A stretch of 64,000 nt of DNA, from assembly GCF_053078305.1 (NCBI RefSeq), contig NZ_CP166879.1; one strand, written 5' to 3'. The notes below the pieces were generated by a model that made no database searches, was not told the DNA's origin, and saw nothing but the letters and a program-made list of their open reading frames with translations. This document shows, one piece after another, positions 1 to 64,000 of the stretch (positions are counted from its first letter, which is position 1; each line of letters begins with the position of its first letter). Both the position numbers and the translations under genes were made by a program.

Positions 1-319
1 GGATGATATTGGCGTTGTCCGGCACTTTAATACCGATGGCATCTTCGATGGCGTAAACCGAAGCCAGGGCGTGTACGCCAGTACAGACGCCGCAGATACG
101 TTCAACGAACGCCCACGCATCGCGCGGGTCGCGCCCTTGCAGGATGATCTCCAGCCCGCGAAACATCGTGCCGCAGGAGACGGCATTGGTGATCACATTC
201 TGATCGTTAATATTCACTTCGCAGCGCATGTGGCCTTCAATGCGCGTAATCGGGTCGACCACCAGGCGGCGTCCGGCATTATTGATGGTGTATCCCTGAG
301 TTTCGTACTGAGTGCTCAT
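1..319 (-). CDS. hyaB: Hydrogenase-1 large subunit, N-terminal part (runs off window)
   Basis: Reverse translation from ATG at 319-317 gives [30 protein letters not shown]..., matching HyaB; ATG overlaps hyaA stop. Confidence 0.9.
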
Positions 320-1434
320 GCCTGTTTATCCTCATTGCCTGGCTGATGTTCGGTTTCTGTAGGTTGCTGGTTATGACGTCTGCGCTGGTCAACGGCGCTG
401 GCGACTGCGTGCACACCAACAGCCGCTGCCACCACGCCAAGCGCGGTTAAACCGACGGTATCGGCGGTGGAATGAGTACCCATTTGCGGAATATCGACCA
501 CGCGGCTGTAGAACGAACCGCGATCCCAGAAACCATTTTCCGCACAGCCCAGGCAGCCGTGACCAGACTGGATTGGGAAAGAAACGCCATCATTCCAGCG
601 TGTGGAGGAACAGGCGTTATAGGTGGTAGGCCCTTTGCAGCCCATTTTGTACAGGCAATAACCTTTGCGGGCAGCGTCATCATCCCAACTCTGGACGAAC
701 TCTCCGGCGTCGAAGTGAGCGCGGCGATAGCATTTATCGTGGATACGCTGACCATAAAACATCAGTGGACGACCCATTCTGTCGACATCTGGCAAGCGAT
801 CAAAGGTCACCATGTAAGTAATGATGGCGCTCATCACATCCGGGATCGGCGGGCAGCCAGGTACTTTGATAATGGGTTTGTCGGTGATGACTTTGTCGAT
901 AGGCGTTGCCTGTGTCGGATTGGGTCGCGCGGCCTGCACGCAGCCCCAGGACGCGCAGGTTCCCCAGGCGATAATCGCGCTGGCTCCGGCAGCGGCACGT
1001 TTGAGTTTCTCAATAAACGGTCGTCCGCTGCTGATACAGAACATCCCCTGCTCGCCCAGCGGCGGATTACCTTCTACTGCGAGGATATATTTGCCATTGT
1101 ATTGCGTGATGATGTCTTCAAAGACTTCTTCCGCCTGGGTTCCGGCGGCAGCCATCAAAGTATCATCGTAATCGAGGGAAATCAGGGAAAGGATGACGTC
1201 CTTTGCCAGCGGGTGAGCGGAGCGGATAAAAGATTCGGTACAGCAGGTGCATTCCAGACCGTGGATCCATACCACTGGAATGCGGGGTTTATTCTCCAGC
1301 GCCCAGGCAATCTTTGGTGCCATTCCCGCGCCTAATCCCAGCGACGTGGCAGCCAGACTACAATATTTGAGAAAGCTGCGCCGGGTAACGCCCTGACGCC
1401 GCATGGCCTGGTAAAATGTTTCCTCGTTATTCAT
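316..1434 (-). CDS. hyaA: Hydrogenase-1 small subunit; ORF-track entry extends upstream from a TTG, real start is the ATG at 1434
   Basis: [30 protein letters not shown]... Tat signal and Cys-rich Fe-S motifs; K-12 synteny with serT. Confidence 0.9.
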
Positions 1435-1859
1435 ATCGCACGTCTCTCCTCCTTGCGACACCGGCAGGACACCGGGCGCACATGGTCGGCAAGCGACGTC
1501 CCTGTAGCAAGGCAAACCATCGCTTCACGTGAGATGCTGAAAACGAAAGCTCATCCTTCTGCACTGGCGCACGTCGCCAGAAAGTAATGTTAATAAAGCG
1601 TAGTGAAACTTTTGCACAAAACAATACAAACTGTGTGGATTTATCTTTTAGCGATAAAAATGGACCTATTTTTCTTTTTGCCGGGCGGTGGGATGTTTAG
1701 CCTGTTGCTAAACGAGTAAAAGAGAAGGAATTCATGGTGATGAAATGATCAATCTGCTGTTATTTCACGCTATCAATGCACTTTTGGCTGTTTTTCAGGC
1801 AAACAAACAAATTAGGGGTTTACACGCCGCATCGGGATGTTTATAGTGCGCGTCATTCC

Positions 1860-1947
1860 GGAAGTGTGGCCGAGCGGTTGAAGGCACCGGTCTTGAAAAC
1901 CGGCGACCCGAAAGGGTTCCAGAGTTCGAATCTCTGCGCTTCCGCCA
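1860..1947 (+). tRNA. serT: tRNA-Ser (anticodon UGA), intact; 3' 60 nt is the attL core
   Basis: GGAAGTGTGGCCGAGCGGTTGAAGG...CGCTTCCGCCA, long variable arm, anticodon loop cTTGAAAa. Confidence 0.9.
1888..1947 (+). repeat. attL core: 60-bp direct repeat, identical to 51881-51940
   Basis: Exact 60-nt match read directly in sequence; mismatch immediately upstream (1887 c vs 51880 t). Confidence 0.85.
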
Positions 1948-1953
1948 AACAAT

Positions 1954-1987
1954 CAAGGGGTTACCAAATGGTAGCCCCTTTCCTTTT
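1954..1987 (+). terminator. Rho-independent terminator after serT (prophage-side copy)
   Basis: Hairpin aggggttacc/ggtagcccct followed by T-tract. Confidence 0.6.
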
Positions 1988-2087
1988 TTTGCTCTTAGTA
2001 TACACTTGGTATACTAATTGGTATATTTAGCTCAATACACACTAGGTACATTGTTCTCTTTACGATTTATCGCTATACCGATGAATT

Positions 2088-2417
2088 ATGAATAACCCCA
2101 ATCCATGCATGACGTGTGGTGCCTGTTGTGCATTTTTCCGCGTCTCTTTTTACTGGGCAGAAGCTGACGATGCTGGCGGAAAGGTTCCGGTCAGTCTCAC
2201 TGAGCAAATATCCCCCTTTCATCGCTGTATGCGCGGCACCAGTCAGAAAAATCCCCGATGTGTCGCTCTGGCGGGAACTCCGGGTAAAAACGCATATTGC
2301 TCTGTTTACAAAAACCGTCCGTCCACGTGCCGGGAATTCGCAATGTCCGGAGAAAATGGCATCGCAAATGAAGCATGCAACCGCGCCCGGGCAAAATACG
2401 GACTTCCGGAAATCTGA
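2088..2417 (+). CDS. YkgJ-like Cys-rich protein (UPF0153, putative Fe-S or zinc binding); moron at prophage left end
   Basis: [31 protein letters not shown]... CxxCxxCC motif; opposite strand to tail genes; hairpin terminator at ~2540-2565. Confidence 0.55.
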
Positions 2418-2580
2418 AAAATCATCCATATCAACAGGATGCACGAAAAATGAGAGTTCCATCACTTCCGGAATTAACTTTTCCGTGGCACTATTTACTC
2501 GGCATAGTGTATATCTTCACAATAATGACATAATCAACGCAGTTCATGGGGGAGGTGATGGTCCCCCATCTTTTTGTCTG

Positions 2581-3252
2581 TTATTCCTGTGCCCAGCCAA
2601 CCCTGTATGCCAGGATCTCATCCGCACTGCTCAGCGATTCCAGGTCCTTCTTCATGGTGCGCTGGCGAATGTGGATTTCCATCCCTTTGGTGAACATCGC
2701 CTGCTCTGCCGCTTCACTCAGCGCAATAAGCTCTTCTGCTGTCACCGGCACATCATTGTTTTCCGCATCCGTCCAGAAAAACGCCTCCGGCAGTTTCCCC
2801 GATTTCGCTGCCGCCACCGACGGCTCAAGACGCGTCTGCGTTGACTTCCCGTAGTCCCATTTACGCCCATTGTGCTCAAACGTGTAGTTCGCCGCTTCCA
2901 TCGCATTACGCCAGGCGTTAATTTCATCGCCCTTCATCCCTCGCGCTTTCTCCGCGGTCAGCAGGTCCGTGATTTTCTCCCCGTCAAAACCCCAGCGCCC
3001 CGAGATGTCAGCTTTGCGGTTTTCTTCCGTATCCGCCACCTCCACCACACTCTGGCCCACTGGCCACAGAACTGATGCCACCCTGCTGATGCCGGTAATG
3101 ACTCCGGCACTGTTATAAACCACCTTCAGCGTCTCTGCTGAAAATAACGACTGACACTCATACCAGTCCTGACCATCCTCTGATTTCAGGTACATCGCAC
3201 CCGGCACATCCGGATTTTCCGGCGTGTATTGTCTGAAATTCTTTATGTGCAT
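2581..3252 (-). CDS. tfa: Tail fiber assembly protein (Tfa-like)
   Basis: Position immediately downstream of side tail fiber; size and composition typical of lambdoid Tfa. Confidence 0.65.
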   Translation of the reverse strand: MHIKNFRQYTPENPDVPGAMYLKSEDGQDWYECQSLFSAETLKVVYNSAGVITGISRVASVLWPVGQSVVEVADTEENRKADISGRWGFDGEKITDLLTAEKARGMKGDEINAWRNAMEAANYTFEHNGRKWDYGKSTQTRLEPSVAAAKSGKLPEAFFWTDAENNDVPVTAEELIALSEAAEQAMFTKGMEIHIRQRTMKKDLESLSSADEILAYRVGWAQE

Positions 3253-3293
3253 CTGTAAGTCCTCCCGGTTACATGTCTGAAAGATGATGCGCT

Positions 3294-5012
3294 TTATAAT
3301 GGAAAATACTCAAACCCCGAAGCTCCTGACGACACATACTCACCCACGCTGACTGTACGCCACTGAGAACCATCAAATGTCACCTGAAGCGGCCTGTAAG
3401 AAACCGATATCACACCATCTGCTCCTCTACTTTTCAGACCAGTAATCACAGCTCCTATACTCAGGCTTATTGACAGAAAACCAGAGCTCTCTTCTGCTCT
3501 GTAAGTCTGTTCATTACCCAGCCTGATACCCACAACCCGGCTCTTCCCGTCTGATGCCCCGGGCGGCCCCATCGGCCCGGTTTCTCCACGCTCACCTCTG
3601 GGACCGGGGTCGCCTTTCTCCCCTTTCGGTCCCTGCGCTCCCCGCGGACCAGCGGGGCCTGTTGCTCCCGTTTCACCTTTCGGACCCTGTGCTCCGGGGT
3701 CACCTTTCTCTCCTTTCGGACCGGGAACACCACCTCCTGCTGCAGCCTCTTCTGCCTTTGTTTTCGCTTCATTTGCCACATCCATTGCCGCCTTCACGGC
3801 CTTCGGCGTGGCTGCCTTTGTTTCGTCATTACTGCCAGTATCACTGCTTAACTGCACCACACCTTTCTGCGTCGTGCTGGCATCCCGCTGGCTGACCGTA
3901 TCCGGTTTGTTTTTTGTGCTGTAATCCACCCGCCAGTGGAAATACCGTGTGTCGCCGTAAACCGTACAGGTACAGACCGTGCCATTAATAAACCCCGTTG
4001 CACCGTATTCGCCAATGGTGACCCGGACTATGGCAGCCTCATACGTTCCCATCACCTCAATGACACAGCCACCCAGATTGAGTTTTCCCGGTCCGACATC
4101 CGTGATGACTTTATTCATTGACGCAAGCAGTGATGCCTTCATCATCCAGTAAGGCTGGTCAAATGCCCCTTTTTCTTTCAGCCAGGCAACAAACTCGCGT
4201 GTTTTCCATTCACCGGCCCCCGTATGAATGTCCCGCCCGTATACTCTGGCTGCTCCCACGGTGTTCAGAAACTTCACCTTATCCGGGATATCATCACCGT
4301 TTTTCGCTTTCTCCAGGCATCCGTCCGCTTTGTCCATTGCCGCTTTCACCGCTTTCGGCGTGGCTGCCTTCGTTTCATCATCACTGTCCGTTGCGCTGCT
4401 TAACTGCACAATTCCCTTCTGTGCCGTCGTCGCATCCGGCCCTCCCGGCTCGCCTTTTTCGCCCTTCTCTCCCCGTTCACCTTTCACACCCTGAAGCCCC
4501 TGTGGTCCTGTCTCACCACGCTCACCCTTTGGCCCCCGCTCGCCGGTATCGCCTTTTGGCCCGGGAATACCCTGCGGCCCGGTGTCCCCCTTATCCCCCT
4601 TCGGTCCCCGCGCATTCTCTGCCCGTTTCTTCGCTTCCTCTGCACTCGCCGCTGACGCTTCCGCACGTTTCAGGATTTCCGCTGCCACCGCTTCCAGCTC
4701 TGCAAGGGCTTTCGGGTAATACTGTGCGTCTTCCAGGTCCATCAGAAATTTATTCAGCGTTCCCGGTGCAGAATCCGCCTTCACCAGAATGTCACCCACA
4801 TATGACGGCGCGTACCCTTCCGTGTTCAGCGTCACCCGGTACAACCCCGGCTCAACATCCATACTGTAACTGCCGGTTTCCCCCGGCTGACCATACGCCA
4901 CCGTGGTGACAATCACCATCTCCGTTGTGCGGCGCGCTTTCAGCTCTATCGTGCATCCCGGTACTGGTTTTCCCGTACCATCCTTCAGCACACCCGATAT
5001 TCTGACTGTCAT
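3294..5012 (-). CDS. stf: Side tail fiber protein with collagen-like G-x-x repeats
   Basis: Two blocks of [13 protein letters not shown]... repeats; conserved [10 protein letters not shown] motif twice; follows J. Confidence 0.75.
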
Positions 5013-5154
5013 GGATTTCCCCCATAAAAAAACCGCAGTACCGGTTTCCCGGCCTGCGGTAAAATTTGTGGTTTGTTGGTGTTAAAACGGTGCCATCCGG
5101 CTGACCACCCTCAGCAACCGGTCGGCGGGGGATATTCTCCCCCGCCACGGTTTC

Positions 5155-5295
5155 TTACTGCTTACACTGTAAGAACGCCGCAATCTCCGCGCCCGCTATC
5201 CGGAACCGGAACTCGCACAGTGAACTGTGGGTGATCCAGATAATGAGCACTACCGTGATACAAATCACGGTGGTTTTTAACGGTTTTTGCGACAT
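5155..5295 (-). CDS. hok: Hok/Gef-family type I toxin (46 aa), not in ORF track
   Basis: Own translation: MSQKPLKTTVICITVVLIIWITHSSLCEFRFRIAGAEIAAFLQCKQ; TM helix plus LCE-R-R...AAF signature; AAGGAG RBS 9 nt upstream. Confidence 0.6.
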   Translation of the reverse strand: MSQKPLKTTVICITVVLIIWITHSSLCEFRFRIAGAEIAAFLQCKQ

Positions 5296-5493
5296 AAACG
5301 CTTGCTCCTTTTACGGAGAGGCGCTAACCTTCAATTTGCTGAAGATCGAAAGTCAGGCCTCGGGTTAAACATGAATGTTTGTCCGGGGCCTTCGTCTTTC
5401 CGGCCTTCAGGTGTTCCCTCCGGCCATCAGCCAAAGGCACCCGCGCATACTGTACGGTTTTTGTCTCCTTCCGGCAATCCCGGGGCGCGATGT

Positions 5494-8400
5494 TCAACTG
5501 ATGCCGATCCCCGCCGTGGATTTTTTCATGACCACAACCAGTAAATCACTGATGTATGTTGTCGGCGTCCAGTGGTTCACCCCGTTCGACCACACATTAA
5601 ACGTCAGGGTCACATGACCCCGTCCTGCTGGCATATCAATGACGGACGAAAACACCCGGGTGACATCCGTTGCCGGCTGATGAAAAATTACCCTTCCGTT
5701 CATCTGCACCTGTAACTGACACGTGGAATACCATGTTGAAGTGTGATCTTTGCTGGACTGGTGCTCATGTCTCGCCCCCCGGAACAGCACCGGTGGAATG
5801 ATAATCTGCCGGTCGAAGCCCTGGTCATCGTAAACCGTGACGGTTATCGTGCCACTGGCATAACTGTTATTCCGGGGAAAGGCTTTCCCCACCGTCTTCA
5901 CCAGATCGCCTTCAATCTGGTTCGCAGACAGTTTCCCTCTGATGACACAGTTCTCGTTAATGGTGACATTATTGAGCGTGCCGCTATTCGCTGTGACAGC
6001 TCCACTGATGTCCGCATTGCGGGCCGTCAGCCTGCCCTCCGGCGTCAGGGAGAACGTCGGGGGATTGCCGGACGAGGTGATGCTCACTGCAAACAGTCGC
6101 TTCAGGAACACATCGTTCATGAACAGCTGATTCCCCTGCGCCACAAACAGCGGCGTGGTGTTGCCGTTCTCCGGGTTAATCATCGCGATACGGTCCGCCT
6201 GCAGCAGAATATTGCTCAGGGGCTGGCCATCAGCATCCTCAATCCCCGCACCTATACCGGCAACATACGGAATGCCGTTTTTCGTTTTCTGCACCTTCAG
6301 CATATACAGCGCAGCCAGGTCGTTATTTGTGTCTGTCTGCACCCGCTGTATCTGCTGTATGGTGGCACTCTGGTCTTCCAGGGTTTTACTGACCGTCTGC
6401 GTGATTTCATTGCGGGTTTCGGTGATGGTGGTCTTCATCTCCGCCATCTCATCGTCAAGCTGGCTGTTATCAATCAGCTCCCACATCCCCTGTGCCAGAT
6501 GTGTCTTCCCGATTTCTCCTCTGAAAAAGTCCAGATACCCTTCCGCATCATTGCTCGCCCGGCCACTGGCTTCCACAAACGCAGATTTCCCCACCAGGTT
6601 GACGCTGCGCACATAAAACCAGAAATCCTTCCCCGGCTTGATGTGCGGGCCGGAGACGCTCCACTGGCTGCCTGTCCCCAGATAACGGGCAGAGGTTTCC
6701 ACCTGAGATGTGTCTGCGATTTTTGCCTCCGAGAACCAGAACTCAAACTGTACCGTCGGGTCATACACCGCCAGCACCGGTACTGCTGTTATCTGATAAT
6801 ACCCCGGCGTCAGCTCAATGCTGGCCGGTGCTGCAGGCGCATTAATCCGGAACGCGGTGGTGGCAGGTTCGCCCTGCTGGCCGTAGCTGTTTATCGCCCT
6901 GACCGTCAGGGTGTATTCCCCCAGAGGCAGGCCACTGAAACGGTGCTCCGTGTCGGCAGTGATGGCGGTGGTCACCAGGCGGCTGTTTTCACCGTTTCCG
7001 CTGGTCAGGCGCAGACTGAAGCGCACGCCCTTCACCACCCGCGGCGTGTCCCATTTCGCCAGCGCCAGATACTGGCCGTCTGAGGCACTCACCTCCACCG
7101 TGAGGTGCTGCACTGCCGGCGGGATAACGCTGTTCAGTGAACCGGACAGCGGCTCAAAGCGAGCCCCGTTATCCACAATGGCTTCTTTTTCCGGTACGTG
7201 CTGCACTGCCGTGATGGCAAAAGTGCCGTCCGTGTTTTCCCGGATGGAAACACAGCGGAACAGGCGACGACGCAGTGACGGCAGGGAGAGTCCCCACACA
7301 CCGTATGTCTCCACGCCATCCGGCAGGGCGCTGACCTGTATCCGGTCCGGCGCGGGGTGTGCAGTGATGTCCACGCGCACCGGCTTACCGCTGCCGTTAA
7401 TCAGGTTCACCGTCGATGTCCCTGCTTCCGGCAGTGTCACCTCACGGTCCAGCGTCAGTGTGCGGCTGGCGGCATCAATGGACAGGATGCGTCCGCCGGT
7501 CAGGGTCCCGGCATAGTCGTTATCACAGATTTCAATGATGTCACCGGGCGTATGCCGCAGCCCCTGTGACCCGAGCGTGAAATCCACCGTCTGCGTTTCC
7601 AGCAGTTCGGTCTTTATCACCCACAGTCCGGCACGGTGGGCCTGACCGCGGCTGGTACAGCCAAACGCATCCATCTTCAGCAGGTTGCGTCCGTAGCGCA
7701 GGATGGCGTCCGGGTCTTCCACCAGTTCCGTGGAGGTCTGCCAGCCGTTCTGCGGGTCGGTGTAATTCACCTCCACCGCCGTGTGCCGGTCCTTCAGGGC
7801 ACTGAAGCTGTAGCGGAACCCCACGCCGTTATCATCCACCACCACATCGCTGTTGGTGTACGGCCACACCACATCCGACGGACGGTCCTGAACGAACGTC
7901 AGCGTCTGGCCGTTCCATACCGGCATACAGCGCATCGCCGAGCAGAAATCCCCCAGGACATCCCACACCTTACGCTGCTGTGACAGGTACGCATTGAAAG
8001 TCATCCGCGGCTCTGTTCCCCCGAAACCATCCGGGACCGTCTGGTCGCAGTACTGCCCGATGGCATACAGTGCCCACTTGTCCACATCCGCGGCCCCCAG
8101 GCGTTTTCCCATGCCGTAGCGCGGGTGGGTCAGCATGTCCCACAGGCACCAGGCCGGGTTATTGCTGTATGCCGGTTTCAGACTCCCGTCCCAGATACCG
8201 CTGTAGGTGCGTTTTTCCGGGTCATAGTTTGACGGCACCTGAATGATGCGACCACGGATATGGTAGTTCACCGTCAGCTGCTGGCCACCAAACTGCTCCG
8301 CATCCACCTGCAGCCCCACAATGGCCGTGTTCGGGTAGCACTGTTTCACATCGATGATTTCGGTGTATGACGACCACAGCGTTCTGTTCTGCAGCTGGTC

Positions 8401-8970
8401 CGTGGTGCTGTCCGCCGTCTCCCTGACCATCCGGATGTTAAAGGGGCGCTCAGGGAGATTATTCAGAATCACAGACGTCAGGTACTGCGAGGTGGTCTTG
8501 CCGTTAATGGTGATATCCTTCTCCGTCACCCAGTGCCCGTTACGCTCAAGCTGAATCAGCAGGCGGACAGAAGAGGGATTACGGTCACCCTTTGAGGTGG
8601 TCTCCACCAGTGACTGCACCCCGAAGGTGACCCGCAGACGGTCAATGTTCGCTGACGTGATGGTGCGCGTCACCGGCTTTGCCTTCGTCACCTCCACGCC
8701 CAGTGCGGTTTCTGCCCCGGAGGACTCAAAGCCTTCCGGCGGTGTCTGCTCCTGCTCCCCGGCGCGCCAGACGGCGGTCACACCGTGTATCACGGGATTA
8801 CCGTCCGTGTCCGTCAGCGGGGTTTTGTTCACCAGAATACTCTGCAGTCCCTTCACCGGACCTTCCACCGGTCCCTCACCAATGGCATCAATCACGCTCA
8901 TCATCTGCGTGGATTTGAGATTGTCCTTCGCCTCACGCGGTGTGTGCCCCTTGCCGCCCCCTTTACCCAC
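5494..8970 (-). CDS. J: Tail tip / host specificity protein J; likely GTG start at 8970 (track ORF extends to 9021)
   Basis: (V)[21 protein letters not shown]... collinear with lambda J throughout; AGGAGA RBS before GTG. Confidence 0.9.
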
Positions 8971-9211
8971 TCTGCCCCCCTCTCCTGTCTGATGTCTGAA
9001 TCTGTTTATGCCCAAAAACAACAGGCACCCCGGAGGGTGCCTGTGTCATGACGGAATAAAATTTCTGAAATTCTTCACATTTCCGGCAATTGCCTGTAGC
9101 CGCAATAATGACGCTGCGTTACTTTTTTGATGCCTGAAAAATAACTCCATAAAGTTAATCTTCATCGTTCTCTCCCGCAGCTCCACTAACTCTGCGGGAT
9201 TTTTTTTATTT

Positions 9212-9892
9212 TTATCCCCGCCCGATAACCACCACTTTCCCGTCTCCGCCCTCATCACGGGTGCTGATGTCCTGGGATATCCGTCGTGAACCAACCAGCA
9301 TTTCACCGTAAGGCACCGGCATCGGGTTACCCTGGGCAATCATGTTGTCCAGTGACGAAAAATACGTGTTCTGTTTACCGTTATCCGTACTTTTATACTC
9401 CGGCGTCTTTGCCTTCGGGGCCAGCATCTGAGCCACACCACCCAGTATCATGCTGGCACCCAGTGAGAACAGCATCGTGGTGGCAGTCAGCCCTCCGGCA
9501 CTCAGGGCTGCGCCCCATGCCGCCAGTGTTGCACCACCAGTGAAAAATGACCCGACAATCGCTGCAACCCCCAGCACCACCTGAAAAACACCATTTCCCC
9601 CGGCTCCGGCCAGCCGCGGTACAATATGAATCACGGCCCTCCCGCTCAGTGGCTCATGAAGACGGGCATACACCGCCTCCGGCGCGGTATCCTCACCGGC
9701 AATACGTATCTGATACCAGCCTTCGTTCATCTGACCGCGGAATCCCGGCACCTGCAGCGACAGGGCACGGATGGCCTCCGCTGCCGTGTTCACATACAGG
9801 CTGATGCGGCGACCAAATCGTTGTAAATCCCCGTGAAGGCAGATGCGGACCAGTGGCGGTGACGCCAGACAGAATGCGTTCGTCGTTGCCAT
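9212..9892 (-). CDS. I: Tail assembly protein I
   Basis: MATTNAFCLASPPLVRICLHGDLQRFGRR... matches lambda I. Confidence 0.85.
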   Translation of the reverse strand: MATTNAFCLASPPLVRICLHGDLQRFGRRISLYVNTAAEAIRALSLQVPGFRGQMNEGWYQIRIAGEDTAPEAVYARLHEPLSGRAVIHIVPRLAGAGGNGVFQVVLGVAAIVGSFFTGGATLAAWGAALSAGGLTATTMLFSLGASMILGGVAQMLAPKAKTPEYKSTDNGKQNTYFSSLDNMIAQGNPMPVPYGEMLVGSRRISQDISTRDEGGDGKVVVIGRG

Positions 9893-10533
9893 TTTTCAGA
9901 ATACCTCTCCCGTTTACTCAGTTGTTCAGGTATATGGTGAAGCAGTTCACCGTTGCCACAGTAAATGGCGGCATGATTCGGCACCGATGCGCCAAAGCAG
10001 CACAGCAGGATATCGCCCGCCTGTGCACAGGACGGAGACACCCGGTAAAAGCCGTTGTCCGCCAGGTTGTCCAGGTACAGGTTCTGGCCGTTGTGCCACC
10101 AGTCATCCTCACGCACAAAATCCGGCAGCGTTATCCCCGCCAGATGGTAAGCATCCCGGAACAGGGTGTAACAGTCCGTCACACCGTGTTCAAAGCGCCG
10201 TCCGGTCAGGTGCGGCACACAGCGGAACCGGTGAATTTCACCCCGGCAGACCAGCCACCAGGGCAGGGCACTCTTTATCTGCAGCCGCCGGTCCGCCTCG
10301 CTCAGCCAGGGCAGACCACCGGGATGACTGTGGACCAGCGCCACAATCTCCCCCTGCATCTGTGCCTGCAGCCAGTCTTCCGGTGTAATACGAAAATACG
10401 CCTCCGGCTCTGCGGAGATATTCACGCAGGGCTGGTACCGTTCGCCCTCCGGGGTGCTTATCACGAAGCCGCACGACTCCGCGGGCGCACATCGCCGGGC
10501 ATGCGCCAGAATCGCTGATTCAGTCTGTGTCAT
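9790..10533 (-). CDS. K: Tail assembly protein K (NlpC/P60-like); start trimmed to ATG at 10533
   Basis: MTQTESAILAHARRCAPAESCGF... matches lambda K; track ORF has 87 extra N-terminal codons. Confidence 0.85.
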   Translation of the reverse strand: MTQTESAILAHARRCAPAESCGFVISTPEGERYQPCVNISAEPEAYFRITPEDWLQAQMQGEIVALVHSHPGGLPWLSEADRRLQIKSALPWWLVCRGEIHRFRCVPHLTGRRFEHGVTDCYTLFRDAYHLAGITLPDFVREDDWWHNGQNLYLDNLADNGFYRVSPSCAQAGDILLCCFGASVPNHAAIYCGNGELLHHIPEQLSKRERYSEKWQRRTHSVWRHRHWSASAFTGIYNDLVAASACM

Positions 10534-10543
10534 AAACCGGGAT

Positions 10544-11242
10544 TTACTGCGAAAGTTTGTTAATGGAAAGGAAACCGCCAAAATTGACCGCCATGCCGCG
10601 CATCTCACACCCGCGCATGCATTTACTGCATCTGTCCTTCCGGATATCCGTGGTGGGGTTGTCGAACTCATCCGCCACTGCCGGACCGTTATACCCGCAC
10701 TCATCGCCCCGGTAATCCCACATACAGGTGTTCGCCAGCATGATGCGACCGGGAAACAGCGCACCGTCCGTCTCCGTCGGTGTCGCCAGCACAAACGAGG
10801 CCGTCATGGCCGTCAGCGCTGACATCTGCTCCACCACCCACCGGTCCGTCAGCTCCTGCTCCGGGTCGGCCTCAGGATTGCCTGCCACAAAGTTCACCGC
10901 ATCCAGAAAACGCGCATACACCCGGCGGCGGACCACCGTGGCACCCACCAGGCTCTGCAAATCCTCCGCCATCCCGGTGACAAGGCCGAACAGATTGGAC
11001 ACCGTCAGCGACGGGCGGGCACTGCTGCCCTTTCCGTTCATCTCAAAGCCACTCCCCTCAATCGGGTACGCCTGATATTCACGCCCCTGCCAGGTCACCG
11101 GCTCCCCTTTTTCATTCAGCTCATTGCAGAAAAAATACCGCTCACCGCCCTGCACCGTCAGGTCGATTTCCCAGAGCACCACCCGCGGTGACTGCTCTGA
11201 CTTAACCGACTCGTTCAGGCTTGCTTCGTGAATATCCTGCAT
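10544..11242 (-). CDS. L: Minor tail protein L
   Basis: MQDIHEASLNESVKSEQSPRVVLWEIDLT... matches lambda L. Confidence 0.85.
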   Translation of the reverse strand: MQDIHEASLNESVKSEQSPRVVLWEIDLTVQGGERYFFCNELNEKGEPVTWQGREYQAYPIEGSGFEMNGKGSSARPSLTVSNLFGLVTGMAEDLQSLVGATVVRRRVYARFLDAVNFVAGNPEADPEQELTDRWVVEQMSALTAMTASFVLATPTETDGALFPGRIMLANTCMWDYRGDECGYNGPAVADEFDNPTTDIRKDRCSKCMRGCEMRGMAVNFGGFLSINKLSQ

Positions 11243-11571
11243 CAGTTCACCACCTGCTTAAACTCCGCGCTGAACTCAACGCGCAACATCCCGACCCGCG
11301 CAGACCACCCGGCACAGGTCACCTTTATCTGCCGGTATGCATAGGGTGGCTTCCACAAAAATGCCTTCCAGCCCCCGTGCTCTGCCAGGAACGCTTCCAG
11401 ATGCCGGGCCTCCTCCCGGCTCACGGAAAGCATCACCCGGTATGTTTTCAGGTCAGCATTCAGCCCTGCCGCCATACGCTGTGAGTACCCGTCACCAAAA
11501 CGCACTTCACGCACCGATGGCTGCGAGTTCACCTCCATATCCGGCTTCACTTTCCAGCGAAAGGTTTTCAT
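11242..11571 (-). CDS. M: Minor tail protein M
   Basis: MKTFRWKVKPDMEVNSQPSVREVRFGDGYSQR... matches lambda M. Confidence 0.85.
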   Translation of the reverse strand: MKTFRWKVKPDMEVNSQPSVREVRFGDGYSQRMAAGLNADLKTYRVMLSVSREEARHLEAFLAEHGGWKAFLWKPPYAYRQIKVTCAGWSARVGMLRVEFSAEFKQVVN

Positions 11572-14180
11572 CGCCCGCTCCCTGATAACATACCGCCATC
11601 ACGCAACTGCAGCCGGAGTTCATCCTGCGCCCCCTTACGGGCCATGTCATACACCGCCTTCATCAGCTGCGGCCCCGCCTGTCCGTTGATACCGTCGTTC
11701 TGAATCACCACGTGATTGTTCTGATTAAAATTAATACCTTCCGCCCGCCGCATCTGCGCCGGACTTCCGGCACCACCCACATACCCCCCTTCCGCATAGC
11801 CGCGCATCAGACGGTAAAGATTCCCCACGCCAATCCGGCTGGTTGCCTCCTTCGTGAAGACAAACTCCCCGCGGTGAACTATCCCCGCAGGCTCATATTT
11901 GCCGCCCGTCCCCGTAAATCCTCCGGTCGCGAAATGGGAGTTCGCCGCCGCAGCCTGAATGGCCGTCCCCGTGGAAGCGGATGCGCCACCACCGAAAGCA
12001 CCACCAATGGCGCTGCCGATACTCCCGACAATCCCCACCATCGCCTGCTTCAGAAAAATCTCTGTCAGCATGGAGAGCACGGAACGGGTGAATCCCCGCC
12101 AGTTCTGTTCGCTGCCGGTCAGCATCGCTGCCATATTCTGTGCAATACCGTCAAAGGTCTGCGTGGCCGCGCTTTTCACCTGCGAAAAACTGTCCGTCGC
12201 ACTTTCCGCCCACTCGCCCCAGCCGGACTTCATCCCGGCCATCCAGCTTCCACGAAGCTGCTCCTCTGCAGACCAGGTGTTCTTCAGTGCAGATGTGGCC
12301 TTCGCCAGCGCAGCCGGATTATCACCGTACACGTCACGAAGGCGCTGCTCTTCCGACTCCCGCTGCGCCTGACGGTCGGTGAGGCCGCGGGCTTTTGCGC
12401 TGATGGCGGCCTGCTTCGCGCTCTGCTGCTGTTCAAACCGCGCCGCCTGCTGTGCCAGCTCATTCAGCCGTTTCTGGTGTTCAACCTTGTCGCCCAGGTC
12501 AGCCAGCTGGCGTTTGTACTCCAGCGTCTCTTTCTCATGGGCCAGCAGGGATTTTTCCTGCCCGGATAACTGTCGTTTCGTGGCGGCCTCTTTCAGGACC
12601 GCATACTGACTTTCCGCCTTCCATAAATCACGGCGCTGCCGGCTGATTCTCTCATTCGCACCGCTGTGTTTTTCCAGCGTCCTGAGCTCAGCTTCAAGGG
12701 CAAGCAGAGCCTCTCTTGCCTGCTCCTCTTCCCTCTCCCCGGCAGAGCGCGTTTTCGGTGATGTATGCTTTTTACCTGTCAGCTCTTCAGCCAGACGGCT
12801 GACGGCTTCCTGCTGCCCCGGACCTTTGCTGACGCCTGTTGCACGCGAACGGTTGATGTACCCCATTTCCCCCTGGCGTATACGCGCATCCCGTTCCGCA
12901 ATGGATTTTCTCAGCGCCAGTTCATCGCGTTTTGTCTTCTCAATAAATACGCGGTTCTCTTCTGCCAGTTCACCAAACAACGCACCAACGCCGGGCACAT
13001 TCTTTGTCGTTTCCCAGGCTGACTGAATAAATTCAGCCAGCGCCAGATCCCCCTGCACAAGCAGCAGCTTCACCTGTTCAACGGTTCCTGCCACCACGTC
13101 AGTGATCAGACTGAGTGCCCCCAGTGTATGATCACCTATCCATGCCCATGCGTCAGAAGTCCAGGTTTTAACATCGTCCCAGATTTTTTCCACCGGCGTG
13201 GCCGCTTTATCAAGTTGCTCCAGACGTGCATTCATGACATCCGCAAACAGGGACATCGCCTCCGTTACCGCAGCCTGTTTACCTTTCGTGCGCTCAAGCT
13301 CATCAATATGGCGTAACTGGGAAACGCTCAGGAAGTTATACTGCTGATTCAGGGAGGCCAGCGCCTTCACCGGATCAGCTGCAATCCCTTCAAAGGCTTT
13401 TTCCACCTTCCCGGCATCGTCCCCCACCGTCTGCAGCCATCTCTGAGAGGTTTCCCCCATGATCCGTAGCTGCCCGGCGGTATATTTCCCGCTTTCTGCC
13501 AGACGGGCCAGATTTTCTGCCGCCTGTCTGATACCACCACCGGCTTCATCGCTGATCACCCCGGCCATTTTCCACAATTCTGCCGTTGTGGTGGCAGCCG
13601 CCCCTCCGGTCAGGGTCAGTGAACGCAACAAGGCCCGGTCAGCCTGCTCTGCCTGCCAGGCAGCGGCAGCAAGCGCGGCCAGTACGGCAACCCCGCCACC
13701 TGCCGCCACACGGGCCACCGACATAAATCGTCCCAGTTCACCGGCATTCCGGGCATTTTCAGCCAGTGCATTTGCCGTATCTGACAGCGAATCCTCTGAT
13801 GATTCAGAGGCATCCCTGATCCCGAGAAGTTCCTCCTTCAGCAGGGTAAGCAGGCTGAGCGGTCCACCGAATGAATCGCTGATCTGCCCCCCCTGCTGCA
13901 GCATGATAAGGAAGGGATTCTGACCACCGGCAAGCTGAGTGACAATATCCGTGAACTGTGCGGGCAGTGTGCGCATGGCAGCCTTATACTGTCCGACTGA
14001 TATCCCGGCTTTTTGTGCAGCCAGCGCCTGTCGGCTCAGCCCCTGTTCAACAGTACTGGCGGTTTTTCTGGCATCCGCCTCCAGACTGGAAAAATGGCGG
14101 CGTACCCGGGCCATCTGTTCATCAAACCGGGCCGCATCCAGACTCAAATCAATAACAAGATCACCCGCTGGCTGGGACAT
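11568..14180 (-). CDS. H: Tail tape measure protein H
   Basis: 870 aa, coiled-coil rich, Gly-rich C-terminal region; position between GT and M. Confidence 0.85.
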   Translation of the reverse strand: MSQPAGDLVIDLSLDAARFDEQMARVRRHFSSLEADARKTASTVEQGLSRQALAAQKAGISVGQYKAAMRTLPAQFTDIVTQLAGGQNPFLIMLQQGGQISDSFGGPLSLLTLLKEELLGIRDASESSEDSLSDTANALAENARNAGELGRFMSVARVAAGGGVAVLAALAAAAWQAEQADRALLRSLTLTGGAAATTTAELWKMAGVISDEAGGGIRQAAENLARLAESGKYTAGQLRIMGETSQRWLQTVGDDAGKVEKAFEGIAADPVKALASLNQQYNFLSVSQLRHIDELERTKGKQAAVTEAMSLFADVMNARLEQLDKAATPVEKIWDDVKTWTSDAWAWIGDHTLGALSLITDVVAGTVEQVKLLLVQGDLALAEFIQSAWETTKNVPGVGALFGELAEENRVFIEKTKRDELALRKSIAERDARIRQGEMGYINRSRATGVSKGPGQQEAVSRLAEELTGKKHTSPKTRSAGEREEEQAREALLALEAELRTLEKHSGANERISRQRRDLWKAESQYAVLKEAATKRQLSGQEKSLLAHEKETLEYKRQLADLGDKVEHQKRLNELAQQAARFEQQQSAKQAAISAKARGLTDRQAQRESEEQRLRDVYGDNPAALAKATSALKNTWSAEEQLRGSWMAGMKSGWGEWAESATDSFSQVKSAATQTFDGIAQNMAAMLTGSEQNWRGFTRSVLSMLTEIFLKQAMVGIVGSIGSAIGGAFGGGASASTGTAIQAAAANSHFATGGFTGTGGKYEPAGIVHRGEFVFTKEATSRIGVGNLYRLMRGYAEGGYVGGAGSPAQMRRAEGINFNQNNHVVIQNDGINGQAGPQLMKAVYDMARKGAQDELRLQLRDGGMLSGSGR

Positions 14181-15023
14181 ATCTCACACCTCCGGAAATC
14201 CCCGCTGAAGCCATCATTAATGCAACATCATCTTCGCTGACATCCACCACATCCGCAGAAGGTGAAATATCGCCCCCACCCACCCCACAGAACCGGACGC
14301 CTCCGGCAACTCCTGCCGCTTTCTGCATCAGCATGTCTTCCTCGTCCGGCATCTCCGTCTGCTCTTCCTCACACGCTGGCGCAAGCAGACTGAAATCCGC
14401 CGGATGCATATCCGGATCGCCAAAAAACAGGCTGAGTACGGCGTACATCAGCCCGGAAAAATGAGCGTCCAGTTGGGTATCCTGAAAATAATGCGTGCAG
14501 TAAAAACGTCGCCAGTCGGCATATTCGGTGGATGTCATCCCGGCAAGCATGGCGCGCCAGTCGGGTCTCCCCATCTCTCGCGCCAGTTTCAGGACAAAGT
14601 TCAGCTCGCCTTCGAATGCTTTTTTGATGTTACCGGCTCAGTCGCTTCTGCTTTCCCGGTTTGTTCAGGATCGGCATCGTGCCGGTTATCCAGCATACCT
14701 GAAAGATAAAGCACCCGGTTCGTTGCCTGATTCAGTGCATCAGCAGGCCATCCCAGCATCACTTCACGGCGGATCTGCTGCATCTCTGTCTCCGGAGAGG
14801 CCAGAGTGCCTTTGAGGGAATGGGAATGCCATAGCGACATCGCCACAAGCAGGGATGCCGTTTCCAGATATCGCTGGTTAATGTGCACGACATCATGCTT
14901 CGTTGTCCCCTGTTGTTCTGCGTCTGAAACAAACTTCATATAATCAAACCGCTGCAGCGCGGACAGCTCCGACAGCGTGACGGACACACCGTTATATTCA
15001 AATTGTTCTGTTTTCAGGAACAT
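14161..15023 (-). CDS. GT: G-T fusion tail assembly chaperone made by programmed -1 frameshift near 14619-14625
   Basis: Slippery heptamer A_AAA_AAG near G 3' end; -1 frame continues AFEGELNFVLKLAREMGRPDW... into ORF 14161-14574. Confidence 0.75.
14601..15023 (-). CDS. G: Tail assembly chaperone G; start trimmed to ATG at 15023
   Basis: MFLKTEQFEYNGVSVTLSELSALQRF... matches lambda G; 140 aa. Confidence 0.85.
   Translation of the reverse strand: MFLKTEQFEYNGVSVTLSELSALQRFDYMKFVSDAEQQGTTKHDVVHINQRYLETASLLVAMSLWHSHSLKGTLASPETEMQQIRREVMLGWPADALNQATNRVLYLSGMLDNRHDADPEQTGKAEATEPVTSKKHSKAS
14619..14625 (-). promoter_or_regulatory. Programmed -1 ribosomal frameshift slippery site
   Basis: + strand ctttttt = minus-strand A AAA AAG, 5 codons before G stop. 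Confidence 0.75.
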
Positions 15024-15039
15024 GCTTGATCTCCTCCCC

Positions 15040-15789
15040 TCAGCCCGCAGCGCCATCCGTGACGGTGATCTCCGCCACCGCCGCAAACTCACCGTTGCCG
15101 GTGACAACAGGGATCTGCGCTTTACCTGCCGCAACACCTTTCACGGTGATCGTGTTCCCTTTCACGGTAATGGTGGCGAAATTCTGATTTGCCGACGTTG
15201 CGCGGAATGTTTTATCCGTTGCGCCTTCCGGCTGAACGGCCACAGTCAGGGTGGTGCTCTGACCTTTTGCCACATTCCCCGTTAGTGGCGTCACGGTAAT
15301 ACCGGTGACCGGTGTGATTTCTCCCCGATCCTCCGCCAGCGACGGACGACCAATATTGGTGATTTTTACCGTACGGGTAATCACTTCTTTGGCAGTCACC
15401 GCTTTACCAATGGCGCTGACCCAGCCACGAAACACATCCACCGTGCCATTCGGAAAACGGATTTTATAGGCCCGGACATCGCCGCTTTCAAACCAGCCTA
15501 TAAGCCCTTTCTGGCCTTCCTCTCCCGGCTTCCAGGCCAGCGTAAAACTGGTATCACCGGCAGATTTCTGCCCCTGCCCGGTGGATACCCAGTCAGCATC
15601 CTCATCATCCAGATAGTTATCATCGTAGGATTCCGCCGTCATCTCGCCGGGGGTCAGATCCTTCACCTTCGCCAGTCGCTGCCAGTCATCGTCTGACAAC
15701 GGGTTTGCATAAGCATCAGCCTTGCCGTTGTAAACCCACAGTGTGGTACCGGAACCTTTCACCGGCTCAAGAGGATTTGGTGTTGCCAT
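15040..15789 (-). CDS. V: Major tail protein V
   Basis: [33 protein letters not shown]... matches lambda V incl. C-terminal Ig-like region. Confidence 0.9.
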
Positions 15790-15796
15790 ATCGTCC

Positions 15797-16192
15797 TCAC
15801 ATCTCGTATGTAATGGAATAAGTCAGATCCGCAGAGCTCCATAACGCCATATCGTCATCACGACGATACTCATAGCCCTGCGTAACCATCGTGGTAATCA
15901 TGCCTGCCAGTGCAGGGATCTCCGCCATCGCCGGGTAAATCCGGCTTTCCATCCACTGATCAAGCTCTGAATCCGGTACCTGTGCCGGTAAAAACACCTC
16001 AATATGCAGTGTGGCCCGCCAGGTATCAGCATCCAGCTCTTCACCGGTATACTCTGCATCCGTCAGATAAACCGCGACCGCCGGAAAATCCGCCTCCTCA
16101 AAAACAGCGGGGCGACCATCAAACAGCGTCGCCCCGGTGTCATGCTTCTCCAGTGCATCCAGTACGGCTGCACGGATATCAGTATGTTTCAT
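15797..16192 (-). CDS. U: Tail terminator protein U
   Basis: 131 aa, position between Z and V. Confidence 0.8.
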
Positions 16193-16767
16193 CGTTTTAT
16201 CGCAATCCTCAGTTGTTGTTTCAGCGCGTATGCCAGTTCTTCTGGCAGGCGTTCACGCCGGATACGTTCAATATTCTGTTTAAATGCTGTGGTCAGCGGC
16301 ACCGCCATCGGGATTTTCACCACATCAATGGGGTAACGGTTTTTCCCGGCCACACGCTGCATGACATGCCACCGCCCATTTTTCAGTTGCTGAATAAACG
16401 CGCCGGGAATGCGACGGTTACCCACCACAAGCACACTGCCGCCACCTTTCAGGGATGAACGCTGCCCCTTTTTACGTCGCCTTCGTCGGGACAGAACAAC
16501 CCGCGCATTACCCAGCCTGATTACGGGCAAATCCCCCCGGTTAACTTTGATTCTGACCTGCGGATTTTTAACCGTGGCCCTTTTCAGCCTGGCTCTTTCC
16601 TTTACCAGTTTCCGGCGTACCTTTGTCTCACGGGCAACCTGTGACGCCGACTGATTTATTGCCGTTGTGGCCACACGGTTAATGGCCATTGCTGAAGCAG
16701 CAGGAATGGCGTTTTTACGAACCCGGCTCAGATTGTCAATCGCCTGATCAAGTCCTTTTATCACCAT
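16189..16767 (-). CDS. Z: Tail completion protein Z
   Basis: MVIKGLDQAIDNLSRVRKNAIPAASAMAINRV... matches lambda Z. Confidence 0.85.
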   Translation of the reverse strand: MVIKGLDQAIDNLSRVRKNAIPAASAMAINRVATTAINQSASQVARETKVRRKLVKERARLKRATVKNPQVRIKVNRGDLPVIRLGNARVVLSRRRRRKKGQRSSLKGGGSVLVVGNRRIPGAFIQQLKNGRWHVMQRVAGKNRYPIDVVKIPMAVPLTTAFKQNIERIRRERLPEELAYALKQQLRIAIKR

Positions 16768-16782
16768 AATTTCACCCTGCGT

Positions 16783-17136
16783 TTATCGTCGCCGGTTAAC
16801 TGCGGGTGGTTGCCCACGGTTGAGCCAGAGATAACAGCTGCCCCCGTCATCCGGAGAAACACGATCCACCCAGAACATCTCGCCGTTAATGGTCAGCGTG
16901 TCACCACGCCGCACAGCACGCACCGTATCCGTCCGCACAAATAATGACGGGCTGCTTCCTTCAATACGGACCCCGCCACCGGCAAAACCCAGCGACTCCG
17001 GATCGTCAAAAACCCCCTGAACTTCGCCGCCACGCTGTGCACCGGAGGTGAACTGCGCACGGATCCCCATCACTTCAACGATCGTACTGTCCACCCCGGC
17101 GAGGGCAGCATCAAAGGCATTCTGAAAATCACGCAT
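16783..17136 (-). CDS. FII: Head-tail joining protein FII
   Basis: C-terminal ...WVDRVSPDDGGSCYLWLNRGQPPAVNRRR matches lambda FII. Confidence 0.85.
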   Translation of the reverse strand: MRDFQNAFDAALAGVDSTIVEVMGIRAQFTSGAQRGGEVQGVFDDPESLGFAGGGVRIEGSSPSLFVRTDTVRAVRRGDTLTINGEMFWVDRVSPDDGGSCYLWLNRGQPPAVNRRR

Positions 17137-17512
17137 ATTCAGCCGTTCCGTGCTGTATCATGGCCGTTGCCAGTGATGATGGCACCAGAACACGCATACC
17201 CCGTAACGCCAGCTCAACGGGACGACCTGTCTCCGGGCAATACCCCATTACTTGCAGGCACTTCCGTACCCGGACGGCTTTAACATCATCCGGAGAATCC
17301 GTGTTGTTCAACTGCTCACCATCGTCTGTGTCATTTTGATCAGACCCGCTCTCATCAGAGTGCATAATGCCCTCCCGGGAAGCTGCAAGCTCCTCTTCCC
17401 ACTCAGACACACGCAGAGCAATATCCGCAGCACTCCCCGACATATCCACCTCGCGCCCCAGCAGACCAGCCAGTTGACGAAGACGATTCAGGTTTTCTTC
17501 TTTTGTTGCCAT
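17129..17512 (-). CDS. FI: DNA packaging protein FI-like; start trimmed to ATG at 17512
   Basis: MATKEENLNRLRQLAGLLGREVDMSGS...; position between E and FII; acidic middle. Confidence 0.7.
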   Translation of the reverse strand: MATKEENLNRLRQLAGLLGREVDMSGSAADIALRVSEWEEELAASREGIMHSDESGSDQNDTDDGEQLNNTDSPDDVKAVRVRKCLQVMGYCPETGRPVELALRGMRVLVPSSLATAMIQHGTAEYA

Positions 17513-17563
17513 CTCAGCCCCCTGTGAAAAAAGACACGGGGGCATTTCGCCCCCGCTCCCGGA

Positions 17564-18592
17564 TTATTTCACCTGTACCACCACAAACTCATCCGGATCC
17601 GGCAGCACCATCAGCGGCGCGGACTGCGTCATGGTGAATTCACGGGCCGGATCGCCCACGGTCATCCAGTGTTTCGGATAACGGGAAGAGGCCACCACAC
17701 CTTCGGACAACGCCTGCGCATCCTGAATGGCACCATAGCAACGGATGCCCTCCGCTGACGTATTTCCCAGGACCAGCGTGCCCTCCGGCAGATAACGTTT
17801 TTCGGTACCGTCCTCTGCCACATAAGACGTTTTCGCCACCACAATGGCCAGATCGCCGTAATACCCCTTGAAGGACACCACTGCGCCCAGATCTTTCACT
17901 GCCGTTTCGAGTTGTGAATTTGAGCCGCGACGGGTATCCAGTTTTTCGCGGAACAGCTTAAAGCCATTCAGCAGACGCCAGACCGTACCGTCCATAATGG
18001 CGATATTCACAAGACCGCTGGCCTGATCGCAGTAGAGGTCAATATCATGCGTCGGATCAAACGTATCACGGTCCTGCTCAGACCATTTTTTACCGTCAGC
18101 CTGCTCAATGTTATTTCCTTCAGAGCGCCCGAAATCCACCTCGACAGTATCAAACTGCTCCCCTTCCATGGTGTATTTGCCATACAGCACGGCATTCACC
18201 GCCTGCATTTCCTCCACCTGGACAATGGCATGCTCTTCCTGTTTGAGGTTATCAGTGATGATACGCAGACGACGGTAGGCCGGGTCGTTCAGTTGCGCCG
18301 GATCTTCACCGGGAAGGCGCTCCACCGCCTGCTGGTAATTAAATTCGTGTTTCGGCTTGACGTAGCCCGGACGCAACACGCGGGTTTCACCACCACGATG
18401 ACGCAGCACTTTTCCTTCAACAACCGGGGAGACATAGGCTGCCACCGGCGTTTTTCCGGTAATTTTGTCCAGCATCACCTCTTCGGTGTGGAAATTCACC
18501 GTACGGCGGAAAAACAGTTCCAGAAACAGCGCACGAAATTTCACTTTTTGTTCGGTATAACCGAGTAACTGGCGGGTCGTAAACAATCCCAT
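17564..18592 (-). CDS. E: Major capsid protein E
   Basis: ...GYVKPKHE...AYRRLRII...KLDTRRGSNS...DPAREFTM... collinear with lambda E. Confidence 0.9.
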   Translation of the reverse strand: MGLFTTRQLLGYTEQKVKFRALFLELFFRRTVNFHTEEVMLDKITGKTPVAAYVSPVVEGKVLRHRGGETRVLRPGYVKPKHEFNYQQAVERLPGEDPAQLNDPAYRRLRIITDNLKQEEHAIVQVEEMQAVNAVLYGKYTMEGEQFDTVEVDFGRSEGNNIEQADGKKWSEQDRDTFDPTHDIDLYCDQASGLVNIAIMDGTVWRLLNGFKLFREKLDTRRGSNSQLETAVKDLGAVVSFKGYYGDLAIVVAKTSYVAEDGTEKRYLPEGTLVLGNTSAEGIRCYGAIQDAQALSEGVVASSRYPKHWMTVGDPAREFTMTQSAPLMVLPDPDEFVVVQVK

Positions 18593-18649
18593 AAATCAGT
18601 TCCTTTCATTCAGAAATCAGTCAGGCCAACGCGGTGGCCTGATAACGTG

Positions 18650-18997
18650 TTACGGCAGCGCCGCGTGACTCAGGGCTGTGCCGACAAAGGCGTTGGCCTT
18701 TTTGTGTTCATCCACACTTTCAGGCCAGCGGATTGCCTCCGTCGCAAAGGTCCCCGACTTGTAATACGTCAGCACCGTCTCTGTGCCTTCAAGCGGCAGT
18801 ACCAGTATGCCAGCCGCACTACCGGCTTTCTGTCCGTCCCAGACCACCAGTTTCCCGCTGGCTTCATCCAGCATCAGGGGCGTCAGTGCCGGTGTTGCCT
18901 GAGAAATCCCGCTGCTGCCTGTGGCGGTATGAGCCGGATCATTACCGGCAAAAATACGTACTTCTGCACGTTGTTCAGTGATGGTTTTCGTTACCAT
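18650..18997 (-). CDS. D: Head decoration protein D
   Basis: ...NDPAHTAT...TPLMLD...YKSGTF... matches lambda D. Confidence 0.85.
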   Translation of the reverse strand: MVTKTITEQRAEVRIFAGNDPAHTATGSSGISQATPALTPLMLDEASGKLVVWDGQKAGSAAGILVLPLEGTETVLTYYKSGTFATEAIRWPESVDEHKKANAFVGTALSHAALP

Positions 18998-19033
18998 ATT
19001 GTAAAAACCTCATATTGATGGTCAGCACTGACT

Positions 19034-20539
19034 TCATGGCATGGCCATGAGCATTTTCACGTCCGCATCACCGTCTGCCGACGTCTGTGACACGCCACCC
19101 TGCACGGCTGCCGGTGAATGGTTCGCCATGATGCGTTCAAACATGGCGGTTGTGGATGCAGAAACCGGTTCTGCTTTATCCGGCGATGAGGACAGAATGT
19201 CGCGGGCAGCCTCCACCGTCATTCCGGGAAACGCCGCCAGTTTTTCAGCCTGCGCCTCAGCCCCTTTTGCCTCATCCAGAGCCATAATCTGATCACGGAG
19301 TGAGGGTCCGGCATCCGCCTGCGGTGAAGCCGCCAGGATCGGGCGGGCTTTTTCCACCGTCATATCCGGCATCGCCGCCAGCGTTGCCGCCAGTTGTTCA
19401 CGACCTTTAGCTTCTTCACACGCCATAATGCGATCGGCTTCACTCTGCGCGGATGCCACCGGCTGCTGCGGTGCTGCCGCGGCCAGAATCGCCCGGGCCT
19501 GTTCAACGCTCATGCCCTGTTGTCCTGCCAGCATCGTGGCAAGCTGTTCACGTCCTTTCGCTTCCTGACACGTCAGGATCCCCATCACTCGCTGGTTCTC
19601 CTGCGCGGCGGCTTCCGTTGCAGTTAATTGCGGCATAGTGCCTCCTGTATCATGTGTGTTCAGCGCCGCAGCCATCACGCTGATGGCATCCGACGCATTG
19701 ATTAATTCATCCGCCAGCCCGGCCTCAATACCGGACTGACCTTCAAAAACGGCAGCCTCTGTCCCCGTGACAGCTTCCACAGACAGCCCCGTATACATCG
19801 CCACTTTTTCGGCAAACATCCGGTGCGCCGCATCAATCCGCTGCTGCATGTCCTGGCGAACCTCTGACGGCAACGCTTCAAACTGATTGCCATCCACCTT
19901 ATGCGCCCCGGCATAAATCAGCGTGATATCCACTCCGGCCTGCGCCAGATGACCGGCATAGCTGACATGGCCCATCATCACGCCAATGGAGCCGATACGG
20001 GATGTCTGGGTAACCAGCCGTCGGGAGCAGGCCGACGCCAGCAGCATGGCCGCAGAACAGGCCGTGTCATTACACAGTGCCCAGACCGGCTTCTGCTGCC
20101 GGAGGCGGTAAATCATGTCAGCGCAGTCAAACGCACCGGCGGCCTGCCCGCCCGGACTGTCAATATCCAGCAGTACGCCCCGGACAGAGGTGTCCGCCAT
20201 TGCCTGCTGAAGACAGGCAACAATGCCGTCATAGCCTGTCATTCCGGAAAATGGCCGCATACCACCCAGCCGGTGCACCAGCGTGCCGGTCACCGGCAGT
20301 ACCGCAATACCGTTCACCACCCGGTAAACACGGGCCGGTCGTTTACCTCCGGCCATGTACTCGTCCGTTTCAGCCAGCATCCCGGGAGCATCAAGCTGTA
20401 CCTGCTGTTGTGGTAACGAAAGACTTGCTGCCCCCATCTCGCGCCCCAGCGCGCAAAAGAAAACCCGCGCATAGGCGGGCTCCAGAAGCAGCGGTTCATT
20501 GAATGCTGCGGCAATAATGTGTGAAAGATTACGTCTCAC
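19034..20539 (-). CDS. C: Head maturation protease / scaffold (C, Nu3-like C-terminus) with three tandem ~40-aa repeats
   Basis: 501 aa; position between portal and D; repeated (Q/E)EAKGREQLA...M(S/T)VE(Q/K)AR(A/P)ILAA units. Confidence 0.8.
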   Translation of the reverse strand: MRRNLSHIIAAAFNEPLLLEPAYARVFFCALGREMGAASLSLPQQQVQLDAPGMLAETDEYMAGGKRPARVYRVVNGIAVLPVTGTLVHRLGGMRPFSGMTGYDGIVACLQQAMADTSVRGVLLDIDSPGGQAAGAFDCADMIYRLRQQKPVWALCNDTACSAAMLLASACSRRLVTQTSRIGSIGVMMGHVSYAGHLAQAGVDITLIYAGAHKVDGNQFEALPSEVRQDMQQRIDAAHRMFAEKVAMYTGLSVEAVTGTEAAVFEGQSGIEAGLADELINASDAISVMAAALNTHDTGGTMPQLTATEAAAQENQRVMGILTCQEAKGREQLATMLAGQQGMSVEQARAILAAAAPQQPVASAQSEADRIMACEEAKGREQLAATLAAMPDMTVEKARPILAASPQADAGPSLRDQIMALDEAKGAEAQAEKLAAFPGMTVEAARDILSSSPDKAEPVSASTTAMFERIMANHSPAAVQGGVSQTSADGDADVKMLMAMP

Positions 20540-22121
20540 GTGGTGTTGTCTCCTCTTCCGGCCTGCGGCTCTCCGCTATCTGCTGCTGATACGCCTGCGC
20601 TATCCACACCGGACGTGAGAGTCCGGCTTTTTCCCGCTCTGCGGATTCCCTGACCTGCTGGCGGAAAATGTCCTGATAATCCTCACCCATCAGCGCCAGC
20701 TCTTTCTCATACGTGCTCAGTCCGGAATCAATACGCATCACCGATTCCTGGACCTCCTTGAGCCCGTCAATGGCCATTCTTCCGGCACCAATCCACTCTG
20801 CCCGTGACCAGGCTGATCGCGCCTGATAAAAATCAAAACGTGCCCGTGGCGGACGGATAATCCCCCGAAGAAGTGCCTCTTCCAGCCAGCAGGAAAACAT
20901 CTGCGTGGCCAGCCGGGCCGCAATAAATTTTCGTCGTCCCATAAAATAGCGCCACGACTCATTGGCAGAGGCGCGGGCACTTGAATAACTGACCTTCGAG
21001 TAATCACGGGACAACTGTTCGTAGGAAACGCCAAGACCGGCGGCGATATACCGCAGCAGCGCCTGTTCAAGCGCCGAAAATCCATTGTCTGAATCCTGCG
21101 CGGTCTGCAGTTTCAGATCATCACCGGGGAAAAGGTGCGGAATTTTGACACCACCCAGCGTCACGTGATTCGTGTCATACCAGCTGGAGAACTTCTCCAG
21201 AATATTAATGAGCGGATTATCCTGCTGACCCTGTGGTGCCCCCGCGATATATTCAAAGGCCTTTTCGGTATCAAGTTCACTTTCAATCGTCGCTGCATAC
21301 ATCGCCTTCACTATGGCCGACTGAAGCTGTGTTGCCTGCAGGGAATCGAGCATCTTCAGCCGTTCCATGACGCTGTAAAACTGATTGGCCCCACGGGTCT
21401 GCCCGTCCTCCACCGGCTCGAAAATATGCAGCATGGCCGGACGCCCGGTGGGAAGTTCACGCGGGATCCGTTCCCATCGTCCACTTCCGGAGAACGGAAA
21501 ATCATCCTCACAGATATGGTACGCAACGGCACGGCCATATCGATCGACCTCCACACCGGCACGCAGAAAACGGTTCCCCATACCGTGTCCTGGCGTGTCC
21601 ACCCGTTTCGGACTCACGGCTTTAAAACGCGTGCGGAATAACTGCGTGGTTTCCGTATCCCAGACCGGCTGCACAAAGATTTCGCCGTTAAAGGCATGAA
21701 CGCCCACACCTTCACGGATAAATTCCGTGAACGTGCGTTTCCCTTCCACGTCGATCTCGCCAAACATCCCTTCTGCGTATTCCGACCAGGCCGCCTCCAC
21801 CTCATCGACAAAACTTTTTGCCGCAGTCTCCCGCATCCCCAGCCAGCGCCAGTTCGGACGGTAGCTGATAAGAAACATATGCCCGACAATATGATCCTTA
21901 TGCAGGGCCACCGCATTAGCCGCTATCCCGTTATTGCGTACCAGATCATCTGCACGGGCATTCCCCAGACGCAACGCGGGCAGCAGGGCCGCATCGGCAC
22001 TCTGCGCCGGTGGCAACCACTCCGCCATTTGCCCGCCAAATCCTGCACCGCCCCCGTGGTAGCTGAGACTCTCCCGAAGCGGAACGCCGTTCACATCAAT
22101 CAGGACAGGCGTTCGTTTCAT
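20529..22121 (-). CDS. B: Portal protein B
   Basis: 530 aa, position and conserved blocks as lambda B. Confidence 0.85.
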   Translation of the reverse strand: MKRTPVLIDVNGVPLRESLSYHGGGAGFGGQMAEWLPPAQSADAALLPALRLGNARADDLVRNNGIAANAVALHKDHIVGHMFLISYRPNWRWLGMRETAAKSFVDEVEAAWSEYAEGMFGEIDVEGKRTFTEFIREGVGVHAFNGEIFVQPVWDTETTQLFRTRFKAVSPKRVDTPGHGMGNRFLRAGVEVDRYGRAVAYHICEDDFPFSGSGRWERIPRELPTGRPAMLHIFEPVEDGQTRGANQFYSVMERLKMLDSLQATQLQSAIVKAMYAATIESELDTEKAFEYIAGAPQGQQDNPLINILEKFSSWYDTNHVTLGGVKIPHLFPGDDLKLQTAQDSDNGFSALEQALLRYIAAGLGVSYEQLSRDYSKVSYSSARASANESWRYFMGRRKFIAARLATQMFSCWLEEALLRGIIRPPRARFDFYQARSAWSRAEWIGAGRMAIDGLKEVQESVMRIDSGLSTYEKELALMGEDYQDIFRQQVRESAEREKAGLSRPVWIAQAYQQQIAESRRPEEETTPRET

Positions 22122-22324
22122 AACCTCACTCCCAGCGGACGACGGCGACGGCGGGTTGTCCCCAGTACCGACTCCGCATCATTGATCGCACGGTTAAGCT
22201 CATCCAGAGAAGCCGCCGTATATTCAATTCTGCGACCATCTTTCTGGACAGACACCACCCGTTTACCGGTTAATAAATCAAGGCGCGCCTGACGCAGCGC
22301 CTGCAGTTCAGCGACTGTAACCAT
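22118..22324 (-). CDS. W: Head-tail connector W
   Basis: 68 aa, ...LTGKRVVSVQKDGRRIEYTAASL... matches lambda W. Confidence 0.8.
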   Translation of the reverse strand: MVTVAELQALRQARLDLLTGKRVVSVQKDGRRIEYTAASLDELNRAINDAESVLGTTRRRRRPLGVRL

Positions 22325-24236
22325 TCACTCCTCCGGACAGCTTCGCTGCCAGTTCTTTCAGGGTTGGCCGGGTCGTCTCTTCTTCCCGGGATTTTGCCAG
22401 TACAGCCAGATCAAGCTGCCAGCGTTGCACGGACACACGTAATGCCGCGTAGGCATACACCAGGCAGTCCAGCGCTTCGTTACGCCGCTTTTTGTTATCC
22501 CACAGCAGACGCATCTTTCCTTTTTCCCACTTCTCCACCAGTTCTTCCGCCACCAGTTGCTGCGCCTCTGTCTGCGAAAAAATCTCCGGATCATCAGGAA
22601 AACGGATGGCATACGACGTGGCTTCATCCGCAGGCGTGGGATCGGCTTTCATACGGGCATAGAGAATTTCTTTTGCGGTGTCTGTCCCCACTTCACACAG
22701 ATACACGCCCCGCTGATTGCGGGTTTTTGGCATGGTGATCACCGGCTTGCCATAGACAGATGCGCCTTTTACCGGCAGCACCCGGAAAACACCGTGTTTT
22801 TTTGATCTCTGATAAACAATTTCACCATCGATCCCCCCGGTGTCCCAGCAGACACGGGAAATGGTCATTTCGGTACCGTCTGCATGGCGGTATTTTTTGT
22901 TGATCGCCGCATCCACACGTAACAGCGTCTCTTCCTCATCAGGACGCCCCATAATGATGATTTTATCCACCAGAAAGGCTTCCTCTCCCGGAGCCCATCC
23001 CCAGACATACATCTCAAAACGGTTACGCTGCGAGTCAATGCCCGCCGTCAGATAAACCACCCGGGCAGGCACCGCTGCCGTGTAATGCACGACCTTATCC
23101 ATCAGCACCTGGTGATCGAGTTTTTCGCCCACGGCCTCTTCCCAGGTCTCGCCCAGCGTGGTGTTCACAAAAGTTTTCAGGCCGTTGGGATCTTTCAGTG
23201 CATCCAGCCAGTCATAGACTATCTGTACCCAGGTGGTGAACGGACTGTACGCCGTCCAGATATGGAAAGTGATGGAGCGCGGCGGCGGAATTTCATTACC
23301 CGCAGCGCTGAAAAACGTCAGGCCGTCACGGGTCCACATGCCCGTGTTTTCACAGATCCACCGCCCGTTGCTCTGGTCAAGCTCAGACTGATGGATCACG
23401 CAGCCATGATGTTCACAGAGATAGAAAACGCTTTCGGGGCTGTCCTTCTCCCATTTAAGGCCAAAAGGCGTGGACTCATCGCCAAATTTCAGATACTGCT
23501 CCTCCCCACAGTGCGGGCAGGGCACATAAAAACGCATGAAATGCGCCGACTCGTTGGCCGCTTTTTCGATCTGGCAGGAGCCTTTTATTTTTGGCGTCGA
23601 GCCGCGAATGGATTTTGGCCATACCGAGCCCTCAATACGCTTATCCCCCAGCAGGGTTGGCGAGCCCTCTTTTTCGACATCCGGCTCGAACGAGGAAAGT
23701 TCGTCATAGCAGACCACGTCCACGGATTTTTCACGGTAGTTTTTTGCTGCCGCACCACCCAGGCACCAGAAGCCCACCCCCGATGAAAAGCGTTTCAGCG
23801 TGAGAGTATTGTCACGATGTTTACGACCCAGCCACGGGGAAAGATCTTTCAGGCATGGCACGTCCCGAATCGTCGCCTCCACGTGAGACTTCATAAAATC
23901 TTCAGCGGCAGAATCCGTGGGCTGAAAAAGCAGACTGTTTCGGGATTTATGCTCAATAAAATACCCGACCACCCCCAGCAACATCTTTGTATAGCCAACA
24001 CGGGCAGATTTAATCAGATTAACAGTGCGGATCTGATCATTCCCCATGCTGTTCATGATGGCGATCTGGAATGGCAGCGTTTTCCATTCTCCGTCACCGT
24101 ATGAGGAGTCTTTAGGCAAATAATAATTTTGATCAGCCCATTCAACTGCCGTCATCGGTACAACTCTGACCAGAGGCTGCAGCGCAACCGAAACGGCAGC
24201 CATCATATTATTCAGTTGTTGCTCTGATATATTCAT
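22308..24236 (-). CDS. A: Terminase large subunit A; start trimmed to ATG at 24236
   Basis: MNISEQQ...TAVEWADQNYYLPK...GSVWPKSIRGSTPK...CPHCGEEQYLKFGD... collinear with lambda A. Confidence 0.9.
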   Translation of the reverse strand: MNISEQQLNNMMAAVSVALQPLVRVVPMTAVEWADQNYYLPKDSSYGDGEWKTLPFQIAIMNSMGNDQIRTVNLIKSARVGYTKMLLGVVGYFIEHKSRNSLLFQPTDSAAEDFMKSHVEATIRDVPCLKDLSPWLGRKHRDNTLTLKRFSSGVGFWCLGGAAAKNYREKSVDVVCYDELSSFEPDVEKEGSPTLLGDKRIEGSVWPKSIRGSTPKIKGSCQIEKAANESAHFMRFYVPCPHCGEEQYLKFGDESTPFGLKWEKDSPESVFYLCEHHGCVIHQSELDQSNGRWICENTGMWTRDGLTFFSAAGNEIPPPRSITFHIWTAYSPFTTWVQIVYDWLDALKDPNGLKTFVNTTLGETWEEAVGEKLDHQVLMDKVVHYTAAVPARVVYLTAGIDSQRNRFEMYVWGWAPGEEAFLVDKIIIMGRPDEEETLLRVDAAINKKYRHADGTEMTISRVCWDTGGIDGEIVYQRSKKHGVFRVLPVKGASVYGKPVITMPKTRNQRGVYLCEVGTDTAKEILYARMKADPTPADEATSYAIRFPDDPEIFSQTEAQQLVAEELVEKWEKGKMRLLWDNKKRRNEALDCLVYAYAALRVSVQRWQLDLAVLAKSREEETTRPTLKELAAKLSGGVNGYSR

Positions 24237-24714
24237 CGAGTAAATCCGGTAATTTATCCCCTGCCCGCGCACACTGATTTGCGCCCTTTGCAATAAGGGT
24301 TTTCAGATGGTCAATATGACGTGGCGTTAAATCCGGGAACTGTCGCTGCATGGATAACGGAATGGAATCAAGCGTACTGGACAATGCCATCGCCAGTTTG
24401 CTGAGGGCGAAAACGCAGAAGTCTGAATCGATGAGCTTACCTTCGGTTACCTGATTTTTAAGTTTTTGAGCTACAGCCTGTTCTTCTGTCAGTTCAGCTC
24501 TGGCCCGAAGCAGCCTTTCCTCCAGTTCTCCTCCGTCATCAGGTGTTCTCTGATTGTGTTGTCGCCGCTCGCGATCTATCTCCAGTACAGTTTTAACGTC
24601 ATATAAAACTTCCCTCCCCCGACGTTCAACAGGAGGAACGCCCCATTTATCAAATGCCTGAACAGAGATACCGATGGAGGAGGCCATATCACTTTTATTC
24701 AATAAAAAGGCCAT
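24208..24714 (-). CDS. nu1: Terminase small subunit Nu1; start trimmed to ATG at 24714
   Basis: ...VLYD...LPLSMQRQFPDLTPRHIDHLK... matches lambda Nu1 C-terminal half; immediately downstream of cos. Confidence 0.8.
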   Translation of the reverse strand: MAFLLNKSDMASSIGISVQAFDKWGVPPVERRGREVLYDVKTVLEIDRERRQHNQRTPDDGGELEERLLRARAELTEEQAVAQKLKNQVTEGKLIDSDFCVFALSKLAMALSSTLDSIPLSMQRQFPDLTPRHIDHLKTLIAKGANQCARAGDKLPDLLDEYIRATTE

Positions 24715-24930
24715 CTCCTCTCCATAAGTCATCGATAAAAAGCGAAACAACAACCATGTGTTTTTGCAAAACCATTTGATATCATTGACATTTTTCGCAT
24801 TGACGACATCAAAACACATCGTAAGGTTGTTGTATTGATTTTATTTTCACCTTACTTATCAAGTAGATATACCAAACAATTAAACAACAACCACCCCCTC
24901 AAAAAATCTCATAAATAGTGAAAACGCGCG

Positions 24931-24942
24931 AGGTCGCCGCCC
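24931..24942 (-). other. cosN cohesive-end sequence (GGGCGGCGACCT on minus strand)
   Basis: rc of 24911-24942 = GGGCGGCGACCTCGCGCGTTTTCACTATTTAT, near-identical to the lambda left end. Confidence 0.85.
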
Positions 24943-25201
24943 CGTAACGGGTCCATATGCCGGAAAGGACCCGAGAAAATGATAATGATTATCAGTTGCA
25001 ACAAAATCCAGTTTCTTCCACCATCGCACCGGACCAGCGACCATGAGGGGACAACGCCGCGCTCCGTTAACGCGGTAAACCCCGGTGTGTATCGTTTTTG
25101 ATTATCCCCGCACACTCGCGCAGAGGAGTCTCCCTGTCGGGCTGCGGTCTCTGTTAATGCAGGAATACGGCGACAATACCGCGCATGGATAATAAGGTCG
25201 C

Positions 25202-25426
25202 TCAACACACTGGCTGTAATGCAGCCGATACCATGCGGCATTTAGCTGCATTCATCGTACACTCAACGGTTAGCTCTTCATTCGTGGCATTCACCTGAAA
25301 GGTCCGGGAGTGTAATTGCGTACATTTACCACTGAACGAACCTTCAACAAGAACACGACCACACTGCAAAATACGGAACGGAATTGTTCCCTGAAAAGGC
25401 TTTACGGTTACCAGTAATTTCTTCAT
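25202..25426 (-). CDS. Hypothetical 74-aa protein between Rz and cos
   Basis: MKKLLVTVKPFQGTIPFRILQCGRV...; GGAG RBS 5 nt upstream of ATG at 25426. Confidence 0.4.
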   Translation of the reverse strand: MKKLLVTVKPFQGTIPFRILQCGRVLVEGSFSGKCTQLHSRTFQVNATNEELTVECTMNAAKCRMVSAALQPVC

Positions 25427-25449
25427 GCATTCTCCGGATAACAAAAATA

Positions 25450-25917
25450 CTAGTTAATACACTGAGTGCGGATATATTCCTTCGCCCCTTCCAGCTGCTT
25501 CTGCATTGTCATCAACCGTTCTCTGAGGATGAAATAATCCCGTTCAGCGGTGTCTGCCAGTCGGGGGCCGGTTGCATTATCCACGCCGGAGGTGGTGGGG
25601 GCTTCACGCACGGAGCCTGGACAGGTGGCTTTAACCCGCAGGCGCTTACGACCAGCGGCAACATCAGCACGCAGAGTTTCATTTTCAGCTCTCGCATCGG
25701 CTAATTCCCTCGAGTATTTAGCATCGAGCGCAGCAACATCGCGCTGGCGCTGCTGCATATCAGTAATGGTTGCGTTTGCCAGCTCCAGCTCTCTGGCTTT
25801 TTTATCGCGCTGCGCTTTGTAGGTGATGGCGTTATCGCGGTAATGATTCAGCCCCAGACTAAGCGCACCACAGGCCACCAGCAGGACAATAATCACCACA
25901 CACAGAACACGGTTCAT
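25450..25917 (-). CDS. Rz: i-spanin Rz
   Basis: ...[45 protein letters not shown]... matches lambda Rz. Confidence 0.9.
25512..25697 (-). CDS. Rz1: o-spanin Rz1 lipoprotein, embedded in +1 frame of Rz
   Basis: ...[27 protein letters not shown]... matches lambda Rz1; lipobox VSAC. Confidence 0.85.
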
Positions 25918-26849
25918 ATCACCACCATTTCACTGTTTTCTTTTTCCAGACGTTTTTTTGCAACAGCGAAATACCGGTCATCCTTTTCTATTCCGGTAAA
26001 CCGTCTCCCCGTCCGGATACATGCAACACCTGTTGAACCACTCCCCATAGTAAAATCCAGTACCCTGTCGCCAGGGTTGCTGTACGTCTGAATCAGCTCT
26101 TCCAGTAATGCAACTGGCTTCTGGGTCGGATGCCATCGCTCCCGCTCCCGCGCGTACTCCAGAATATTTGCGCGGTATTTTTTCCCCTGAGGGAGATTAA
26201 AAACCACAGTGCCGTAACCGGAATTCACTTTGCACATTTCTTCATATGTCATGAAACCCGGCATACGGTCGATACCAAAGCGTTTAATTAACTCGTTGTA
26301 CGTATCCTGTGAGCAGAGGGAAAACTGGACTGTGTTCACGCGAAAAAAATGCTCTGCCCGACAGTGCCCCAGTGTTTTGTTAACTTCCTTGTCTGTCCTG
26401 TGGCCAATGAAAGAAAGGATATTTCGGGCGTACTCCCTCAGCGGGTGGTTTTTCTCACTGTCATATTTTTTCCGGAAAACAACGATATCCTCGAATAAAG
26501 ATACAGGTGCTTTTTTTACTGAAAGCGGGTTGGGGAAATGCTCCTTCTTCCACACCATACGATATAAAAACGGCAGGTTTTTATCCGCCAGAGTAATCAT
26601 CGTGCTTGTATGCGGCTCCTGGCTGAACATGACCAGCACACCGCCCACCCTCAGCAGTCGTTCGCACTGTGTGAAAATATCTTCAGGATTTAAGGCATCG
26701 TCCCATGCTGTCGTACTCTTATCCCATGTACGGAGTGTAAGCCCTTTAATGGTTCCATACGGCGGGTCACATAAAACCAGGTCAACACTTCCCGGTAGTA
26801 ATGAAGGCATAACATCAAGACAGTCACCGGAATACAGTACACATTTCAT
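25914..26849 (-). CDS. DNA methyltransferase, beta-class (DPPY, N6-adenine or N4-cytosine); stop overlaps Rz start
   Basis: [10 protein letters not shown] near N-terminus; HPTQKP and FTMGSGSTG (SAM-binding) near C-terminus; ATGA overlap with Rz. Confidence 0.75.
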
Positions 26850-26856
26850 GTTTCTG

Positions 26857-26988
26857 TCACCCCACCAGCCCTGACAGAGTTAAGACGCGCCAGGCAGTGG
26901 AAAAGCAAATAGCAACCAGCATTAGTGAAAATGAAATGCCGACGATTACACAGAGGATCTTCGCCAGCATTATGAGTTTGTCTGACAT
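26857..26988 (-). CDS. Small single-pass membrane peptide (43 aa)
   Basis: MSDKLIMLAKILCVIVGISFSLMLVAICF...; GGGAGG RBS; ends 5 nt before the MTase start. Confidence 0.45.
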   Translation of the reverse strand: MSDKLIMLAKILCVIVGISFSLMLVAICFSTAWRVLTLSGLVG

Positions 26989-27002
26989 GTTTAATCCTCC
27001 CT

Positions 27003-27185
27003 TCACGATTTCAACGCAATGACCAGTTTTGCCAGCCCATACAGCATCGGAGACACAGCGATACCGACCGCCACCCACTTAATAGCAAAAGCCAGTGCTC
27101 TGCTGATGTCATCAGTTACTGGCGCTTTCAGTTCAAGGCCGTTTTTCATAGTCAACCTCAACAGAATTCGTTTATACTTTTCCAT
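27003..27185 (-). CDS. Small membrane protein (60 aa from ATG 27185; track ORF uses GTG at 27218)
   Basis: MEKYKRILLRLTMKNGLELKAPV...IKWVAVGIAVSPMLYGLAKLVIALKS; GGGAG RBS; C-terminal TM helix. Confidence 0.45.
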   Translation of the reverse strand: MEKYKRILLRLTMKNGLELKAPVTDDISRALAFAIKWVAVGIAVSPMLYGLAKLVIALKS

Positions 27186-27227
27186 GTTCTCCCTTGCCTT
27201 ATCCAAGGTCAGAAACACAAAACCCCG

Positions 27228-27256
27228 CTTGCTGCCAACAAACGGGGTTTTTACTT
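27228..27256. terminator. Bidirectional hairpin terminator between endolysin and downstream insert
   Basis: aaaaccccg...cggggttttt with A-run and T-run flanks. Confidence 0.5.
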
Positions 27257-27341
27257 TTATTCACTTACATTTTGCCAGTTCGCAGGATTTCGTGTTATCC
27301 GTCCATGTAAGCAAACCTCATTTTTCAGCAAAATATTCTGC

Positions 27342-27875
27342 TTATCTGTCGATTTCCCAGCACGCCAGCGCGCTCTCCTGGTCTCTCCGGGATACCTGAC
27401 CGTAACAGTTATTTGAGCGAATACGGCAGTCTCTGCCACCGTCCTTAATCCACCAGCGAATCGCCTCACACGCTCCCCTGCGATCGCCTGCATTAATTCG
27501 TTTATAAAACGTCGACGGGAAACACTTACCTGGGCCAATGTTGTAAGGACAGAATGACGCGATCCCCGCTTTCTGGGGTTCAGTCAGTGGCACTTTGATG
27601 TTTTTCGCCACCCATGCCAGCGCCTTATCACGTTCAATGGCGTTAACCTGGTCGCATTTTTCCTTCGACAGCTTCATGCCAGGGACGACAGGCTTACCAT
27701 CCACCCGGGTGGCACCACGGCAGATGGTCCAGATACCCGCACCATCACGGTATGCCGTGCTGTGGTTACCTTCTTTTTCGTCAAGAAACTGGTCGAGGAT
27801 TTCAGGCGCAGGCGCACCTGCGGCAATCAGCGCCAGAACAGCAGCTGACAGGCCGTATTTGATTTTTGCGTTCAT
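27342..27875 (-). CDS. R: SAR endolysin (phage lysozyme with N-terminal signal-anchor-release domain)
   Basis: N-terminal weakly hydrophobic Gly/Ala-rich TM (LSAAVLALIAAGAPAPE) then lysozyme-like body; pinholin partner upstream. Confidence 0.8.
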   Translation of the reverse strand: MNAKIKYGLSAAVLALIAAGAPAPEILDQFLDEKEGNHSTAYRDGAGIWTICRGATRVDGKPVVPGMKLSKEKCDQVNAIERDKALAWVAKNIKVPLTEPQKAGIASFCPYNIGPGKCFPSTFYKRINAGDRRGACEAIRWWIKDGGRDCRIRSNNCYGQVSRRDQESALACWEIDR

Positions 27876-27911
27876 GTATATATTAAATATTCAGCCGCTG
27901 TCCCTGGCCCA

Positions 27912-28898
27912 CTAAATACGCACTTTAAGATAAGTCAGCCCCGGCTGGATCCAGCCATCAGGCTCTTTCTTAAAGGGTGGCGTATTGAAATCACAAAGAA
28001 GAGCCTCCCGCACCGCAGCATCCCTGTCTGCACCACTGGCAAGTGCTTCAATCTCTGCCGCCAGCTGCAGATATCCCATGCAGCGACCAATGCGCTTCAT
28101 CAGCCCCTGTTTTTTATTGTTCTTCAGGTAATCAATGGCAAATTCAATGAGCGTCTCACTGTGCTGGTGCGATGGCGGTGTTACTTTTCCATTTTCTGAT
28201 ATGGTGATTTTCCCGTCATCACCGGATACAACAAAGGATGGCCGGTTACACTCCCGTTCCTGGTTTTTGTCCGACACAGGCACAGTAAAATCACTTTCAT
28301 GCCCGTTTTTACGACAGTCCTCGCCACGTACCGCAGCAAATACCGACAAGGCATACTCCTTTGCTCTCGCTTCATAGTCGCTGAATGTTGTTTTCGGATC
28401 GTAGTCTTCCCTGTACATAACCGACAGAACTTCCTCATGATCAATATGAACACTGACCACGCTGCCTATTCTTTTGGTCAGCACAAGACGAGAATCTTCC
28501 CCGACTTTCACTCCTGGTGTCACACGTGCCGGAAGCTCCACATTAACCATCGCGCTCTGCACATCATCAGGCGCATTTTTTACCGGTTCGTTGACCTTTT
28601 CACGCCCCGGGTAAGTGGCGATTTTTTCCGGCATTGTCCATGAAGAAATATTCTGAAAGCCACATCGCGCAGTCCCTTCGCGTAATCCGAGAGCCGCATC
28701 CATGAAAAACTGCTTCGCCTGTTTTTTCGCCTCAGCTTCGTAAAATTCCAGCGTGGCACCTTCAGTACGGTCAAGACTAATCGCCACATATGGCGACAAC
28801 AACGACGGCTGACCGGCAATTTCCAGTGCCACCGTAACAGTTATCTTATCCGGGTAATGATTTATCCCTTTTACAACCAGTTCATATTTGTTATTCAT
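27912..28898 (-). CDS. Unknown 328-aa protein inserted between holin and endolysin
   Basis: MNNKYELVVKGINHYPDKITVTVALEIAG...; GGGGAGAG RBS; start 5 nt after S stop; no TM or signal peptide; no motif I can assign. Confidence 0.7.
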   Translation of the reverse strand: MNNKYELVVKGINHYPDKITVTVALEIAGQPSLLSPYVAISLDRTEGATLEFYEAEAKKQAKQFFMDAALGLREGTARCGFQNISSWTMPEKIATYPGREKVNEPVKNAPDDVQSAMVNVELPARVTPGVKVGEDSRLVLTKRIGSVVSVHIDHEEVLSVMYREDYDPKTTFSDYEARAKEYALSVFAAVRGEDCRKNGHESDFTVPVSDKNQERECNRPSFVVSGDDGKITISENGKVTPPSHQHSETLIEFAIDYLKNNKKQGLMKRIGRCMGYLQLAAEIEALASGADRDAAVREALLCDFNTPPFKKEPDGWIQPGLTYLKVRI

Positions 28899-28902
28899 CG
28901 CT

Positions 28903-29118
28903 TTACTCTCCCCGGGCCGCCTTACGCCGGTCTTCTCTGATTTTAAAATACAGGTTCGTCAGGTATGTCAGCAGACCAAACAGCAGACTCCCCAGCACGC
29001 CTATTGCCGCCCACTGAGACGGGGAAACCCTGTCCAGCAACTGCAGGAACCAGTAGCCCGTTCCCACCGCTGACGTGGTGTATGACACACCTGTTGTGAT
29101 TTTTTCCATCTGGTACAT
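28903..29118 (-). CDS. S: Class II pinholin (phage 21 S-like), dual-start motif MYQMEK
   Basis: ...[51 protein letters not shown] matches S21; GGGAGACGGGG RBS. Confidence 0.85.
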
Positions 29119-29194
29119 ACCCCGTCTCCCGCAATCCGGAAGCTCACAACAATATAAAGACCACCGGCACACACCGATGGTCCCTTGCGCATGC

Positions 29195-29440
29195 TTACAT
29201 CATCATGTCGCTGTCAGGTGTGGGTTCACCGCCATCTGAAGCACTCCCCTCACCCGCAATGCCTTCCGGCTCCGGAACTGCCGGTGCGCCCAGCAGTTCA
29301 TCCAGAATGGCATCCACTTCTGCATCAAGACGCGCCTCAAGGTTCTGGCGGAGTTTCTGTTTCAGTGCGCTCAGGACTTCTTCAGAGCGCAGGACTTCCT
29401 TCACTGCCTCTGCAGTGACCAGGGATGTAATTTCTGACAT
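29195..29440 (-). CDS. Hypothetical acidic 81-aa protein
   Basis: [30 protein letters not shown]... from internal ATG of track ORF 29195-29614. Confidence 0.4.
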
Positions 29441-29480
29441 GGGATTTTCTCGTCGAAAGGTGTGATTAAGAAAGTTGCAG

Positions 29481-29660
29481 CTAAATGAGCGGCTCTTCGG
29501 GTTTGCTTCCGGCTGACTGACTGGCGCTGATTTTCTCTGCGGCCCTTTTATCAATCTGCCTGCGCCAGAAATCGCGCACTGCCCTGTACCCACCCGAAAG
29601 AAGATACAGCACACAGACCGCCGTACAGAAGTACAGCATCACCTGATGAATAAATGTCAT
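29481..29660 (-). CDS. Hypothetical small membrane protein (59 aa), not in ORF track
   Basis: Own translation MTFIHQVMLYFCTAVCVLYLLSGGYRAVRDFWRRQIDKRAAEKISASQSAGSKPEEPLI. Confidence 0.4.
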   Translation of the reverse strand: MTFIHQVMLYFCTAVCVLYLLSGGYRAVRDFWRRQIDKRAAEKISASQSAGSKPEEPLI

Positions 29661-29798
29661 AATTTCTTACCGTTATGGTTGACAATAAAAACTGTTTTCA
29701 TTTAAAAAACAACCGATGTACGAAAGCATCTTTTCTTTACATTCTCCATTGGGATTACCTCCGCCAGCTTCCATTCCTGCCGCTGGCGGCTTTTTTTA

Positions 29799-31766
29799 TC
29801 ATGCCGCGACGTCCGCGTTGTTCACTTCCACCTTCACACTGTCAATCAGCAGCGTATATGCCGCCGCCTTTGATATGTCTGTCAGTTGCAGTTTGTCCGC
29901 CGACCCTGATGCCGGAGATTTCACCAGTGTGAACGGTGTACCCCGTTTCTCATCCAGTACCGGCATCACCTGAATGCTGTTGTTTCCGGCAAACTCAAAA
30001 GCCAGTGTGTGCCATCCGTTATCAAAGACCCCGAACGTATCCAGCTTCGCATTCTGCTTCTTGTGGTACATCGCGTTCAGGTTCGTCGCATCCGTCTGCA
30101 GGAAGAAGGACATCAGCATGTCGTTGCCTTCCTCTGACAGCGTCACTCCCTCCGGCAGGGACGGCAACTGCCAGTAAATACCCAGGGCAAACTGATTCGG
30201 CACCAGTGCGCCCGGCACCTTAAACCGCACGCTCACACGTCCGCCTTTCTTCAGCAACTCTGCTCCCTGCCCGGCGGCATCATGCTCCAGAAACCAGATG
30301 TGGCTTTCCGGTTTGTTCAGTTGCAGGGCCTTACCACCGGTGGCACCCTCATCACTGACCACAGCCTCAGCGATGTTTTTATCAACACTGTCTCCGCTCG
30401 CCGGTTTGTGATAATAGCGCCAGCCCTGTGATGCCAGGTCTTCACCGGACGCCAGCAGACTCATCAGGGTTCGGTTACTGACCGGGGCTTCCGGCTCTCT
30501 CTCCGGGCCTTCACCGGAAGGTCCGGTGGGCTTCACCGTATCAGGCTGTTTTCCGGTAATGAATTCAGCGGTTCTCCCGGCATGCACCAGAATCGCCGTT
30601 GCCAGACGGTCGGAAATAATCCCACGGCGTGCCCAGGTGCTGAAATGGCTGGCCCTGTCCACAGATGTCCAGGTCTTCTGGTCATTACGCCACTTTGAAC
30701 CGTAATAACCGACGGCTTCCAGGTCCGGGTCTTCTGCCGGGTCATTGGTCTGCACATTCGCACCATTCTCATCCGTCATTAACGGTACAAAGAAAATGTT
30801 CTGCGACTCCTTACCCTTATACCCTCCGTATACTGATGCATACCCTTCCGCATGACGCTGCTTCCAGAAATACGTTGTGTCCCCGCAAATCCACGGTACC
30901 GTTGATGCGCTGCCTCCTGTGCACTGTGATGCCTGACCGGCAAGGTCCGTTCTGAACTGATTCACCATCGCACTAAACAGCCCCGGATGCTGCGCATGCG
31001 TCCCCACTGCCGCATCACCTTCTCCCTGCATCCACACCACCGCAAGCAGACGGTTTTTCGGGTTCTTCGCCAGTGCGGCTTTAGTCCGGCTCACCAAATC
31101 CTGATACAGCGGCTTACCCACACCCCAGCGCAGTGAATTTTCCGATGCACCGGCTGATTCGCTGTATGTGCCGTCTGCACCCGTTGTGAATGCCGAAGCA
31201 CCACGGCAGCACGGAACCAGCAAAATGCCCGCATTCGCCGGTATAAACGGCAGCAGTTTTTTGGCGATATGCAGCCCCTGCCCCACGGTTCCGTACTGCC
31301 CCTTTGACAGGTCCGCTTTCGGATGGTTAAGACGGCTCATGTCCTGCACATCATGCAGACAATGGTCCGCCGGAATAATGTCGTTATACTTACAGGCGGC
31401 ACCGCCCGGTGTCACCGTACTGCGACGCGCCAGCTGCTTAATACGCGGGTCCGGACGGTCATATGTCTCCGGCAGCGGAAGGCCTTCACCATACGACATG
31501 CCGTTTGACTGCCCCGCCAGAACAACAACAAAGTAATACTCCGGTTCGCTGGTGGCGCTGATAACTGTGCCTTCTCCATCCGACGGCTTCACCACCACAG
31601 GTGTGGTGACATCACCTTCCGCCGCAATAGCCTGCATCAGGGTATAAGGCGTGATGGCCACCGGACTGCCAAATGGCTGCCACCCCTCCTTCAGTTTTTG
31701 AGTCAGTCGCTCCGCAAGGTCTGACGGCGACGCCGCCCTGACCACGTCATAGTGTTTAAATGCCAT
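29799..31766 (-). CDS. nanS-p: NanS-p-like sialate O-acetylesterase (DUF1737 N-terminus + SASA/SGNH domain)
   Basis: VVLAGQSNGMSYG catalytic-Ser motif; 655 aa; occupies the position seen downstream of stx in Stx phages. Confidence 0.7.
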   Translation of the reverse strand: MAFKHYDVVRAASPSDLAERLTQKLKEGWQPFGSPVAITPYTLMQAIAAEGDVTTPVVVKPSDGEGTVISATSEPEYYFVVVLAGQSNGMSYGEGLPLPETYDRPDPRIKQLARRSTVTPGGAACKYNDIIPADHCLHDVQDMSRLNHPKADLSKGQYGTVGQGLHIAKKLLPFIPANAGILLVPCCRGASAFTTGADGTYSESAGASENSLRWGVGKPLYQDLVSRTKAALAKNPKNRLLAVVWMQGEGDAAVGTHAQHPGLFSAMVNQFRTDLAGQASQCTGGSASTVPWICGDTTYFWKQRHAEGYASVYGGYKGKESQNIFFVPLMTDENGANVQTNDPAEDPDLEAVGYYGSKWRNDQKTWTSVDRASHFSTWARRGIISDRLATAILVHAGRTAEFITGKQPDTVKPTGPSGEGPEREPEAPVSNRTLMSLLASGEDLASQGWRYYHKPASGDSVDKNIAEAVVSDEGATGGKALQLNKPESHIWFLEHDAAGQGAELLKKGGRVSVRFKVPGALVPNQFALGIYWQLPSLPEGVTLSEEGNDMLMSFFLQTDATNLNAMYHKKQNAKLDTFGVFDNGWHTLAFEFAGNNSIQVMPVLDEKRGTPFTLVKSPASGSADKLQLTDISKAAAYTLLIDSVKVEVNNADVAA

Positions 31767-31963
31767 GAATCCTCCCGGTCGGGATAATGTTGTGAGTCAG
31801 ATAAGGGGCGGGCTGAAGTCCGGAAGTTACAGGACAATGGCAGGAGGAAGACTACAGCCCGCAATACGAAAAAGGCCGCGCAGTTGCGCAGAGTGATTAC
31901 TGTCGGGTATTATTCGCCAGCTGAAAAATTGATTACTTCACGTTTTGTTGTTTATTCCTTGCT

Positions 31964-31993
31964 GCCCGCATCTCACCATGCGGGCTTTTTTTA
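31964..31993 (+). terminator. Rho-independent terminator on + strand
   Basis: cccgcat-ctcacc-atgcggg hairpin followed by cttttttta. Confidence 0.5.
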
Positions 31994-32000
31994 TCCATAA

Positions 32001-32238
32001 GAAAGCCCCTCCGGAGAGGGGCTGGAGTAGCGCTATGTACCGTTCATTACATGATGCCGGGTGCCTCCCGGTGAGTTCAGCCCGGTGCCACCGAACCCGC
32101 GTCATTCTCGCTAACGATCATCAGAGACCATTCCGTACACCAGCCGCCCCTCCGCACAGGGGGATTCATCATGCAGAAATTTTTTAACAAATTCTCAGTC
32201 GGGAAGACAACCTTCAACTGACTGAATTGTGAGCAACA
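32001..32238. repeat. Structured repeat unit 1 (~238 bp), diverged copy of unit at 32489-32723
   Basis: Shared blocks: gcccctccggagaggggc hairpin, gccgggtgcctcccggtgagttcag, cccctccgcacagggggattca-ATG, ttttaacaaa, ctgaattgtgag. Confidence 0.7.
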
Positions 32239-32488
32239 TAGCATTTAACGGGGAACCTGTTTTCTGCAGTAAAAAGGCCCACCGGAGCGGACGGGCCTGG
32301 AAGGATAGCGGTCATGTGATGCCGGTTTCCCGGTAACTCAGCACCGGTATCTGAGTCAACGTTTTCTCTACTGGGTCATTTCCGATACGCCCTGCCTGCT
32401 GACAGGCTTTCATCACATCTGAAAATATAGCACCCTGACTGATACTGTAGTACCCAAGGTTCCAGAAACTGTGATGTATCCGGCACAG

Positions 32489-32723
32489 AAAAGCCCCTCC
32501 GGAGAGGGGCTGACGCTGCGTATCTGTATCATCATGCGCATGGTGCCGGGTGCCTCCCGGTGAGTTCAGTATCAGCACCTGAACCCGCACAGAAAGGATA
32601 AGGGATGTAACCAAACACCTGTCGCTGATATGCCCCTCCGCTCAGGGGGATTCACCATGCCAGTTTCTTTTAACAAACTCCCCGCAAATCAGACAACTGT
32701 CAACCGTCTGAATTGTGAGACAT
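32489..32723. repeat. Structured repeat unit 2 (~235 bp)
   Basis: Same block order as unit 1; hairpins preserved by compensatory changes (ccgcaca vs ccgctca loop). Confidence 0.7.
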
Positions 32724-32789
32724 TTAAAATTTTCGGGGCAACAGGAAGACAATCATCACGACACCGGCAACCAGCGACCGGCACCAGAT

Positions 32790-33725
32790 TTAACGTATGT
32801 GCACACAACCTGAACCGGCATCAAAAAACAAACCGTGCACTGACAGAAAACGGGAAACCTCCGTCCGCTGATCATCACTCATTAAGGACCACACAAAGGC
32901 GTTATGCTCATCTTCAAGTTTCCGTCTTCTTGTTTGCCTTACAAGCAACTCAGCCGTCACCTGTACAATGTCAATGACCACCTTCTCTTCAGCAATGTAC
33001 GGCCTGTTCCAGTTCTCTGTGTTAATCTTCTCCGTCACCGGCGCTGACTTTTTGCAAGTTTCCCCATTAAACCCGACGCCATAAACAACAACATCATCGC
33101 TTTGCTTTTCGTTATCAATAATGACGAATAATACAGAAACCGATGTATCAGCGAACCCGCCTGAAATCTGAACCAACTCAACAACGCGGTTGCCAAAATA
33201 CTGACGCATTGCCAGCTCACCACGCCTGTAACCAACCCCGGGAAAGCACAAAAAAAATGAAAATCTTGCCTTCATACTCGCCAGAACATAAAACGCGTCA
33301 TCCAGAACACCGGAGGTCTTTTTATAAGGCATCATCGCTGAAATCTTCTCCCTGATATCCGCGCTCTGTGCTTTGTACTGTAGCGAAAAAGGCGGATTCA
33401 TGATGACACAATCGAACGTGTCCGTGTCACTGACATCATCTATGGCGTTGAAGAAATTTTCATTGACCGTCTTCACTGTGGCATCCGGAAAGTTATCCGG
33501 GATATGCAACAACGGAGAGGCCTGTATATCCACAGCATACAGACTTCCCACCGTGAGAAACTGCTCCAGTTGCCCGGAGCCACACGCACCATCAAAAATA
33601 CTCAGGGGCAGATCACCACAATATTCCCGCACTTTTTCAGCGACAAACCGACGCAAAGGAACGGACGTGATGTACTCTGCGTATTTTCTGGCGACTTCGC
33701 GATTATTGGATTCCTGAAAAACCAT
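32790..33725 (-). CDS. Putative N6-adenine DNA methyltransferase, gamma-class-like (motif I before NPPF)
   Basis: IFDGACGSGQL (SAM-binding) then VIMNPPF; 311 aa, too small for a separate target-recognition domain; lies at stx-equivalent locus. Confidence 0.6.
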   Translation of the reverse strand: MVFQESNNREVARKYAEYITSVPLRRFVAEKVREYCGDLPLSIFDGACGSGQLEQFLTVGSLYAVDIQASPLLHIPDNFPDATVKTVNENFFNAIDDVSDTDTFDCVIMNPPFSLQYKAQSADIREKISAMMPYKKTSGVLDDAFYVLASMKARFSFFLCFPGVGYRRGELAMRQYFGNRVVELVQISGGFADTSVSVLFVIIDNEKQSDDVVVYGVGFNGETCKKSAPVTEKINTENWNRPYIAEEKVVIDIVQVTAELLVRQTRRRKLEDEHNAFVWSLMSDDQRTEVSRFLSVHGLFFDAGSGCVHIR

Positions 33726-33810
33726 TTGTGAAAGGCTCTGTGGTTGATATGCGCCGGGCGTGGCACGGAGACAAAAAAGGCCCGCAAAAGCGAGCCTGGG
33801 AAAATAAGTG

Positions 33811-33887
33811 TGGCGCGTTGTACTGGATTCGAACCAGTGACCGATTGCTTAGAAGGCAATTGCTCTGTCCGACTGAGCTAACAACGC
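33811..33887 (-). tRNA. argO: tRNA-Arg (anticodon UCU), argO-like
   Basis: Cloverleaf folded by hand: acceptor GCGTTGT/ACAACGC, anticodon loop CTTCTAA, T-loop GGTTCGAATCC, CCA end. Confidence 0.75.
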
Positions 33888-33900
33888 ATGATGCTGATAA

Positions 33901-33977
33901 TGGACCGCCATCGGGGACTTGAACCCCGCGCAGCCAGCTTCGAAGGCTGGCGCTCTGTCCCGATGAGCTAATGGCGG
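33901..33977 (-). tRNA. argN: tRNA-Arg (anticodon UCG as read), argN-like
   Basis: Acceptor CCGCCAT/ATGGCGG, anticodon loop CTTCGAA, T-arm CGGGGTTCAAGTCCCCG. Confidence 0.65.
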
Positions 33978-33986
33978 TATGTGATA

Positions 33987-34062
33987 TGGTGGCCCTTGCT
34001 GGATTTGAACCAGCGACCTGGCGATTATGAGTCGCTCGCTCTCACCACTGAGCTAAAGGGCC
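33987..34062 (-). tRNA. ileZ: tRNA with CAU anticodon, ileX-like (tRNA-Ile2 via lysidine, or Met)
   Basis: GGCCCTTTAGCTCAGTGGTGAGAGC...CTCATAA...GGTTCAAATCC...CCA; close to E. coli ileX. Confidence 0.75.
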
Positions 34063-34102
34063 GGGTGCAGGATAATAACGGTACGTAACTAATCCTGCAA
34101 TA

Positions 34103-35161
34103 TCATCCGTTCTGACTGGCTAAATCCTGAACTTCCCTGACCGTCTGCTCAAAACGTTCAGTCTCCAGCTCAACGCCAGTTGCACGACGCCCCAGCGCCA
34201 TCGCGGCTTTGACTGTCGAACCCGACCCCATGAAAAAATCTGCAACCAGGTCCCCCGGACGACTGCTCGCGCTGATTATCTGCTGCAGCATTTCTGCCGG
34301 TTTTTCGCACGGATGTTTCCCGGGATAGTACTGCACCGGTTTATGCGTCCACACATCCGTGTACGGCACCTGCGCCGTCACACCGAAATACCGCCGCAGA
34401 TGCTTATATTCACTCTGCAGTTCCGCATACTGCCGGTTCAGTGAAGTATATGTCTCCAGCAGCTGGTGGTGGGGCTTTTCCAGTTCACCCCGCTGATGCT
34501 TCTCTTCTGCCACCCGGGCAAACAGCGCCTGTAATTTCAGATAATCACTTTCGTTCGGCAGCTGCCACTGACTGGCACTGAACCAGTGCGACACCATGTT
34601 TTTCTTTCCTGTGGCATCCACTATCTGTTTTGCCGTTATCCCCAGGGCAGCGCGCGCATCACGAAAGTAAGCAATCAGCGGGGCCATCACATGCTGTTTC
34701 AGTGCCCTGCCCTTCGCCTCATACCCGGCATCTTTCGGACGATACGGCCCCTGATAATGTTCCGCGAACAGAATGCGCTCTGTGGCGGGGAAATACGCCC
34801 GCAGGCTTTCCTTGTTGCACCCGTTCCAGCGTCCGGACGGCTTTGCCCAGATGATATGGTTCAGCACACTGAAGCGTTCACGCATCATGATTTCAATGTC
34901 AGACGCCAGGCGATGACCACAGAACAGGTAAAGACTTCCGGCAGGTTTCAGCACCCGCCAGAACTGCGCCAGACACTGGTCCAGCCACTTCAGGTAATCA
35001 TCGTCGCCCTTCCACTGGTTATCCCAGCCCTCGGGCTTCACTTTAAAGTATGGCGGGTCTGTGACTATCAGATCGACAGAGTTTTCCGGTAAGGTCTGGA
35101 TAAATTCCAGGCAATCAGCGTTGATTAACTCACAACTGGATATTTTTACAGTATTAAGCAT
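34103..35161 (-). CDS. DNA methyltransferase, beta-class (DPPY ... FxGxG), 352 aa
   Basis: DLIVTDPPYF near N-terminus; DFFMGSGSTV near C-terminus. Confidence 0.75.
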   Translation of the reverse strand: MLNTVKISSCELINADCLEFIQTLPENSVDLIVTDPPYFKVKPEGWDNQWKGDDDYLKWLDQCLAQFWRVLKPAGSLYLFCGHRLASDIEIMMRERFSVLNHIIWAKPSGRWNGCNKESLRAYFPATERILFAEHYQGPYRPKDAGYEAKGRALKQHVMAPLIAYFRDARAALGITAKQIVDATGKKNMVSHWFSASQWQLPNESDYLKLQALFARVAEEKHQRGELEKPHHQLLETYTSLNRQYAELQSEYKHLRRYFGVTAQVPYTDVWTHKPVQYYPGKHPCEKPAEMLQQIISASSRPGDLVADFFMGSGSTVKAAMALGRRATGVELETERFEQTVREVQDLASQNG

Positions 35162-35311
35162 GGATCATTAAGCCTGTCTCTGATAGGCTCATTCTGCTTT
35201 TGCGCAAAGCAGTGGGCCTGAGGTTTGCTTGTGACCCCAACGCATGAGCAGATGGCTGGTGAGTGCCCCTAACACCCACCAGCCGCCCATTTACCACAAA
35301 TAAAAAAGCCT

Positions 35312-35509
35312 TCAGGACTGAAGGCGTCTGTAACAACCGAACTGATAGTCTGCCAGACCCGCCATAACAAGCTGGGTCAGTATTAACTGACAGCGTTCGC
35401 GTGAAAGGTAAGTATTCTGCGCAATCTCCCCGACTGTCGCCGGTTCGGTGACGCTTAATTCATTAAACACCACTCTGGCGGTTTCGGTCATATCCTGCTG
35501 TTTCAGCAT
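35312..35509 (-). CDS. Hypothetical small protein (65 aa); start uncertain
   Basis: MLKQQDMTETARVVFNELSVTEPATVGEIAQNTYLSRERCQLIL...; longer track ORF crosses a terminator hairpin so N-terminal extension rejected. Confidence 0.3.
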   Translation of the reverse strand: MLKQQDMTETARVVFNELSVTEPATVGEIAQNTYLSRERCQLILTQLVMAGLADYQFGCYRRLQS

Positions 35510-35632
35510 GTCTTTTTCCCTTTTCCGGTTAACGTGACACACCAATAACTCTTGTCGAAAAAGCCAGCAAGCTGAAAGACCCGTATTCGCAACCACCAGC
35601 GCGTTTACTGTACTGACGCGATTTTCGGACAT

Positions 35633-35660
35633 AAAAAAACCACCTGGCGGTGGTTTTTTC
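35633..35660 (-). terminator. tR'-like rho-independent terminator downstream of Q
   Basis: aaaaaaaccacctggcggtggttttttt palindromic hairpin with flanking A/T runs. Confidence 0.55.
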
Positions 35661-35720
35661 TTACTTTGCCATCGCGTACAAAATCGGCAAAATATCAGAT
35701 TTATACGAAACATACGCGAT

Positions 35721-36410
35721 TTAATTGACTTTTGCAATATCTCGTCGTGAAAAGGTCGCTTTTTGTTGCGCTCTTATTTTCACGGAGCAAATCAAGGATT
35801 CTCTATCGAGGCGCTTAAAAATATCGCACATCTCACGCCAGTAGTTCGCATAATTATGGCTCCAGTTATCAGGCTTAACTCCACACAGTCTGGCAAGCTC
35901 CTGTCTCTGGTAGACCTCACACCCGGTAACCCATCCTCTGACATCCTGTGCCGCCAGCCAGATCAACTTCTTCACACGCTCCAGCGTTTTCACTGCAATT
36001 TTTCTGGTACCAGACTGAGTTTTAAATTCATTCCACACCCACTGCGTTATCGCGATCTGATGCTCCCAGCAAATGTTTCCGCCATAACACCACAACAACC
36101 ACGCCTTCTGATGTTCTTCCAGTTCCAGAAGGGCACGCCGCCACGATGATGTTGCAAACTCAACAGGACTGACCAGCGCAATTGATGAGCCTTTCGCCAG
36201 TGATTGTTTACCCGGGATTGGGGGATTATCCCGCGTGATCATTTTTCCGGTTACCTCATCGCGGTAACGAATTTTTTTGCGTCTGTAACGCCCTGTATCG
36301 AACAGGGCATTTTCCTGCCAGGCTTCCAGTTGACCTTTTGTCGCCCCACTGAGATCCGCAGTGGCAATCATGAGTTGCTCACGAACAAACTGTAAATACT
36401 GGTTATTCAT
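35721..36410 (-). CDS. Q: Late antiterminator Q-like protein
   Basis: Position directly upstream of terminator and late genes, downstream of rusA; ~230 aa as Qin-type Q proteins. Confidence 0.55.
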   Translation of the reverse strand: MNNQYLQFVREQLMIATADLSGATKGQLEAWQENALFDTGRYRRKKIRYRDEVTGKMITRDNPPIPGKQSLAKGSSIALVSPVEFATSSWRRALLELEEHQKAWLLWCYGGNICWEHQIAITQWVWNEFKTQSGTRKIAVKTLERVKKLIWLAAQDVRGWVTGCEVYQRQELARLCGVKPDNWSHNYANYWREMCDIFKRLDRESLICSVKIRAQQKATFSRRDIAKVN

Positions 36411-36766
36411 GCACACCCCACCTCTGTAATTTTTATCTCCAGCCGTCCACCAGATACTGGCTTGCCACGTACAATATTGATTTCATCAAACTGCTCGTCA
36501 TCAATAAGCACTCCCGCATGCGTCAGCGCATCCAGCGGTGCTTTCAGAATATTGTCCAGGTCACGACGACGCTTATCCGGTGGCTCTGCAATAATTTTTA
36601 TTGCCAGCCGTCCGGACAGGCTTAATTTCAGCCGCTGCTGGCGAACAATAAGCGCCACTGCACGGCGATAACGCTCCCCGGCTTTTGATACAAAATATGT
36701 GCTGCCACGGCGTCGCCAGTAAGTGTTCACCGTCGGCGGGTAAGGTAAAACCAAATCTATGAGCAT
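36407..36766 (-). CDS. rusA: Holliday junction resolvase RusA
   Basis: ...PYPPTVNTYWRR...KRRRDLDNILKAPLDALTHAGVLIDDEQ...GGRLEIKITE matches RusA. Confidence 0.85.
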   Translation of the reverse strand: MLIDLVLPYPPTVNTYWRRRGSTYFVSKAGERYRRAVALIVRQQRLKLSLSGRLAIKIIAEPPDKRRRDLDNILKAPLDALTHAGVLIDDEQFDEINIVRGKPVSGGRLEIKITEVGCA

Positions 36767-36778
36767 CAGTCACCTCTT

Positions 36779-37861
36779 TTACCCGAGCACGCCAGTCGCA
36801 AAGGCGTGATCAAGAAAACGAAAAATTAACTCAATCTGAGAGCCGTACTTTTTCTCAAACTCCAGCGGGTCTGCATGAAGTTCGTTGTGGTGCTCCCGGC
36901 ACAACGGTAGCGTGAAAATATCGTGGGCCTTTGTCCCCATTCCCCCCTGACCATGACCAATCAGGTGATGCGGATCGTCAGCAGGCTTACCACAACACGC
37001 ACACGGCTGTGTCTTTACCCAGCGCGTGTATTTCTCATTAACCCAACGGCGACGTTTAGGCCGCCTCATGAACGATTCAGGAGACTCCGGATCAACGGCG
37101 ATACTGACAACCGTTTTTTTCTGTGGTGGATTTTGTTGCTGGTGGACGTGAAGTGGCAGCGCAATATTTTTTGTGCGCTGCTTCAGTATGCTGATGGCTG
37201 TCTGTTCTCCCGGTACGATGTCACTCTCACGGTATACGGAGCGGATTTTTTCCGCTGGTAATCCCAGCGAACGACGCGCTACTGCCTCAGGTAGTGCATC
37301 CACCACCTGATTGCAGGCCGCCCACCAGGATAATTCGGCCAGCGATAACTCCCTCTCCTGCGTGCCGCTTATTGCGTGACGGATGACGTCAATCATCCAG
37401 GCAACCAGATTCTGCTGAGCAAGTTGATCGAGTGATTCTGATGTCTGGTCGCGCAGCTGGTTGTCACAGTGCCAGCACAACACCATCGCGCCGGTACCGT
37501 AACGGTGAATGACGGTTTCGCTGTGATGATAATCGCCATGTGGCCACTGGCAGGATTTCACGTGACGTAATAACCAGTCAGACAGCGCACCAGCACCGCC
37601 AGCGGCACGAATCACCCGTTCATTGCTGAAAAATGGCAGTAATGATTTATCCTCAGCCAGCGGCTGGCAAACGACAGGAACAACCCCGGACGGCAAACTC
37701 CGCATGCTTTTGGGTTCCGGCTCCACCAGCACCCTGCCGCGATGAAAAACCGGCAGTAATTCGCGACCAGGCTTAATGACCACCAGGCCAAGTTCCGGGA
37801 CCAGAACAGGTCGAAGTAATACCCGCACATTATCTCCAGACACGCTGACGGTAGCAGGCAT
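36779..37861 (-). CDS. DUF968 (YdfU-like) nin-region protein
   Basis: 360 aa; C-terminal Cys/His cluster CACCGKPADDPHHL...CREHHNELH; position as Qin ydfU. Confidence 0.55.
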   Translation of the reverse strand: MPATVSVSGDNVRVLLRPVLVPELGLVVIKPGRELLPVFHRGRVLVEPEPKSMRSLPSGVVPVVCQPLAEDKSLLPFFSNERVIRAAGGAGALSDWLLRHVKSCQWPHGDYHHSETVIHRYGTGAMVLCWHCDNQLRDQTSESLDQLAQQNLVAWMIDVIRHAISGTQERELSLAELSWWAACNQVVDALPEAVARRSLGLPAEKIRSVYRESDIVPGEQTAISILKQRTKNIALPLHVHQQQNPPQKKTVVSIAVDPESPESFMRRPKRRRWVNEKYTRWVKTQPCACCGKPADDPHHLIGHGQGGMGTKAHDIFTLPLCREHHNELHADPLEFEKKYGSQIELIFRFLDHAFATGVLG

Positions 37862-38102
37862 TTGTTCGTGGCAGATGTGCGCGAACAGGAAGATATACAG
37901 AAACGGTCCAGGTCAGACGATCAACGTTCAGACTCCGCTCCACACGGACACCGCGACGCAGATACGCCTCTTGAAGCATATCTGCCTCATCGGTCGTACA
38001 GAACAGATAGTGAAACCAGCCATACTGAGGCGTACGAAAACGCCACCCCCGCTTAATTTCCGGGTCGGCTTCAGAATTGTGGGATTTTATGTGTTGTGTC
38101 AT
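37830..38102 (-). CDS. Hypothetical nin-region protein (90 aa)
   Basis: ORF with coding-like composition; no family recognised. Confidence 0.35.
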   Translation of the reverse strand: MTQHIKSHNSEADPEIKRGWRFRTPQYGWFHYLFCTTDEADMLQEAYLRRGVRVERSLNVDRLTWTVSVYLPVRAHLPRTNACYRQRVWR

Positions 38103-38172
38103 CGGATTCTCCGGTGACAGCAGGTGTCAGTTGTTCAGGCTGACGGCGCGAATTGTAAGTCAATACGCCTGG

Positions 38173-38205
38173 AATGTACAAACAGAAAACCCGTCAGTAA
38201 GACGG
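38173..38205 (-). terminator. Rho-independent terminator after YgiW-like gene
   Basis: Minus strand cccgtcttactgacggg followed by ttttctgtttg. Confidence 0.55.
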
Positions 38206-38224
38206 GCTTAGCAAGCCGGGACGG

Positions 38225-38569
38225 TTACTTTAATAATTTCAGTGCCTTTACATCAACTTCAACACTGCTCAGGTCTTTATCAATTTCACCCTCAATTCTT
38301 ACTTTGTCTTTCGGAGAAACATTCTGCCCGGCCCATACGCTGTCATCAATATCCGTGACAATTGTCCCGCTATTGTCACGAAACTCATAACGTTCATCAC
38401 CCACTTTTTTAATGATGCTCCCTTCAAGGATAACCCATGCATCATCCTTCAGTTCTTTTGCCTGCGCTACTGTTGAACGCTCTGCTTCAGGCCCCTGGAA
38501 ACCACCCTGCTGTGCAAAAACGCCAAAAGACACACCGGAAATAAGTGCTGCAATCAATACCTTTTTCAT
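38225..38569 (-). CDS. Periplasmic OB-fold protein, YgiW/YdeI (BOF) family; moron
   Basis: Signal peptide MKKVLIAALISGVSFGVFA; QGGFQGP...AKELKDDAWVILEGSIIKKVGDERYEFRDNSGTI... resembles YdeI/YgiW. Confidence 0.7.
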   Translation of the reverse strand: MKKVLIAALISGVSFGVFAQQGGFQGPEAERSTVAQAKELKDDAWVILEGSIIKKVGDERYEFRDNSGTIVTDIDDSVWAGQNVSPKDKVRIEGEIDKDLSSVEVDVKALKLLK

Positions 38570-38690
38570 TCATAGTCCTCTTTCAGAAATGAACATTCAA
38601 ACAGCATTTTCAGTATGGTAAAGCGCGGGTGCGTTGAGGATGCCTGACACATCAGAGGTGGCGAGGGATTTCTCCCTCGCCTGGTCACTC

Positions 38691-38846
38691 TTACTTCTCA
38701 GATTCGTAGTCTACGAAGACAGCAACCTCCGTCTGGCCGGTTCGGATTCGTACCTCGCAGAGGTCTTTCCTCGTTACCAGTGCCGTCACAACAACGGTAA
38801 TACAGATGACGATCAGGGCGATTAACATCGCCTTTTGCTGCTTCAT
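38691..38846 (-). CDS. hok: Hok-family type I toxin (51 aa)
   Basis: MKQQKAMLIALIVICITVVVTALVTRKDLCEVRIRTGQTEVAVFVDYESEK; track ORF extends upstream (mok-like reading frame). Confidence 0.8.
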   Translation of the reverse strand: MKQQKAMLIALIVICITVVVTALVTRKDLCEVRIRTGQTEVAVFVDYESEK

Positions 38847-39136
38847 AGCCTGCTTCTCCTTGCCTTTCGGCACGTAAGAGGCTAACCTACGTTTGTGAAG
38901 CATAGATTGGGCCTCAGATTAATGTTAAGCGTCCTGCAAGACGCGTAATGTTAACTGGGGCTTTTCTCTGTCTGCCTTACGGCGGCATGCCCGAGGCAGA
39001 CAGCCTCAAGCACCCGCAGCAATTCTACTTAACTCTTCTTTCCCCGCAAACCGTTTTTATCCCCAGCGGCAAATCGAATACACCACCAGCGCCACCGCCA
39101 TTGCAATACCAACATTTGAGAAGGCCTCAGGCCAGC

Positions 39137-39490
39137 TCATTGGCGCACCTCCTTCGGCGGTTCTGGTAGCGGCATCCAGTGTGTGGCTTCACACACGATA
39201 GGCGCACCGAAACACTGCGCATACTGGAAGTCACCCGTATTATCCAGGTTAAAACCTGTAAACTGTTCCCCCGTGCTGGACACAAACAGTTGTACATCAA
39301 CACCAACTGGCGGCATTCGCTCACTACAGCTTATCCAACCATCCGGAGTTACCGGAGAATTGCCAGCCTTGCACATGGCAATCTCCATGATTTCAACCAT
39401 ATCTCCTGGTGGAATTTTACAATGCTGACCAATATGCCTCTGCTGCCTGGCATATTCGAGGATGTGCTCCAGTTTGGTTCGATCAATCAT
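39137..39490 (-). CDS. Hypothetical nin-region protein (DUF551-like?)
   Basis: 117 aa, Cys-containing; family assignment from memory only. Confidence 0.35.
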   Translation of the reverse strand: MIDRTKLEHILEYARQQRHIGQHCKIPPGDMVEIMEIAMCKAGNSPVTPDGWISCSERMPPVGVDVQLFVSSTGEQFTGFNLDNTGDFQYAQCFGAPIVCEATHWMPLPEPPKEVRQ

Positions 39491-39855
39491 GATTTATCTC
39501 CATTAAGCATTGCAGCACGGCAATCGTTCCATCCTTCAGCATAATCACTATGCGCAAGAGGCCAACCTCTTATGTATTCACGCGGCGACTTATCAGGCAC
39601 TACCAGCGCTGGCGGGACGGCAAATAGATATCCGCCAAAGTCAGGAAGCTCTCCAATGGCCTGTACGAACTTTTGTTTGCCTACGTCAACTCCTAATGGG
39701 TAATGAGCTATAATCTTTGCCACTGGCTCTGCTTCCAGCGATGCCAGTGCGATAAGCGCCAGCTCACGAATTTCACCGCCGTCTATATCGTCAATGTCAT
39801 CGCGGCCAGAAATGTTAGCCAGCCATTGCAGTCGCTCTTTGGTAATAGTGGTCAT
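39487..39855 (-). CDS. Hypothetical protein
   Basis: 122 aa ORF, stop-start overlap with neighbours. Confidence 0.35.
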   Translation of the reverse strand: MTTITKERLQWLANISGRDDIDDIDGGEIRELALIALASLEAEPVAKIIAHYPLGVDVGKQKFVQAIGELPDFGGYLFAVPPALVVPDKSPREYIRGWPLAHSDYAEGWNDCRAAMLNGDKS

Positions 39856-39856
39856 C

Positions 39857-40201
39857 TCACTCTCCTTCTATGCGAATACCAGCAACAGTCAGTGCGGCAT
39901 TGACCTCATCAGCGTAGTAGTACGTTAATCCACTTGATGATTTAGCCAGCTTGAATGGTTCTGGTAACTTCACTATGCGGGACTCCTGCTCGTCGATACG
40001 CTGTTTTGCTTCCTCCAGTTCATCCAGCAAATCAGCGATAATATCCACTTCACGATGACGGATTTCACACTTAAACGCAGCCAAAGCTGCATCACAATCC
40101 TGCTCAGCGTTTGGACTGTCTGGTTTCTCCTGATACCACGCCAGCATCGACCGATAGTTTTGTGCTGCCTCACGCAATGCCTGATAGTCAATCTTGCTCA
40201 C
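39857..40201 (-). CDS. Ead/Ea22-like protein, short paralog; GTG start
   Basis: (V)SKIDYQALREAA...; AGGAGGCAACCA-GTG initiation region identical to the downstream paralog. Confidence 0.5.
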   Translation of the reverse strand: MSKIDYQALREAAQNYRSMLAWYQEKPDSPNAEQDCDAALAAFKCEIRHREVDIIADLLDELEEAKQRIDEQESRIVKLPEPFKLAKSSSGLTYYYADEVNAALTVAGIRIEGE

Positions 40202-40848
40202 TGGTTGCCTCCTTTGCGAAGCTGGGCAGCAAAGTCAACTAACCACTCAGTCATTTCAACCTTCCCTATCAGGTCTGAACCAGGGTGCATACAGCAATCA
40301 CTCTGCGCCGCTTTGAAATCCTTATACTCATATTCTTGGGCCACCAGATTTTTTGCAGCTTCTATAGCAGCATCCACCCCCAGCGCCCGCACTTCAGACA
40401 GGAAAGCATCGGTGGCTGGCATATTTCCTGTTGCCTTCATGGCCTCCAAAATAACCAGAACGCCATCTCTCCCAACCTCCTCGCAGATAACCTCGGTGTT
40501 GTCGCCAACAACATCGCAGAATGCCTGAACTGCTTTACGAGCAAGTGCATTCTCCGCCGCCAGCGCCACAAGATTAGCTTCCAGCTCGGCAATACGTTTG
40601 CTTTGGGCTTCCCGTTCATCCAGCAGTGCCTGTACTACTTCAGGGTTGAAAGCTGCAATAAATTCTGCGTTGTTCTCTGCATTTTTCTGGTCATCAAAGC
40701 CAGGCCATTTGATAATGTCTCCGCAACGTTCATCCCCCGGCGTATGCACCGCATATGTATCAGTGCCCGGCGAAATGAATGCGACCCATTCGCCCTGGGT
40801 TGCCAGTTTTGCTATCTCACGTAGCGTCTGATAATTAATTTTTCTCAC
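40198..40848 (-). CDS. Ead/Ea22-like protein; GTG start at 40848
   Basis: (V)RKINYQTLREIAKLATQGEW...; AGGAGG RBS 6 nt before GTG; coiled-coil middle. Confidence 0.5.
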   Translation of the reverse strand: MRKINYQTLREIAKLATQGEWVAFISPGTDTYAVHTPGDERCGDIIKWPGFDDQKNAENNAEFIAAFNPEVVQALLDEREAQSKRIAELEANLVALAAENALARKAVQAFCDVVGDNTEVICEEVGRDGVLVILEAMKATGNMPATDAFLSEVRALGVDAAIEAAKNLVAQEYEYKDFKAAQSDCCMHPGSDLIGKVEMTEWLVDFAAQLRKGGNQ

Positions 40849-41140
40849 TGGTTGCCTCCTGGAAAATAACCGCATGTCCCAGTTTCTCCGCCAGTGCCAG
40901 TTCTGCCTTAGCGCCTGCCGACCGCTGCCAGCCTTTCAGCATATAAACCGCATCCACACAACGAATCATTGCCATGCAAATATCCATGTACTGCGGCTGA
41001 GTCAGCCCGTCCGGAAGTACTGCCGGGTTTAAAACGGTATGCCCTTCCCGTTTCAGTGCTTCTTCCGCCCTGTGAAATGCCTCGCGGTTGAAATTTTCAT
41101 ATCCCGTCATTGGACCGGCGATATAAATGCTCACCCTCAC
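40835..41140 (-). CDS. DUF4406-like (nucleoside 2-deoxyribosyltransferase-like fold) protein
   Basis: MRVSIYIAGPMTGYENFNREAFHRAEEALKREGHTVLNPA... Confidence 0.5.
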   Translation of the reverse strand: MRVSIYIAGPMTGYENFNREAFHRAEEALKREGHTVLNPAVLPDGLTQPQYMDICMAMIRCVDAVYMLKGWQRSAGAKAELALAEKLGHAVIFQEATSEKN

Positions 41141-41391
41141 GCCTGAACCCTCCTGTCGAAATAAACGTAGTTATTCACTATGCGCAGCGGCATGCCTAAT
41201 TTTCTGGCAATTTCCCTTCTTTGCATGCCTCTCTGATGCAGTTGCCGCGCCAGCTCAATATCACGCTGAGAATATTTTGCTGACTGGTGATAATCACCCC
41301 GTAACATCATGCTGATACCCAGTTCCCGCGCTTTCGTCCTGACGGCTGACTCACTACGGCCAATCAGATAACCGATGCTTTCGACTCTCAT
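41137..41391 (-). CDS. Hypothetical HTH protein (84 aa from internal ATG)
   Basis: ...MQRREIARKLGMPLRIVNNYV... HTH-like segment; start uncertain. Confidence 0.3.
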   Translation of the reverse strand: MRVESIGYLIGRSESAVRTKARELGISMMLRGDYHQSAKYSQRDIELARQLHQRGMQRREIARKLGMPLRIVNNYVYFDRRVQA

Positions 41392-41450
41392 CGTTCCCGC
41401 ACACTGCCGGAGTATCAGGATTTCAGCCCAGCTCCACTTCTTCCAGCCAC

Positions 41451-42212
41451 TCACCGCTGCTGCCCTCTGGTGGCCGTAATATCCCGGAGAATATCCCTGT
41501 GTTTGTTCAGTTCCCGCAGCGCAGCACAGACTCGCTCCCACTTCTGAACATCACTTTTCGCCCTGCGCAGCGCCAGGTTTGCCCTGCACAGGGACAGAAA
41601 AATCAGCTCATCTGCTTGCGTTTCGGTAAACGATGGCAACGACTGCACAATGTCCGCCACTGTTTCTGTTTTAATATCTTCCTGTGTTGCAGATTCCTGT
41701 ACTGGTAACGCAACACCTGCTGGCTGAGGAAAGGCCTTACCATCATTTTCCGTTACCGGCACGGCTTTCGGCTCTGCTGGTAAATTATCGCCCGGCATGC
41801 AGTAACGAAATTTACCGTTCTGATTTACGCGTGCCAGGCGTCCCGTTGCGGTTACCACCGCCAACGTGGAAGCAACCTTGCGAATGCTAACACCGAACTT
41901 ATCCGCCAGTTCCTCACACGTTTTAGCCCCCTCCTGACCGATAAACTCAATCATCATGTCTGCGGTAACTTTTTGTTCGACCTCCCCGGTCAGCACATCC
42001 GGTACTTCAGACTGTGCTGGCTGCTCTTCGGTTACCCCGGATTCACCTTCGCCAGCCAGAAACCAGATGTGACCCGCTTTATCAACAACGCCATTTCTTT
42101 TGAGTTCCCACAGTTCGTTGAGAACCTCTTCACGACTGATATCAAGCCGCTCAGCCAGTCCAACAGAGCTGGCTTTTCCCATTGCTTTCAGTGCGTCAAA
42201 AACGGTTTCCAT
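41451..42212 (-). CDS. Hypothetical protein with N-terminal winged-helix-like region
   Basis: [43 protein letters not shown]... Confidence 0.4.
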
Positions 42213-42245
42213 TAAAATTTCCTCCTACAAAATCGCTTCTCAGAT

Positions 42246-42788
42246 TCAAATAAAACCAGCTGCCTTCCGGCGTTCGTATTCCTGTTTCAGCCGTTCAATT
42301 GGCGTTGGCCCTTGCGGGTGTTTCGCCCCTTCCAGTTGTCGTCGCACTGGCGGAACACTCATCCCGTTACCAACATGCTTTGCCCATTTCGTCAGTTGCC
42401 GTTCCGCAAGTCGTTTTAACTCACCCTGCGTCATCTGGCGCTCAATCCCTCTGGTACGCATTTCGAGGCAGATGTGGTACAGCACAGGCTGTGGCCACGG
42501 GTATTTATCACTCCCGTCGTATCGCCAGGATTCATTGCGCCAGCGCCGGTACTCTTCCATCACGGCATCCACCGTAAGACCAAATGGATTTGCCCCACTC
42601 TCCGAAATCAGCGCAACAAACTCAGCCAGGTCCGGGGGCCACGTTTCACCCGCCCGACAGCGGTCCATGCACTGACGGCAGACCTGCCGGATTTGCTGTT
42701 CAGTCATCGCACCAATCTGGGCAATCCAGAGCTTCGAAGGTGCGGCCCCGTTCTTCTGAGTCCAGCGGTTCGAATACACCTCCCCCAT
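42246..42788 (-). CDS. Replication protein P-like (helicase loader); start uncertain
   Basis: Blocks resembling lambda P C-terminal half (...EFVALI..., ...YPWPQPVLYHICL...); follows O-like gene. Confidence 0.5.
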   Translation of the reverse strand: MGEVYSNRWTQKNGAAPSKLWIAQIGAMTEQQIRQVCRQCMDRCRAGETWPPDLAEFVALISESGANPFGLTVDAVMEEYRRWRNESWRYDGSDKYPWPQPVLYHICLEMRTRGIERQMTQGELKRLAERQLTKWAKHVGNGMSVPPVRRQLEGAKHPQGPTPIERLKQEYERRKAAGFI

Positions 42789-43710
42789 AAGCTCCCACAG
42801 CTTCCAGGCCGTTTCCGTTGCTGATAAATCCGTTGTCACGTTCCCACTGTTCGCGTGCTGCCCGGATTTCCTGAACTGCCCGTGATGCCGTGCCACCTGA
42901 TGCTGCATGGCTTACCCCCTTGCTGACTGGTTTTACCTGTGCCCTGACGTGCTGCACGTGGCGGGCAAATTTCTGCTCCCACTGAACCTGCGTGAAAACC
43001 TTCCCCTCCGCCATCCAGTAATCCCGGAATGCGACAAGCTCAGCAGGTGTAAATTCCGGCTCAGGCAGAGCCATACCCCACACTGCTGCCCGTTGTCGAA
43101 AATCCGGCGACGGCTGCCAGACAGTGGTCATCGAAAATTTCCCGATCGGTTCGCTCAGGCCGTCCAGGTATTCAGGTTCGGCTGTCTGCAACGGCGCACC
43201 ATGCAACTCACTGGTCGGAATACTCTCGCGTTCACGCACGTTATGTGTGGGGTTTAATTCTTTTAGATCTGTATCTTTATTAGTTGCTTTTGTGTTTGCG
43301 TCATGTTCAAACACAACACCAACATTTGTTTGAACACCTGTTAAATCTCTCTCTTGTTTTGTTTGAACATATACTTCCTTTCTGCTTCTTCTGGCCTGAA
43401 CAGATGCTTTTCCGGCGGCTGATTTTTTGGTCAATTTTTCCCTGACTGATGCCAGATCTTCCTCAATCCGAAGATGCACCCATTCATCGCCGTTATCGCA
43501 AAAAAACTCACGCAAGGATGGTTCCACATCAGCCCATCGCTCGTTAGTCAGACGGGAAATTTTTGCCAGCCTGTTTTTAGGTATTGGTTTCCCTGTTTGC
43601 CAGTAATTGAACATCAGCAACAAATACGCACCGTGCTCCTCTGCGGACAAATGCATGGTGTCAGCCAGGTAATCAGCTATGTACAGTTGCATGTATGGTA
43701 ATGCGGCCAT
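42700..43710 (-). CDS. Replication initiation protein, O-like (DUF1376 N-terminus, DnaT-like C-terminus)
   Basis: MAALPYMQLYIADYLADTMHLSAEEHGAYLLLMFNYWQTGKPIP...; position after cro/cII-like genes. Confidence 0.55.
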   Translation of the reverse strand: MAALPYMQLYIADYLADTMHLSAEEHGAYLLLMFNYWQTGKPIPKNRLAKISRLTNERWADVEPSLREFFCDNGDEWVHLRIEEDLASVREKLTKKSAAGKASVQARRSRKEVYVQTKQERDLTGVQTNVGVVFEHDANTKATNKDTDLKELNPTHNVRERESIPTSELHGAPLQTAEPEYLDGLSEPIGKFSMTTVWQPSPDFRQRAAVWGMALPEPEFTPAELVAFRDYWMAEGKVFTQVQWEQKFARHVQHVRAQVKPVSKGVSHAASGGTASRAVQEIRAAREQWERDNGFISNGNGLEAVGAYGGGVFEPLDSEERGRTFEALDCPDWCDD

Positions 43711-43796
43711 AATTGCCTCATCTTGTGACGAACCATCCTCTGGTGATATTCTGTGATTCCCCAATCAACAGAATCAGCAGGGGGCTGGCATAAATA

Positions 43797-44234
43797 TCAA
43801 TGCACCACAACAGACTCGCCGGATGACCCGCCGTCGCTGAAATACGCTTTCCGGTAAACGGCCTGGACAGCATCATCATGTGCATCAATTGCCGTGCTCA
43901 ACGCTTCCTGCGCCGCCAGTAATGCACGGCGCTCAACAGTGTCAAAAATACTGAGGTGATAACGCAGTTCACGCGGAAGAACAGTCAGGATAGCCGGAAT
44001 TAGTGCCTGAATTTTTTCAACAGCATCAGGCGTATCCTTTTCAAGCCAGCGAAAAATATTTTGTATATTCAATCCAATACCCTCTGTCGTAGAGGTGTCA
44101 TGCATTGGTGGATAAGTCATTTCAAGCTCAAAATATGCTGTCGCTATATCATCAGCGATTTTTTTGCGCCCTACCCTCGGATAAAGCAGCCACGCATTCA
44201 TCGCCATGCGGATGTGCTCATGCTTGATTTTCAT
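43797..44234 (-). CDS. YdaT-like (CII-like regulator / toxin YdaT family)
   Basis: MKIKHEHI...ALIPAILTVLPRELRYHLSIFDTVERRALLAAQEALSTAIDAHDDAVQAVYRKAYF... resembles Rac YdaT. Confidence 0.6.
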   Translation of the reverse strand: MKIKHEHIRMAMNAWLLYPRVGRKKIADDIATAYFELEMTYPPMHDTSTTEGIGLNIQNIFRWLEKDTPDAVEKIQALIPAILTVLPRELRYHLSIFDTVERRALLAAQEALSTAIDAHDDAVQAVYRKAYFSDGGSSGESVVVH

Positions 44235-44491
44235 GAATCAACTCCCGCCGCTGCTTGTGCGTTAGCCTGATACTCAACAGGTAAACCATCGGTTGGATTA
44301 GGGTATTTATCAGGGCGCAATTCATGCGGAGTTACTCCCCAGTCAAGCGCCTCACATGCTGGTATAACCTCCTCCGCTGGCACTCGTTTTTTAAACCACC
44401 CACTTATGGTTTGCGGTGTTTTACCAAGACGACGCCCTAATTCTGATTGGCTCATTATTGACAGGATTTTCACTTGAGTACTTTTTTGCAT
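44231..44491 (-). CDS. Cro-like HTH protein (YdaS/DicC-type)
   Basis: ...SQSELGRRLGKTPQTISGWFKK... HTH; divergent from repressor gene. Confidence 0.6.
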   Translation of the reverse strand: MQKSTQVKILSIMSQSELGRRLGKTPQTISGWFKKRVPAEEVIPACEALDWGVTPHELRPDKYPNPTDGLPVEYQANAQAAAGVDS

Positions 44492-44611
44492 GTTTCCCTC
44501 CGAACTTTACGATGACACCGATGATTACAAATTTAAATTTAAATTTCAACTTCTATTTGTAATGCCACTTATCAATTTTTTCTGTAGGATCGCGGAACTA
44601 GTTTACGAGGG
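44492..44611. promoter_or_regulatory. Immunity-region intergenic spacer with candidate operators / divergent promoters
   Basis: Inverted repeat ttacaaat ... atttgtaa flanking aatttaaatttaaattt, between divergent repressor and cro-like genes. Confidence 0.4.
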
Positions 44612-45010
44612 GTGGTGATGATCTTTGTAAAACGCCTTCAGCAGGTGTTGCAGGAATTGAATATAAACCAGTCAGAGCTGGGAAGACGTCTTGGTGTAAA
44701 ACCCCAATCCGTGCAAGGTTGGTTGAAAGGCGTGATGCCAAGAATGGATAAACTGGAAAAATTAGCAGAGCTCTCACAACATCCCGTCCATTGGTTCTTT
44801 ATGGAAGAAGAAACTCTCGGCGATAAAATGGCTGTATCCAGTAATGACAACCAACCGCAACTTACAGAACAACAACGAAAAATCATATCGCTTTTAGATG
44901 AGTTACCTCAAAGCGACGCAGAGCAGATCATTCGTGATATGGAGCAAAAACGCGATTTCTATAAACGGAAACTTGAAGAGTTACTGCGGCAGAAAAACAA
45001 AACTGCCTGA
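44612..45010 (+). CDS. Immunity repressor, DicA/RacR-like (HTH only, no peptidase domain)
   Basis: ...LNINQSELGRRLGVKPQSVQGWLKG... HTH; C-terminal ...LTEQQRKIISLLDELPQSDAEQII... resembles DicA. Confidence 0.65.
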   Translation: MVMIFVKRLQQVLQELNINQSELGRRLGVKPQSVQGWLKGVMPRMDKLEKLAELSQHPVHWFFMEEETLGDKMAVSSNDNQPQLTEQQRKIISLLDELPQSDAEQIIRDMEQKRDFYKRKLEELLRQKNKTA

Positions 45011-45056
45011 TGCATTCCTTTTCTGGAACGAGCATCAGGCAAATGACTAGCAGATT

Positions 45057-45416
45057 TTATAATCCAACCAGGCTTTCCAGGGGGATACCAAATTGATTAT
45101 GAAGACGGCGAATCATTGGTAACGTAAGGCTTCTGGTACCATTCAACACCTCATAAACCCGATTTTTTTTCCCAATTGCGGGTTCCAAATCTTTCACAGT
45201 CAGCCCCTGCTGTTCCATGCGAAATCTTATAGCTTCAATTGGGGATGGTGGCTCAATGGGATAATGTTTTTTTTCATATTCCTCTATTAGCAAACACATC
45301 ACCTCAAAAAAATCCCCCTCAGGCGTGTCAATTTCGGGCTCATTGTCGAACATGGGTTCAACAGCACGCAACGCGGCTTCATAATCTTGCTCTGTACGAA
45401 TAGGTTTGATGTTCAT
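45057..45416 (-). CDS. higA: HigA-like antitoxin (C-terminal HTH)
   Basis: ...GLTVKDLEPAIGKKNRVYEVLNGTRSLTLPMIRRLHNQFGIPLESL...; downstream of and adjacent to toxin. Confidence 0.65.
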   Translation of the reverse strand: MNIKPIRTEQDYEAALRAVEPMFDNEPEIDTPEGDFFEVMCLLIEEYEKKHYPIEPPSPIEAIRFRMEQQGLTVKDLEPAIGKKNRVYEVLNGTRSLTLPMIRRLHNQFGIPLESLVGL

Positions 45417-45418
45417 GC

Positions 45419-45721
45419 TTACTCCAGTTCGATGGTATCAGCATCAATAGCATCGTATTCCTTGTGGTTTCCGATGAATTTAACAAATACCCATCCTCGC
45501 TGATACGCAATTGCAACAATTAAACGGTAATGATTACCTTTTATGTTGAATACCACGCGCCGGTTTTTCAATATACTGGCCGTTCGGTATTGTGCCTTAA
45601 TGTCTGCTGGGCTTTTCCAGTCAGCTTTTGCCGCCTCATCCACCCATGCCCTTAGCGGTTGTTCTGCATCAGGATTCTCCGCCCAAAAATCCCTGAGTGT
45701 TTTAACTGAGATAATCTTCAT
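45419..45721 (-). CDS. higB: HigB-like toxin (RelE/ParE fold); start trimmed to ATG at 45721
   Basis: MKIISVKTLRDFWAENPDAEQ...NIKGNHYRLIVAIAYQRGWVFVKFIGNHKEYD... Confidence 0.65.
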   Translation of the reverse strand: MKIISVKTLRDFWAENPDAEQPLRAWVDEAAKADWKSPADIKAQYRTASILKNRRVVFNIKGNHYRLIVAIAYQRGWVFVKFIGNHKEYDAIDADTIELE

Positions 45722-45995
45722 AACTGTATAGTAGTCCCATTTTGGGACTGATGCAACAGCTCGCAATTACAAATTTAATAATAAACATGTTGACCAGTTA
45801 AATTTTAATTTGTAAATTGTATCCATAAACCCACCCCGCCCCACAGAACGCAGGGCAATACTTCGAGTTACCCGGCAGTGGTCAGGGGTTAAGTAGCCAG
45901 CCTGAGGCGTATGAACATGACGGCGGGGATTACGTTTAACTATGCAGCAGGTTTTTTGTTCCGCTACCCCGGCGTTAAGGGGAAATGAGGTCAAC

Positions 45996-46148
45996 ATGGA
46001 TACGCTCAATCTTGGCAACAACGAATCTCTGGTATGCGGTGTGTTCCCTAACCAGGACGGCACGTTTACCGCGATGACGTATACCAAAAGTAAAAAGTTT
46101 AAAACCGAAGCTGGCGCGCGTCGCTGGTTAGCCAGAAACACTAACTGA
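45996..46148 (+). CDS. ydfA: YdfA/YdaF-like small protein (DUF1391)
   Basis: MDTLNLGNNESLVCGVFPNQDGTFTAMTYTKSKKFKTEAGARRWL...; GAGG RBS. Confidence 0.6.
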   Translation: MDTLNLGNNESLVCGVFPNQDGTFTAMTYTKSKKFKTEAGARRWLARNTN

Positions 46149-46412
46149 TTAGCACCAGTAAAAACAGGTTGCCACTGGTTAATTTACCCTGAAAAGTCAG
46201 GGCACAACAGAAAGCACACGGCGAAGGCGTCTTTTCCTTAGAAGGCTTGTCGTTAGATTTCTTCGACCGTGTGCTTCCGGTTGTGGCAATCCGCGAAATG
46301 GCGCGGCGGTAAATATGGCTGGGGGTTTTTATTTCTTTTCCCCTCATTGAGGACACCGGGTTGTCAGGTTGACCATATGCCTGAGTGACAACCCCGCCAC
46401 AACATCTCCATG

Positions 46413-46475
46413 TTTCAATGGCAGTGGTACCTTTGGCGGCATCAGTTTATTAGCTTTCTGATGTCCGCCCTTTTT
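46413..46475 (+). ncRNA. dicF: DicF-like sRNA (ftsZ translation inhibitor homolog)
   Basis: tttggcggcatcagttta...ctgatgtccgccc + T-tract; downstream aaagtgaattttgtgatg..gtgaatgcggct.agcgcacgcggaac recalled as matching the Qin dicF region. Confidence 0.5.
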
Positions 46476-46933
46476 AAAGTGAATTTTGTGATGCGGTGAA
46501 TGCGGCTAAGCGCACGCGGAACAGTTAAAACCGTAAAGTGGTCTTTTACGGGGCGTAACGGGCATACTTCTGTATTCCGGCGTTAATTGTTAACTGGTTA
46601 ACGTCACCTGGAGGCACCAGGCACTGCATCGACAAAGTTCACTTCGGTGATGAAAGGTAAGAGAAAATGTTGAATGTAGCTATTGAAAACCAGAACGGGT
46701 GGAATTATAGTGCACCTGCACCTCATAAAGCGGGTGCCGGGATTGCTACCCCGATGTTCATCATGGCGCATAACCGCGCTCAGGCGTTTTTTTTATGCGT
46801 AATGCACAGCCACATTCAGATTATGGTGGGGCGTGCAGGGCAGCCGCAAGGCTGGCCGGGTTCCATGATGACCGGTTGTAGCAACCCTGTGCGTCTCACC
46901 ACCCATGAGATTGCTACCTCCGGTGGTGAGTTA

Positions 46934-47518
46934 ATGAAATTCATCATGGAGGCTGCCATCATGGCTACTATCCCTGCCCTTTCTCACCCTGAAATTACTA
47001 TCGCCAATGGGCGTGCTGTTACATCCTCTTTAGCTGTTGCCGAGTATTTCCGGAAACCACACAAAGATGTACTGGCAAAAATTTCACGTCTAGACTGTTC
47101 AGCAGAATTCACTGAGCGAAATTTTTCGCCCAGTGAATATACCGACTCAACCGGGCGCAAACTCCCTATGTACCAAATCACCAAAAACGGCTTCGTTTTC
47201 CTGGTGATGGGCTTCACCGGCAAAAAAGCCGCTGCATTTAAAGAAGCCTACATCGCTGAGTTCGATCGCATGGAGAAAGAACTGCGCCAGAATAACGCCC
47301 CGTCTCCCGACAAAATGATTCACGGGGACGGACGTACCCTGGTTATCCGTCTCGACGAACACGGCAATATCAAATTCACTGAAACCGTTCCTGATGGTGC
47401 AATGGTCTGCACCCTGGATACCTTCCAGTTTTATCTGGAGAAACAAGGCTGGACTCTTGTAAACCGGAGCGCAATTAAAAATATGACTGTGGAGCAATTA
47501 CTAAAAATTCATTGTTGA
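46934..47518 (+). CDS. rha: Rha-family phage regulatory protein (start uncertain: 46934 or 46961)
   Basis: ...ITIANGRAVTSSLAVAEYFRKPHKDVLAKISRL...PMYQITKNGFVFLVMGFTGKKAAAFKEAYI... Rha domain. Confidence 0.65.
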   Translation: MKFIMEAAIMATIPALSHPEITIANGRAVTSSLAVAEYFRKPHKDVLAKISRLDCSAEFTERNFSPSEYTDSTGRKLPMYQITKNGFVFLVMGFTGKKAAAFKEAYIAEFDRMEKELRQNNAPSPDKMIHGDGRTLVIRLDEHGNIKFTETVPDGAMVCTLDTFQFYLEKQGWTLVNRSAIKNMTVEQLLKIHC

Positions 47519-47528
47519 GGACGCGATA

Positions 47529-47717
47529 ATGGAAACGTTATTACCAAACGTTAATACGTCTGAAGGGTGTTTTGATATTGGTATTCTGCTCAGTAACCGG
47601 GAGTTTACTGAAGATGCCATTAAGATGAGAAAATATGAGCCTTATCTTCTCAATGATAATTCCATACTCTCCAGAATTGCCCTTCTTAAACTTGGTATTT
47701 TCGGAGGGCAGCAGTGA
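47529..47717 (+). CDS. dicB: DicB-like cell-division inhibitor
   Basis: METLLPNVNTSEGCFDIGILLSNREFTEDAIKMRK... matches DicB N-terminus. Confidence 0.7.
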   Translation: METLLPNVNTSEGCFDIGILLSNREFTEDAIKMRKYEPYLLNDNSILSRIALLKLGIFGGQQ

Positions 47718-47902
47718 CTTCTGCATTTGCACTGGTGATGACGGTTTTTCTTATAACGGGTGAGCCACAGAATGTGATTACCGGAATTTATGCCAGTAAA
47801 GAATCATGCCTCCGTGCAAGAGACGAGCAAAAAATTTCTGGCGAATGCCTCCCGTTAAAAAAAGTATCGCTGTACCTGAATAACGAAATACCGGCTGGAT
47901 AA
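47714..47902 (+). CDS. ydfD: YdfD-like small membrane (lysis) protein; GTG start
   Basis: (M)TSAFALVMTVFLITGEP...EQKISGECLPLKKV...NEIPAG resembles Qin YdfD. Confidence 0.6.
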   Translation: MTSAFALVMTVFLITGEPQNVITGIYASKESCLRARDEQKISGECLPLKKVSLYLNNEIPAG

Positions 47903-47994
47903 TCCACCAGCCATATTAACGCCATACCCGTTGATTAAGCATGCCAGCAATGGCAGGGGTTCGTACAACCTTAAAATAGTTATGAGGTTTATCC

Positions 47995-50433
47995 ATGAGC
48001 ACTGATAAAGAAGAATTTTCGCTATATTGCGAAGCAAAAAATGACAAGGTCAGAAAACGCCTTGGGATTAAAGGAGGTTTTTACTGGACTACAGCAAAAA
48101 AATTATCTGTTGCCATCTCACGGTGCGTTGTTGCAATGGACGAGGCAGGCTACGACGCTGATGATTTCAAAAAACCTGTCCGCGTCCATTTCCCCGTTGT
48201 GAATGACCTTCCACCGGAAGGCGTGTTTGATACCGAATTCTGCAACCGCTATGAAAAAGGCGGGGAAGATGGCATCACAATGATATTTATAGCGCCTTCC
48301 CCCTCAGTTCAGGACAAACCAGCCAGCACTGACAATACCAACGTCAATGGCGAAGACATGGCTGAGATTGAGGATAATATGCTCCTGCCGATTTCCGGTC
48401 AGGAACTGCCCATTCGCTGGCTTGCGCAACATGGCAGCGAAAAACCGGTAACGCACGTTTCACGGGAAGAACTTCAGGCATTACATATCGCACGAGCTGA
48501 AGAACTGCCGGCTGTTACTGCCCTGGCTATTTCCCACAACACAAAGCTGCTCGACCCGCTGGAGATTCGCGACCTTCATAAACTGGTACGCGACACAGAC
48601 AAAGTTTTCCCTAATCCCGTTAATTCCAGTCTGGGGTTAATGACTGCTTTTTTCGAAGCATACCTGGACGCTGACTATACCGATCGAGGTCTGCTGACAA
48701 AAGAGTGGATGAAAGGAAATCGTGTTTCTCGCATCACCCGCACGGCTTCCGGTGCAAATGCCGGTGGCGGAAATAAAACCGATCGTAATCCTGACTTAGT
48801 ACACACCCTCGATACTCTGGATGTGGAGGCTGCAGCAGCCACACTTCCGATGGATTTTAATATTTATGAAATACCCGTGAGCGTTTATCGTCGCGCAAAA
48901 GAAATCGTCCTGAAAAAAGAAAGTCCGTTCAGGGAATGGTCCGCAGCACTTCGCGCAACCCCTGGTATCCTGGACTATTCCCGCGCAGCTATTTTTGCAC
49001 TTATCCGGAGCGCCCACCCTGAGTTTTATCACTACCCGGGACGCCTTCAGGGGTATATCAATGCCAACCTGACAGAAACTGATCACGAGAATCCCACAGC
49101 TGAAACGCTCATGGCTGCCCGGCATACACCGGAAAAAGATATCCTGGAAGAAATTAACGGCGGACTGGCTGCTGAGTGCAAAACAGAAGAAGAAAAAAAT
49201 GATGAAGAAAACCCGCAACCATCTGGCGCAATGGCAGATGAACAGGCAACGGCTGAAACAATGGCAGCGGATACAGTTGAACATCATCAGGACCCGCAGC
49301 CGCTGGATGACAAGTCACAGGTAAAAGTTACTGCTGAAGAAGTAAATAAAATTATGGAGGCAGCAGACATCAGTCGACCAGATGCCGACAAATTGCTTGC
49401 CGCTTCTCGTGGTGAGTTTGTTGAAGGGATTAGCGACCCGAATGATTCGAAATGGGTTAAGGGGATTGAAACCTGCGATTCTGTGAACCAGAACCAGCAA
49501 GAAACGGAACAGAACGGTCAGAAAGCGGAACAAAACAGCCCAAATGCGTTACAAAACGAGCCAGAAACGAAACAACCTGAACCAGTAGTGCAACAGGAAG
49601 AGGAAAAAGTTTGTACCGCATGCAATCAGACTGGTGGTGGTAACTGCCCTGATTGTGGCGCAGTGATGGGGGACGCAACCTACCAGGAGACATTCAACGA
49701 AGAAAGCCAGGATGAAGCCCGGGAAAAAGATCCGGAGGAAATGGAAAGTGCCGGACTCCCGAACAAGGAGTGCACCGAAGGCGATCAACATGCCAATGGC
49801 AATAATGAAACAGGCGAGACAGCAAATCCCTTAATTAAGGTGAACGGTCATCGTGAAATCACATCCACCAGCAGGTTATGGCACCATCTGATGATTGACC
49901 TTGAAACAATGGGCAAAAATCCTGACGCACCAATAGCCTCAATAGGCGCTGTATTTTTCGATCCACAAACCGGAGAGCAGGGGCCTGAATTCAGCAAAAT
50001 AATTGATATGGGTACATGTGGCGGCACTGTAGACATAAGCACCATCGAATGGTGGCTTCAACGCTCTGGCGAAGCCCGTGCCGCCATTTTAGCTGATCGA
50101 ATACCGCTTGATGATGCGCTTTTACAATTACGGGAATTTATAGACGAAAACTCCGGTGAGTTTTTTGTTCAGGTCTGGGGAAATGGAGCCAACTTCGACA
50201 ACGTGATTTTACGCCGTTCATATGAACGGCAGGAGATCCCCTGCCCGTGGCGTTACACCAATGATCGTGATGTAAGAACGATTGTTGCCCTGGGGCTGGT
50301 GATGGATTTCGATGCTCGAAGTGTCATCACATTTGAGGGTGAACGCCATAATGCCCTGCACGATGCGCGTTACCAGGCAAAATACGTTTCAGCTATCTGG
50401 CAAAAACTGTTCCCGAATCAGGCTGATTTTTAA
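47995..50433 (+). CDS. Large early-left protein: RecE-like N-terminal region + acidic linker + Cys4 zinc ribbon + C-terminal DEDDh 3'-5' exonuclease domain
   Basis: C-terminus MIDLETMG ... WGNGANFDN ... [10 protein letters not shown] (Exo I-III motifs); [16 protein letters not shown]; N-terminal blocks recalled as RecE-like. Confidence 0.6.
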
Positions 50434-50499
50434 TGTTCAACCCATATCGCCGCCCACAAGCTATAGTGGCGGCGGTCATGCTGTAAGGCACGTGACCAC

Positions 50500-50751
50500 A
50501 TGTACGAATTAACTCTATCGCCAGCAGAAATTCAAGAGATCACGAGATACGAACGGTATACAAAACAGCAACAACAGTTAAGGTTGCACGGTATCCCATT
50601 TGTACCCGGTCCTAAAAACGAACCAATAGTTCTTCGCAGTGATGTCCCGCGCGGACTGACTGCGATACCGAAAGTATCTGAACTGGTTTCTGCTGACCCC
50701 GATTTTGAGGCGCTGAACAATGGGAAGACCAAGAAAAAACAAAAAAGATAA
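50500..50751 (+). CDS. xis: Putative excisionase
   Basis: Small basic protein immediately upstream of and overlapping int. Confidence 0.5.
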   Translation: MYELTLSPAEIQEITRYERYTKQQQQLRLHGIPFVPGPKNEPIVLRSDVPRGLTAIPKVSELVSADPDFEALNNGKTKKKQKR

Positions 50752-51739
50752 TGCACTACCGCCACGTGTTAGATCGAATGGTTACAGTTACGTATGGAAA
50801 CCCGAAGGAAGCACAAAAACTATAGGGCTAGGAAGAGTGCGGGAAACCAGCATAGCTAAAGTCTGGCAGAATTATGAACTGGAAAAAGCAAAACGCCACA
50901 ACATAATGACCGTCGCTAAATTATGGCACATGTTTATGGATTCCCCCGCATTTACAGAACTGGCCCCCAGAACCCAAAAAGATTATCGGCAACATCAGAG
51001 GGCGTTACTGGCAGTCTTCGGAAAAGTACTGGCTGATAATGTAAAAATTGAGCAGGTAAGAATTTTCATGGATAAACGGGGGATTGAGAGCAAGACCCAG
51101 GCAAACCATGAACTGGCAAGTCTCAGTCGTGTATACGGGTGGGGATATGAGCGTGGATATGTGAAGAATAACCCATGCAAAGGAGTCAGGAAATTTACGC
51201 TTAAAGCCCGCACTGTTTACATCACAGATGAACAGTATGCGGCGATATATGCGGAAGCAATACCACAGTTACGCATTGCAATGGAGATATCCTATCTTTG
51301 TGCGGCAAGACTCGGTGATGTGCTCGAGCTGAAATGGCAGGATATTATGGATAAAGGAATCTACATTGAGCAAAACAAGACCGGCACCAAACAAATCAAG
51401 GAATGGTCTCCACGATTACGAACCGCGATCCAGTTAGCCAGAAATGTATCTTCAGGCACATGTGAATATGTGATCAACACAACCAAGGGCGGGAAGGTCA
51501 TAGCTAAAACGCTAAACAACTGGTGGAACCAGGCTAAACACGCAGCCGAGAAAAAATCCGGCGTCCCGTTTGGGTGCAATTTCCATGACATAAAAGCCAA
51601 AGGAATATCAGATTACGAAGGAAGCAGTCGCGACAAACAGATTTTCAGTGGACATAAAACAGAAAATCAGGTGTTGATTTATGATCGTAAAACAAAAATC
51701 ACGCCGACACTGGATTTGCCACTTGTGGTCAGCAAGTAG
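50720..51739 (+). CDS. int: Tyrosine integrase
   Basis: 339 aa; catalytic R (AARLGDV), H-x-x-K and terminal HKTENQVLIYDRK (Tyr) motifs; adjacent to attR. Confidence 0.85.
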   Translation: MGRPRKNKKDNALPPRVRSNGYSYVWKPEGSTKTIGLGRVRETSIAKVWQNYELEKAKRHNIMTVAKLWHMFMDSPAFTELAPRTQKDYRQHQRALLAVFGKVLADNVKIEQVRIFMDKRGIESKTQANHELASLSRVYGWGYERGYVKNNPCKGVRKFTLKARTVYITDEQYAAIYAEAIPQLRIAMEISYLCAARLGDVLELKWQDIMDKGIYIEQNKTGTKQIKEWSPRLRTAIQLARNVSSGTCEYVINTTKGGKVIAKTLNNWWNQAKHAAEKKSGVPFGCNFHDIKAKGISDYEGSSRDKQIFSGHKTENQVLIYDRKTKITPTLDLPLVVSK

Positions 51740-51880
51740 GCAACTCAGGAAATTTTCTGGCAAAAAAGACTTGGTATACTAACTCTGAAAGCTCCCTAAC
51801 AGCCTGATTTTTCTAGGTGTTAAGTTTGGTTAATTTTTCAGCTATTTTTCGTATTGCATTGATTTTTATTTATTTTTCAT

Positions 51881-51940
51881 CGGTCTTGAAAACCGGCGAC
51901 CCGAAAGGGTTCCAGAGTTCGAATCTCTGCGCTTCCGCCA
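51881..51940 (+). repeat. attR core: 60-bp direct repeat (displaced serT 3' fragment)
   Basis: Identical to 1888-1947. Confidence 0.85.
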
Positions 51941-51946
51941 GATAAG

Positions 51947-51985
51947 ATAAGGGGTTAGCTAAATGCTAACCCCTTTTTCTTTTGC
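51947..51985 (+). terminator. Rho-independent terminator (likely the original serT terminator)
   Basis: aggggttagc-taaat-gctaacccct perfect hairpin + T-tract. Confidence 0.6.
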
Positions 51986-52146
51986 CTGTCGAAATTCTCA
52001 GGGCGTTATATTTGCTTAATGACCTGATAATCCGCTGTTAAACCTGTTCCAGATCAAATGCGTAAAGATGGGTAAAACTTCTGGGTGCCCTTACGCATTA
52101 TCATTATGCTGCTTAATTAATTACATCTGTCATAGAGAGTGACTCA

Positions 52147-52806
52147 ATGGATCGTATTGTTAGTTCTTCACATGACCGTACATCACTGCTTAGCACCCAT
52201 AAGGTGCTGCGTAATACCTATTTTCTGCTGAGCCTGACGCTGGCCTTTTCGGCGATTACCGCAACTGCCAGTACGGTGCTGATGCTGCCATCTCCGGGTC
52301 TGATTCTGACGCTGGTGGGTATGTATGGTTTGATGTTCCTGACCTATAAAACGGCGAATAAGCCGACCGGGATTATCTCCGCATTCGCCTTTACCGGTTT
52401 TCTGGGTTATATCCTCGGACCAATTCTGAACACCTATCTGTCTGCCGGAATGGGTGACGTAATCGCTATGGCACTGGGCGGAACGGCGTTAGTGTTCTTC
52501 TGCTGCTCTGCATATGTGCTGACCACCCGCAAAGATATGTCGTTCCTCGGCGGTATGCTGATGGCGGGTATTGTGGTGGTGCTGATTGGTATGGTTGCTA
52601 ATATCTTCCTGCAACTGCCTGCTCTGCATCTGGCGATCAGCGCGGTCTTCATTTTGATCTCCTCTGGCGCTATTTTGTTTGAAACCAGCAACATCATTCA
52701 TGGCGGTGAAACGAACTATATTCGTGCCACGGTTAGCCTGTATGTTTCGCTGTACAACATCTTCGTCAGCCTGCTGAGCATTCTGGGCTTCGCCAGCCGC
52801 GATTAA
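52147..52806 (+). CDS. yccA: Inner-membrane protein YccA (BAX inhibitor-1 family, FtsH modulator)
   Basis: [34 protein letters not shown]... Confidence 0.9.
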
Positions 52807-52896
52807 TCTCACCCGCTAACACTTTCATAGCCTCGCTTTATGCGGGGCTTTGTTTTTTGTTACACTGCCGGCAGTCTGATTAAGGTAGTAATAATT

Positions 52897-53226
52897 ATGC
52901 TGATCTTCGAAGGTAAAGAGATAGAAACGGATACCGAAGGCTATCTCAAAGAAAGCAGCCAGTGGAGTGAGCCGCTGGCAGTGGTGATTGCAGAGAACGA
53001 AGGGATTTCGCTGTCGCCAGAACACTGGGAAGTGGTGCGTTTTGTGCGTGATTTCTATCTGGAATTTAATACGTCTCCGGCGATTCGTATGCTGGTAAAA
53101 GCGATGGCGAATAAATTTGGCGAAGAAAAAGGTAACAGCCGCTATTTATACCGACTGTTTCCGAAAGGTCCGGCTAAGCAAGCCACCAAAATTGCTGGCC
53201 TGCCAAAACCGGTAAAATGTATTTAA
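52897..53226 (+). CDS. tusE: Sulfurtransferase TusE
   Basis: [36 protein letters not shown]... Confidence 0.9.
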
Positions 53227-53501
53227 CGGATACGAAAATCGGTTAATTCACCCGAGGGATGATGCGGCTCGCTGAGCACCCGTTCTACACGCGCAGAACG
53301 CGGGCCGCCACTCTTTAACCACTGCATTAATTTTTCTACCTGCCCTTCTTCACCGCAAGCAACCACTTCCACGCTGCCATCGTCAAGATTTTTGGCGTAC
53401 CCGCTTAACCCGAGTTTTTTCGCTTCGTACTGCGTGGTATAGCGAAATCCTACGCCCTGAACTCGCCCGTAAACCCAGGCAATTATGCAGACTTTCGACA
53501 T
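53223..53501 (-). CDS. yccX: Acylphosphatase
   Basis: [32 protein letters not shown]...; start trimmed to ATG at 53501. Confidence 0.9.
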
Positions 53502-53595
53502 TGCTGCTCTCCTTATCCTTAATGGACGCGTTGCAAATCCATGGAAAACTCCGGACAATGACGCCCATTTCTTTGCATCGACAGAAAAGTAAATT

Positions 53596-54786
53596 ATGAG
53601 TGTACGTTTAGTGTTAGCCAAAGGGCGCGAAAAATCATTACTTCGTCGCCATCCGTGGGTCTTTTCCGGGGCCGTTGCCCGCATGGAAGGTAAAGCCAGC
53701 CTCGGTGAAACCATCGATATTGTTGATCATCAGGGAAAATGGTTAGCACGCGGCGCTTATTCGCCAGCTTCGCAAATCCGGGCGCGCGTCTGGACGTTTG
53801 ACCCGTCTGAGTCTATCGACATTGCTTTTTTTTCCCGCCGTTTGCAACAAGCACAAAAATGGCGTGACTGGCTGGCGCAAAAAGATGGCCTCGACAGCTA
53901 TCGTTTAATCGCCGGTGAATCTGATGGCCTGCCGGGTATTACTATCGATCGTTTCGGTAATTTTCTGGTGCTGCAACTGCTGAGTGCTGGGGCAGAGTAT
54001 CAGCGCGCGGCATTAATTAGTGCCCTGCAAACGCTGTACCCGGAATGTGCGATTTACGATCGCAGCGATGTTGCGGTACGTAAAAAAGAAGGGATGGAGC
54101 TGACCCAGGGCCCCGTCACCGGCGAGTTGCCGCCTGCCCTGCTGCCGATTGAAGAACACGGCATGAAGCTGCTGGTGGATATTCAGCACGGACACAAAAC
54201 GGGCTACTACCTGGACCAGCGTGATAGTCGCCTGGCTACCCGCCGCTACGTTGAAAATAAACGCGTACTGAACTGTTTCTCCTATACCGGTGGTTTCGCC
54301 GTATCGGCACTGATGGGCGGTTGCAGCCAGGTTGTCAGCGTTGATACCTCCCAGGAAGCGCTGGATATTGCACGGCAGAACGTTGAGCTGAACAAACTGG
54401 ATCTGAGCAAGGCGGAGTTTGTCCGTGATGATGTCTTTAAATTGCTGCGTACTTATCGCGATCGCGGTGAAAAATTTGACGTTATCGTGATGGACCCGCC
54501 GAAGTTTGTTGAGAATAAAAGCCAGTTGATGGGCGCGTGTCGTGGCTATAAAGACATCAACATGCTGGCGATTCAGTTGCTGAATGAAGGCGGTATTCTC
54601 CTGACTTTCTCCTGTTCCGGTCTGATGACCAGCGATTTATTTCAGAAAATCATCGCGGATGCCGCAATTGATGCCGGCCGTGATGTACAATTTATAGAGC
54701 AGTTCCGTCAGGCAGCCGATCATCCGGTGATCGCTACCTACCCGGAAGGGCTATATCTGAAAGGGTTTGCCTGTCGCGTCATGTAA
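53596..54786 (+). CDS. rlmI: 23S rRNA m5C1962 methyltransferase RlmI
   Basis: [27 protein letters not shown]...; 396 aa. Confidence 0.9.
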
Positions 54787-55161
<375 letters not shown>

Positions 55162-55205
55162 TCCCTGAACAAATCCCCGGAAGGTTTTTGCCTTCCGGGG
55201 ATTTT

Positions 55206-55619
55206 TTATTTGGCCAGGCCCAGGCGAGGGATCTCAATAGCCGGGCAGCGATCCATCACCACATTCAACCCGGCATCCCGTGCCAGTACTGCCGCTTGCT
55301 CATTAATCACCCCCAGTTGCATCCAGAGGGTTTTCGCGCCAATGGCAATAGCTTCCTGTGCCACGCCCCACGCCGCTTCTGAATTACGGAAAACATCGAC
55401 CATATCGACCTTTTCCGGAACGTCTGCCAGCGTGCCGTACCCCTGCTGGCCCAGCAGCGTTTTGCCGGCAACTTTTGGCGAAACCGGAATGACGTGATAC
55501 CCCTGGTCGAGTAGATATTTCATCACGCGATAGCTGGGACGATCGGGTTTGTCGCTTGCCCCCACCAGCGCAATGGTGTGAGTGGACGTTAAAATGCCTG
55601 CAATATCGGTTTCTTTCAT
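55206..55619 (-). CDS. yccU: CoA-binding protein YccU
   Basis: [41 protein letters not shown]... Confidence 0.9.
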
Positions 55620-55791
55620 TATTTCCTCCAGACTGTTTCACAAAGTGTACGACAAAGCCGACATGCCAACCATGCAGCTAATACGAATGAATGAGAGCAA
55701 AAGCGGGAAATATGTCTATATGTTAGTAAGTATGATTAAAGAAAAATTTTGACACATTATTATTCGGGCGGTCTTTTGACAGGAGCTACCT

Positions 55792-56454
55792 ATGAAAACC
55801 GGCATCGTGACCACCTTGATTGCATTATGTTTGCCGGTATCCGTTTTTGCCACCACGCTGCGGCTTTCAACCGATGTCGATCTTCTGGTACTCGACGGCA
55901 AGAAGGTCTCCAGCTCTCTGCTGCGCGGTGCGGACAGCATTGAACTGGATAATGGACCGCATCAGTTAGTGTTTCGCGTTGAGAAGACGATTCATCTTTC
56001 CAATAGTGAAGAACGGCTGTATATCTCCCCACCGCTGGTGGTCAGTTTTAATACCCAGCTCATCAACCAGGTCAATTTTCGCCTGCCTCGCCTGGAGAAT
56101 GAGCGGGAAGCTAACCATTTTGATGCCGCGCCGCGCCTTGAATTGTTGGATGGCGATGCGACGCCGATTCCGGTAAAGCTGGATATTCTCGCCATTACCT
56201 CAACGGCAAAAACGATTGATTATGAGGTCGAGGTTGAACGCTATAACAAATCCGCGAAACGCGCTTCACTACCGCAATTTGCCACGATGATGGCAGATGA
56301 CAGTACGCTGCTTTCGGGTGTTTCCGAGCTGGATGCTATTCCACCGCAGTCTCAGGTGCTCACAGAACAACGGCTGAAGTATTGGTTTAAACTGGCTGAC
56401 CCACAAACGCGAAATACTTTCCTGCAGTGGGCGGAAAAACAACCATCTTCCTGA
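55792..56454 (+). CDS. yccT: UPF0319 protein YccT
   Basis: [34 protein letters not shown]... Confidence 0.85.
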
Positions 56455-56549
56455 GATTTTTGTGCCTGTGCGCAGGCTTTTTCGGTCTTTAACTTGCAGC
56501 GATAAGTGCTTACAGTAATCTGTAGGAAAGTTAACTACGGATGTACATT

Positions 56550-57008
56550 ATGGAACTGACGACTCGCACTTTACCTGCGCGGAAACATATTGCGCTGGTG
56601 GCACACGATCACTGCAAACAAATGCTGATGAGCTGGGTGGAACGACATCAACCGTTACTGGAACAACACGTACTGTATGCAACAGGCACTACCGGTAACT
56701 TAATTTCTCGCGCGACCGGCATGAACGTCAACGCGATGTTGAGTGGCCCAATGGGGGGTGACCAGCAGGTTGGCGCATTGATCTCAGAAGGGAAAATTGA
56801 TGTATTGATTTTCTTCTGGGATCCACTAAATGCCGTGCCGCACGATCCTGACGTGAAAGCCTTGCTGCGTCTGGCGACGGTATGGAACATTCCGGTCGCC
56901 ACCAACGTGGCAACGGCAGACTTCATTATCCAGTCGCCGCATTTCAACGACGCGGTCGATATTCTGATCCCCGATTATCAGCGTTATCTCGCGGACCGTC
57001 TGAAGTAA
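56550..57008 (+). CDS. mgsA: Methylglyoxal synthase
   Basis: [34 protein letters not shown]... Confidence 0.9.
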
Positions 57009-57039
57009 TATTGCACAGGTGGCAAACGCCACCTGTTTC

Positions 57040-59094
57040 TTACGGTTTTCTCGCCACCGGCACATCCAGATTTTTCAGTATTTCCACAAAGGGAGAGGGA
57101 TTCTCTTTGTTAAACAGTGCCCATACCCGATGGCGTGCCCGGGTCAGCGCCACGTACATTAACCGCCGTTCTTCAGCGTCCGGGAAATCCTCAACCGGTG
57201 GCAGTAGCGCCTCTTCCATAATCGACTCCCGCGCCGCAGCCGGAAAACCATCACTTCCCTCCTGCAAGCCAACGATGATGACGTAATCCGCCTGTTGCCC
57301 TTTGCTGGCATGAATGGTCATAAAGTCGATTTGCAACTTCGGCCAGCGTGTTGCCGCTTTTTCCAGGCTGGCAGGCCTCATGTGATGGTAACGCGCCAGG
57401 ATCAGAATGCGCTCTTCCGGTTTGGCATAACCAGAGAGCTTATCCAGCAAAGCGTCAAGATGGCTCTCATCCAATAACGTGACGGCTTTTTTGTCTCCAT
57501 TGGTTAAGCTGTTTAGCGGCTTTTTCAGCTGGCCTGGGTTCTGCTGAATAAACCGGTTTGCCACCTCACCGATACGACTGTTAAAACGGTAAGTCGTGTC
57601 TAAATCGCAGCGATCGCCTTCACCAAAGTTTTCATGGAAAGCGGTGGTGAGCGACATTTGCGCACCGCTGAATCGGTAAATCGCCTGCCAGTCATCACCA
57701 ACGGCGAACAACGTCGTCTGACTGTTTTGCTTGCGTAATGCCGCTAACAACGCTGCCCGCTGCGGCGAGATATCCTGAAATTCATCAACCAGAATATGCT
57801 TCCACGGGCTGATAAAGCGACCTTTCTCCAGAATCACAATCGCCTGGTGAATAAGGCCCGAAAAATCGACAGCGTTTTCTGCCTTCAGCGCACCTTTCCA
57901 GGCTTTTAATAACGGAGCCATCAACTTGATACGTTTACTGAACAGATCGCGAATCTCTTCGGGTGCACTGGCAATCATTTCTGCCTGTGCACCACCGTGC
58001 ATCCGCATCAGACTTACCCAACGATCGAGGCGTGAGGCAAGACGACGCTGTAATTTTTCATCATCCCAGAAGTTACCTTCTGGCACTGACCACTGCATTT
58101 CTTCCGTCAGCCATTGCCGCCAGCCCTTCGCCTGCGCTTTCTTTTCGCTGCATTGCTTGCGCCACTCAGCAATAAAGAGTTCATGACGGGCAGCGGTATC
58201 ATTTTCCAGTTTGCTGACTATCGGAACTTTTTTGCTGCCCTGCTGAATAATATGCAGCGCCAGCGCATGAAACGTGCGTGCGGTAATGTCTTCGGTATGT
58301 AGCCGTTCGCGAATACGCTCGTCCATCTCTTCAGCGGCTTTGCGACCAAACGCCAGCAATAAAATTTGCTCAGGGGACGCTTCACCACGCGCCAGCAACC
58401 AGCCTGCACGGGCCACCAGCACCGACGTTTTTCCGCTTCCTGCACCTGCCAGCACTAACAGAGAATGCTCGCCATTAACGACTGCCCGGGCCTGCGCCGG
58501 ATTCAGCGGTGAAGACTCGACCTGGCGGAAAAAATCCGCATACTCGGTAAGCATGGCTTCGGTATACGCCTGGTTATGCTGCAACCGAGCGCTTTCAATA
58601 TCTTTCAACCAGGCCTGACATTTACGCCACGCCTCACGGCAGTTATCGAATTCTTCCAGTCGGTTAACCGGCAACGGCAACGCCGACAAAGCCTGGCGGA
58701 TTTGTTGCTGAACGCCAGAGGTTTGCTCACGCGTCAGCCATTTATTTTCTCCAGTGCGCGTGGCAATCAAATCCAGTTGCTGGCGTAAAACACCAGACGC
58801 AATTTCGCTCATCTCGCCACTCCACCGCCGCCAGTGAGCATCAAGATGATGGTAAAAACGCTGCGTCTCGCCCCATTCGGTGCCGTGCAAACGCACCACT
58901 TTTTCGTCCGGCAGTACAAATTCCAGCTCGCCCCATACCAGACCGCGCTTACAGTGAATCGCCAGTAATTGATTGAAAGGAATAAGGTATTCGTGGCGAT
59001 CGCCGGAGACTTTAATACCGGCATTGAGGATCACCGCCCGATCGTAAGGGTGCTGTGCCAGACGTTTTCCAAGCGTTGTCGCTTTCAGTTCCAT
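57040..59094 (-). CDS. helD: DNA helicase IV
   Basis: MELKATTLGKRLAQHPYDRAVILNAGIK...; Walker A LAGAGSGKTSVL; start trimmed to ATG at 59094. Confidence 0.9.
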   Translation of the reverse strand: MELKATTLGKRLAQHPYDRAVILNAGIKVSGDRHEYLIPFNQLLAIHCKRGLVWGELEFVLPDEKVVRLHGTEWGETQRFYHHLDAHWRRWSGEMSEIASGVLRQQLDLIATRTGENKWLTREQTSGVQQQIRQALSALPLPVNRLEEFDNCREAWRKCQAWLKDIESARLQHNQAYTEAMLTEYADFFRQVESSPLNPAQARAVVNGEHSLLVLAGAGSGKTSVLVARAGWLLARGEASPEQILLLAFGRKAAEEMDERIRERLHTEDITARTFHALALHIIQQGSKKVPIVSKLENDTAARHELFIAEWRKQCSEKKAQAKGWRQWLTEEMQWSVPEGNFWDDEKLQRRLASRLDRWVSLMRMHGGAQAEMIASAPEEIRDLFSKRIKLMAPLLKAWKGALKAENAVDFSGLIHQAIVILEKGRFISPWKHILVDEFQDISPQRAALLAALRKQNSQTTLFAVGDDWQAIYRFSGAQMSLTTAFHENFGEGDRCDLDTTYRFNSRIGEVANRFIQQNPGQLKKPLNSLTNGDKKAVTLLDESHLDALLDKLSGYAKPEERILILARYHHMRPASLEKAATRWPKLQIDFMTIHASKGQQADYVIIVGLQEGSDGFPAAARESIMEEALLPPVEDFPDAEERRLMYVALTRARHRVWALFNKENPSPFVEILKNLDVPVARKP

Positions 59095-59216
59095 GACTCT
59101 GTAGATCCACACGAAATTATTTCTTATCAGTGTAACCGTCAGAGAAAACGTGCTCCAGCCCAAAAAAACGTTACAATTGCCGCCCATTACTGAAAACCAC
59201 AGTAAAGCGAGGTTTT

Positions 59217-59663
59217 ATGCGTACCGTTTTGAACATTCTGAACTTTGTGCTTGGCGGATTTGCCACCACTCTGGGCTGGCTGTTGGCGACTCTGGTCAGT
59301 ATTGTGCTGATTTTTACCTTACCGCTGACACGATCCTGCTGGGAGATCACTAAACTGTCTCTGGTGCCTTATGGCAATGAAGCTATTCATGTCGATGAAC
59401 TGAACCCGGCTGGCAAAAATGTGCTGCTGAATACTGGCGGTACGGTATTGAATATTTTCTGGCTGATTTTCTTTGGCTGGTGGTTATGCCTGATGCACAT
59501 TGCAACGGGCATCGCACAATGTATTTCCATCATTGGCATTCCTGTCGGTATTGCGAACTTTAAAATTGCCGCTATTGCACTATGGCCGGTTGGTCGTCGC
59601 GTGGTATCGGTAGAAACAGCGCAAGCTGCGCGTGAAGCCAATGCACGTCGTCGTTTTGAATAA
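59217..59663 (+). CDS. yccF: Inner membrane protein YccF
   Basis: MRTVLNILNFVLGGFATTLGWLLATLVSIVLIF... Confidence 0.9.
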   Translation: MRTVLNILNFVLGGFATTLGWLLATLVSIVLIFTLPLTRSCWEITKLSLVPYGNEAIHVDELNPAGKNVLLNTGGTVLNIFWLIFFGWWLCLMHIATGIAQCISIIGIPVGIANFKIAAIALWPVGRRVVSVETAQAAREANARRRFE

Positions 59664-59672
59664 TCCACTAAT

Positions 59673-61835
59673 ATGGCCTTTATGCTAAGTCCTTTGCTCA
59701 AACGCTATACCTGGAACAGCGCCTGGCTGTATTACGCGCGTATTTTTATTGCGCTTTGTGGAACCACAGCGTTTCCGTGGTGGCTGGGTGATGTAAAACT
59801 GACGATTCCGCTAACGCTGGGGATGGTGGCAGCGGCGCTGACCGATCTCGATGACCGACTGGCGGGACGTTTGCGTAACCTCATCATTACGCTGTTCTGC
59901 TTTTTTATCGCCTCGGCCTCAGTAGAATTGCTGTTTCCCTGGCCCTGGCTATTTGCGATTGGCTTAACGCTCTCTACCAGCGGCTTCATTTTGCTCGGCG
60001 GTCTGGGTCAACGCTATGCAACAATTGCCTTCGGTGCATTGCTGATCGCTATTTACACTATGTTGGGAACATCACTGTATGAGCACTGGTATCAGCAGCC
60101 GATGTATCTGCTGGCCGGTGCCGTCTGGTACAACGTCCTGACACTTATTGGTCATCTGCTGTTCCCGGTCCGCCCGCTGCAGGACAACCTGGCGCGTTGC
60201 TATGAACAACTGGCGCGTTATCTTGAGCTCAAGTCGCGCATGTTTGATCCTGATATTGAAGATGAAAGCCAGGCACCGCTGTACGATTTGGCTCTCGCCA
60301 ACGGTCAGCTGATGGCGACATTGAATCAGACGAAACTCTCGCTGCTGACCCGCTTACGTGGCGATCGTGGTCAACGGGGAACGCGTCGCACGCTGCATTA
60401 TTACTTTGTCGCACAGGATATTCACGAGCGTGCCAGCTCTTCTCATATTCAGTATCAAACATTGCGTGAACATTTTCGCCACAGCGACGTGCTGTTCCGT
60501 TTTCAGCGGCTGATGTCGATGCAGGGCCAGGCGTGCCAGCAACTGTCACGCTGTATTTTGCTGCGTCAGCCTTATCAACATGATCCGCATTTTGAACGCG
60601 CTTTTACGCATATTGATGCTGCGCTGGAGCGGATGCGCGATAACGGCGCGCCTGCCGATTTACTCAAAACACTGGGATTTTTGCTGAACAATTTACGCGC
60701 CATTGATGCCCAACTGGCAACAATTGAATCAGAACAGGCCCAGGCACTGCCCCATAATAATGACGAAAATGAGCTCGCTGATGACAGCCCGCACGGATTG
60801 AGTGATATCTGGCTGCGTCTTAGCCGTCACTTCACGCCGGAATCCGCCCTCTTCCGTCATGCGGTAAGAATGTCGCTGGTGTTGTGCTTCGGCTACGCCA
60901 TCATTCAAATAACCGGAATGCATCACGGGTATTGGATCTTGCTGACAAGTTTGTTTGTCTGCCAGCCAAACTATAACGCCACGCGCCACCGCCTGAAGCT
61001 AAGGATTATTGGTACGCTGGTAGGTATCGCCATTGGCATTCCTGTGCTGTGGTTTGTGCCATCACTGGAAGGGCAGCTGGTGCTGCTGGTTATTACCGGC
61101 GTGCTCTTTTTTGCCTTCCGTAACGTGCAATACGCTCATGCAACGATGTTCATCACACTTTTGGTGCTACTGTGTTTTAACTTACTGGGTGAAGGTTTTG
61201 AAGTAGCGTTACCTCGCGTAATCGATACGCTGATTGGTTGTGCCATTGCGTGGGCGGCAGTGAGCTACATCTGGCCTGACTGGCAGTTTCGCAATCTGCC
61301 GCGCATGCTCGAACGCGCCACAGAGGCCAACTGTCGCTATCTCGATGCCATACTGGAGCAATACCATCAGGGGCGTGATAACCGTCTGGCGTATCGTATT
61401 GCCCGCCGCGATGCACACAACCGTGATGCTGAACTGGCGTCGGTGGTATCAAATATGTCCAGCGAACCGAACGTTACCCCGCAAATTCGCGAAGCCGCGT
61501 TTCGGTTGCTGTGCCTTAACCATACGTTTACCAGCTATATCTCAGCCCTCGGTGCTCACCGGGAGCAGTTAACTAATCCTGAAATTCTGGCATTTCTTGA
61601 TGACGCAGTTTGCTATGTTGATGACGCGTTACATCATCAACCTGCTGATGAAGAACGCGTCAATCAGGCATTAGCTGGCCTGAAACAACGGATGCAGCAA
61701 CTTGAACCACGGGCAGACAGCAAAGAACCTCTGGTCGTACAACAAGTTGGGTTATTGATTGCATTACTGCCTGAGATTGGTCGTCTGCAACGCCAGATTA
61801 CTCAAGTTCCGCAGGAAACTCCTGTTTCGGCGTAA
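59673..61835 (+). CDS. yccS: Inner membrane protein YccS (FUSC-like)
   Basis: 720 aa polytopic membrane protein; K-12 synteny. Confidence 0.9.
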   Translation: MAFMLSPLLKRYTWNSAWLYYARIFIALCGTTAFPWWLGDVKLTIPLTLGMVAAALTDLDDRLAGRLRNLIITLFCFFIASASVELLFPWPWLFAIGLTLSTSGFILLGGLGQRYATIAFGALLIAIYTMLGTSLYEHWYQQPMYLLAGAVWYNVLTLIGHLLFPVRPLQDNLARCYEQLARYLELKSRMFDPDIEDESQAPLYDLALANGQLMATLNQTKLSLLTRLRGDRGQRGTRRTLHYYFVAQDIHERASSSHIQYQTLREHFRHSDVLFRFQRLMSMQGQACQQLSRCILLRQPYQHDPHFERAFTHIDAALERMRDNGAPADLLKTLGFLLNNLRAIDAQLATIESEQAQALPHNNDENELADDSPHGLSDIWLRLSRHFTPESALFRHAVRMSLVLCFGYAIIQITGMHHGYWILLTSLFVCQPNYNATRHRLKLRIIGTLVGIAIGIPVLWFVPSLEGQLVLLVITGVLFFAFRNVQYAHATMFITLLVLLCFNLLGEGFEVALPRVIDTLIGCAIAWAAVSYIWPDWQFRNLPRMLERATEANCRYLDAILEQYHQGRDNRLAYRIARRDAHNRDAELASVVSNMSSEPNVTPQIREAAFRLLCLNHTFTSYISALGAHREQLTNPEILAFLDDAVCYVDDALHHQPADEERVNQALAGLKQRMQQLEPRADSKEPLVVQQVGLLIALLPEIGRLQRQITQVPQETPVSA

Positions 61836-62427
61836 GAGAGTCAGCCCATTCTGCAAGCTCCTGGCGGCGTGCCACCGGGAGCGCAGCTTCATGAATGCCG
61901 ATAATGGCACCTTCAAGCATAAACAGAATCTTTTCTGTCACCAGACTGTTTTGCTGCCGCAGTCGCAACCAACACATTTTTGCCCCAAGTATACGTAACG
62001 CCCGTACATCCTTAATCCCCACCTCCCCGAGAATCGCTTCCAGATGAAAAGACATATTGGGCAAATCTTTCAGTCTTTCCCGGGTATTGCGCGTGCTTTT
62101 CTCTTTCAGCGCTGCATCGAGAGAATATTTCGACAGACGCACCAGCTTCAGTTGATTTCGCCATAGACTTTCATCAACCCGATAGTAATTGAGGGTAACG
62201 GATCGGCCACACTTTTTATATGTCAGCCAGACAGGCGGATGTTTTACACAGTACTGTGCACTTTGCTCACAAGCCCGAAGATATAACTCACCATCAGAAA
62301 CCATCGCAAACACCGTGTCGTCAACGGTCAGGCTGTAACTACCAAACAATGATCGGTATTCAATTGTGCCCAACGTTGCCAGGTATTCTTGTGATTTATA
62401 GATCCGCTTATAGGAGAGGCTTTTCAT
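61798..62427 (-). CDS. sxy: Competence regulator Sxy/TfoX
   Basis: MKSLSYKRIYKSQEYLATLGTIEYRSLFGSYSLTVDDTVF... Confidence 0.9.
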   Translation of the reverse strand: MKSLSYKRIYKSQEYLATLGTIEYRSLFGSYSLTVDDTVFAMVSDGELYLRACEQSAQYCVKHPPVWLTYKKCGRSVTLNYYRVDESLWRNQLKLVRLSKYSLDAALKEKSTRNTRERLKDLPNMSFHLEAILGEVGIKDVRALRILGAKMCWLRLRQQNSLVTEKILFMLEGAIIGIHEAALPVARRQELAEWADSLTPKQEFPAELE

Positions 62428-62603
62428 AAAATTCCTTTTAAAATCATAACATAAAAGAATGATTCACATTAACGGATCCGTTAAATACGAAAATAGGCAA
62501 CTTATTCTTTAGGGGCAAGATTAATTTATGTTTTCCCGTCACCAACGACAAAATTTGCGAGGCTCTTTCCGAAAATAGGGTTGATCTTTGTCGTCACTGG
62601 ATG

Positions 62604-62623
62604 TACTGTACATCCATACAGTA
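62604..62623 (+). promoter_or_regulatory. LexA (SOS) box upstream of sulA
   Basis: TACTGTACATCCATACAGTA fits CTGT-N8-ACAG, 23 nt upstream of sulA ATG. Confidence 0.85.
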
Positions 62624-62645
62624 ACTCACAGGGGCTGGATTGATT

Positions 62646-63155
62646 ATGTACACTTCAGGCTATGCACATCGTTCTTCGTCGTTCTCATCCGCAGCAAGTA
62701 AAATTGCGCGTGTCTCTACGGAAAACACTACAGCCGGGCTTATCAGTGAAGTTGTCTATCGCGAAGATCAGCCCATGATGACGCAACTTCTACTGTTGCC
62801 ATTGTTACAGCAACTCGGTCAGCAATCGCGCTGGCAACTCTGGTTAACACCGCAACAAAAACTGAGTCGGGAATGGGTTCAGGCATCTGGGCTACCCTTA
62901 ACGAAAGTAATGCAGATTAGCCAGCTCCCCCCTTGCCACACTGTGGAGTCAATGGTTCGCGCTTTACGCACGGGCAATTACAGTGTGGTGATCGGTTGGT
63001 TGGCAGATGATTTGACTGAAGAAGAGCATGCTGAACTTGTTGATGCGGCAAATGAAGGTAACGCTATGGGGTTTATTATGCGTCCGGTAAGCGCATCCTC
63101 TCACGCAACGAGACAACTTTCCGGGCTAAAAATTCACTCTAATTTGTATCATTAA
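62646..63155 (+). CDS. sulA: SOS cell-division inhibitor SulA
   Basis: [38 protein letters not shown]... Confidence 0.9.
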
Positions 63156-63511
63156 GTAAATTTAGGATTAATCCTGGAACTTTTTTTGTCGTCCAGCCAA
63201 TGCTTTCAGTCGTGATTAATTTTCCTTGCGGAGGCTTGTCTGAAGCGGTTTCCGCGATTTTCTTCTGTAAATTGTCGCTGACAAAAAAGATTAAACATAC
63301 CTTATACAAGACTTTTTTTTCATATGCCTGACGGAGTTCACACTTGTAAGTTTTCAACTACGTTGTAGACTTTACATCGCCAGGGGTGCTCGGCATAAGC
63401 CGAAGATATCGGTAGAGTTAATATTGAGCAGATCCCCCGGTGAAGGATTTAACCGTGTTATCTCGTTGGAGATATTCATGGCGTATTTTGGATGATAACG
63501 AGGCGCAAAAA

Positions 63512-64000
63512 ATGAAAAAGACAGCTATCGCGATTGCAGTGGCACTGGCTGGTTTCGCTACCGTAGCGCAGGCCGCTCCGAAAGATAACACCTGGTACAC
63601 TGGTGCTAAACTGGGCTGGTCCCAGTACCATGACACTGGTTTTATTCCTAACAATGGTCCGACCCACGAAAACCAACTGGGTGCAGGTGCTTTTGGTGGT
63701 TACCAGGTTAACCCGTATGTTGGCTTTGAAATGGGTTACGACTGGTTAGGTCGTATGCCGTACAAAGGCGACAACATCAATGGCGCATACAAAGCTCAGG
63801 GCGTTCAGCTGACCGCTAAACTGGGTTACCCAATCACTGACGATCTGGACATCTACACTCGTCTGGGTGGTATGGTATGGCGTGCAGACACCAAGGCTAA
63901 CGTACCTGGTGGCGCATCCTTTAAAGACCACGACACCGGCGTTTCTCCGGTTTTCGCAGGTGGTGTTGAGTACGCGATCACTCCTGAAATCGCTACCCGT
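63512..64000 (+). CDS. ompA: Outer membrane protein A, N-terminal part (runs off window)
   Basis: [44 protein letters not shown]... Confidence 0.9.

What the first reader, a model, noticed from the sequence alone, without database searches (positions are those of the whole stretch)
14161..15023. Conserved G/GT programmed -1 frameshift with an A_AAA_AAG slippery site
Five codons before the G stop the heptamer A AAA AAG (the dnaX-type slip site) allows a -1 shift into the T frame, giving a G-T fusion chaperone for the tape measure protein. The reading frames line up exactly as in lambda, although the slip heptamer differs from lambda's G GGA AAG.
Basis: partly seen in the sequence, partly recalled or inferred. 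Interest (0 to 1): 0.35.

Follow-up and report, generated by a model that had tools for sequence, protein, structure and literature searches.

The report
Lambda-type G/GT tail chaperone frameshift
This is the well-known lambda-style -1 ribosomal frameshift that makes a small amount of a G-T fusion tail-assembly chaperone; here it sits in an E. coli lambdoid prophage and uses the slip site A_AAA_AAG instead of lambda's G_GGA_AAG, so it is real but ordinary.

Summary
All the genes lie on the minus strand. G runs 15023..14601 (140 aa). The heptamer A_AAA_AAG sits at 14625..14619 in the G frame, five codons before the G stop. The -1 frame is open from 14637 to the stop at 14163-14161, so a slip would give a 287-aa G-T fusion.

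G and the -1-frame segment pass the NCBIfam equivalog models for lambda G and lambda T. Gene order is Z-U-V-G-T-H, as in lambda. In 83 G genes (window, 3 reference records, 79 IMG/VR loci), 64 carry AAAAAAG and 17 carry GGGAAAG, all exactly five codons before the stop. More distant relatives use G_GAA_AAG. Only the A_AAG tetramer is constant.

T-frame amino acids are conserved from the first codon after the slip. The internal ATG that RefSeq uses as the T start has no Shine-Dalgarno sequence and is a Phe codon in other clades. Published reporter data give AAAAAAG and GGGAAAG equal slippage, so a lambda-like low GT:G ratio is expected.

Databases list G and a truncated T separately, and the fusion is unannotated. 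One addition: a roughly 70-nt RNA structure starts 6-8 nt after the heptamer and is the only conserved fold in G-T. It may stimulate the shift, but this is unproven.

Verdict: a new member of a known kind, of low interest.

The parts
14601..15023 (-). Gene G, the tail assembly chaperone (140 aa). ATG at 15023, stop TGA at 14603-14601.
   Evidence: Translation. Pfam Phage_TAC_2 1.8e-33. NCBIfam TIGR01674 equivalog 118.7 bits. 43% identity to lambda gpG and 97% to VT1-Sakai G. Strong Shine-Dalgarno sequence upstream, -11.2 kcal/mol.
14619..14625 (-). Slip heptamer A_AAA_AAG. The G-frame codons are AAA AAG, preceded by the A of TCA.
   Evidence: Sequence and position scan. Present in all 64 sequences of this slip class, and homologous in position to lambda's G_GGA_AAG.
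14604..14637 (-). The 34-nt overlap in which both the G frame and the -1 (T) frame are open. A productive shift can only happen here.
   Evidence: (the -1 frame opens after TGA at 14640-14638).
14161..14619 (-). The -1-frame T segment read after the slip (152 aa, starting AFEGELNF...), with stop TGA at 14163-14161. Joined to G residues 1-135 it gives the 287-aa GT fusion.
   Evidence: Pfam Phage_tail_T 1.8e-11. NCBIfam TIGR01715 197 bits, with the profile starting at residue 5 of the segment. 69% identity to lambda T from the first post-slip residue. Contiguous match to the fused phrog_32165 profile.
14572..14574 (-). Internal T-frame ATG that RefSeq uses as the start of a separate 137-aa 'T' protein. 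Probably not a real start.
   Evidence: Annotation of the RefSeq homologue. No Shine-Dalgarno sequence: -3.0 kcal/mol against a background median of -4.0. The homologous codon is TTC/TTT (Phe) in the G_GAA_AAG clades.
14542..14610 (-). Candidate frameshift-stimulating RNA structure. The outer 7-bp stem pairs 14610..14604 with 14548..14542. It encloses a GC-rich hairpin pairing 14585..14579 with 14556..14550. The spacer from the heptamer is 8 nt.
   Evidence: MFE -31 kcal/mol, z -2.4. The same architecture folds independently in lambda (z -4.1) and the LLS type (z -4.3). Pair counts are 89.6% paired against 42% or less when slid, with one covarying pair. The consensus-fold scan reaches -20 kcal/mol only here, against about 0 to -2 over most of the rest of G-T and no lower than -7.6. 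Not proven: RNAalifold on all 42 sequences does not recover it, and an earlier published analysis scored the lambda hairpin as near background.
15040..15789 (-). Gene V, the major tail tube protein, immediately upstream.
   Evidence: Pfam Phage_TTP_12 8.9e-68 plus Big_2.
11568..14180 (-). Gene H, the tape measure protein (870 aa). Its ATG at 14180 overlaps the end of T by 20 nt.
   Evidence: Pfam TMP_2 1.1e-45 plus Tape_meas_lam_C 5.3e-21. Shine-Dalgarno sequence at -13.3 kcal/mol.

Best explanation
This is a programmed -1 ribosomal frameshift of the lambda G/GT type.

Most ribosomes translate G (15023..14601) to its stop and make the 140-aa chaperone gpG. A small fraction shifts instead. With tRNA-Lys on AAA in the P site and tRNA-Lys on AAG in the A site, those ribosomes slip back one base on A_AAA_AAG (14625..14619), re-pair on AAA_AAA, and read on from GCA at 14619. 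They make a 287-aa fusion that ends at 14161: G residues 1-135 followed by the 152-aa T segment.

By homology with lambda, the G part binds the tape measure protein H and the T part recruits the tail tube protein V. The low GT:G ratio is set by slip efficiency.

What is shown: the sequence geometry, the homology of both halves, conservation of the slip site, and the absence of an independent T start.

What is inferred: that the fusion is actually made, its ratio to G, and the roles of its two halves.
For: 1. **Phasing.** The heptamer is correctly phased, and it is the only one in the 34-nt overlap of the two frames.
2. **Identity of both halves and synteny.** G and the -1 segment pass the NCBIfam equivalog cut-offs for lambda G and lambda T and the matching Pfam models. 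They abut on the fused-GT PHROG profile. Synteny is Z-U-V-G-T-H.
3. **Conservation.** 64 sequences with AAAAAAG and 17 with GGGAAAG all sit 5 codons before the G stop. More distant relatives carry G_GAA_AAG at the same place. A_AAG is invariant across 64 distinct junction sequences.
4. **T-frame coding.** Conservation (ELxFxLxLAREF/MGRPDWRAML) starts at the first codon after the slip. T is 69% identical to lambda T from residue 1, while G is only 43% identical.
5. **No independent T start.** No ATG, GTG or TTG lies between the T-frame stop and ATG 14574. That ATG has no Shine-Dalgarno sequence (-3.0 kcal/mol against -11.2 for G and -13.3 for H). It is a Phe codon in other clades.
6. **Literature.** Lambda makes gpGT by -1 slippage at G_GGA_AAG at roughly 1:30, and the ratio matters for tail assembly (PMC5009743). 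In E. coli reporters AAAAAAG and GGGAAAG slip equally: 0.29 vs 0.28% bare, 4.3 vs 3.8% with the IS911 stimulator, and 39 vs 43% with the IS3 stimulator (PMC4066793 supplement).
Against: - No experiment on this sequence exists, and the fusion is inferred.
- The exact 287-aa fusion is not in a 15-billion-protein collection. G and a truncated T are listed there as separate proteins. This most likely reflects annotation practice.
- A bare A_AAA_AAG gave only about 0.3% slippage in reporters. A lambda-like level of about 3-4% would need a context effect, and that has not been demonstrated here.
Confidence: 0.93

Rival explanations
1. G and T are two separately initiated proteins, as RefSeq and GenBank annotate them, with T starting at ATG 14574 and no frameshift.
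For: RefSeq (PGAP) and the VT1-Sakai record list separate G and T CDSs. The 137-aa T sequence is on 242 contigs under that name.
Against: ATG 14574 has no Shine-Dalgarno sequence: -3.0 kcal/mol, weaker than the background median. It sits inside a predicted GC-rich hairpin. The homologous codon is Phe in the G_GAA_AAG clades. T-frame amino-acid conservation and the NCBIfam T profile both begin upstream of it, right after the slip site.
Confidence: 0.03
2. The fusion arises mainly from transcriptional slippage. RNA polymerase adds one extra A in the A6 run, which gives an mRNA whose normal translation yields the same ...SKKAFE... protein.
For: The heptamer contains a run of six A. One inserted A puts T in frame and gives an identical protein, so protein data cannot tell the two mechanisms apart (sequence). 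This route is open to this slip class but not to lambda's GGGAAAG.
Against: Documented bacterial transcriptional slippage uses runs of about 9-11 A or T (PMC5009743; PMC4256274). The homologous sites GGGAAAG and GGAAAAG have only three or four A yet keep the same position. The invariant feature is the ribosomal A_AAG motif, including the final G.
Confidence: 0.03
3. The heptamer is a coincidence, and T is a decaying or unexpressed remnant in a defective prophage.
For: AAAAAAG is frequent in the window: 27 copies against 12.6 expected.
Against: The probability of a hit in the 11 in-frame positions of the overlap is about 0.003. The heptamer is invariant across 64 sequences. T is intact and 69% identical to lambda T. 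The whole head and tail module is intact.
Confidence: 0.01

Closest known systems
Bacteriophage lambda G / G-T tail assembly chaperone frameshift (Levin, Hendrix & Casjens 1993; Xu, Hendrix & Duda 2004, 2013, 2014, as cited in PMC5009743)
   Same: - Orthologous genes: G 43% and T 69% identical, and both pass the NCBIfam equivalog models.
- Same V-G-T-H order and the same 140-aa G.
- Slip site at the homologous Lys codon, 5 codons before the G stop.
- Same A-site A_AAG slip on tRNA-Lys.
- No upstream Shine-Dalgarno-like stimulator.
- The same predicted downstream fold.
   Different: - The P-site codon is AAA (Lys) rather than GGA (Gly), so both slipping tRNAs are tRNA-Lys.
- The fusion is 287 aa rather than 279 aa.
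- The T/H overlap is 20 nt rather than 8 nt.
- The A6 run in principle allows transcriptional slippage as a minor route.
E. coli dnaX gamma/tau frameshift signal
   Same: An identical heptamer, A_AAA_AAG, decoded by the single E. coli tRNA-Lys (mnm5s2UUU).
   Different: dnaX has an upstream Shine-Dalgarno-like stimulator and a hairpin 6 nt downstream, shifts about 50% of ribosomes, and gives a shorter product. Here there is no Shine-Dalgarno-like element, the efficiency is expected to be low, and the product is longer.
Other E. coli prophage tail-assembly-chaperone clusters already catalogued with these heptamers (Sharma et al. 2014: A_AAA_AAG_25 = ECs1801; G_GGA_AAG_4 = gpG)
   Same: -1 frameshift candidates in tail chaperone genes. 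One uses A_AAA_AAG. Both are marked as true frameshift cases with no Shine-Dalgarno sequence and a predicted downstream hairpin.
   Different: ECs1801 has a 124-aa zero-frame product and a 226-aa shifted product, against 140 and 287 aa for the gene here. The gene here has the size and sequence of the gpG cluster (135/279/141) but carries the other heptamer. I did not find this exact combination listed in that paper's tables.
G_GAA_AAG class of lambda-G relatives (phage LLS, Gifsy-2)
   Same: Homologous G and T, with the slip at the same Lys codon. The LLS record annotates a joined CDS and a 'minus-one programmed translational frameshift site GGAAAAG'.
   Different: The heptamer is non-canonical: the P-site GAA re-pairs on GGA with a mismatch. 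In Gifsy-2 the stop follows after one codon, and the downstream fold differs.

Membership tests
Lambda gpG/gpGT tail assembly chaperone | The zero-frame protein belongs to the lambda G family. | tested here: met
   Pfam PF06894 at 1.8e-33. NCBIfam TIGR01674 equivalog at 118.7 bits, cut-off 74.45. 43% identity to lambda gpG over the full length.
Lambda gpG/gpGT tail assembly chaperone | The -1 frame downstream encodes a lambda T domain. | tested here: met
   Pfam PF06223 at 1.8e-11. NCBIfam TIGR01715 equivalog at 197 bits, cut-off 77.35. 69% identity to lambda T.
Lambda gpG/gpGT tail assembly chaperone | The gene lies between the major tail protein gene and the tape measure gene. | tested here: met
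   V (Phage_TTP_12) is upstream and H (TMP_2 plus Tape_meas_lam_C) is downstream. Z and U lie further upstream.
Lambda gpG/gpGT tail assembly chaperone | T has no translation start of its own and is expressed only as a fusion. | tested here: met
   The only start codon in the open T frame is ATG 14574. It has no Shine-Dalgarno sequence (-3.0 kcal/mol) and is a Phe codon in sister clades. Coding conservation begins at the slip site. This is sequence evidence only.
Lambda gpG/gpGT tail assembly chaperone | The fusion protein is made at a low ratio to G and is needed for tail assembly. | not testable with these tools
   This needs a western blot or mass spectrometry plus genetics. Equal reporter slippage of AAAAAAG and GGGAAAG only predicts a similar ratio.
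Canonical -1 programmed ribosomal frameshift signal | An X_XXY_YYZ heptamer, phased in the zero frame, inside the overlap of the two frames. | tested here: met
   A_AAA_AAG at 14625..14619, phased as TC[A AAA AAG], within the 34-nt overlap.
Canonical -1 programmed ribosomal frameshift signal | The slip site is conserved among homologues. | tested here: met
   64 AAAAAAG and 17 GGGAAAG sequences, all 5 codons before the stop. A_AAG is invariant in 64 distinct junction sequences.
Canonical -1 programmed ribosomal frameshift signal | A downstream stimulatory RNA structure 5-9 nt from the heptamer. | tested here: inconclusive
   For:
- A structure 8 nt downstream, -31 kcal/mol, z -2.4.
- The same architecture in lambda and the LLS type, z about -4.
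- The only strong conserved fold in G-T.
- 89.6% of cells paired, with one covarying pair.
- Lower synonymous diversity at paired third positions, 0.16 against 0.28.

Against:
- The region is also the most conserved protein segment.
- RNAalifold on all 42 sequences does not recover it.
- Gifsy-2 folds differently.
- Sharma et al. scored the lambda hairpin at background level.
dnaX-type frameshift cassette | The A_AAA_AAG heptamer. | tested here: met
dnaX-type frameshift cassette | A Shine-Dalgarno-like stimulator about 10 nt upstream. | tested here: not met
   The best anti-SD duplex in the 25 nt upstream is -4.1 kcal/mol, equal to the background median of -4.0.

The most novel reading that the evidence does not exclude
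The roughly 70-nt structure at 14610..14542 may be a genuine, moderate frameshift stimulator shared by all three slip-site classes of the lambda-G family. It consists of an outer stem 6-8 nt after the heptamer enclosing a GC-rich hairpin, and it forms a three-way junction in lambda.

This would explain why native lambda G-T shifts at about 4% while the bare heptamers give about 0.3% in reporters.

A corollary follows for the A_AAA_AAG class. Both slipping tRNAs are tRNA-Lys(mnm5s2U), so the GT:G ratio of this class should be more sensitive than lambda's to host tRNA thiolation state.
Probability: 0.35. Interest if true: 0.35.

Novelty: new member of a known kind. Interest (0 to 1): 0.15.

Why it matters
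The main value is for annotation. In this very common E. coli prophage family, the exact G protein is found on 859 contigs. Databases list G plus a truncated 'T' that starts at an internal ATG with no ribosome binding site. The real product, the 287-aa GT fusion, is missing from a collection of about 15 billion proteins.

The comparison also shows that, across the lambda-G family, selection holds the A-site A_AAG and its exact position while the P-site codon varies (AAA, GGA or GAA).

The conserved downstream fold gives a cheap, testable lead on how the low GT:G ratio is set. None of this changes current understanding of tail assembly.

Tried and rejected
- **Upstream Shine-Dalgarno-like stimulator, as in dnaX.** Anti-SD duplex energies upstream of the heptamer are at background. 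Rejected.
- **Independent start for T.** The internal ATG has no Shine-Dalgarno sequence and is not conserved. Rejected.
- **Other slip heptamers in the overlap.** None found.
- **Rfam.** The gathering-threshold scan gave no hit in the G-T region.
- **Consensus fold.** RNAalifold on all 42 junction sequences did not return the proposed structure. It appears only when the three Gifsy-2-type sequences are left out, so I report it as a candidate only.
- **Single-sequence fold scan.** The post-slip window is the most stable in G-T (-31.3 kcal/mol, z -2.95). However, a second window near 14480 has a lower z (-4.4) and is not conserved. Single-sequence stability is therefore not decisive.
- **Literature.** I tried to read Xu et al. 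2013 (PMC3762263) for data on downstream elements in lambda, but it is not held. I could not verify from text what Levin et al. 1993 reported about downstream sequence effects.
- **Not done.** I did not run structure prediction or the large protein searches, because family membership was already settled by curated equivalog models.
Full report
**1. What is in the sequence**

The genes lie on the minus strand.

- **G gene.** An ORF starts at ATG 15023, preceded by a strong Shine-Dalgarno sequence (AGGGGAGGA, -11.2 kcal/mol against the anti-SD). It ends at TGA 14603-14601 and encodes 140 aa.
- **Slip site.** The last G-frame codons are ACA TCA AAA AAG CAT TCG AAG GCG AGC TGA. The heptamer A_AAA_AAG therefore occupies 14625..14619, phased as X_XXY_YYZ, with five sense codons before the stop.
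- **T frame.** The -1 frame has a TGA at 14640-14638 and is then open to TGA 14163-14161. Both frames are open together for only 34 nt, and this is the only slippery heptamer there.
- **Predicted product.** A -1 slip gives ...EPVTSKK-AFEGELNFVLKLAREMGRPDW..., a 287-aa protein.

**2. Is it more than chance?**

AAAAAAG by itself is not rare. The window has 27 copies against 12.6 expected from shuffles. The chance of one landing in the 11 in-frame positions of the overlap is about 0.003, and about 0.06 for any XXXYYYZ heptamer.

Comparison with relatives is far stronger. I collected 80 IMG/VR loci using a G alignment, plus reference records.

- Of the 83 G genes that could be analysed, 64 have AAAAAAG and 17 have GGGAAAG. 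Every one sits exactly five codons before the G stop.
- Two further scans added the LLS and Gifsy-2 types, which carry G_GAA_AAG at the same Lys codon.
- Across 64 distinct junction sequences, the tetramer A_AAG is invariant while the P-site codon is AAA, GGA or GAA.

**3. What the genes are**

| Gene | Evidence |
|---|---|
| G | Pfam Phage_TAC_2 (1.8e-33); NCBIfam equivalog TIGR01674 phage_lambda_G (118.7 bits, cut-off 74.45) |
| T (-1 segment) | Pfam Phage_tail_T; NCBIfam equivalog TIGR01715 phage_lam_T (197 bits, cut-off 77.35) |
| Neighbours | Z, U, V (tail tube) upstream; an 870-aa tape measure protein downstream |

- PHROG phrog_32165 is a 290-position profile of the joined protein. G covers positions 1-141 and the T segment covers 139-288, with no gap between them.
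- G is 43% identical to lambda gpG and 97% identical to VT1-Sakai G. T is 69% identical to lambda T, starting from the first post-slip residue.
- The surrounding roughly 50 kb is a lambdoid E. coli prophage with a lambda-type head and tail module. The best E. coli RefSeq match to this segment is 98.4% identical.

**4. Why a frameshift and not two genes**

RefSeq and GenBank records annotate G and a separate T. In RefSeq, T starts at the ATG homologous to 14574. Four observations argue against that start:

- It is the only ATG, GTG or TTG in the open T frame upstream of the T domain.
- Its best anti-SD pairing is -3.0 kcal/mol. That is weaker than the background median of -4.0, and far weaker than -11.2 for G and -13.3 for H.
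- In the G_GAA_AAG clades the homologous codon is TTC or TTT, encoding Phe.
- T-frame amino-acid conservation (ELxFxLxLAREF/MGRPDWRAML) and the NCBIfam T profile both start upstream of it, directly after the slip site.

An exact-match look-up gives the same picture of annotation. The 140-aa G is on 859 contigs and the truncated 137-aa T on 242. The 287-aa fusion is absent from a collection of about 15 billion proteins. The fusion is therefore an annotation gap and not a new discovery. Some phage records, such as LLS, do annotate the join and the slip site.

**5. Mechanism**

*Established knowledge.* In lambda, about 1 in 30 ribosomes slips -1 at G_GGA_AAG to make gpGT. The G part binds the tape measure protein, the T part binds the tail tube protein, and the ratio is critical for tail assembly (review PMC5009743; about 96% zero-frame reading, PMC3296357). 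E. coli has a single tRNA-Lys (mnm5s2UUU) that pairs less well with AAG than with AAA, and this makes A_AAG shift-prone. A_AAA_AAG is the dnaX site.

*Measured reporter data (Sharma et al. 2014 supplement).*

| Heptamer | No stimulator | IS911 stimulator | IS3 stimulator |
|---|---|---|---|
| AAAAAAG | 0.29% | 4.3% | 39% |
| GGGAAAG | 0.28% | 3.8% | 43% |

*Inference.* Swapping GGA for AAA in the P site should leave the GT:G ratio essentially unchanged. That fits the two heptamers replacing one another at the same position during evolution. Because both slipping tRNAs here are tRNA-Lys, this class may respond more strongly than lambda to host s2U34 hypomodification, which raises lambda GT slippage. 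I did not test this.

**6. Stimulators**

*Upstream.* Unlike dnaX, there is no Shine-Dalgarno-like element. The best duplex is -4.1 kcal/mol, equal to background.

*Downstream.* The RNA folds into an outer 7-bp stem (14610..14604 with 14548..14542) that begins 8 nt after the heptamer. It encloses a GC-rich hairpin (14585..14579 with 14556..14550). The fold is -31 kcal/mol with z -2.4.

Evidence for a conserved structure:

- Lambda and the LLS type fold independently into the same architecture with 7- and 6-nt spacers (z -4.1 and -4.3, 0 of 200 shuffles as stable).
- On 42 distinct junction sequences the structure is 89.6% paired, against 42% or less when the partners are slid. One pair covaries (G-C in 15 sequences, A-U in 24).
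- With the three Gifsy-2-type sequences removed, RNAalifold returns the same architecture at -22.8 kcal/mol.
- In a sliding scan of the whole G-T alignment (84 sequences, 687 columns), consensus energy reaches -16 to -20 kcal/mol only in windows starting -17 to +33 from the slip site. It stays at about 0 to -2 over most of the rest, and is no lower than -7.6 anywhere else.
- Synonymous diversity is lower at paired third positions than at unpaired ones (0.16 against 0.28).

Evidence against:

- This stretch is also the most conserved protein segment of T, and its conserved codons are the preferred E. coli codons.
- RNAalifold on all 42 sequences does not find the structure.
- Gifsy-2 folds differently.
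- In the window itself, another non-conserved stretch has a lower z-score.
- Sharma et al. scored the hairpin they predicted for the lambda gpG cluster as no more structured than its surroundings.

I therefore call it a candidate stimulator. The tenfold gap between bare-heptamer reporters (about 0.3%) and native lambda (about 4%) suggests that some context effect exists.

**7. Rivals**

- **Separate initiation of T.** Addressed in section 4.
- **Transcriptional slippage on the A6 run.** It would give the same protein. However, known bacterial cases need about 9-11 A or T, and sister clades keep the site with only three or four A.
- **Coincidence.** Excluded by conservation.

**8. Comparison with what is known, and verdict**

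This is an orthologue of the lambda G/GT system with the same geometry and a different, equally efficient heptamer. A tail chaperone cluster using A_AAA_AAG (ECs1801) and the gpG cluster using G_GGA_AAG are already catalogued as true frameshift cases.

The finding is a new member of a known kind and of low interest. One practical correction applies to the proposed assay: a reporter limited to 14600-14640 would omit the candidate downstream structure.

Noticed in passing
window 14161-14300 (-); loci L001-L085: There seems to be a mosaic joint inside T. Loci with an identical G and slip site have T extensions of 95, 111, 113, 138 or 146 aa. Megablast homology to VT1-Sakai-type phages stops at about 14290, just after the conserved T domain. 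The acidic C-terminal tail of T therefore seems to travel with the tape measure gene and not with G.
   Followed up: partly
window 14572-14574 (-); L002 2027-2440: RefSeq (PGAP) annotates 'phage tail assembly protein T' as a separate 137-aa CDS from an internal ATG with no Shine-Dalgarno sequence. The 287-aa GT fusion is absent from a collection of about 15 billion proteins. This looks like a systematic annotation gap for a very common prophage gene.
   Followed up: yes
L004 1408-1414; L005; L086-L165: More distant lambda-G relatives (LLS and Gifsy-2 types) carry the non-canonical heptamer G_GAA_AAG at the homologous position. The P-site tRNA-Glu would have to re-pair on GGA. In Gifsy-2 the stop follows after a single codon.
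   Followed up: partly
window 31993-34062 (-): A tRNA cluster, Met(cat), Arg(tcg) and Arg(tct), lies at 33811-34062. It is followed by an N6-methyltransferase-like ORF (32790-33725) and two STnc100 sRNA copies (31993-32203 and 32483-32689). From my own knowledge of Stx phages (not tested here), they carry stx after such tRNA genes; this prophage has a methylase there instead.
   Followed up: no
window 38841-39015 (-) and 5284-5442 (-): Two Rfam sok antitoxin RNA hits, at 117.7 bits and 63.5 bits (gathering score 59). They suggest hok/sok-type toxin-antitoxin loci inside the prophage. The second lies just downstream of the J-like gene.
   Followed up: no
window 46667-47518 (+): isrK (46718-46794) and C4 antisense RNA (46819-46906) hits lie within the 5' part of an ORF with Ash and Rha domains.
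   Followed up: no
window 316-1947 and 50720-61835: Prophage limits. On one side are tRNA-Ser(tga) at 1860-1947 and a NiFe hydrogenase small subunit gene (316-1515). On the other side are an integrase (50720-51739), then a PUA/SAM-methyltransferase gene (53596-54786; by recollection rlmI), a helicase IV gene (57040-59187; by recollection helD) and a yccS-family FUSC-like gene (59673-61835). The element is about 50 kb.
   Followed up: partly
whole window: AAAAAAG occurs 27 times against 12.6 expected from dinucleotide-preserving shuffles, and only 1 of 100 shuffles reached 27. I did not check the other copies for frame or overlap with alternative ORFs.
   Followed up: no
window about 14405-14480 (-): A locally very stable fold lies inside the T coding region (75-nt window, -28.2 kcal/mol, z -4.4). 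It includes the palindrome CCGGATATGCATCCGG. It is not conserved in the family-wide consensus scan.
   Followed up: partly
window 25914-26849, 32790-33725, 34103-35161 (-): One prophage carries three DNA methyltransferase-like ORFs: two N6_N4_Mtase and one weak N6_Mtase hit.
   Followed up: no

What the first reader, a model, noticed from the sequence alone, without database searches (positions are those of the whole stretch)
19034..20539. Head protease/scaffold protein C carries three tandem ~40-aa repeats
The C-terminal scaffold-like portion contains three consecutive units ((Q/E)EAKGREQLA ... M(S/T)VE(Q/K)AR(A/P)ILAA), a repeat expansion not recalled in lambda C/Nu3. It may tune scaffold length or be a hypervariable region.
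Basis: seen in the sequence. Interest (0 to 1): 0.25.

Follow-up and report, generated by a model that had tools for sequence, protein, structure and literature searches.

The report
Phage 21-type triplicated scaffold repeats
The three repeats are real but already on record: this prophage gene is the phage 21 version of lambda's head protease/scaffold gene, whose "Tri boxes" are annotated in GenBank, and each repeat is an extra copy of a small helical domain that lambda and most relatives carry only once.

Summary
Window 19034-20539 (-) encodes a 501-aa S49 prohead protease/scaffold protein, the lambda C homologue. It sits in a lambdoid E. coli prophage between the portal and decoration/capsid genes.

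- **Repeats confirmed.** Three tandem units lie at aa 314-358, 367-407 and 414-454 (period 47-50 aa). Alignment scores are 11-17 SD above shuffles.
- **Already annotated.** The gene is 94% identical in DNA to phage 21 gene 5. GenBank M81255 marks the same segments as "Tri1/Tri/Tri3 box, function unknown". They lie inside nested gene 6, the Nu3 homologue, which here starts at M302 (window 19636) behind AGGAGG.
- **Lambda has one unit.** So do 52 of 53 full-length representatives among 623 hits to a unit profile. No Pfam or NCBIfam model covers the unit.
- **Structure.** AlphaFold models each unit as a confident three-helix module joined by flexible linkers.
- **Old triplication.** Units share 55-69% DNA identity, and U1 is orthologous across lineages.
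- **Copy number varies modestly.** The three-unit form dominates: 18/18 phage records and about 85% of E. coli copies. Alleles with 2, about 2.5 and 4 units also exist. The sequenced deletions join at 8-nt microhomologies, and the length variation centres on unit 2.

The function, a multivalent scaffold contact module, is inferred, not shown. Low novelty.

The parts
19034..20539 (-). Gene for the 501-aa prohead protease/scaffold protein (phage 21 gene 5 / lambda C homologue). GTG start; overlaps the end of the portal gene by 11 nt.
   Evidence: ORF list. Pfam Peptidase_S49 E=3e-35. 94.2% nt identity over 1506/1506 nt to phage 21 gene 5. Annotated 'S49 family peptidase' in E. coli GE3 at 99.7% identity.
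19661..20104 (-). S49 (SppA-like) serine peptidase domain, aa 146-293. TIGR00706 extends the match to aa 78-290.
   Evidence: Pfam PF01343; NCBIfam TIGR00706; PDB SppA 3rst/4kwb E~1e-16.
19641..19646 (-). Shine-Dalgarno AGGAGG, 4 nt upstream of the internal in-frame ATG of the nested scaffold gene.
   Evidence: Sequence read. The equivalent RBS is annotated in M81255 and OL657228. An SD plus Met at the same place is conserved in two divergent three-unit loci.
19034..19636 (-). Nested in-frame scaffold gene (phage 21 gene 6 / Nu3 analogue). It encodes 200 aa starting at M302: a 12-aa leader, three units and a 47-aa tail.
   Evidence: Maps exactly onto annotated gene 6 of phage 21. Expression was not tested here.
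19466..19600 (-). Unit 1 (Tri1 box), aa 314-358.
   Evidence: Unit HMM 76.7 bits. pLDDT 92-96 three-helix module. Orthologous to U1 of other three-unit lineages at 70-82% identity.
19319..19441 (-). Unit 2 (Tri box), aa 367-407. This is the unit that is truncated or deleted in variant alleles.
   Evidence: Unit HMM 84.5 bits. Gap fraction 0.48 across 112 related protein clusters. Deletion junctions at 8-nt microhomologies.
19178..19300 (-). Unit 3 (Tri3 box), aa 414-454. It has Ala where 94% of units have the Arg of EAKGRE.
   Evidence: Unit HMM 80.4 bits; consensus table; never deleted in relatives.
19037..19177 (-). C-terminal tail, aa 455-501. It has one low-confidence helix (TTAMFERIMANH), an acidic stretch and the hydrophobic end KMLMAMP.
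   Evidence: AF2 pLDDT 46-70. Weak L.A.M....P conservation in the family alignment. No similarity to the units.
20529..22121 (-). Portal gene (lambda B homologue), immediately upstream; context only.
17564..18997 (-). Head decoration gene (18650-18997) and major capsid gene (17564-18592), immediately downstream; context only. These proteins build the shell that the scaffold helps assemble.

Best explanation
This is the phage 21-type allele of the lambda-family head gene pair C/Nu3, in a lambdoid E. coli prophage.

**Architecture**
- The full-length product is an S49 serine protease followed by a scaffold part.
- An internal SD+ATG at M302 gives a nested 200-aa scaffold protein (gp6). It consists almost entirely of the three units plus a 47-aa tail.
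- Each unit is an extra copy of a roughly 40-aa domain with the consensus RxRI(L/M)x(C/L)xEAKGREx(L/Q)AxxLAxxPGM(T/S)V(E/D)xA(K/R)xILAAAP.
- Lambda and most S49 protease/scaffold proteins of lambda-type head modules carry this domain once, about 50 aa from the C-terminus.
- AlphaFold models each unit as a self-contained three-helix module. The units are joined by short Pro/Ala/Gln/Ser linkers, like beads on a string.

**Evolution**
- The triplication is old and is maintained at the protein level.
- Occasional slippage or recombination between 8-nt microhomologies inside the repeats gives in-frame alleles with 2, about 2.5 or 4 units. These changes centre on unit 2.

**Function (inferred, not shown)**
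- The unit is the contact module by which scaffold and protease join the assembling procapsid. The most likely partner is the E-type major capsid protein; the portal is possible.
- On this view the phage 21 lineage uses a trivalent, largely folded scaffold. Lambda uses one module on a long disordered spacer of similar total length.
For: **Shown**
- S49 domain.
- Lambda-type gene order: terminase, W, portal, C, D, E.
- 94% nt identity and identical length to phage 21 gene 5. Nested gene 6 and Tri1/Tri/Tri3 boxes are annotated at the same positions.
- AGGAGG+ATG at M302.
- Repeat significance.
- Lambda has one unit.
- The unit profile hits 623 representative proteins. In 52 of 53 full-length ones the unit is single, a median of 52 aa from the C-terminus.
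- Distant single-unit relatives sit in the same GpA/gpW/Phage_portal_2/S49/HDPD/Phage_cap_E module.
- Near-invariant positions over 172 unit instances: I, E, A, G, R, A, L, A, A, L, P.
- AF2 pLDDT exceeds 90 for each unit, linkers are 73-77, and pTM is 0.41.
- Identical residues between units often use different codons.
- U1 is orthologous across four three-unit lineages.
- Variant junctions lie at CGTGAACA, CACCGCAG and CTGGCGGC.
- Abundance data.

**Supporting the inferred role**
- Lambda Nu3 is reported to interact with E, C, B and itself (PMC3224144).
- The unit is by far the most conserved part of the scaffold region.
Against: - No experiment or structure assigns a partner to the unit. 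The function in the GenBank record is 'unknown'.
- The abundant 482-aa allele lacks helices 2-3 of U2, and rare alleles lack U2 altogether. So three intact units are not strictly required, at least for persistence as a prophage.
- U3 of this allele lacks the near-invariant Arg.
- The hydrophobic C-terminal tail, rather than the unit, could be the capsid-binding element.
- Lambda Nu3 has been described as intrinsically disordered (title of Medina et al. 2011, seen in the reference list). That fits only if the unit is a small folded island.
- Expression of gp6 from M302 rests on annotation and on SD conservation, not on data obtained here.
Confidence: 0.8

Rival explanations
1. The units are self-association or portal-binding modules. 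They would drive scaffold-scaffold, scaffold-protease or scaffold-portal contacts. The C-terminal tail would be what binds the capsid protein.
For: - Nu3-Nu3, C-Nu3 and Nu3-B interactions are reported for lambda (PMC3224144).
- The tail ends in a conserved hydrophobic motif (LLNTPV, MLMAMP, RILAFVP) in many family members. This resembles C-terminal targeting peptides.
- The unit always co-occurs with a Phage_portal_2 portal.
Against: - The tail is much less conserved than the unit.
- AF2 folds each unit on its own with high confidence, rather than as an obligate coiled coil.
- The unit co-occurs equally with the E-type capsid protein, so context does not discriminate.
Confidence: 0.3
2. The two extra units are mainly a structured spacer. 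They replace lambda's long disordered linker so that the scaffold keeps its length, with no additional binding role.
For: - gp6 is 200 aa and Nu3 is 201 aa, despite different start sites and architectures.
- The protease-to-first-unit linker is 19 aa here and 62 aa in lambda.
- U2 is truncated or deleted in common alleles.
Against: - All three units keep the conserved surface-charged EAKG(R)E loop and the A(K/R)xxL helix across lineages that differ by about 50%. A mere spacer would not need this.
- U1 and U3 are never lost.
Confidence: 0.2
3. The 'Tri boxes' act at the nucleic-acid level, as repeated DNA or RNA sites, rather than as protein repeats.
For: GenBank annotates them as DNA repeat_region features. 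Pattern matches to CII sites were annotated nearby in OL657228.
Against: - Units share only 55-69% nt identity, and the longest shared strings are 6-11 nt.
- Only 35-57% of identical residues use the same codon.
- TRF finds no DNA repeat.
- Conservation across 623 diverse proteins is in the amino-acid sequence.
Confidence: 0.02
4. The similarity is a compositional artefact of an Ala/Glu/Gln-rich low-complexity tail.
For: The region is Ala-rich. BLASTP self-comparison reported only the trivial diagonal.
Against: Composition-preserving shuffles never approach the observed scores (z = 11-17). The same position-specific motif recurs in hundreds of proteins.
Confidence: 0.01

Closest known systems
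Phage 21 genes 5 and 6 with Tri1/Tri/Tri3 boxes (GenBank M81255.1, OL657228.1; UniProt VG05_BPP21)
   Same: - Same gene, same length (501 aa, with a nested 200-aa product) and 94% nt identity.
- Same position between the portal and shp/major capsid genes.
- Same internal RBS and ATG.
- Same three repeat segments.
   Different: - About 6% nucleotide divergence.
- The second half of U3 and the following linker is a different allele: AAFPGMTVEAARDILSSSPD here, AACPGMTVESARAVLAAGSG in phage 21.
Bacteriophage lambda C protease / Nu3 scaffold (nested genes)
   Same: - S49 protease with a C-terminal scaffold part and an in-frame nested scaffold gene of about 200 aa.
- Same head-operon position.
- The same conserved unit followed by a tail of about 40-50 aa.
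   Different: - Lambda has one unit, not three.
- Nu3 starts inside the protease domain (M239). It carries a roughly 100-aa Ser/Thr/Ala/Asp-rich spacer before the unit.
- gp6 starts 12 aa before U1.
- About 54% aa identity over the protease part.
P22-type scaffolding protein C-terminal helix-turn-helix coat-binding domain
   Same: Functional analogy only. It is a small helical, charged module near the C-terminus of a scaffold. It tethers the scaffold to the capsid protein N-arm (role as summarised in PMC11922011).
   Different: - No sequence similarity.
- The unit here is modelled as a three-helix module.
- P22's module is single, not tandem.
Tandem three-helix-bundle binding modules of bacterial surface proteins (staphylococcal protein A domains, GA module, BibA, Embp/Ebh)

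Membership tests
Lambda-family prohead protease/scaffold (C/Nu3; phage 21 gp5/gp6) | S49 (SppA-like) serine peptidase domain in the N-terminal two thirds | tested here: met
   PF01343 E=3.1e-35, aa 146-293; TIGR00706 E=5e-32; PDB SppA 1.7e-16.
Lambda-family prohead protease/scaffold (C/Nu3; phage 21 gp5/gp6) | Position in a lambda-type head operon between the portal and the decoration/major capsid genes | tested here: met
   Order on the minus strand is terminase, W, portal, this gene, D/SHP homologue, E homologue. The same order is annotated in E. coli GE3 and phage 21.
Lambda-family prohead protease/scaffold (C/Nu3; phage 21 gp5/gp6) | In-frame nested scaffold gene with its own ribosome-binding site | tested here: met
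   AGGAGG-N4-ATG at M302, colinear with annotated gene 6 of phage 21. This is sequence-level evidence only.
Lambda-family prohead protease/scaffold (C/Nu3; phage 21 gp5/gp6) | Actual translation of the nested product, and proteolytic removal of the scaffold during maturation | not testable with these tools
   Requires protein gels or mass spectrometry of proheads.
Lambda-family prohead protease/scaffold (C/Nu3; phage 21 gp5/gp6) | Conserved C-terminal unit (..EAKGRE..LA..PGMTVE.A(K/R).ILAAAP) followed by a short tail | tested here: met
   Three copies here and one in lambda. Family-wide consensus.
Phage 21 'Tri box' triplication | Three tandem copies at the positions annotated in M81255 (gene offsets 971-1074, 1111-1221, 1252-1365) | tested here: met
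   The annotated boxes map to aa 324-358, 371-407 and 418-455 of a colinear 1506-nt alignment without indels.
P22-type scaffold helix-turn-helix coat-binding domain | Sequence or structural similarity to the solved coat-binding domain | tested here: not met
P22-type scaffold helix-turn-helix coat-binding domain | Binds the capsid protein N-arm | not testable with these tools
   Needs binding assays, cryo-EM, or multimer modelling with coordinates or PAE.

The most novel reading that the evidence does not exclude
The Tri unit may be the hitherto undefined capsid-binding domain of lambda-type scaffolds. It is a three-helix module present in over 600 protein families with no Pfam or NCBIfam model. 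On this reading the phage 21 lineage uses a trivalent scaffold. The natural 2-, about 2.5-, 3- and 4-unit alleles would then form a ready-made valency series. That series could test how scaffold valency or length controls T=7 procapsid assembly fidelity.
Probability: 0.3. Interest if true: 0.4.

Novelty: already known. Interest (0 to 1): 0.15.

Why it matters
It matters little as a discovery. The triplication has been on record in the phage 21 head-operon GenBank entry, and this allele is present in roughly a third of complete E. coli genomes.

The modest added value is descriptive:
- The repeat unit is a widely conserved, uncurated domain of lambda-type scaffold/protease proteins.
- It is predicted to be an autonomous three-helix module.
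- The phage 21 lineage carries it in triplicate, with natural copy-number alleles.

If the unit proves to be the capsid-binding element, these alleles would be useful material for studying how scaffold valency governs capsid assembly.

Tried and rejected
- **Tandem Repeats Finder** on the DNA found no relevant repeat. The units are too diverged at the nucleotide level.
- **BLASTP self-comparison** gave only the trivial diagonal. I replaced it with Smith-Waterman scores and shuffles.
- **Pfam and NCBIfam** have no model for the unit.
- **PDB sequence search** hit only SppA proteases.
- **Foldseek against PDB and BFVD** with the whole gp6 model gave nothing significant. The only weak hits were to the C-termini of other phage S49 peptidases.
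- **A junction-spanning query** to count the 482-aa allele in E. coli genomes was uninformative. The tool joins the two flanks across the 57-nt insert. I replaced it with a query for the deleted 57 nt itself.
- **Literature.** Medina et al. 2011 on gpNu3 is not held. Searches for the phage 21 head-gene paper, or for any structural mapping of Nu3, found nothing relevant.
- **Capsid-linker-scaffold chimera (considered, not run).** An AlphaFold model could test docking, but the tool returns neither coordinates nor PAE, so contacts could not be read.
- **Rejected readings:** a DNA-level function of the Tri boxes, and a compositional artefact.

Full report
**1. Observation**

The finding's coordinates are an ORF on the minus strand, 19034-20539, with a GTG start and 501 aa. 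Its C-terminal third contains three consecutive related segments:
- U1, aa 314-358
- U2, aa 367-407
- U3, aa 414-454

In window coordinates these are 19466-19600, 19319-19441 and 19178-19300.

Smith-Waterman scores between the segments were 107 (U1/U2), 109 (U2/U3) and 72 (U1/U3). Shuffle means were 23-26 with SD 4-5. That gives z = 11-17, and none of 1000 composition-preserving shuffles reached the observed values. The last 39 residues show no similarity to the units.

The repeat is a protein-level feature:
- Tandem Repeats Finder saw nothing relevant in the DNA.
- The unit cores share only 55-69% nucleotide identity.
- Only 35-57% of residues identical between units use the same codon.
- The longest shared nucleotide strings are 6-11 nt.

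The period is 47-50 aa and the conserved core is about 40 aa.

**2. What the gene is**

The N-terminal two thirds is an S49 (SppA-like) peptidase:
- Pfam PF01343, E = 3e-35
- TIGR00706
- PDB SppA chains at about 1e-16

On the same strand the gene is preceded by terminase, a W homologue and the portal gene. It is followed by the decoration and major capsid genes. In E. coli GE3 the gene is 99.7% identical, and the annotated region there is a complete lambdoid prophage head and tail module. This is the lambda C/Nu3 position.

A megablast against phage genomes gave a gap-free 1506/1506-nt alignment at 94.2% identity to phage 21. The 1990s GenBank record M81255 annotates the following:
- gene 5 (501 aa)
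- a nested in-frame gene 6 with its own ribosome-binding site

The newer phage 21 record calls the two products 'capsid protease/scaffolding protein' and 'scaffolding protein'. From memory, not from a tool, the record belongs to Smith and Feiss, Gene 126:1-7 (1993). I could not retrieve that paper.

In the window the internal start is M302 (ATG at 19636), preceded by AGGAGG four bases upstream. The nested scaffold is 200 aa: a 12-aa leader, three units and a 47-aa tail.

**3. Comparison with lambda and the wider family**

Lambda C (439 aa) has a single unit at aa 357-400. Lambda Nu3 (201 aa) starts at M239, inside the protease domain. It reaches the unit only after a roughly 100-aa Ser/Thr/Ala/Asp-rich stretch. 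So the two scaffolds have almost the same length (201 and 200 aa) but different make-up.

A profile of the four units was searched against 1.84 billion representative proteins. It found 623 proteins at E <= 1e-3. Among the best 150:
- 140 have one unit.
- Of the 53 that look full-length (>= 380 aa), 52 have one unit.
- That unit sits a median of 52 aa from the C-terminus.

Three distant single-unit members were looked up on their contigs. On the two contigs long enough to show neighbouring genes, they sit in the same lambda-type module: GpA terminase, gpW, Phage_portal_2, S49, HDPD decoration and Phage_cap_E capsid. The third contig was too short.

The consensus over 172 unit instances is RxRI(L/M)x(C/L)xEAKGREx(L/Q)AxxLAxxPGM(T/S)V(E/D)xA(K/R)xILAAAP. 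Eleven positions are conserved at 93% or more. No Pfam or NCBIfam model covers the unit. Only PHROG families labelled scaffolding or capsid assembly protein do.

Three-unit proteins exist in at least three further lineages at 48-62% identity. Two of these were located in lambda-type head operons. In those lineages U1 is more similar to U1 (70-82%) than to its own paralogues (45-64%). An SD plus Met just before U1 is also conserved. The triplication is therefore old and has been maintained.

**4. Structure**

AlphaFold2 was run on gp6 with a 60-sequence alignment and gave mean pLDDT 81.
- Each unit is a helix, short turn-helix, helix, helix module with block pLDDT 91-96.
- Linkers score 73-77.
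- There is a weaker helix in the tail (residues 161-172).
- The last 25 residues or so are disordered.
- pTM is 0.41, meaning the relative placement of units is undetermined. This is a beads-on-a-string model.

Fold searches added little:
- Foldseek against the PDB found nothing.
- Foldseek against viral models gave only weak hits to the C-termini of other phage S49 peptidases.

**5. Copy-number variation**

Among proteins at least about 80% identical, I found these alleles:

| Allele length | Units | How it differs from the 501-aa form |
|---|---|---|
| 451 aa | 2 | U1/U2 hybrid |
| 452 aa | 2 | U2 deleted |
| 472 and 482 aa | about 2.5 | half of U2 deleted |
| 501 aa | 3 | reference form |
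| 551 aa | 4 | 150-nt duplication |
| 657 aa | 6 | larger duplication, seen in one genome |

- **Where the changes fall.** In an alignment of 112 such proteins the indels are concentrated in aa 359-407, and U3 and the tail are never affected. The 50 inserted columns come from the two 551-aa alleles.
- **How the deletions arise.** DNA alignment shows the deletions join at 8-nt microhomologies created by the repeat itself: CGTGAACA, CACCGCAG and CTGGCGGC. The 551-aa duplication carries an N at its junction in the only assembly I read, so it needs confirmation.
- **How common each allele is.**
  - All 18 phage records containing the whole gene align without net indels of unit size, so they have three units.
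  - In 5,426 complete E. coli genomes the gene matches at about 3,250 places in 2,031 genomes.
  - The 57 nt missing from the 482-aa allele are present at 2,751 places.
  - The exact window protein is on 332 contigs. The exact phage 21 gp5 and the exact 482-aa allele are each on at least 1,000. The 451-, 452-, 551- and 657-aa alleles are each on only 1-2.
  - The 452-aa allele I examined lies in a defective O157:H7 prophage whose capsid gene is truncated.

So variation exists and is mechanistically explained. But the three-unit form is the standard state, and the region is not hypervariable in the usual sense. Substitution diversity is 0.03, against 0.005-0.025 in the protease.

**6. How it most likely works**

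Shown:
- The gene is the phage 21-type protease/scaffold pair.
- The units are three paralogous copies of the one strongly conserved domain of lambda-type scaffolds.
- They are selected as protein.
- They are predicted to fold independently.

Inferred:
- The protease (gp5) and scaffold (gp6) share this C-terminal part, and both must enter the procapsid.
- The unit is far better conserved than the tail or the spacer.
- It is therefore most likely the module that contacts the assembling shell, meaning the E-type capsid protein or possibly the portal.
- Lambda Nu3 is reported to interact with E, C, B and itself (PMC3224144). No mapping to the unit exists in the literature I could search.
- Three modules on flexible linkers would give a multivalent, largely folded scaffold. 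Lambda instead has one module on a long disordered spacer of similar overall length.

Rivals:
- The unit mediates self-association or portal binding, while the hydrophobic C-terminal end binds capsid.
- The two extra units are merely a structured spacer.

The tolerated loss of U2 in common alleles, and the missing Arg in U3 of this allele, argue that not all three sites are equally needed. A DNA-level role and a compositional artefact are excluded.

**7. Novelty and verdict**

The repeat is real, but it is the known 'Tri box' triplication of phage 21 gene 6. It is present in about a third of complete E. coli genomes, so it rates as already known and of low interest.

The small additions from this work are:
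- the family-wide definition of the unit as an uncurated three-helix domain
- the age of the triplication
- the catalogue and mechanism of copy-number alleles

The function of the unit remains experimentally undefined.

Noticed in passing
window 33811-34062 (-): A cluster of three prophage-borne tRNA genes: Met-type CAT anticodon (annotated tRNA-Ile in the GE3 prophage, so probably a lysidine Ile tRNA), Arg-TCG and Arg-TCT. This is typical of Stx-like and lambdoid late regions.
   Followed up: no
window 31993-32203 and 32483-32689 (-): Two tandem full-length copies of the sRNA family STnc100 (164 and 135 bits) downstream of the tRNA cluster.
   Followed up: no
window 38841-39015 (-) and 5284-5442 (-): Two sok antitoxin RNA matches (hok/sok type I toxin-antitoxin loci) inside the prophage. 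One is near the early region and one near the tail-fibre end. hokD and a Hok/Gef gene are annotated at the equivalent places in GE3.
   Followed up: no
window 46718-46906 (+): Adjacent isrK and C4 antisense RNA matches (58 and 78 bits). This is the P1/P7-type antisense immunity element found in some lambdoid prophages.
   Followed up: no
window 1860-1947 (+): A tRNA-Ser (TGA) gene near the tail-fibre end of the prophage. It may mark the attachment site, and it differs from the potB/pepT-adjacent location of the near-identical prophage in strain GE3.
   Followed up: no
L015 (E. coli O157:H7 CP038421.1) 4801-5789: The prophage carrying the two-unit 452-aa allele is defective. Its major capsid gene is cut to 88 aa and runs straight into tail tube genes.
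   Followed up: partly
proteins P0085 (721 aa), P0087 (577 aa) and P0128: ORFs in other E. coli assemblies where the protease/scaffold reading frame continues, just after unit 3, into tail-fibre-like sequence (Gly/His-rich repeats or a C-terminal fibre domain). These imply large head-to-tail deletions or misassemblies.
   Followed up: no
protein P0121 (270 aa): A three-unit scaffold preceded by about 60 aa resembling the N-terminus of a DNA methyltransferase (DPPY motif). It is a chimeric ORF or a gene-calling artefact of unknown origin.
   Followed up: no
proteins P0188, P0206 and P0234 (distant single-unit relatives): The spacer between the protease and the unit is a long poly-acidic run, for example repeated EDEDDAESN. 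The spacer is therefore highly variable in length and composition across the family, while the unit is constant.
   Followed up: no

Follow-up and report, generated by a model that had tools for sequence, protein, structure and literature searches.

The cos site described here lies in a lambdoid prophage carried in the window, by which we mean the whole 64-kb stretch of DNA that was analysed. The ends of the prophage are marked by the following features:

1860-1947: intact tRNA-Ser(UGA), at the tail-fibre end
1888..1947, plus strand: att repeat at the tail-fibre end, formed by the 3' 60 nt of tRNA-Ser(UGA); an exact 60-bp direct repeat
50720-51739: integrase, at the opposite end from the intact tRNA
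51881..51940, plus strand: att repeat at the integrase end, an exact copy of 1888-1947

The unit from repeat to repeat measures 49,993 bp, or 103% of the 48,502 bp of lambda; the packaging range of lambda is roughly 78-105% of genome length. Full-length ORFs are present for integrase, exonuclease, a Q-like antiterminator, endolysin and Rz, and for TerS, TerL, W, portal, protease, capsid, tape measure, J and tail fibre, in an order that agrees with that of the annotated prophage in E. coli IBS28. To judge from its sequence, the prophage is apparently intact and competent. The description of the regulatory and lysis modules as Qin-like, made in the first-pass annotation, holds for a few genes and nothing broader: similarity to Qin is patchy (74-92%) and covers the endolysin, ydfU, hokD, ydfA and the dicF region.

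Many of the top DNA matches are to Stx phages, and we considered whether the prophage is itself Stx-converting. The idea was rejected: a methyltransferase is encoded in the stx slot, and stx itself is absent. The slot follows a trio of tRNAs with Arg, Arg and Met anticodons (33811-34062) and precedes a nanS-p-like esterase gene (29799-31766), and its occupant is a 311-aa putative N6 DNA methyltransferase (32790-33725, minus strand). Further methyltransferases are encoded at 34103-35161 and 25914-26849, which makes three such genes in one prophage. The moron region between the methyltransferase and esterase genes also holds two full-length STnc100 sRNAs (Rfam RF02076; 164 and 135 bits) at 31993-32203 and 32483-32689, both on the minus strand. 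The plus strand at 46718-46906 carries isrK (RF01394) and, directly after it, a C4 antisense RNA (RF01695), both overlapping the start of a 283-aa ORF (46667-47518); this locus looks like a P1/P7-type antisense-controlled antirepressor module in a lambdoid prophage. Two sok antitoxin RNAs of the hok/sok type, at 38841-39015 and 5284-5442 (minus strand), also lie inside the prophage, one in an early region 92% similar to the hokD region of Qin and the other between J and the tail-fibre gene.

For the cos region we number from the cut, with bp 1 at window position 24942 (window coordinate = 24943 - bp) and the circularised lambda cos (J02459) as reference. The phage is mapped along the minus strand, and hence 24911-24942 corresponds to bp 1-32 of the predicted left end. 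From upstream of the cut to the terminase genes, the region contains:

24960..24972, minus strand: cosQ block GGGTCCTTTCCGG, 13/13 identical to lambda 48473-48485
24943..24949, minus strand: left flank of cosN, CGTTACG, the predicted last bases of the right end of virion DNA; GTTACG is 6/6 identical to the lambda right end
24931..24942, minus strand: cosN cohesive end GGGCGGCGACCT, a predicted 12-nt 5' overhang; 12/12 identical to lambda and 10/12 to N15
24901..24930, minus strand: lambda-like right flank of cosN (bp 13-42); bp 13-40 are 24/28 identical to lambda
24208..24714, minus strand: small terminase TerS, 168 aa (Pfam Phage_Nu1, E = 1.4e-21)
22308..24236, minus strand: large terminase TerL, 642 aa (Pfam GpA_ATPase and GpA_nuclease)

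A single copy of the 12-mer GGGCGGCGACCT is found in the 64-kb window, at 24931-24942 of the minus strand. Identity to lambda is 30/32 over bp 1-32 of the predicted left end and 18/20 over the 20 nt beside cosN, which bears out the reported lambda-matching cosN with about 20 nearly identical flanking nucleotides. The mosaic context claimed for the site was likewise borne out. The lambdoid prophage is a mosaic, and cosN lies directly upstream of its terminase genes, which are of the Nu1 and gpA families. We give no credence to the idea that a lambda-like 12-mer arose here by chance and lacks function. Its only attraction is the shortness of the 12-mer, and it is countered by the absence of GGGCGGCGACCT from all 100 dinucleotide-preserving shuffles of the window (0/100), by the canonical position of the site between Rz and TerS, and by the presence of cosQ and a structured cosB. 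Among 80 related loci, GGGCGGCGACCT is the commonest cosN, found in ~66 of the 71 loci with a cosN-like site.

[quoted passage not shown] Of the features of a lambda-like cos, the sequence shows a 12-nt cosN, a 7-bp cosQ at the expected distance (about 17-30 bp) upstream of it, and adjoining genes for a Nu1-family TerS and a gpA-family TerL. Conservation of cosQ is also stated in published work (PMC4669245).

Two other features of this segment were seen. Just upstream of cosQ lies a palindrome, TGATAATCATTATCA (window 24980-24994, minus strand; bp -52 to -38), which is the same in lambda and mostly kept in related cos regions. It resembles what we take to be the Fur-box consensus, GATAATGATAATCATTATC; no part played by it in cos function is known to us. 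A 110-aa ORF (24909-25241, minus strand) crosses cosQ and cosN and stops 22 nt beyond the cut, so that it is unbroken solely in circular or prophage DNA. It shows a weak partial PHROG match (residues 20-64, to an 'Rz-like spanin' family) and is without annotation in IBS28 and other relatives. We rejected it as a gene; it is probably spurious.

Past bp ~42 identity to lambda is no higher than background (15/35 over bp 41-75). The sequence between this point and the terminase genes contains a different set of elements, which we assign to cosB:

24882..24892 (bp 51-61), minus strand: R3-type putative TerS site, GGTTGTTGTTT; the same sequence is found at bp 50-60 of N15, and lambda R3 lies at bp 53-68
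24857..24869 (bp 86-74, bottom phage strand), plus strand: IHF-like core TATCAAGTAGATA, the putative I1 equivalent between R3 and R2; one mismatch to WATCAANNNNTTR
24825..24833 (bp 110-118), plus strand: inverted R2-type site, read as ACAACAACC on the phage strand; lambda R2, also inverted, lies at bp 108-120
24745..24755 (bp 188-198), minus strand: R1-type site, GGTTGTTGTTT; lambda R1 lies at bp 155-166
24714 (bp 229), minus strand: TerS ATG; bp 191 in lambda

Three copies of GGTTGTTGT(TT) thus occupy bp 51-61, bp 110-118 (inverted) and bp 188-198. In the 64-kb window GGTTGTTGT occurs four times, with three of the four occurrences within 148 bp of cosB in direct, inverted and direct orientation; no copy was found inside the TerS gene. 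A tripartite cosB is expected to have three R sequences, the middle one (R2) reversed relative to R3 and R1, and this arrangement is present. The spacing of R3, I1 and R2 agrees with that of lambda nearly to the base pair (within 2 bp), and the R sequence is entirely different. R1 lies 33 bp farther from cosN than lambda R1. An A/T-rich tract is found upstream of the candidate IHF core TATCAAGTAGATA. In lambda itself, candidate IHF cores are seen at bp 86-74 and 91-79; one of them, with two mismatches a weaker candidate than TATCAAGTAGATA, shares strand and position with it.

The putative R sites resemble the R sequence of phage N15 (NC_001901), which carries GGTTGTTGTTTAAT at bp 50-63. The R3 sequence common to the two falls within R3-N15, which was set by block mutagenesis at bp 48-59, GAGGTTGTTGTT (PMC4669245). 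The corresponding prophage sequence, GTGGTTGTTGTT at bp 49-60, is 11/12 identical to R3-N15 with a 1-bp shift. By sequence, then, the predicted cosB is the R3-I1-R2-R1 layout of lambda made from the R sequence of N15.

A scan of IMG/VR with TerS yielded 405 relatives, from which 80 loci were fetched. Across 47 distinct related cos regions the R3 sequence GGTTGTTGTT is invariant, and little or no variation is seen in the TTGATAAG core, R2 (ACAACAACC), R1 (GGTTGTTGT) and the cosQ block, with spacers down to ~72-77% identity. Retention of the R and I1 motifs while the spacers diverge is what functional protein-binding sites would be expected to show.

The ORF finder placed the start of TerS at 24819 (203 aa), which we rejected as too long. 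The start at 24714 (168 aa) is preferred because it is preceded by a Shine-Dalgarno sequence, GGAGAGGAG, because PGAP annotates this 168-aa protein in IBS28, and because the resulting length equals that of N15 gp1. TerS and lambda Nu1 share 36% identity and differ in the recognition helix. Identity to N15 gp1 is 48% overall and ~85% (34/40) over residues 1-40, where the putative recognition helix, ISVQAFDKW, placed by alignment with that of Nu1, is identical in the two proteins. Residues 81-168, on the other hand, are 90% identical to TerS of PhiR12. The protein is thus composed, as far as these alignments indicate, of an N-terminal DNA-binding domain of N15/Monarch type and a C-terminal half common to other E. 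coli lambdoids. A search of the PDB with the TerS sequence gave no match. TerL, which we take to be the enzyme that nicks cosN, shares 66% identity with lambda gpA along its entire length, and both proteins start with MNIS.

These observations bear on a reading implied by the first-pass annotation, namely that the whole cos, including the part recognised by terminase, is lambda-specific and interchangeable with that of lambda. The segments listed above do fit such a reading (cosN, 12/12; cosQ, 13/13; bp 13-40, 24/28), as does the 66% identity of TerL to gpA. However, cosB shows no similarity to lambda past bp ~42 (15/35), its R repeats are GGTTGTTGT rather than of the CGTTTCC type, and TerS is only distantly related to Nu1 (36%), with a recognition helix of its own. 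Moreover, lambda terminase packages N15-specific DNA at a level ~10^-3-fold that of its own DNA (PMC4669245). Lambda-type R sequences and a Nu1-type recognition helix are both absent, and a lambda-specific cos, already contradicted by the sequence, appears very improbable. The designation of the site as a lambda-type cos therefore stands for cosQ, cosN and ~30 bp of flank and fails for cosB, on which packaging specificity depends, and for the TerS DNA-binding domain, both of which are of N15/Monarch type. The expectation of lambda packaging specificity is corrected accordingly, and the N15/Monarch group is predicted instead.

What was found fits a known type. Feiss et al. (2015) described a second group of prophages, 'exemplified by Monarch'. 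In these, cosB contains three R sequences, the second (R2) in inverted orientation and separated from R3 by an IHF site; rR2 is lacking, and the recognition helix does not differ from that of N15. R3-N15 and R3-Monarch are without similarity to R3-21 (PMC4669245). The locus shows a match to R3-N15 at a similar distance from cosN, and its putative TerS recognition helix is the same as in N15 gp1. Placed by the published description and by direct comparison with N15, the cos is predicted to be of the Monarch-group type, and the combination of a lambda cosN with an N15 cosB is an ordinary hybrid that has already been described.

Published packaging yields allow some extrapolation. On N15-specific DNA, the lambda and 21 terminases gave yields of ~10^-3 to 10^-4 (PMC4669245). 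The reverse combination, an N15-type terminase acting on lambda DNA, worked at about half efficiency (PMC4669245, Table 6). By extension, the lambda and 21 terminases would not package DNA of this prophage, and the prophage terminase may package that of lambda. If the phage belongs to the N15/Monarch specificity group, it follows that lambda-based cosmid and helper systems are not expected to package it.

Sharing of N15 specificity by the Monarch group was only 'suggested' in the original work (PMC4669245), and it is conceivable that the prophage embodies a fourth packaging specificity, related to that of N15 yet not interchangeable with it, owing to six TerS substitutions and the tripartite architecture. 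Indeed, 6 of the 40 N-terminal residues differ from N15 gp1, including residues 27 and 31, beside the helix-turn-helix and in the presumed wing. Against this, ISVQAFDKW is identical and the R3 core matches R3-N15 at 11 of 12 positions. We regard a fourth specificity as improbable. Were the tripartite Monarch-type cos to prove distinct from that of N15, it would add to the three lambda-like specificities documented so far. Membership in the N15/Monarch group remains our preferred reading.

The whole 1.2-kb cos/TerS region is found at at least 95% identity in 59 of 5426 complete E. coli genomes, and partial matches occur in 2113 E. coli genomes; the cos region of E. coli IBS28 is 99.2% identical to that of the window. 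Among 50,697 deposited phage genomes, none has the TerS N-domain at 60% identity or more, and none represents an isolated phage using exactly the same cos. Among the matches listed for deposited phages, the best full-length ones to TerS are Pseudomonas phages (42-47%); N15 stands at 48%.

The best DNA matches among phages, to PhiR5_1, the PhiR12 phages and Stx1a phages, all end at query position 249-250, that is, at window ~24901 or bp ~42. PhiR12_1 and PhiR5_1 are 88-100% identical to the prophage from upstream of cosQ to bp ~42 and 40-50% identical thereafter, and PhiR12 returns to at least 88% identity from about TerS residue 85 on. The two phages carry tripartite cosBs of their own, PhiR12_1 (L087) with R sequences of the CATGTCCGGTT type and a TerS N-terminus of VATQTEVARHLSLTDRQLRRLQK, and PhiR5_1 (L088) with R sequences of the ATGTCGTTTCT type and a Nu1/21-like TerS N-terminus. 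Homology with phages of other cosB types, as seen in these alignments, stops at bp ~42 to the right of cosN. Conversely, upstream of TerS in seven loci (L055-L059, L061 and L074), a cosB of the Monarch type sits beside other cosN sequences, and in one further locus (L085) a simple cosB resembling that of N15 is accompanied by a different cosN-like region again. The cosN-like sequence reads ...CACCG GGGGTCGGTGGA CGCGC in L056-L059 and GGGCGGCAGGCG in L061. In sum, the cosQ-cosN backbone occurs with at least three cosB types (that of the prophage, of PhiR12 and of PhiR5_1), and the cosB type of the prophage occurs with at least four cosN types.

Swaps of cosN and cosB in both directions indicate two separately exchangeable modules, one made up of cosQ and cosN and the other of cosB together with the DNA-binding domain of TerS. 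There is precedent in lambda and 21, which share cosQ and cosN and differ in cosB (PMC4669245). Given this, a lambda-identical cosN in a mosaic genome is to be expected and should cause no surprise. A more specific proposal is that cosB and the TerS DNA-binding domain form a discrete cassette of ~430 bp (~24470-24900), a specificity module that is often exchanged and has apparently fixed junctions at bp ~42 and TerS residue ~85. We offer this only tentatively and consider it rather unlikely in this strict form. If true, selection against cross-packaging by co-resident lambdoid prophages, or against piracy by PICIs, may have driven exchange of the cassette.

The distribution data also bear on whether the site is used. 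Many lambdoid prophages of E. coli are defective, and the absence of the TerS N-domain (at least 60% identity) from all 50,697 deposited phage genomes could suggest a relic cos in a prophage that no longer makes virions, in which case there would in practice be no packaged genome end. Yet all cos subsites are intact and conserved, as are the att repeats, and the size is packageable. The ORFs for terminase, portal, protease, capsid, tape measure, J, tail fibre, lysis, Q, exonuclease and integrase are full length. The same cos/TerS is carried by 59 of 5426 complete E. coli genomes, and relatives of TerS were found in 405 IMG/VR stretches. For these reasons we think a relic cos unlikely.

The reading we favour, to which we assign a probability of roughly 85%, is that the window contains an apparently complete lambdoid prophage of 49,993 bp with a lambda-type cosQ and cosN, ~30 bp of lambda-like flank, and a tripartite cosB of N15/Monarch type. 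Some points count against it, namely the mismatch in the IHF core, the displacement of R1 by 33 bp, the 1-bp shift of R3, and the 6 of 40 TerS residues that differ from N15.

The analysis shows the anatomy, homologies and conservation of the site and an intact gene set; how the site would work, if the prophage is inducible, can be proposed by analogy with lambda. After excision and rolling-circle replication, dimers of TerS would dock their winged helix-turn-helix on R3 and the inverted R2, an IHF bend at bp ~74-86 would bring these two sites together, and R1 would stabilise the complex. The gpA-type TerL, anchored ~47 bp away on cosN, would then introduce nicks staggered by 12 nt. The left end, 5'-GGGCGGCGACCT, is expected to run from window position 24942 toward lower coordinates, and the right end, ...CGTTACG, to finish at 24943. 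Packaging would proceed through the head and tail genes and halt at the next cos of the concatemer, with cosQ (24966-24972) presumably needed for termination. The 'precise genome end' previously ascribed to cosN is in this respect a sound prediction: the site sets the expected virion ends (left, 24942; right, 24943) and a genome of 49,993 bp, although its practical value is small.

Comparison with known systems places the locus as follows. As judged by the published description, the prophage shares with Monarch the lambda-like cos, the tripartite cosB, an R sequence matching R3-N15, the N15 recognition helix and a TerS gene without rR2. With N15 it shares an identical R3 core (GGTTGTTGTTTAAT), a TerS of 168 aa and the same 29-nt overlap of the TerS and TerL genes. 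N15 differs in having a simple cosB (R3 only), a gene 1 that starts at bp 89 and an accessory rR2 inside this gene, and its cosN departs from that of lambda at bp 9 and 12, whereas the prophage cosN is that of lambda. The prophage, for its part, is set apart from N15 by its tripartite cosB, the TerS start at bp 229, the R3 shift of 1 bp and a TerS only 48% identical overall. With lambda it has in common cosN (12/12), the cosQ block (13/13), bp 13-40 (24/28), a gpA/Nu1-family terminase and the gene order, but the R sequence of lambda is of the CGTTTCC type rather than GGTTGTTGT, and R1 and the TerS start lie 33-38 bp farther from cosN in the prophage. The pattern is that of the lambda/21 paradigm, in which the same cosQ and cosN occur beside another cosB and the TerS N-domain that goes with it, these two being exchangeable as a unit; the cassette here is that of N15/Monarch and not that of 21, which is set apart by published description. 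The locus thus provides a clean natural case of the modular cos of the Feiss laboratory, with cosQ and cosN conserved and cosB and the TerS N-domain swappable.

What the first reader, a model, noticed from the sequence alone, without database searches (positions are those of the whole stretch)
25202..25426. 74-aa ORF with good RBS in the Bor position between Rz and cos
It has a good RBS and coding-like composition but lacks a lipoprotein signal, so it is not Bor-like. It is an unassigned small protein at a classic moron site.
Basis: seen in the sequence. Interest (0 to 1): 0.25.

Follow-up and report, generated by a model that had tools for sequence, protein, structure and literature searches.

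The report
Orphan small phage protein after Rz
The 74-codon ORF is a real, conserved late-operon phage gene for a small cytoplasmic β-sandwich protein of unknown function, apparently the surviving half of a mobile two-gene cassette; it is an ordinary accessory gene already listed in databases as "hypothetical protein".

Summary
There is a 74-aa ORF on the minus strand (ATG 25426, TGA 25202-25204), with GGAG 5 nt upstream and 23 nt after the Rz stop, between Rz and cosN. It is a genuine gene. It occurs in 1,191 of 5,426 complete E. coli genomes, has 74-aa homologues in Salmonella and ~72-82-aa relatives in Yersinia, and shows dN/dS of 0.23-0.51 without indels. It belongs to PHROG 2571 (unknown function).

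It has no signal peptide or lipobox and no similarity to Bor. AlphaFold gives a confident small β-sandwich (pLDDT 90) with only generic fold matches. Comparison with other lambdoid phages shows it sits in the same variable slot that elsewhere holds Bor, Rha or nothing. No promoter-like site is found, so it is probably read from the late transcript.

Three results are new here:
- In other enterobacterial phages the family gene is followed (75 of 79 loci) by a conserved ~70-aa partner (PHROG 4280). The two are predicted to form a heterodimer.
- The window lineage has lost the partner.
- The orphan gene evolves with weak protein-level constraint.

Function remains unknown. Directly downstream lies a widespread, unannotated ~180-nt conserved element with covariation support for RNA structure. 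That element may be the more interesting object.

The parts
25202..25426 (-). 74-aa ORF including the TGA stop. Member of PHROG 2571. Predicted small cytoplasmic all-beta sandwich.
25432..25435 (-). Shine-Dalgarno GGAG, 5-nt spacer to the ATG.
   Evidence: sequence read directly. Invariant in the 5-phage alignment A2.
25427..25449 (-). 23-nt gap between the Rz stop (TAG 25450-25452) and the ORF ATG. No room for a promoter. In other alleles the gap is replaced by an ATGA overlap.
25450..25917 (-). Rz i-spanin (PF03245) with embedded Rz1 (25512-25697). It is the upstream neighbour that defines the slot.
25005..25186 (-). Adjacent but separate feature: a conserved ~180-nt non-coding element that bounds the slot on the 3' side. 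Likely a structured RNA on the late strand.
24931..24942 (.). cosN cohesive-end sequence (lambda type), the distal landmark of the Rz-cos gap.
   Evidence: sequence read directly. Nu1 and gpA lie downstream.

Best explanation
The ORF is a genuine, non-essential accessory gene of the prophage's late operon. It is most likely transcribed together with S, R and Rz from the late promoter (inferred). It is translated from its own GGAG, or in other alleles by coupling to the Rz stop (shown from sequence). The product is a soluble cytoplasmic 74-aa beta-sandwich protein (predicted). It occupies the variable cargo slot between Rz and a conserved ~180-nt element that precedes the packaging module. In other phages this slot holds Bor, Rha or nothing (shown). 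The protein is the first gene of a mobile two-gene cassette, PHROG 2571 followed by PHROG 4280, found in Escherichia, Salmonella, Yersinia and related temperate phages (shown). The two products are predicted to form a defined heterodimer (AlphaFold prediction, no experimental support). In the window's lineage the partner has been lost and the first gene persists alone (shown). The most likely mode of action is as a small protein-binding module: a binder or inhibitor of the partner-type protein, or of another phage or host protein, made late in infection (inferred). It is not a lipoprotein, not a spanin and not an enzyme. Its molecular target and physiological role are unknown.
Against: There is no direct evidence of transcription or translation. 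No functional annotation exists in any library. The fold matches are generic. The complex prediction rests on pTM alone, since no PAE or interface metrics were available. Within the close orphan clade the gene shows 18 non-synonymous against 6 synonymous polymorphic codons, versus 31:67, 12:26 and 13:24 for R, Nu1 and holin. One polymorphism changes C56, which is invariant in alignment A1 (C56Y). The O55:H7 allele differs by 17 non-synonymous and 4 synonymous changes. The orphan may therefore be under relaxed constraint. The promoter scan uses only a consensus and cannot exclude a weak or non-sigma-70 promoter inside Rz.
Confidence: 0.55

Rival explanations
1. Decaying remnant. After the partner gene was lost, the orphan ORF no longer has a function. 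It survives only because too little time has passed for it to be disrupted.
For: The non-synonymous:synonymous polymorphism ratio is 18:6, against about 0.5:1 in neighbouring essential genes. omega is about 1.3 between the window and O55:H7 alleles. There are substitutions at otherwise invariant residues such as C56Y, F11L and P16L. The partner is absent in 80 of 80 window-type loci.
Against: Orphan alleles that diverged to dS about 0.5 still show omega 0.26-0.33 (window, L001 and L092 versus L087). There is no stop, frameshift or lost start in 109 copies of 33 alleles. The RBS and start context are invariant. The orphan form has spread to over 1,000 genomes. Elevated dN/dS among very close sequences is expected from unpurged polymorphism (established knowledge, Rocha et al. 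2006, from memory).
Confidence: 0.2
2. Lysis accessory. The protein regulates or assists the holin-endolysin-spanin pathway from the cytoplasmic side, comparable in logic to cytoplasmic antiholin cofactors.
For: It lies immediately after Rz, with a translationally coupled start in several alleles. The cassette lies next to lysis genes in at least 18 of 38 representative loci, and just upstream of the holin in L094 and L095.
Against: The same cassette occurs inside tail modules (8 loci) and after Q. Related phages with the same Rz have Bor, Rha or nothing in the slot, so lysis does not need it. It has no membrane segment. Both flanks of the lysis cassette are known insertion sites for cargo genes (Juhala et al. 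2000, as quoted in PMC4104026).
Confidence: 0.12
3. Lysogenic-conversion moron. Like Bor, it is expressed from the repressed prophage and benefits the host cell.
For: It occupies exactly the Bor slot. It is present mainly in pathogenic and STEC lineages.
Against: It has the opposite orientation to bor and is co-oriented with the late operon. No promoter-like or terminator-like signal flanks it. There is an ATGA overlap with Rz in some alleles. It has no export signal, so no surface role.
Confidence: 0.08
4. Chance ORF. It is not a gene, and its conservation reflects the neighbouring RNA element or Rz.
For: ORFs of this size are common in the window.
Against: The ORF is more divergent in nucleotide sequence than its flanks (82% against 94-96%), yet keeps its frame, length, start and stop. 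Changes are enriched at third positions and dN/dS is below 0.5. Distant relatives at 24-40% identity are recognisable by profile. The AF2 fold is confident.
Confidence: 0.02

Closest known systems
PHROG 2571 (phage protein family of unknown function)
   Same: HMM match E=1.7e-27 over residues 1-73. Distant relatives from Yersinia and metagenomes match the same profile region.
   Different: The profile is 291 columns long because some members, such as the 280-aa P0069, carry N- and C-terminal extensions. The window protein is the bare central domain. The family has no assigned function.
Lambda Bor (lipoprotein moron between Rz and cos)
   Same: The same genomic slot, bounded by Rz and the conserved downstream element.
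   Different: No sequence similarity. No signal peptide or lipobox. Opposite orientation. No promoter of its own detected. Predicted to be cytoplasmic.
Small beta-sandwich binding modules (CBM35/CBM6, PNGase F N-domain, hemocyanin C-terminal domain, lambda gpJ domain, PBSX XepA)
Two-gene small-protein cassettes with a fast-evolving first gene and a conserved second gene (for example type II toxin-antitoxin pairs)
   Same: Tandem co-oriented ~70-80-aa genes 34-78 nt apart. The first gene diverges to 24-40% identity while the second stays at about 57-87%. A heterodimer is predicted. Orphan first genes exist.
   Different: No match to any PADLOC, Pfam or NCBIfam toxin, antitoxin or defence model. 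The first protein lacks a DNA-binding fold. The family is confined to late regions of temperate phages. Toxicity has not been tested.

Membership tests
Bor lipoprotein family | Sequence similarity to Bor | tested here: not met
   BLASTP against Bor of Stx2 phage II: no alignment at E<=100. No Pfam hit.
Bor lipoprotein family | Signal peptide with a lipobox cysteine | tested here: not met
   The N-terminus MKKLLVTVKPFQG has no hydrophobic core. C22 follows ILQ and is R, P, H or N in other alleles. Residues 2-8 form a strand of the fold.
Bor lipoprotein family | Transcribed against the late operon | tested here: not met
   The ORF is co-oriented with S, R, Rz, Nu1 and A. bor is on the opposite strand in L104 and L105.
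PHROG 2571 | Significant match to the family HMM | tested here: met
   E=1.7e-27, 97.4 bits, residues 1-73.
PHROG 2571 + PHROG 4280 two-gene cassette | Partner gene immediately downstream on the same strand | tested here: not met
   tblastn of partner proteins against the window finds nothing better than E=1.1. 0 of 80 window-type loci have the partner.
Moron in the strict sense (autonomous transcription unit, Juhala et al. 2000) | Present or absent between otherwise homologous flanks | tested here: met
   The slot holds the ORF, Bor, Rha or nothing.
Moron in the strict sense (autonomous transcription unit, Juhala et al. 2000) | Own promoter and terminator | tested here: not met
   0 promoter-like sites in 24700-26000. 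The single terminator-like hit lies inside the ORF. This is a consensus scan only.
Spanin / lysis protein | Membrane anchor (TM helix or lipobox), or a Pfam lysis family match | tested here: not met
   No TM segment or lipobox (sequence). No Pfam match.
Known anti-phage defence or toxin-antitoxin components | Match to a PADLOC, Pfam or NCBIfam model | tested here: not met
   No hits for the ORF, two distant relatives or the partner.
Carbohydrate-binding-module-like beta-sandwich | Fold match with conserved ligand-binding site | tested here: inconclusive

The most novel reading that the evidence does not exclude
The 74-aa protein is an orphan 'antidote'. In the complete cassette the fast-evolving beta-sandwich protein neutralises the conserved PHROG 4280 partner, which acts as an effector. 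Phages that keep only the first gene would use it, late in infection, to disarm partner-type effectors encoded by co-resident or competing prophages. STEC genomes carry many lambdoid prophages. This would be a new inter-prophage conflict system. It would explain both the orphan's spread and its rapid amino-acid evolution.
Probability: 0.1. Interest if true: 0.6.

Novelty: new member of a known kind. Interest (0 to 1): 0.3.

Why it matters
The ORF itself adds one more uncharacterised accessory protein to the cargo slot between the lysis and packaging genes of lambdoid and Stx phages. It is already annotated as a hypothetical protein in thousands of genomes, so the find is modest.

Three things are useful. 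First, the slot's architecture is now defined: Rz, then variable cargo, then the conserved ~180-nt element, then the packaging module. Second, two PHROG families of unknown function (2571 and 4280) are linked as a mobile, probably heterodimeric, two-gene cassette with orphan derivatives. That gives a concrete and cheap experiment: co-expression, toxicity and pull-down. Third, a widespread, unannotated and apparently structured RNA-like element lies next to the ORF. It is present in about one third of complete E. coli genomes and in most Stx phages, and it deserves its own study.

Tried and rejected
- **Family and structure libraries.** Pfam, NCBIfam and PADLOC scans of the ORF gave no hits. 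PDB sequence searches with the single sequence and with profiles gave nothing significant; the partner's best hit is the DamX SPOR domain at E=0.28. Foldseek against BFVD gave nothing at E<0.06. AFDB50 was not available.
- **Spurious profile hits.** Two multi-stretch hits of the exhaustive profile search, P0065 (cystatin repeats) and P0080 (DUF5122 propeller), were rejected as scores inflated by repeats.
- **Known sRNAs.** I asked whether the downstream element is a known sRNA. Rfam 15 finds nothing in the window or in five divergent copies. AgvB, AsxR and PasA/C/D lie at the pR' moron site upstream of the lysis genes. PasB maps between the tail genes I and J of E2348/69 on the opposite strand. 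None corresponds to the element.
- **Coding potential of the element.** Indels that are not multiples of three and the pairing-preserving changes argue against it.
- **Folding energy of the element.** It is not exceptional on either strand, with z = 0.33 and 0.22.
- **Literature.** Searches for the protein or for an RNA 'downstream of Rz' found nothing specific.
- **Technical note.** A name collision of 'window' in /data broke two scripts. They were rerun correctly.

Full report
**1. Observation**

GGAG lies at 25432-25435, 5 nt before the ATG. The Rz stop (TAG, 25450-25452) is 23 nt upstream.

The neighbours were confirmed by Pfam:
- P21-type holin (28906-29118)
- a DUF1327 protein (27912-28898)
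- lysozyme (27342-27875)
- an N6/N4 DNA methylase (25914-26849)
- Rz (25450-25917, with Rz1 at 25512-25697)
- beyond the lambda-type cosN sequence at 24931-24942, Nu1 and gpA

All of these are on the minus strand. An ORF of this size with a GGAG is not significant by itself, since 75 ORFs of 30 aa or more overlap this 7-kb stretch. The case has to rest on comparison with other sequences.

**2. It is a real gene**

The DNA occurs in 1,191 of 5,426 complete E. coli genomes, where PGAP annotates a 'hypothetical protein' next to the 'lysis protein'. It also occurs in 26 phage records, mostly Stx-converting phages. Protein homologues are almost all 74 aa long. They come from E. coli and Salmonella and fall to 55-62% identity, with 21 invariant columns. 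The exact sequence is on 75 contigs, and every source calls it hypothetical.

Pairwise Nei-Gojobori analysis of six divergent alleles gives dN/dS of 0.23-0.51 at dS 0.3-0.83. Differences are enriched at third codon positions and there are no indels. This holds between alleles that all lack the partner gene described below: L087 against window, L001 and L092 gives omega 0.26-0.33. All 33 distinct full-length alleles in the loci I hold (115 copies) start with ATG and end with TGA.

**3. What the protein looks like**

Pfam, NCBIfam, PADLOC and PDB sequence searches find nothing. PHROGs places it in phrog_2571, of unknown function (E=1.7e-27). It matches columns 100-172 of a 291-column profile. 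The extra columns come from long members such as the 280-aa P0069, which matches end to end. The window protein is therefore the bare core domain, not a fragment.

There is no signal peptide, membrane segment or lipobox. C22 is R, P, H or N in other alleles, and residues 2-8 are a strand of the fold. BLASTP against Bor gives no alignment. The protein is therefore predicted to be soluble and cytoplasmic, and the fold suggests a binding module rather than an enzyme.

**4. Where it sits: the Bor slot**

Aligning the region from five phages showed two things. The ORF is more variable than its flanks: window against Stx2_EH1846 gives Rz 94%, ORF 82% and downstream 96%. Also, the ~180 nt starting 15 nt after the stop codon (window ~25005-25186) are almost invariant, after which homology ends abruptly and each phage continues with a different packaging module.

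That element is present in 398 phage records and always lies just before the packaging genes. Between Rz and the element the cargo varies:
- bor on the opposite strand in Stx2 phage II and ev207
- rha in P13374 and ES18
- nothing in VT2-Sakai
- the 74-aa ORF in the window, ASU11, PPyecE_EH1910, Stx2_EH1846, an O55:H7 prophage and EPEC E2348/69

Unlike bor, the ORF is co-oriented with the late operon. A consensus scan finds no promoter-like site in 24700-26000 (1.9 expected by chance) and no terminator after the ORF. In several alleles the ATG overlaps the Rz stop as ATGA. The simplest reading is late-operon transcription, with translation that is either independent or coupled to Rz. It is not an autonomous moron. 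This step is inferred, not shown.

**5. A two-gene cassette and an orphan**

An exhaustive profile search of 1.8 billion representative proteins found only about 45 hits. Among them are relatives of ~72-82 aa from Yersinia and metagenomes, plus a few proteins with extensions. Two repeat proteins were rejected as spurious.

In the contexts of these distant relatives, and of the Salmonella 66% homologue, the family gene is followed by a conserved gene of ~68-73 aa: MFV..GLK.DPDN.GWV.GW.VVR..PWHL.GVYATK..AE.K..LG..YE..YGSHR.GSDDF. This partner is phrog_4280, also of unknown function.

I searched viral contigs for the partner and then looked upstream. In 75 of the 79 loci that have upstream sequence, a family member lies 34-78 nt upstream on the same strand. 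This yields 42 unique pairs. The partner is much better conserved (57-87% identity) than the family protein (24-68% identity to the window's).

The two configurations exclude each other:

| Locus set | With RNA element | With partner |
|---|---|---|
| 80 window-type loci | 78 | 0 |
| 80 partner loci | 0 | 80 |

These counts are. tblastn of the partner against the window finds nothing, and one E. coli allele (L088) has an N-terminally degraded partner.

A linker-fused AlphaFold run on a 29-row paired alignment gave pTM 0.74 for 174 residues. Both halves were at pLDDT 93-95 and the 30-residue linker was below 50. Two independent ~70-residue domains could not produce a pTM that high, so a defined heterodimer is predicted. 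This rests on pTM alone, because no PAE was available.

The cassette is mobile. Among 38 representative loci it lies just after lysis genes in at least 18 (holin, lysozyme, GH19, M15 peptidase, Rz, DUF2514). It lies inside a tail module in 8 (tail terminator, tail tube, DUF6246) and directly after Q in at least 2. In L094 and L095 it lies just upstream of the holin. This argues for an autonomous accessory function rather than a dedicated lysis role.

**6. Constraint on the orphan**

I compared polymorphic codons within clades of at least 93% nucleotide identity, using the same loci for all genes:

| Gene | Codons with aa change | Synonymous-only codons |
|---|---|---|
| 74-aa ORF | 18 | 6 |
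| R lysozyme | 31 | 67 |
| Nu1 | 12 | 26 |
| Holin | 13 | 24 |
| Rz (carries the embedded Rz1 frame) | 34 | 21 |

The O55:H7 allele differs from the window's by 17 non-synonymous and 4 synonymous changes. That has P=0.003 if omega were 0.3, and is compatible with omega=1. Variants include changes at otherwise invariant residues, such as C56Y.

The orphan is therefore evolving under weak constraint or diversifying selection, and my data cannot tell these apart. Two points argue that it is not simply dead: purifying selection at deeper divergence, and the complete absence of disrupted copies.

**7. Most likely mechanism and rivals**

Best supported (confidence 0.55 for the package): a non-essential, late-expressed, cytoplasmic beta-sandwich binder. 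It is the orphaned first half of a PHROG 2571/4280 heterodimeric cassette and sits in the Rz-cos cargo slot. The molecular target is unknown.

| Rival | Confidence |
|---|---|
| Functionless remnant | 0.20 |
| Cytoplasmic lysis accessory | 0.12 |
| Bor-like lysogenic-conversion moron | 0.08 |
| Chance ORF | 0.02 |

The most novel reading not excluded (probability ~0.1) is that the first gene is an antidote to a PHROG 4280 effector. Orphans would then serve to disarm cassettes of competing prophages.

**8. Comparison with what is known**

The protein is a member of PHROG 2571 (tested and met). It is not a member of the Bor family; sequence, lipobox and orientation were all tested and not met. 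It is not a spanin and not a recognisable defence or TA component. It meets the 'variable presence' criterion of a moron but not the 'own promoter and terminator' criterion. The two-gene organisation resembles TA-like pairs in logic only.

I found no paper on this protein or on the cassette. The gene is already annotated everywhere as a hypothetical protein, so the finding is ordinary. The link between the two families and the definition of the slot are the new pieces.

**9. The neighbouring element**

The ~180-nt element (window ~25005-25186, late strand) occurs at 4,484 places in 1,853 of 5,426 complete E. coli genomes, up to nine per genome, and is never annotated. Its indels are not multiples of three.

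An internal hairpin appears in at least six sequence versions that all preserve pairing:
- CCGCG/CGCGG
- UCUCAU/AUGGGA
- CACGU/ACGUG
- CAGC/GCUG
- CGGCGA/UCGCUG
- CUGUG/CGCAG

A 5' hairpin also shows compensatory variants.

On a 15-sequence alignment, the RNAalifold structure of 43 pairs has 96.3% of cells paired, against 40-55% when the partners are slid. It has 8 pairs with changes on both sides, against 0-4 in the slid controls. None of 500 shuffles reaches the observed values. The G.U pairs fit the late strand only.

There are caveats. The structure was derived from the same alignment. Single-sequence folding energy is unremarkable, with z = 0.33. Rfam 15 has no match for it, and it is not AgvB, AsxR or any Pas sRNA. 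In VT2-Sakai it is covered by a called ORF, orf48, annotated 'Rz-like spanin', which is probably a mis-annotation. I consider this element more interesting than the ORF, and it merits separate evaluation.

Noticed in passing
window ~25005-25186 (minus/late strand): A conserved ~180-nt non-coding element lies directly 3' of the ORF and just upstream of cos. It is present in 398 phage records and at 4,484 places in 1,853 of 5,426 E. coli genomes, is never annotated, and has no Rfam match. Covariation supports a multi-helix RNA fold (96.3% paired against 40-55% in slid controls, 8 pairs with double changes). Folding-energy z-score is not significant. It is not AgvB, AsxR or PasA-D.
   Followed up: partly
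L106-L185; also L083, L084, L090, L094, L098, L099: There is a conserved two-gene cassette of PHROG 2571 (the finding's family) followed by PHROG 4280 (~70 aa, motif GWV.GW.VVR..PWHL.GVYATK...YGSHR.GSDDF). The two are adjacent in 75 of 79 loci. AF2 predicts a heterodimer (pTM 0.74 for the linker fusion). The cassette is found after lysis genes, inside tail modules and after Q.
   Followed up: partly
window 25914-26849 (-), 27912-28898 (-), 26857-27218 (-): The lysis cassette is interrupted by cargo. A 311-aa N6/N4 DNA methylase (PF01555) has its stop overlapping the Rz start. A 328-aa protein with an N-terminal DUF1327 domain lies between holin and lysozyme. Two small, hydrophobic-looking ORFs (71 and 73 aa) lie between lysozyme and the methylase.
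   Followed up: no
L101 1979-2239 (VT2-Sakai orf48, NP_050547.1): An 86-aa CDS annotated 'Rz-like spanin' lies on top of the conserved RNA-like element. Given the element's non-coding substitution pattern, this is probably a mis-annotation. The 110-aa ORF at window 24909-25241, which crosses the element and cos, is likewise probably spurious.
   Followed up: partly
L094 3699-3941: In a phage where the cassette sits upstream of the holin, the after-Rz slot instead holds an 80-aa protein with a weak Acb2_Tad1_hairpin Pfam hit. The ATG of this gene overlaps the Rz stop. This hints that the slot can carry anti-defence cargo.
   Followed up: no
P0003 (125 aa): One database protein fuses a DUF1737 domain (PF08410) directly to the N-terminus of the 74-aa protein. 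This suggests that in some prophages a DUF1737 gene lies immediately upstream in the same frame, or that the stop was lost.
   Followed up: no
window 25202-25426 versus L092 4001-4225 (O55:H7 CB9615 prophage): A burst of amino-acid change separates two otherwise close alleles: 17 non-synonymous against 4 synonymous differences, while the flanks are ~90% identical. The cause is unexplained and could be relaxed or positive selection.
   Followed up: partly
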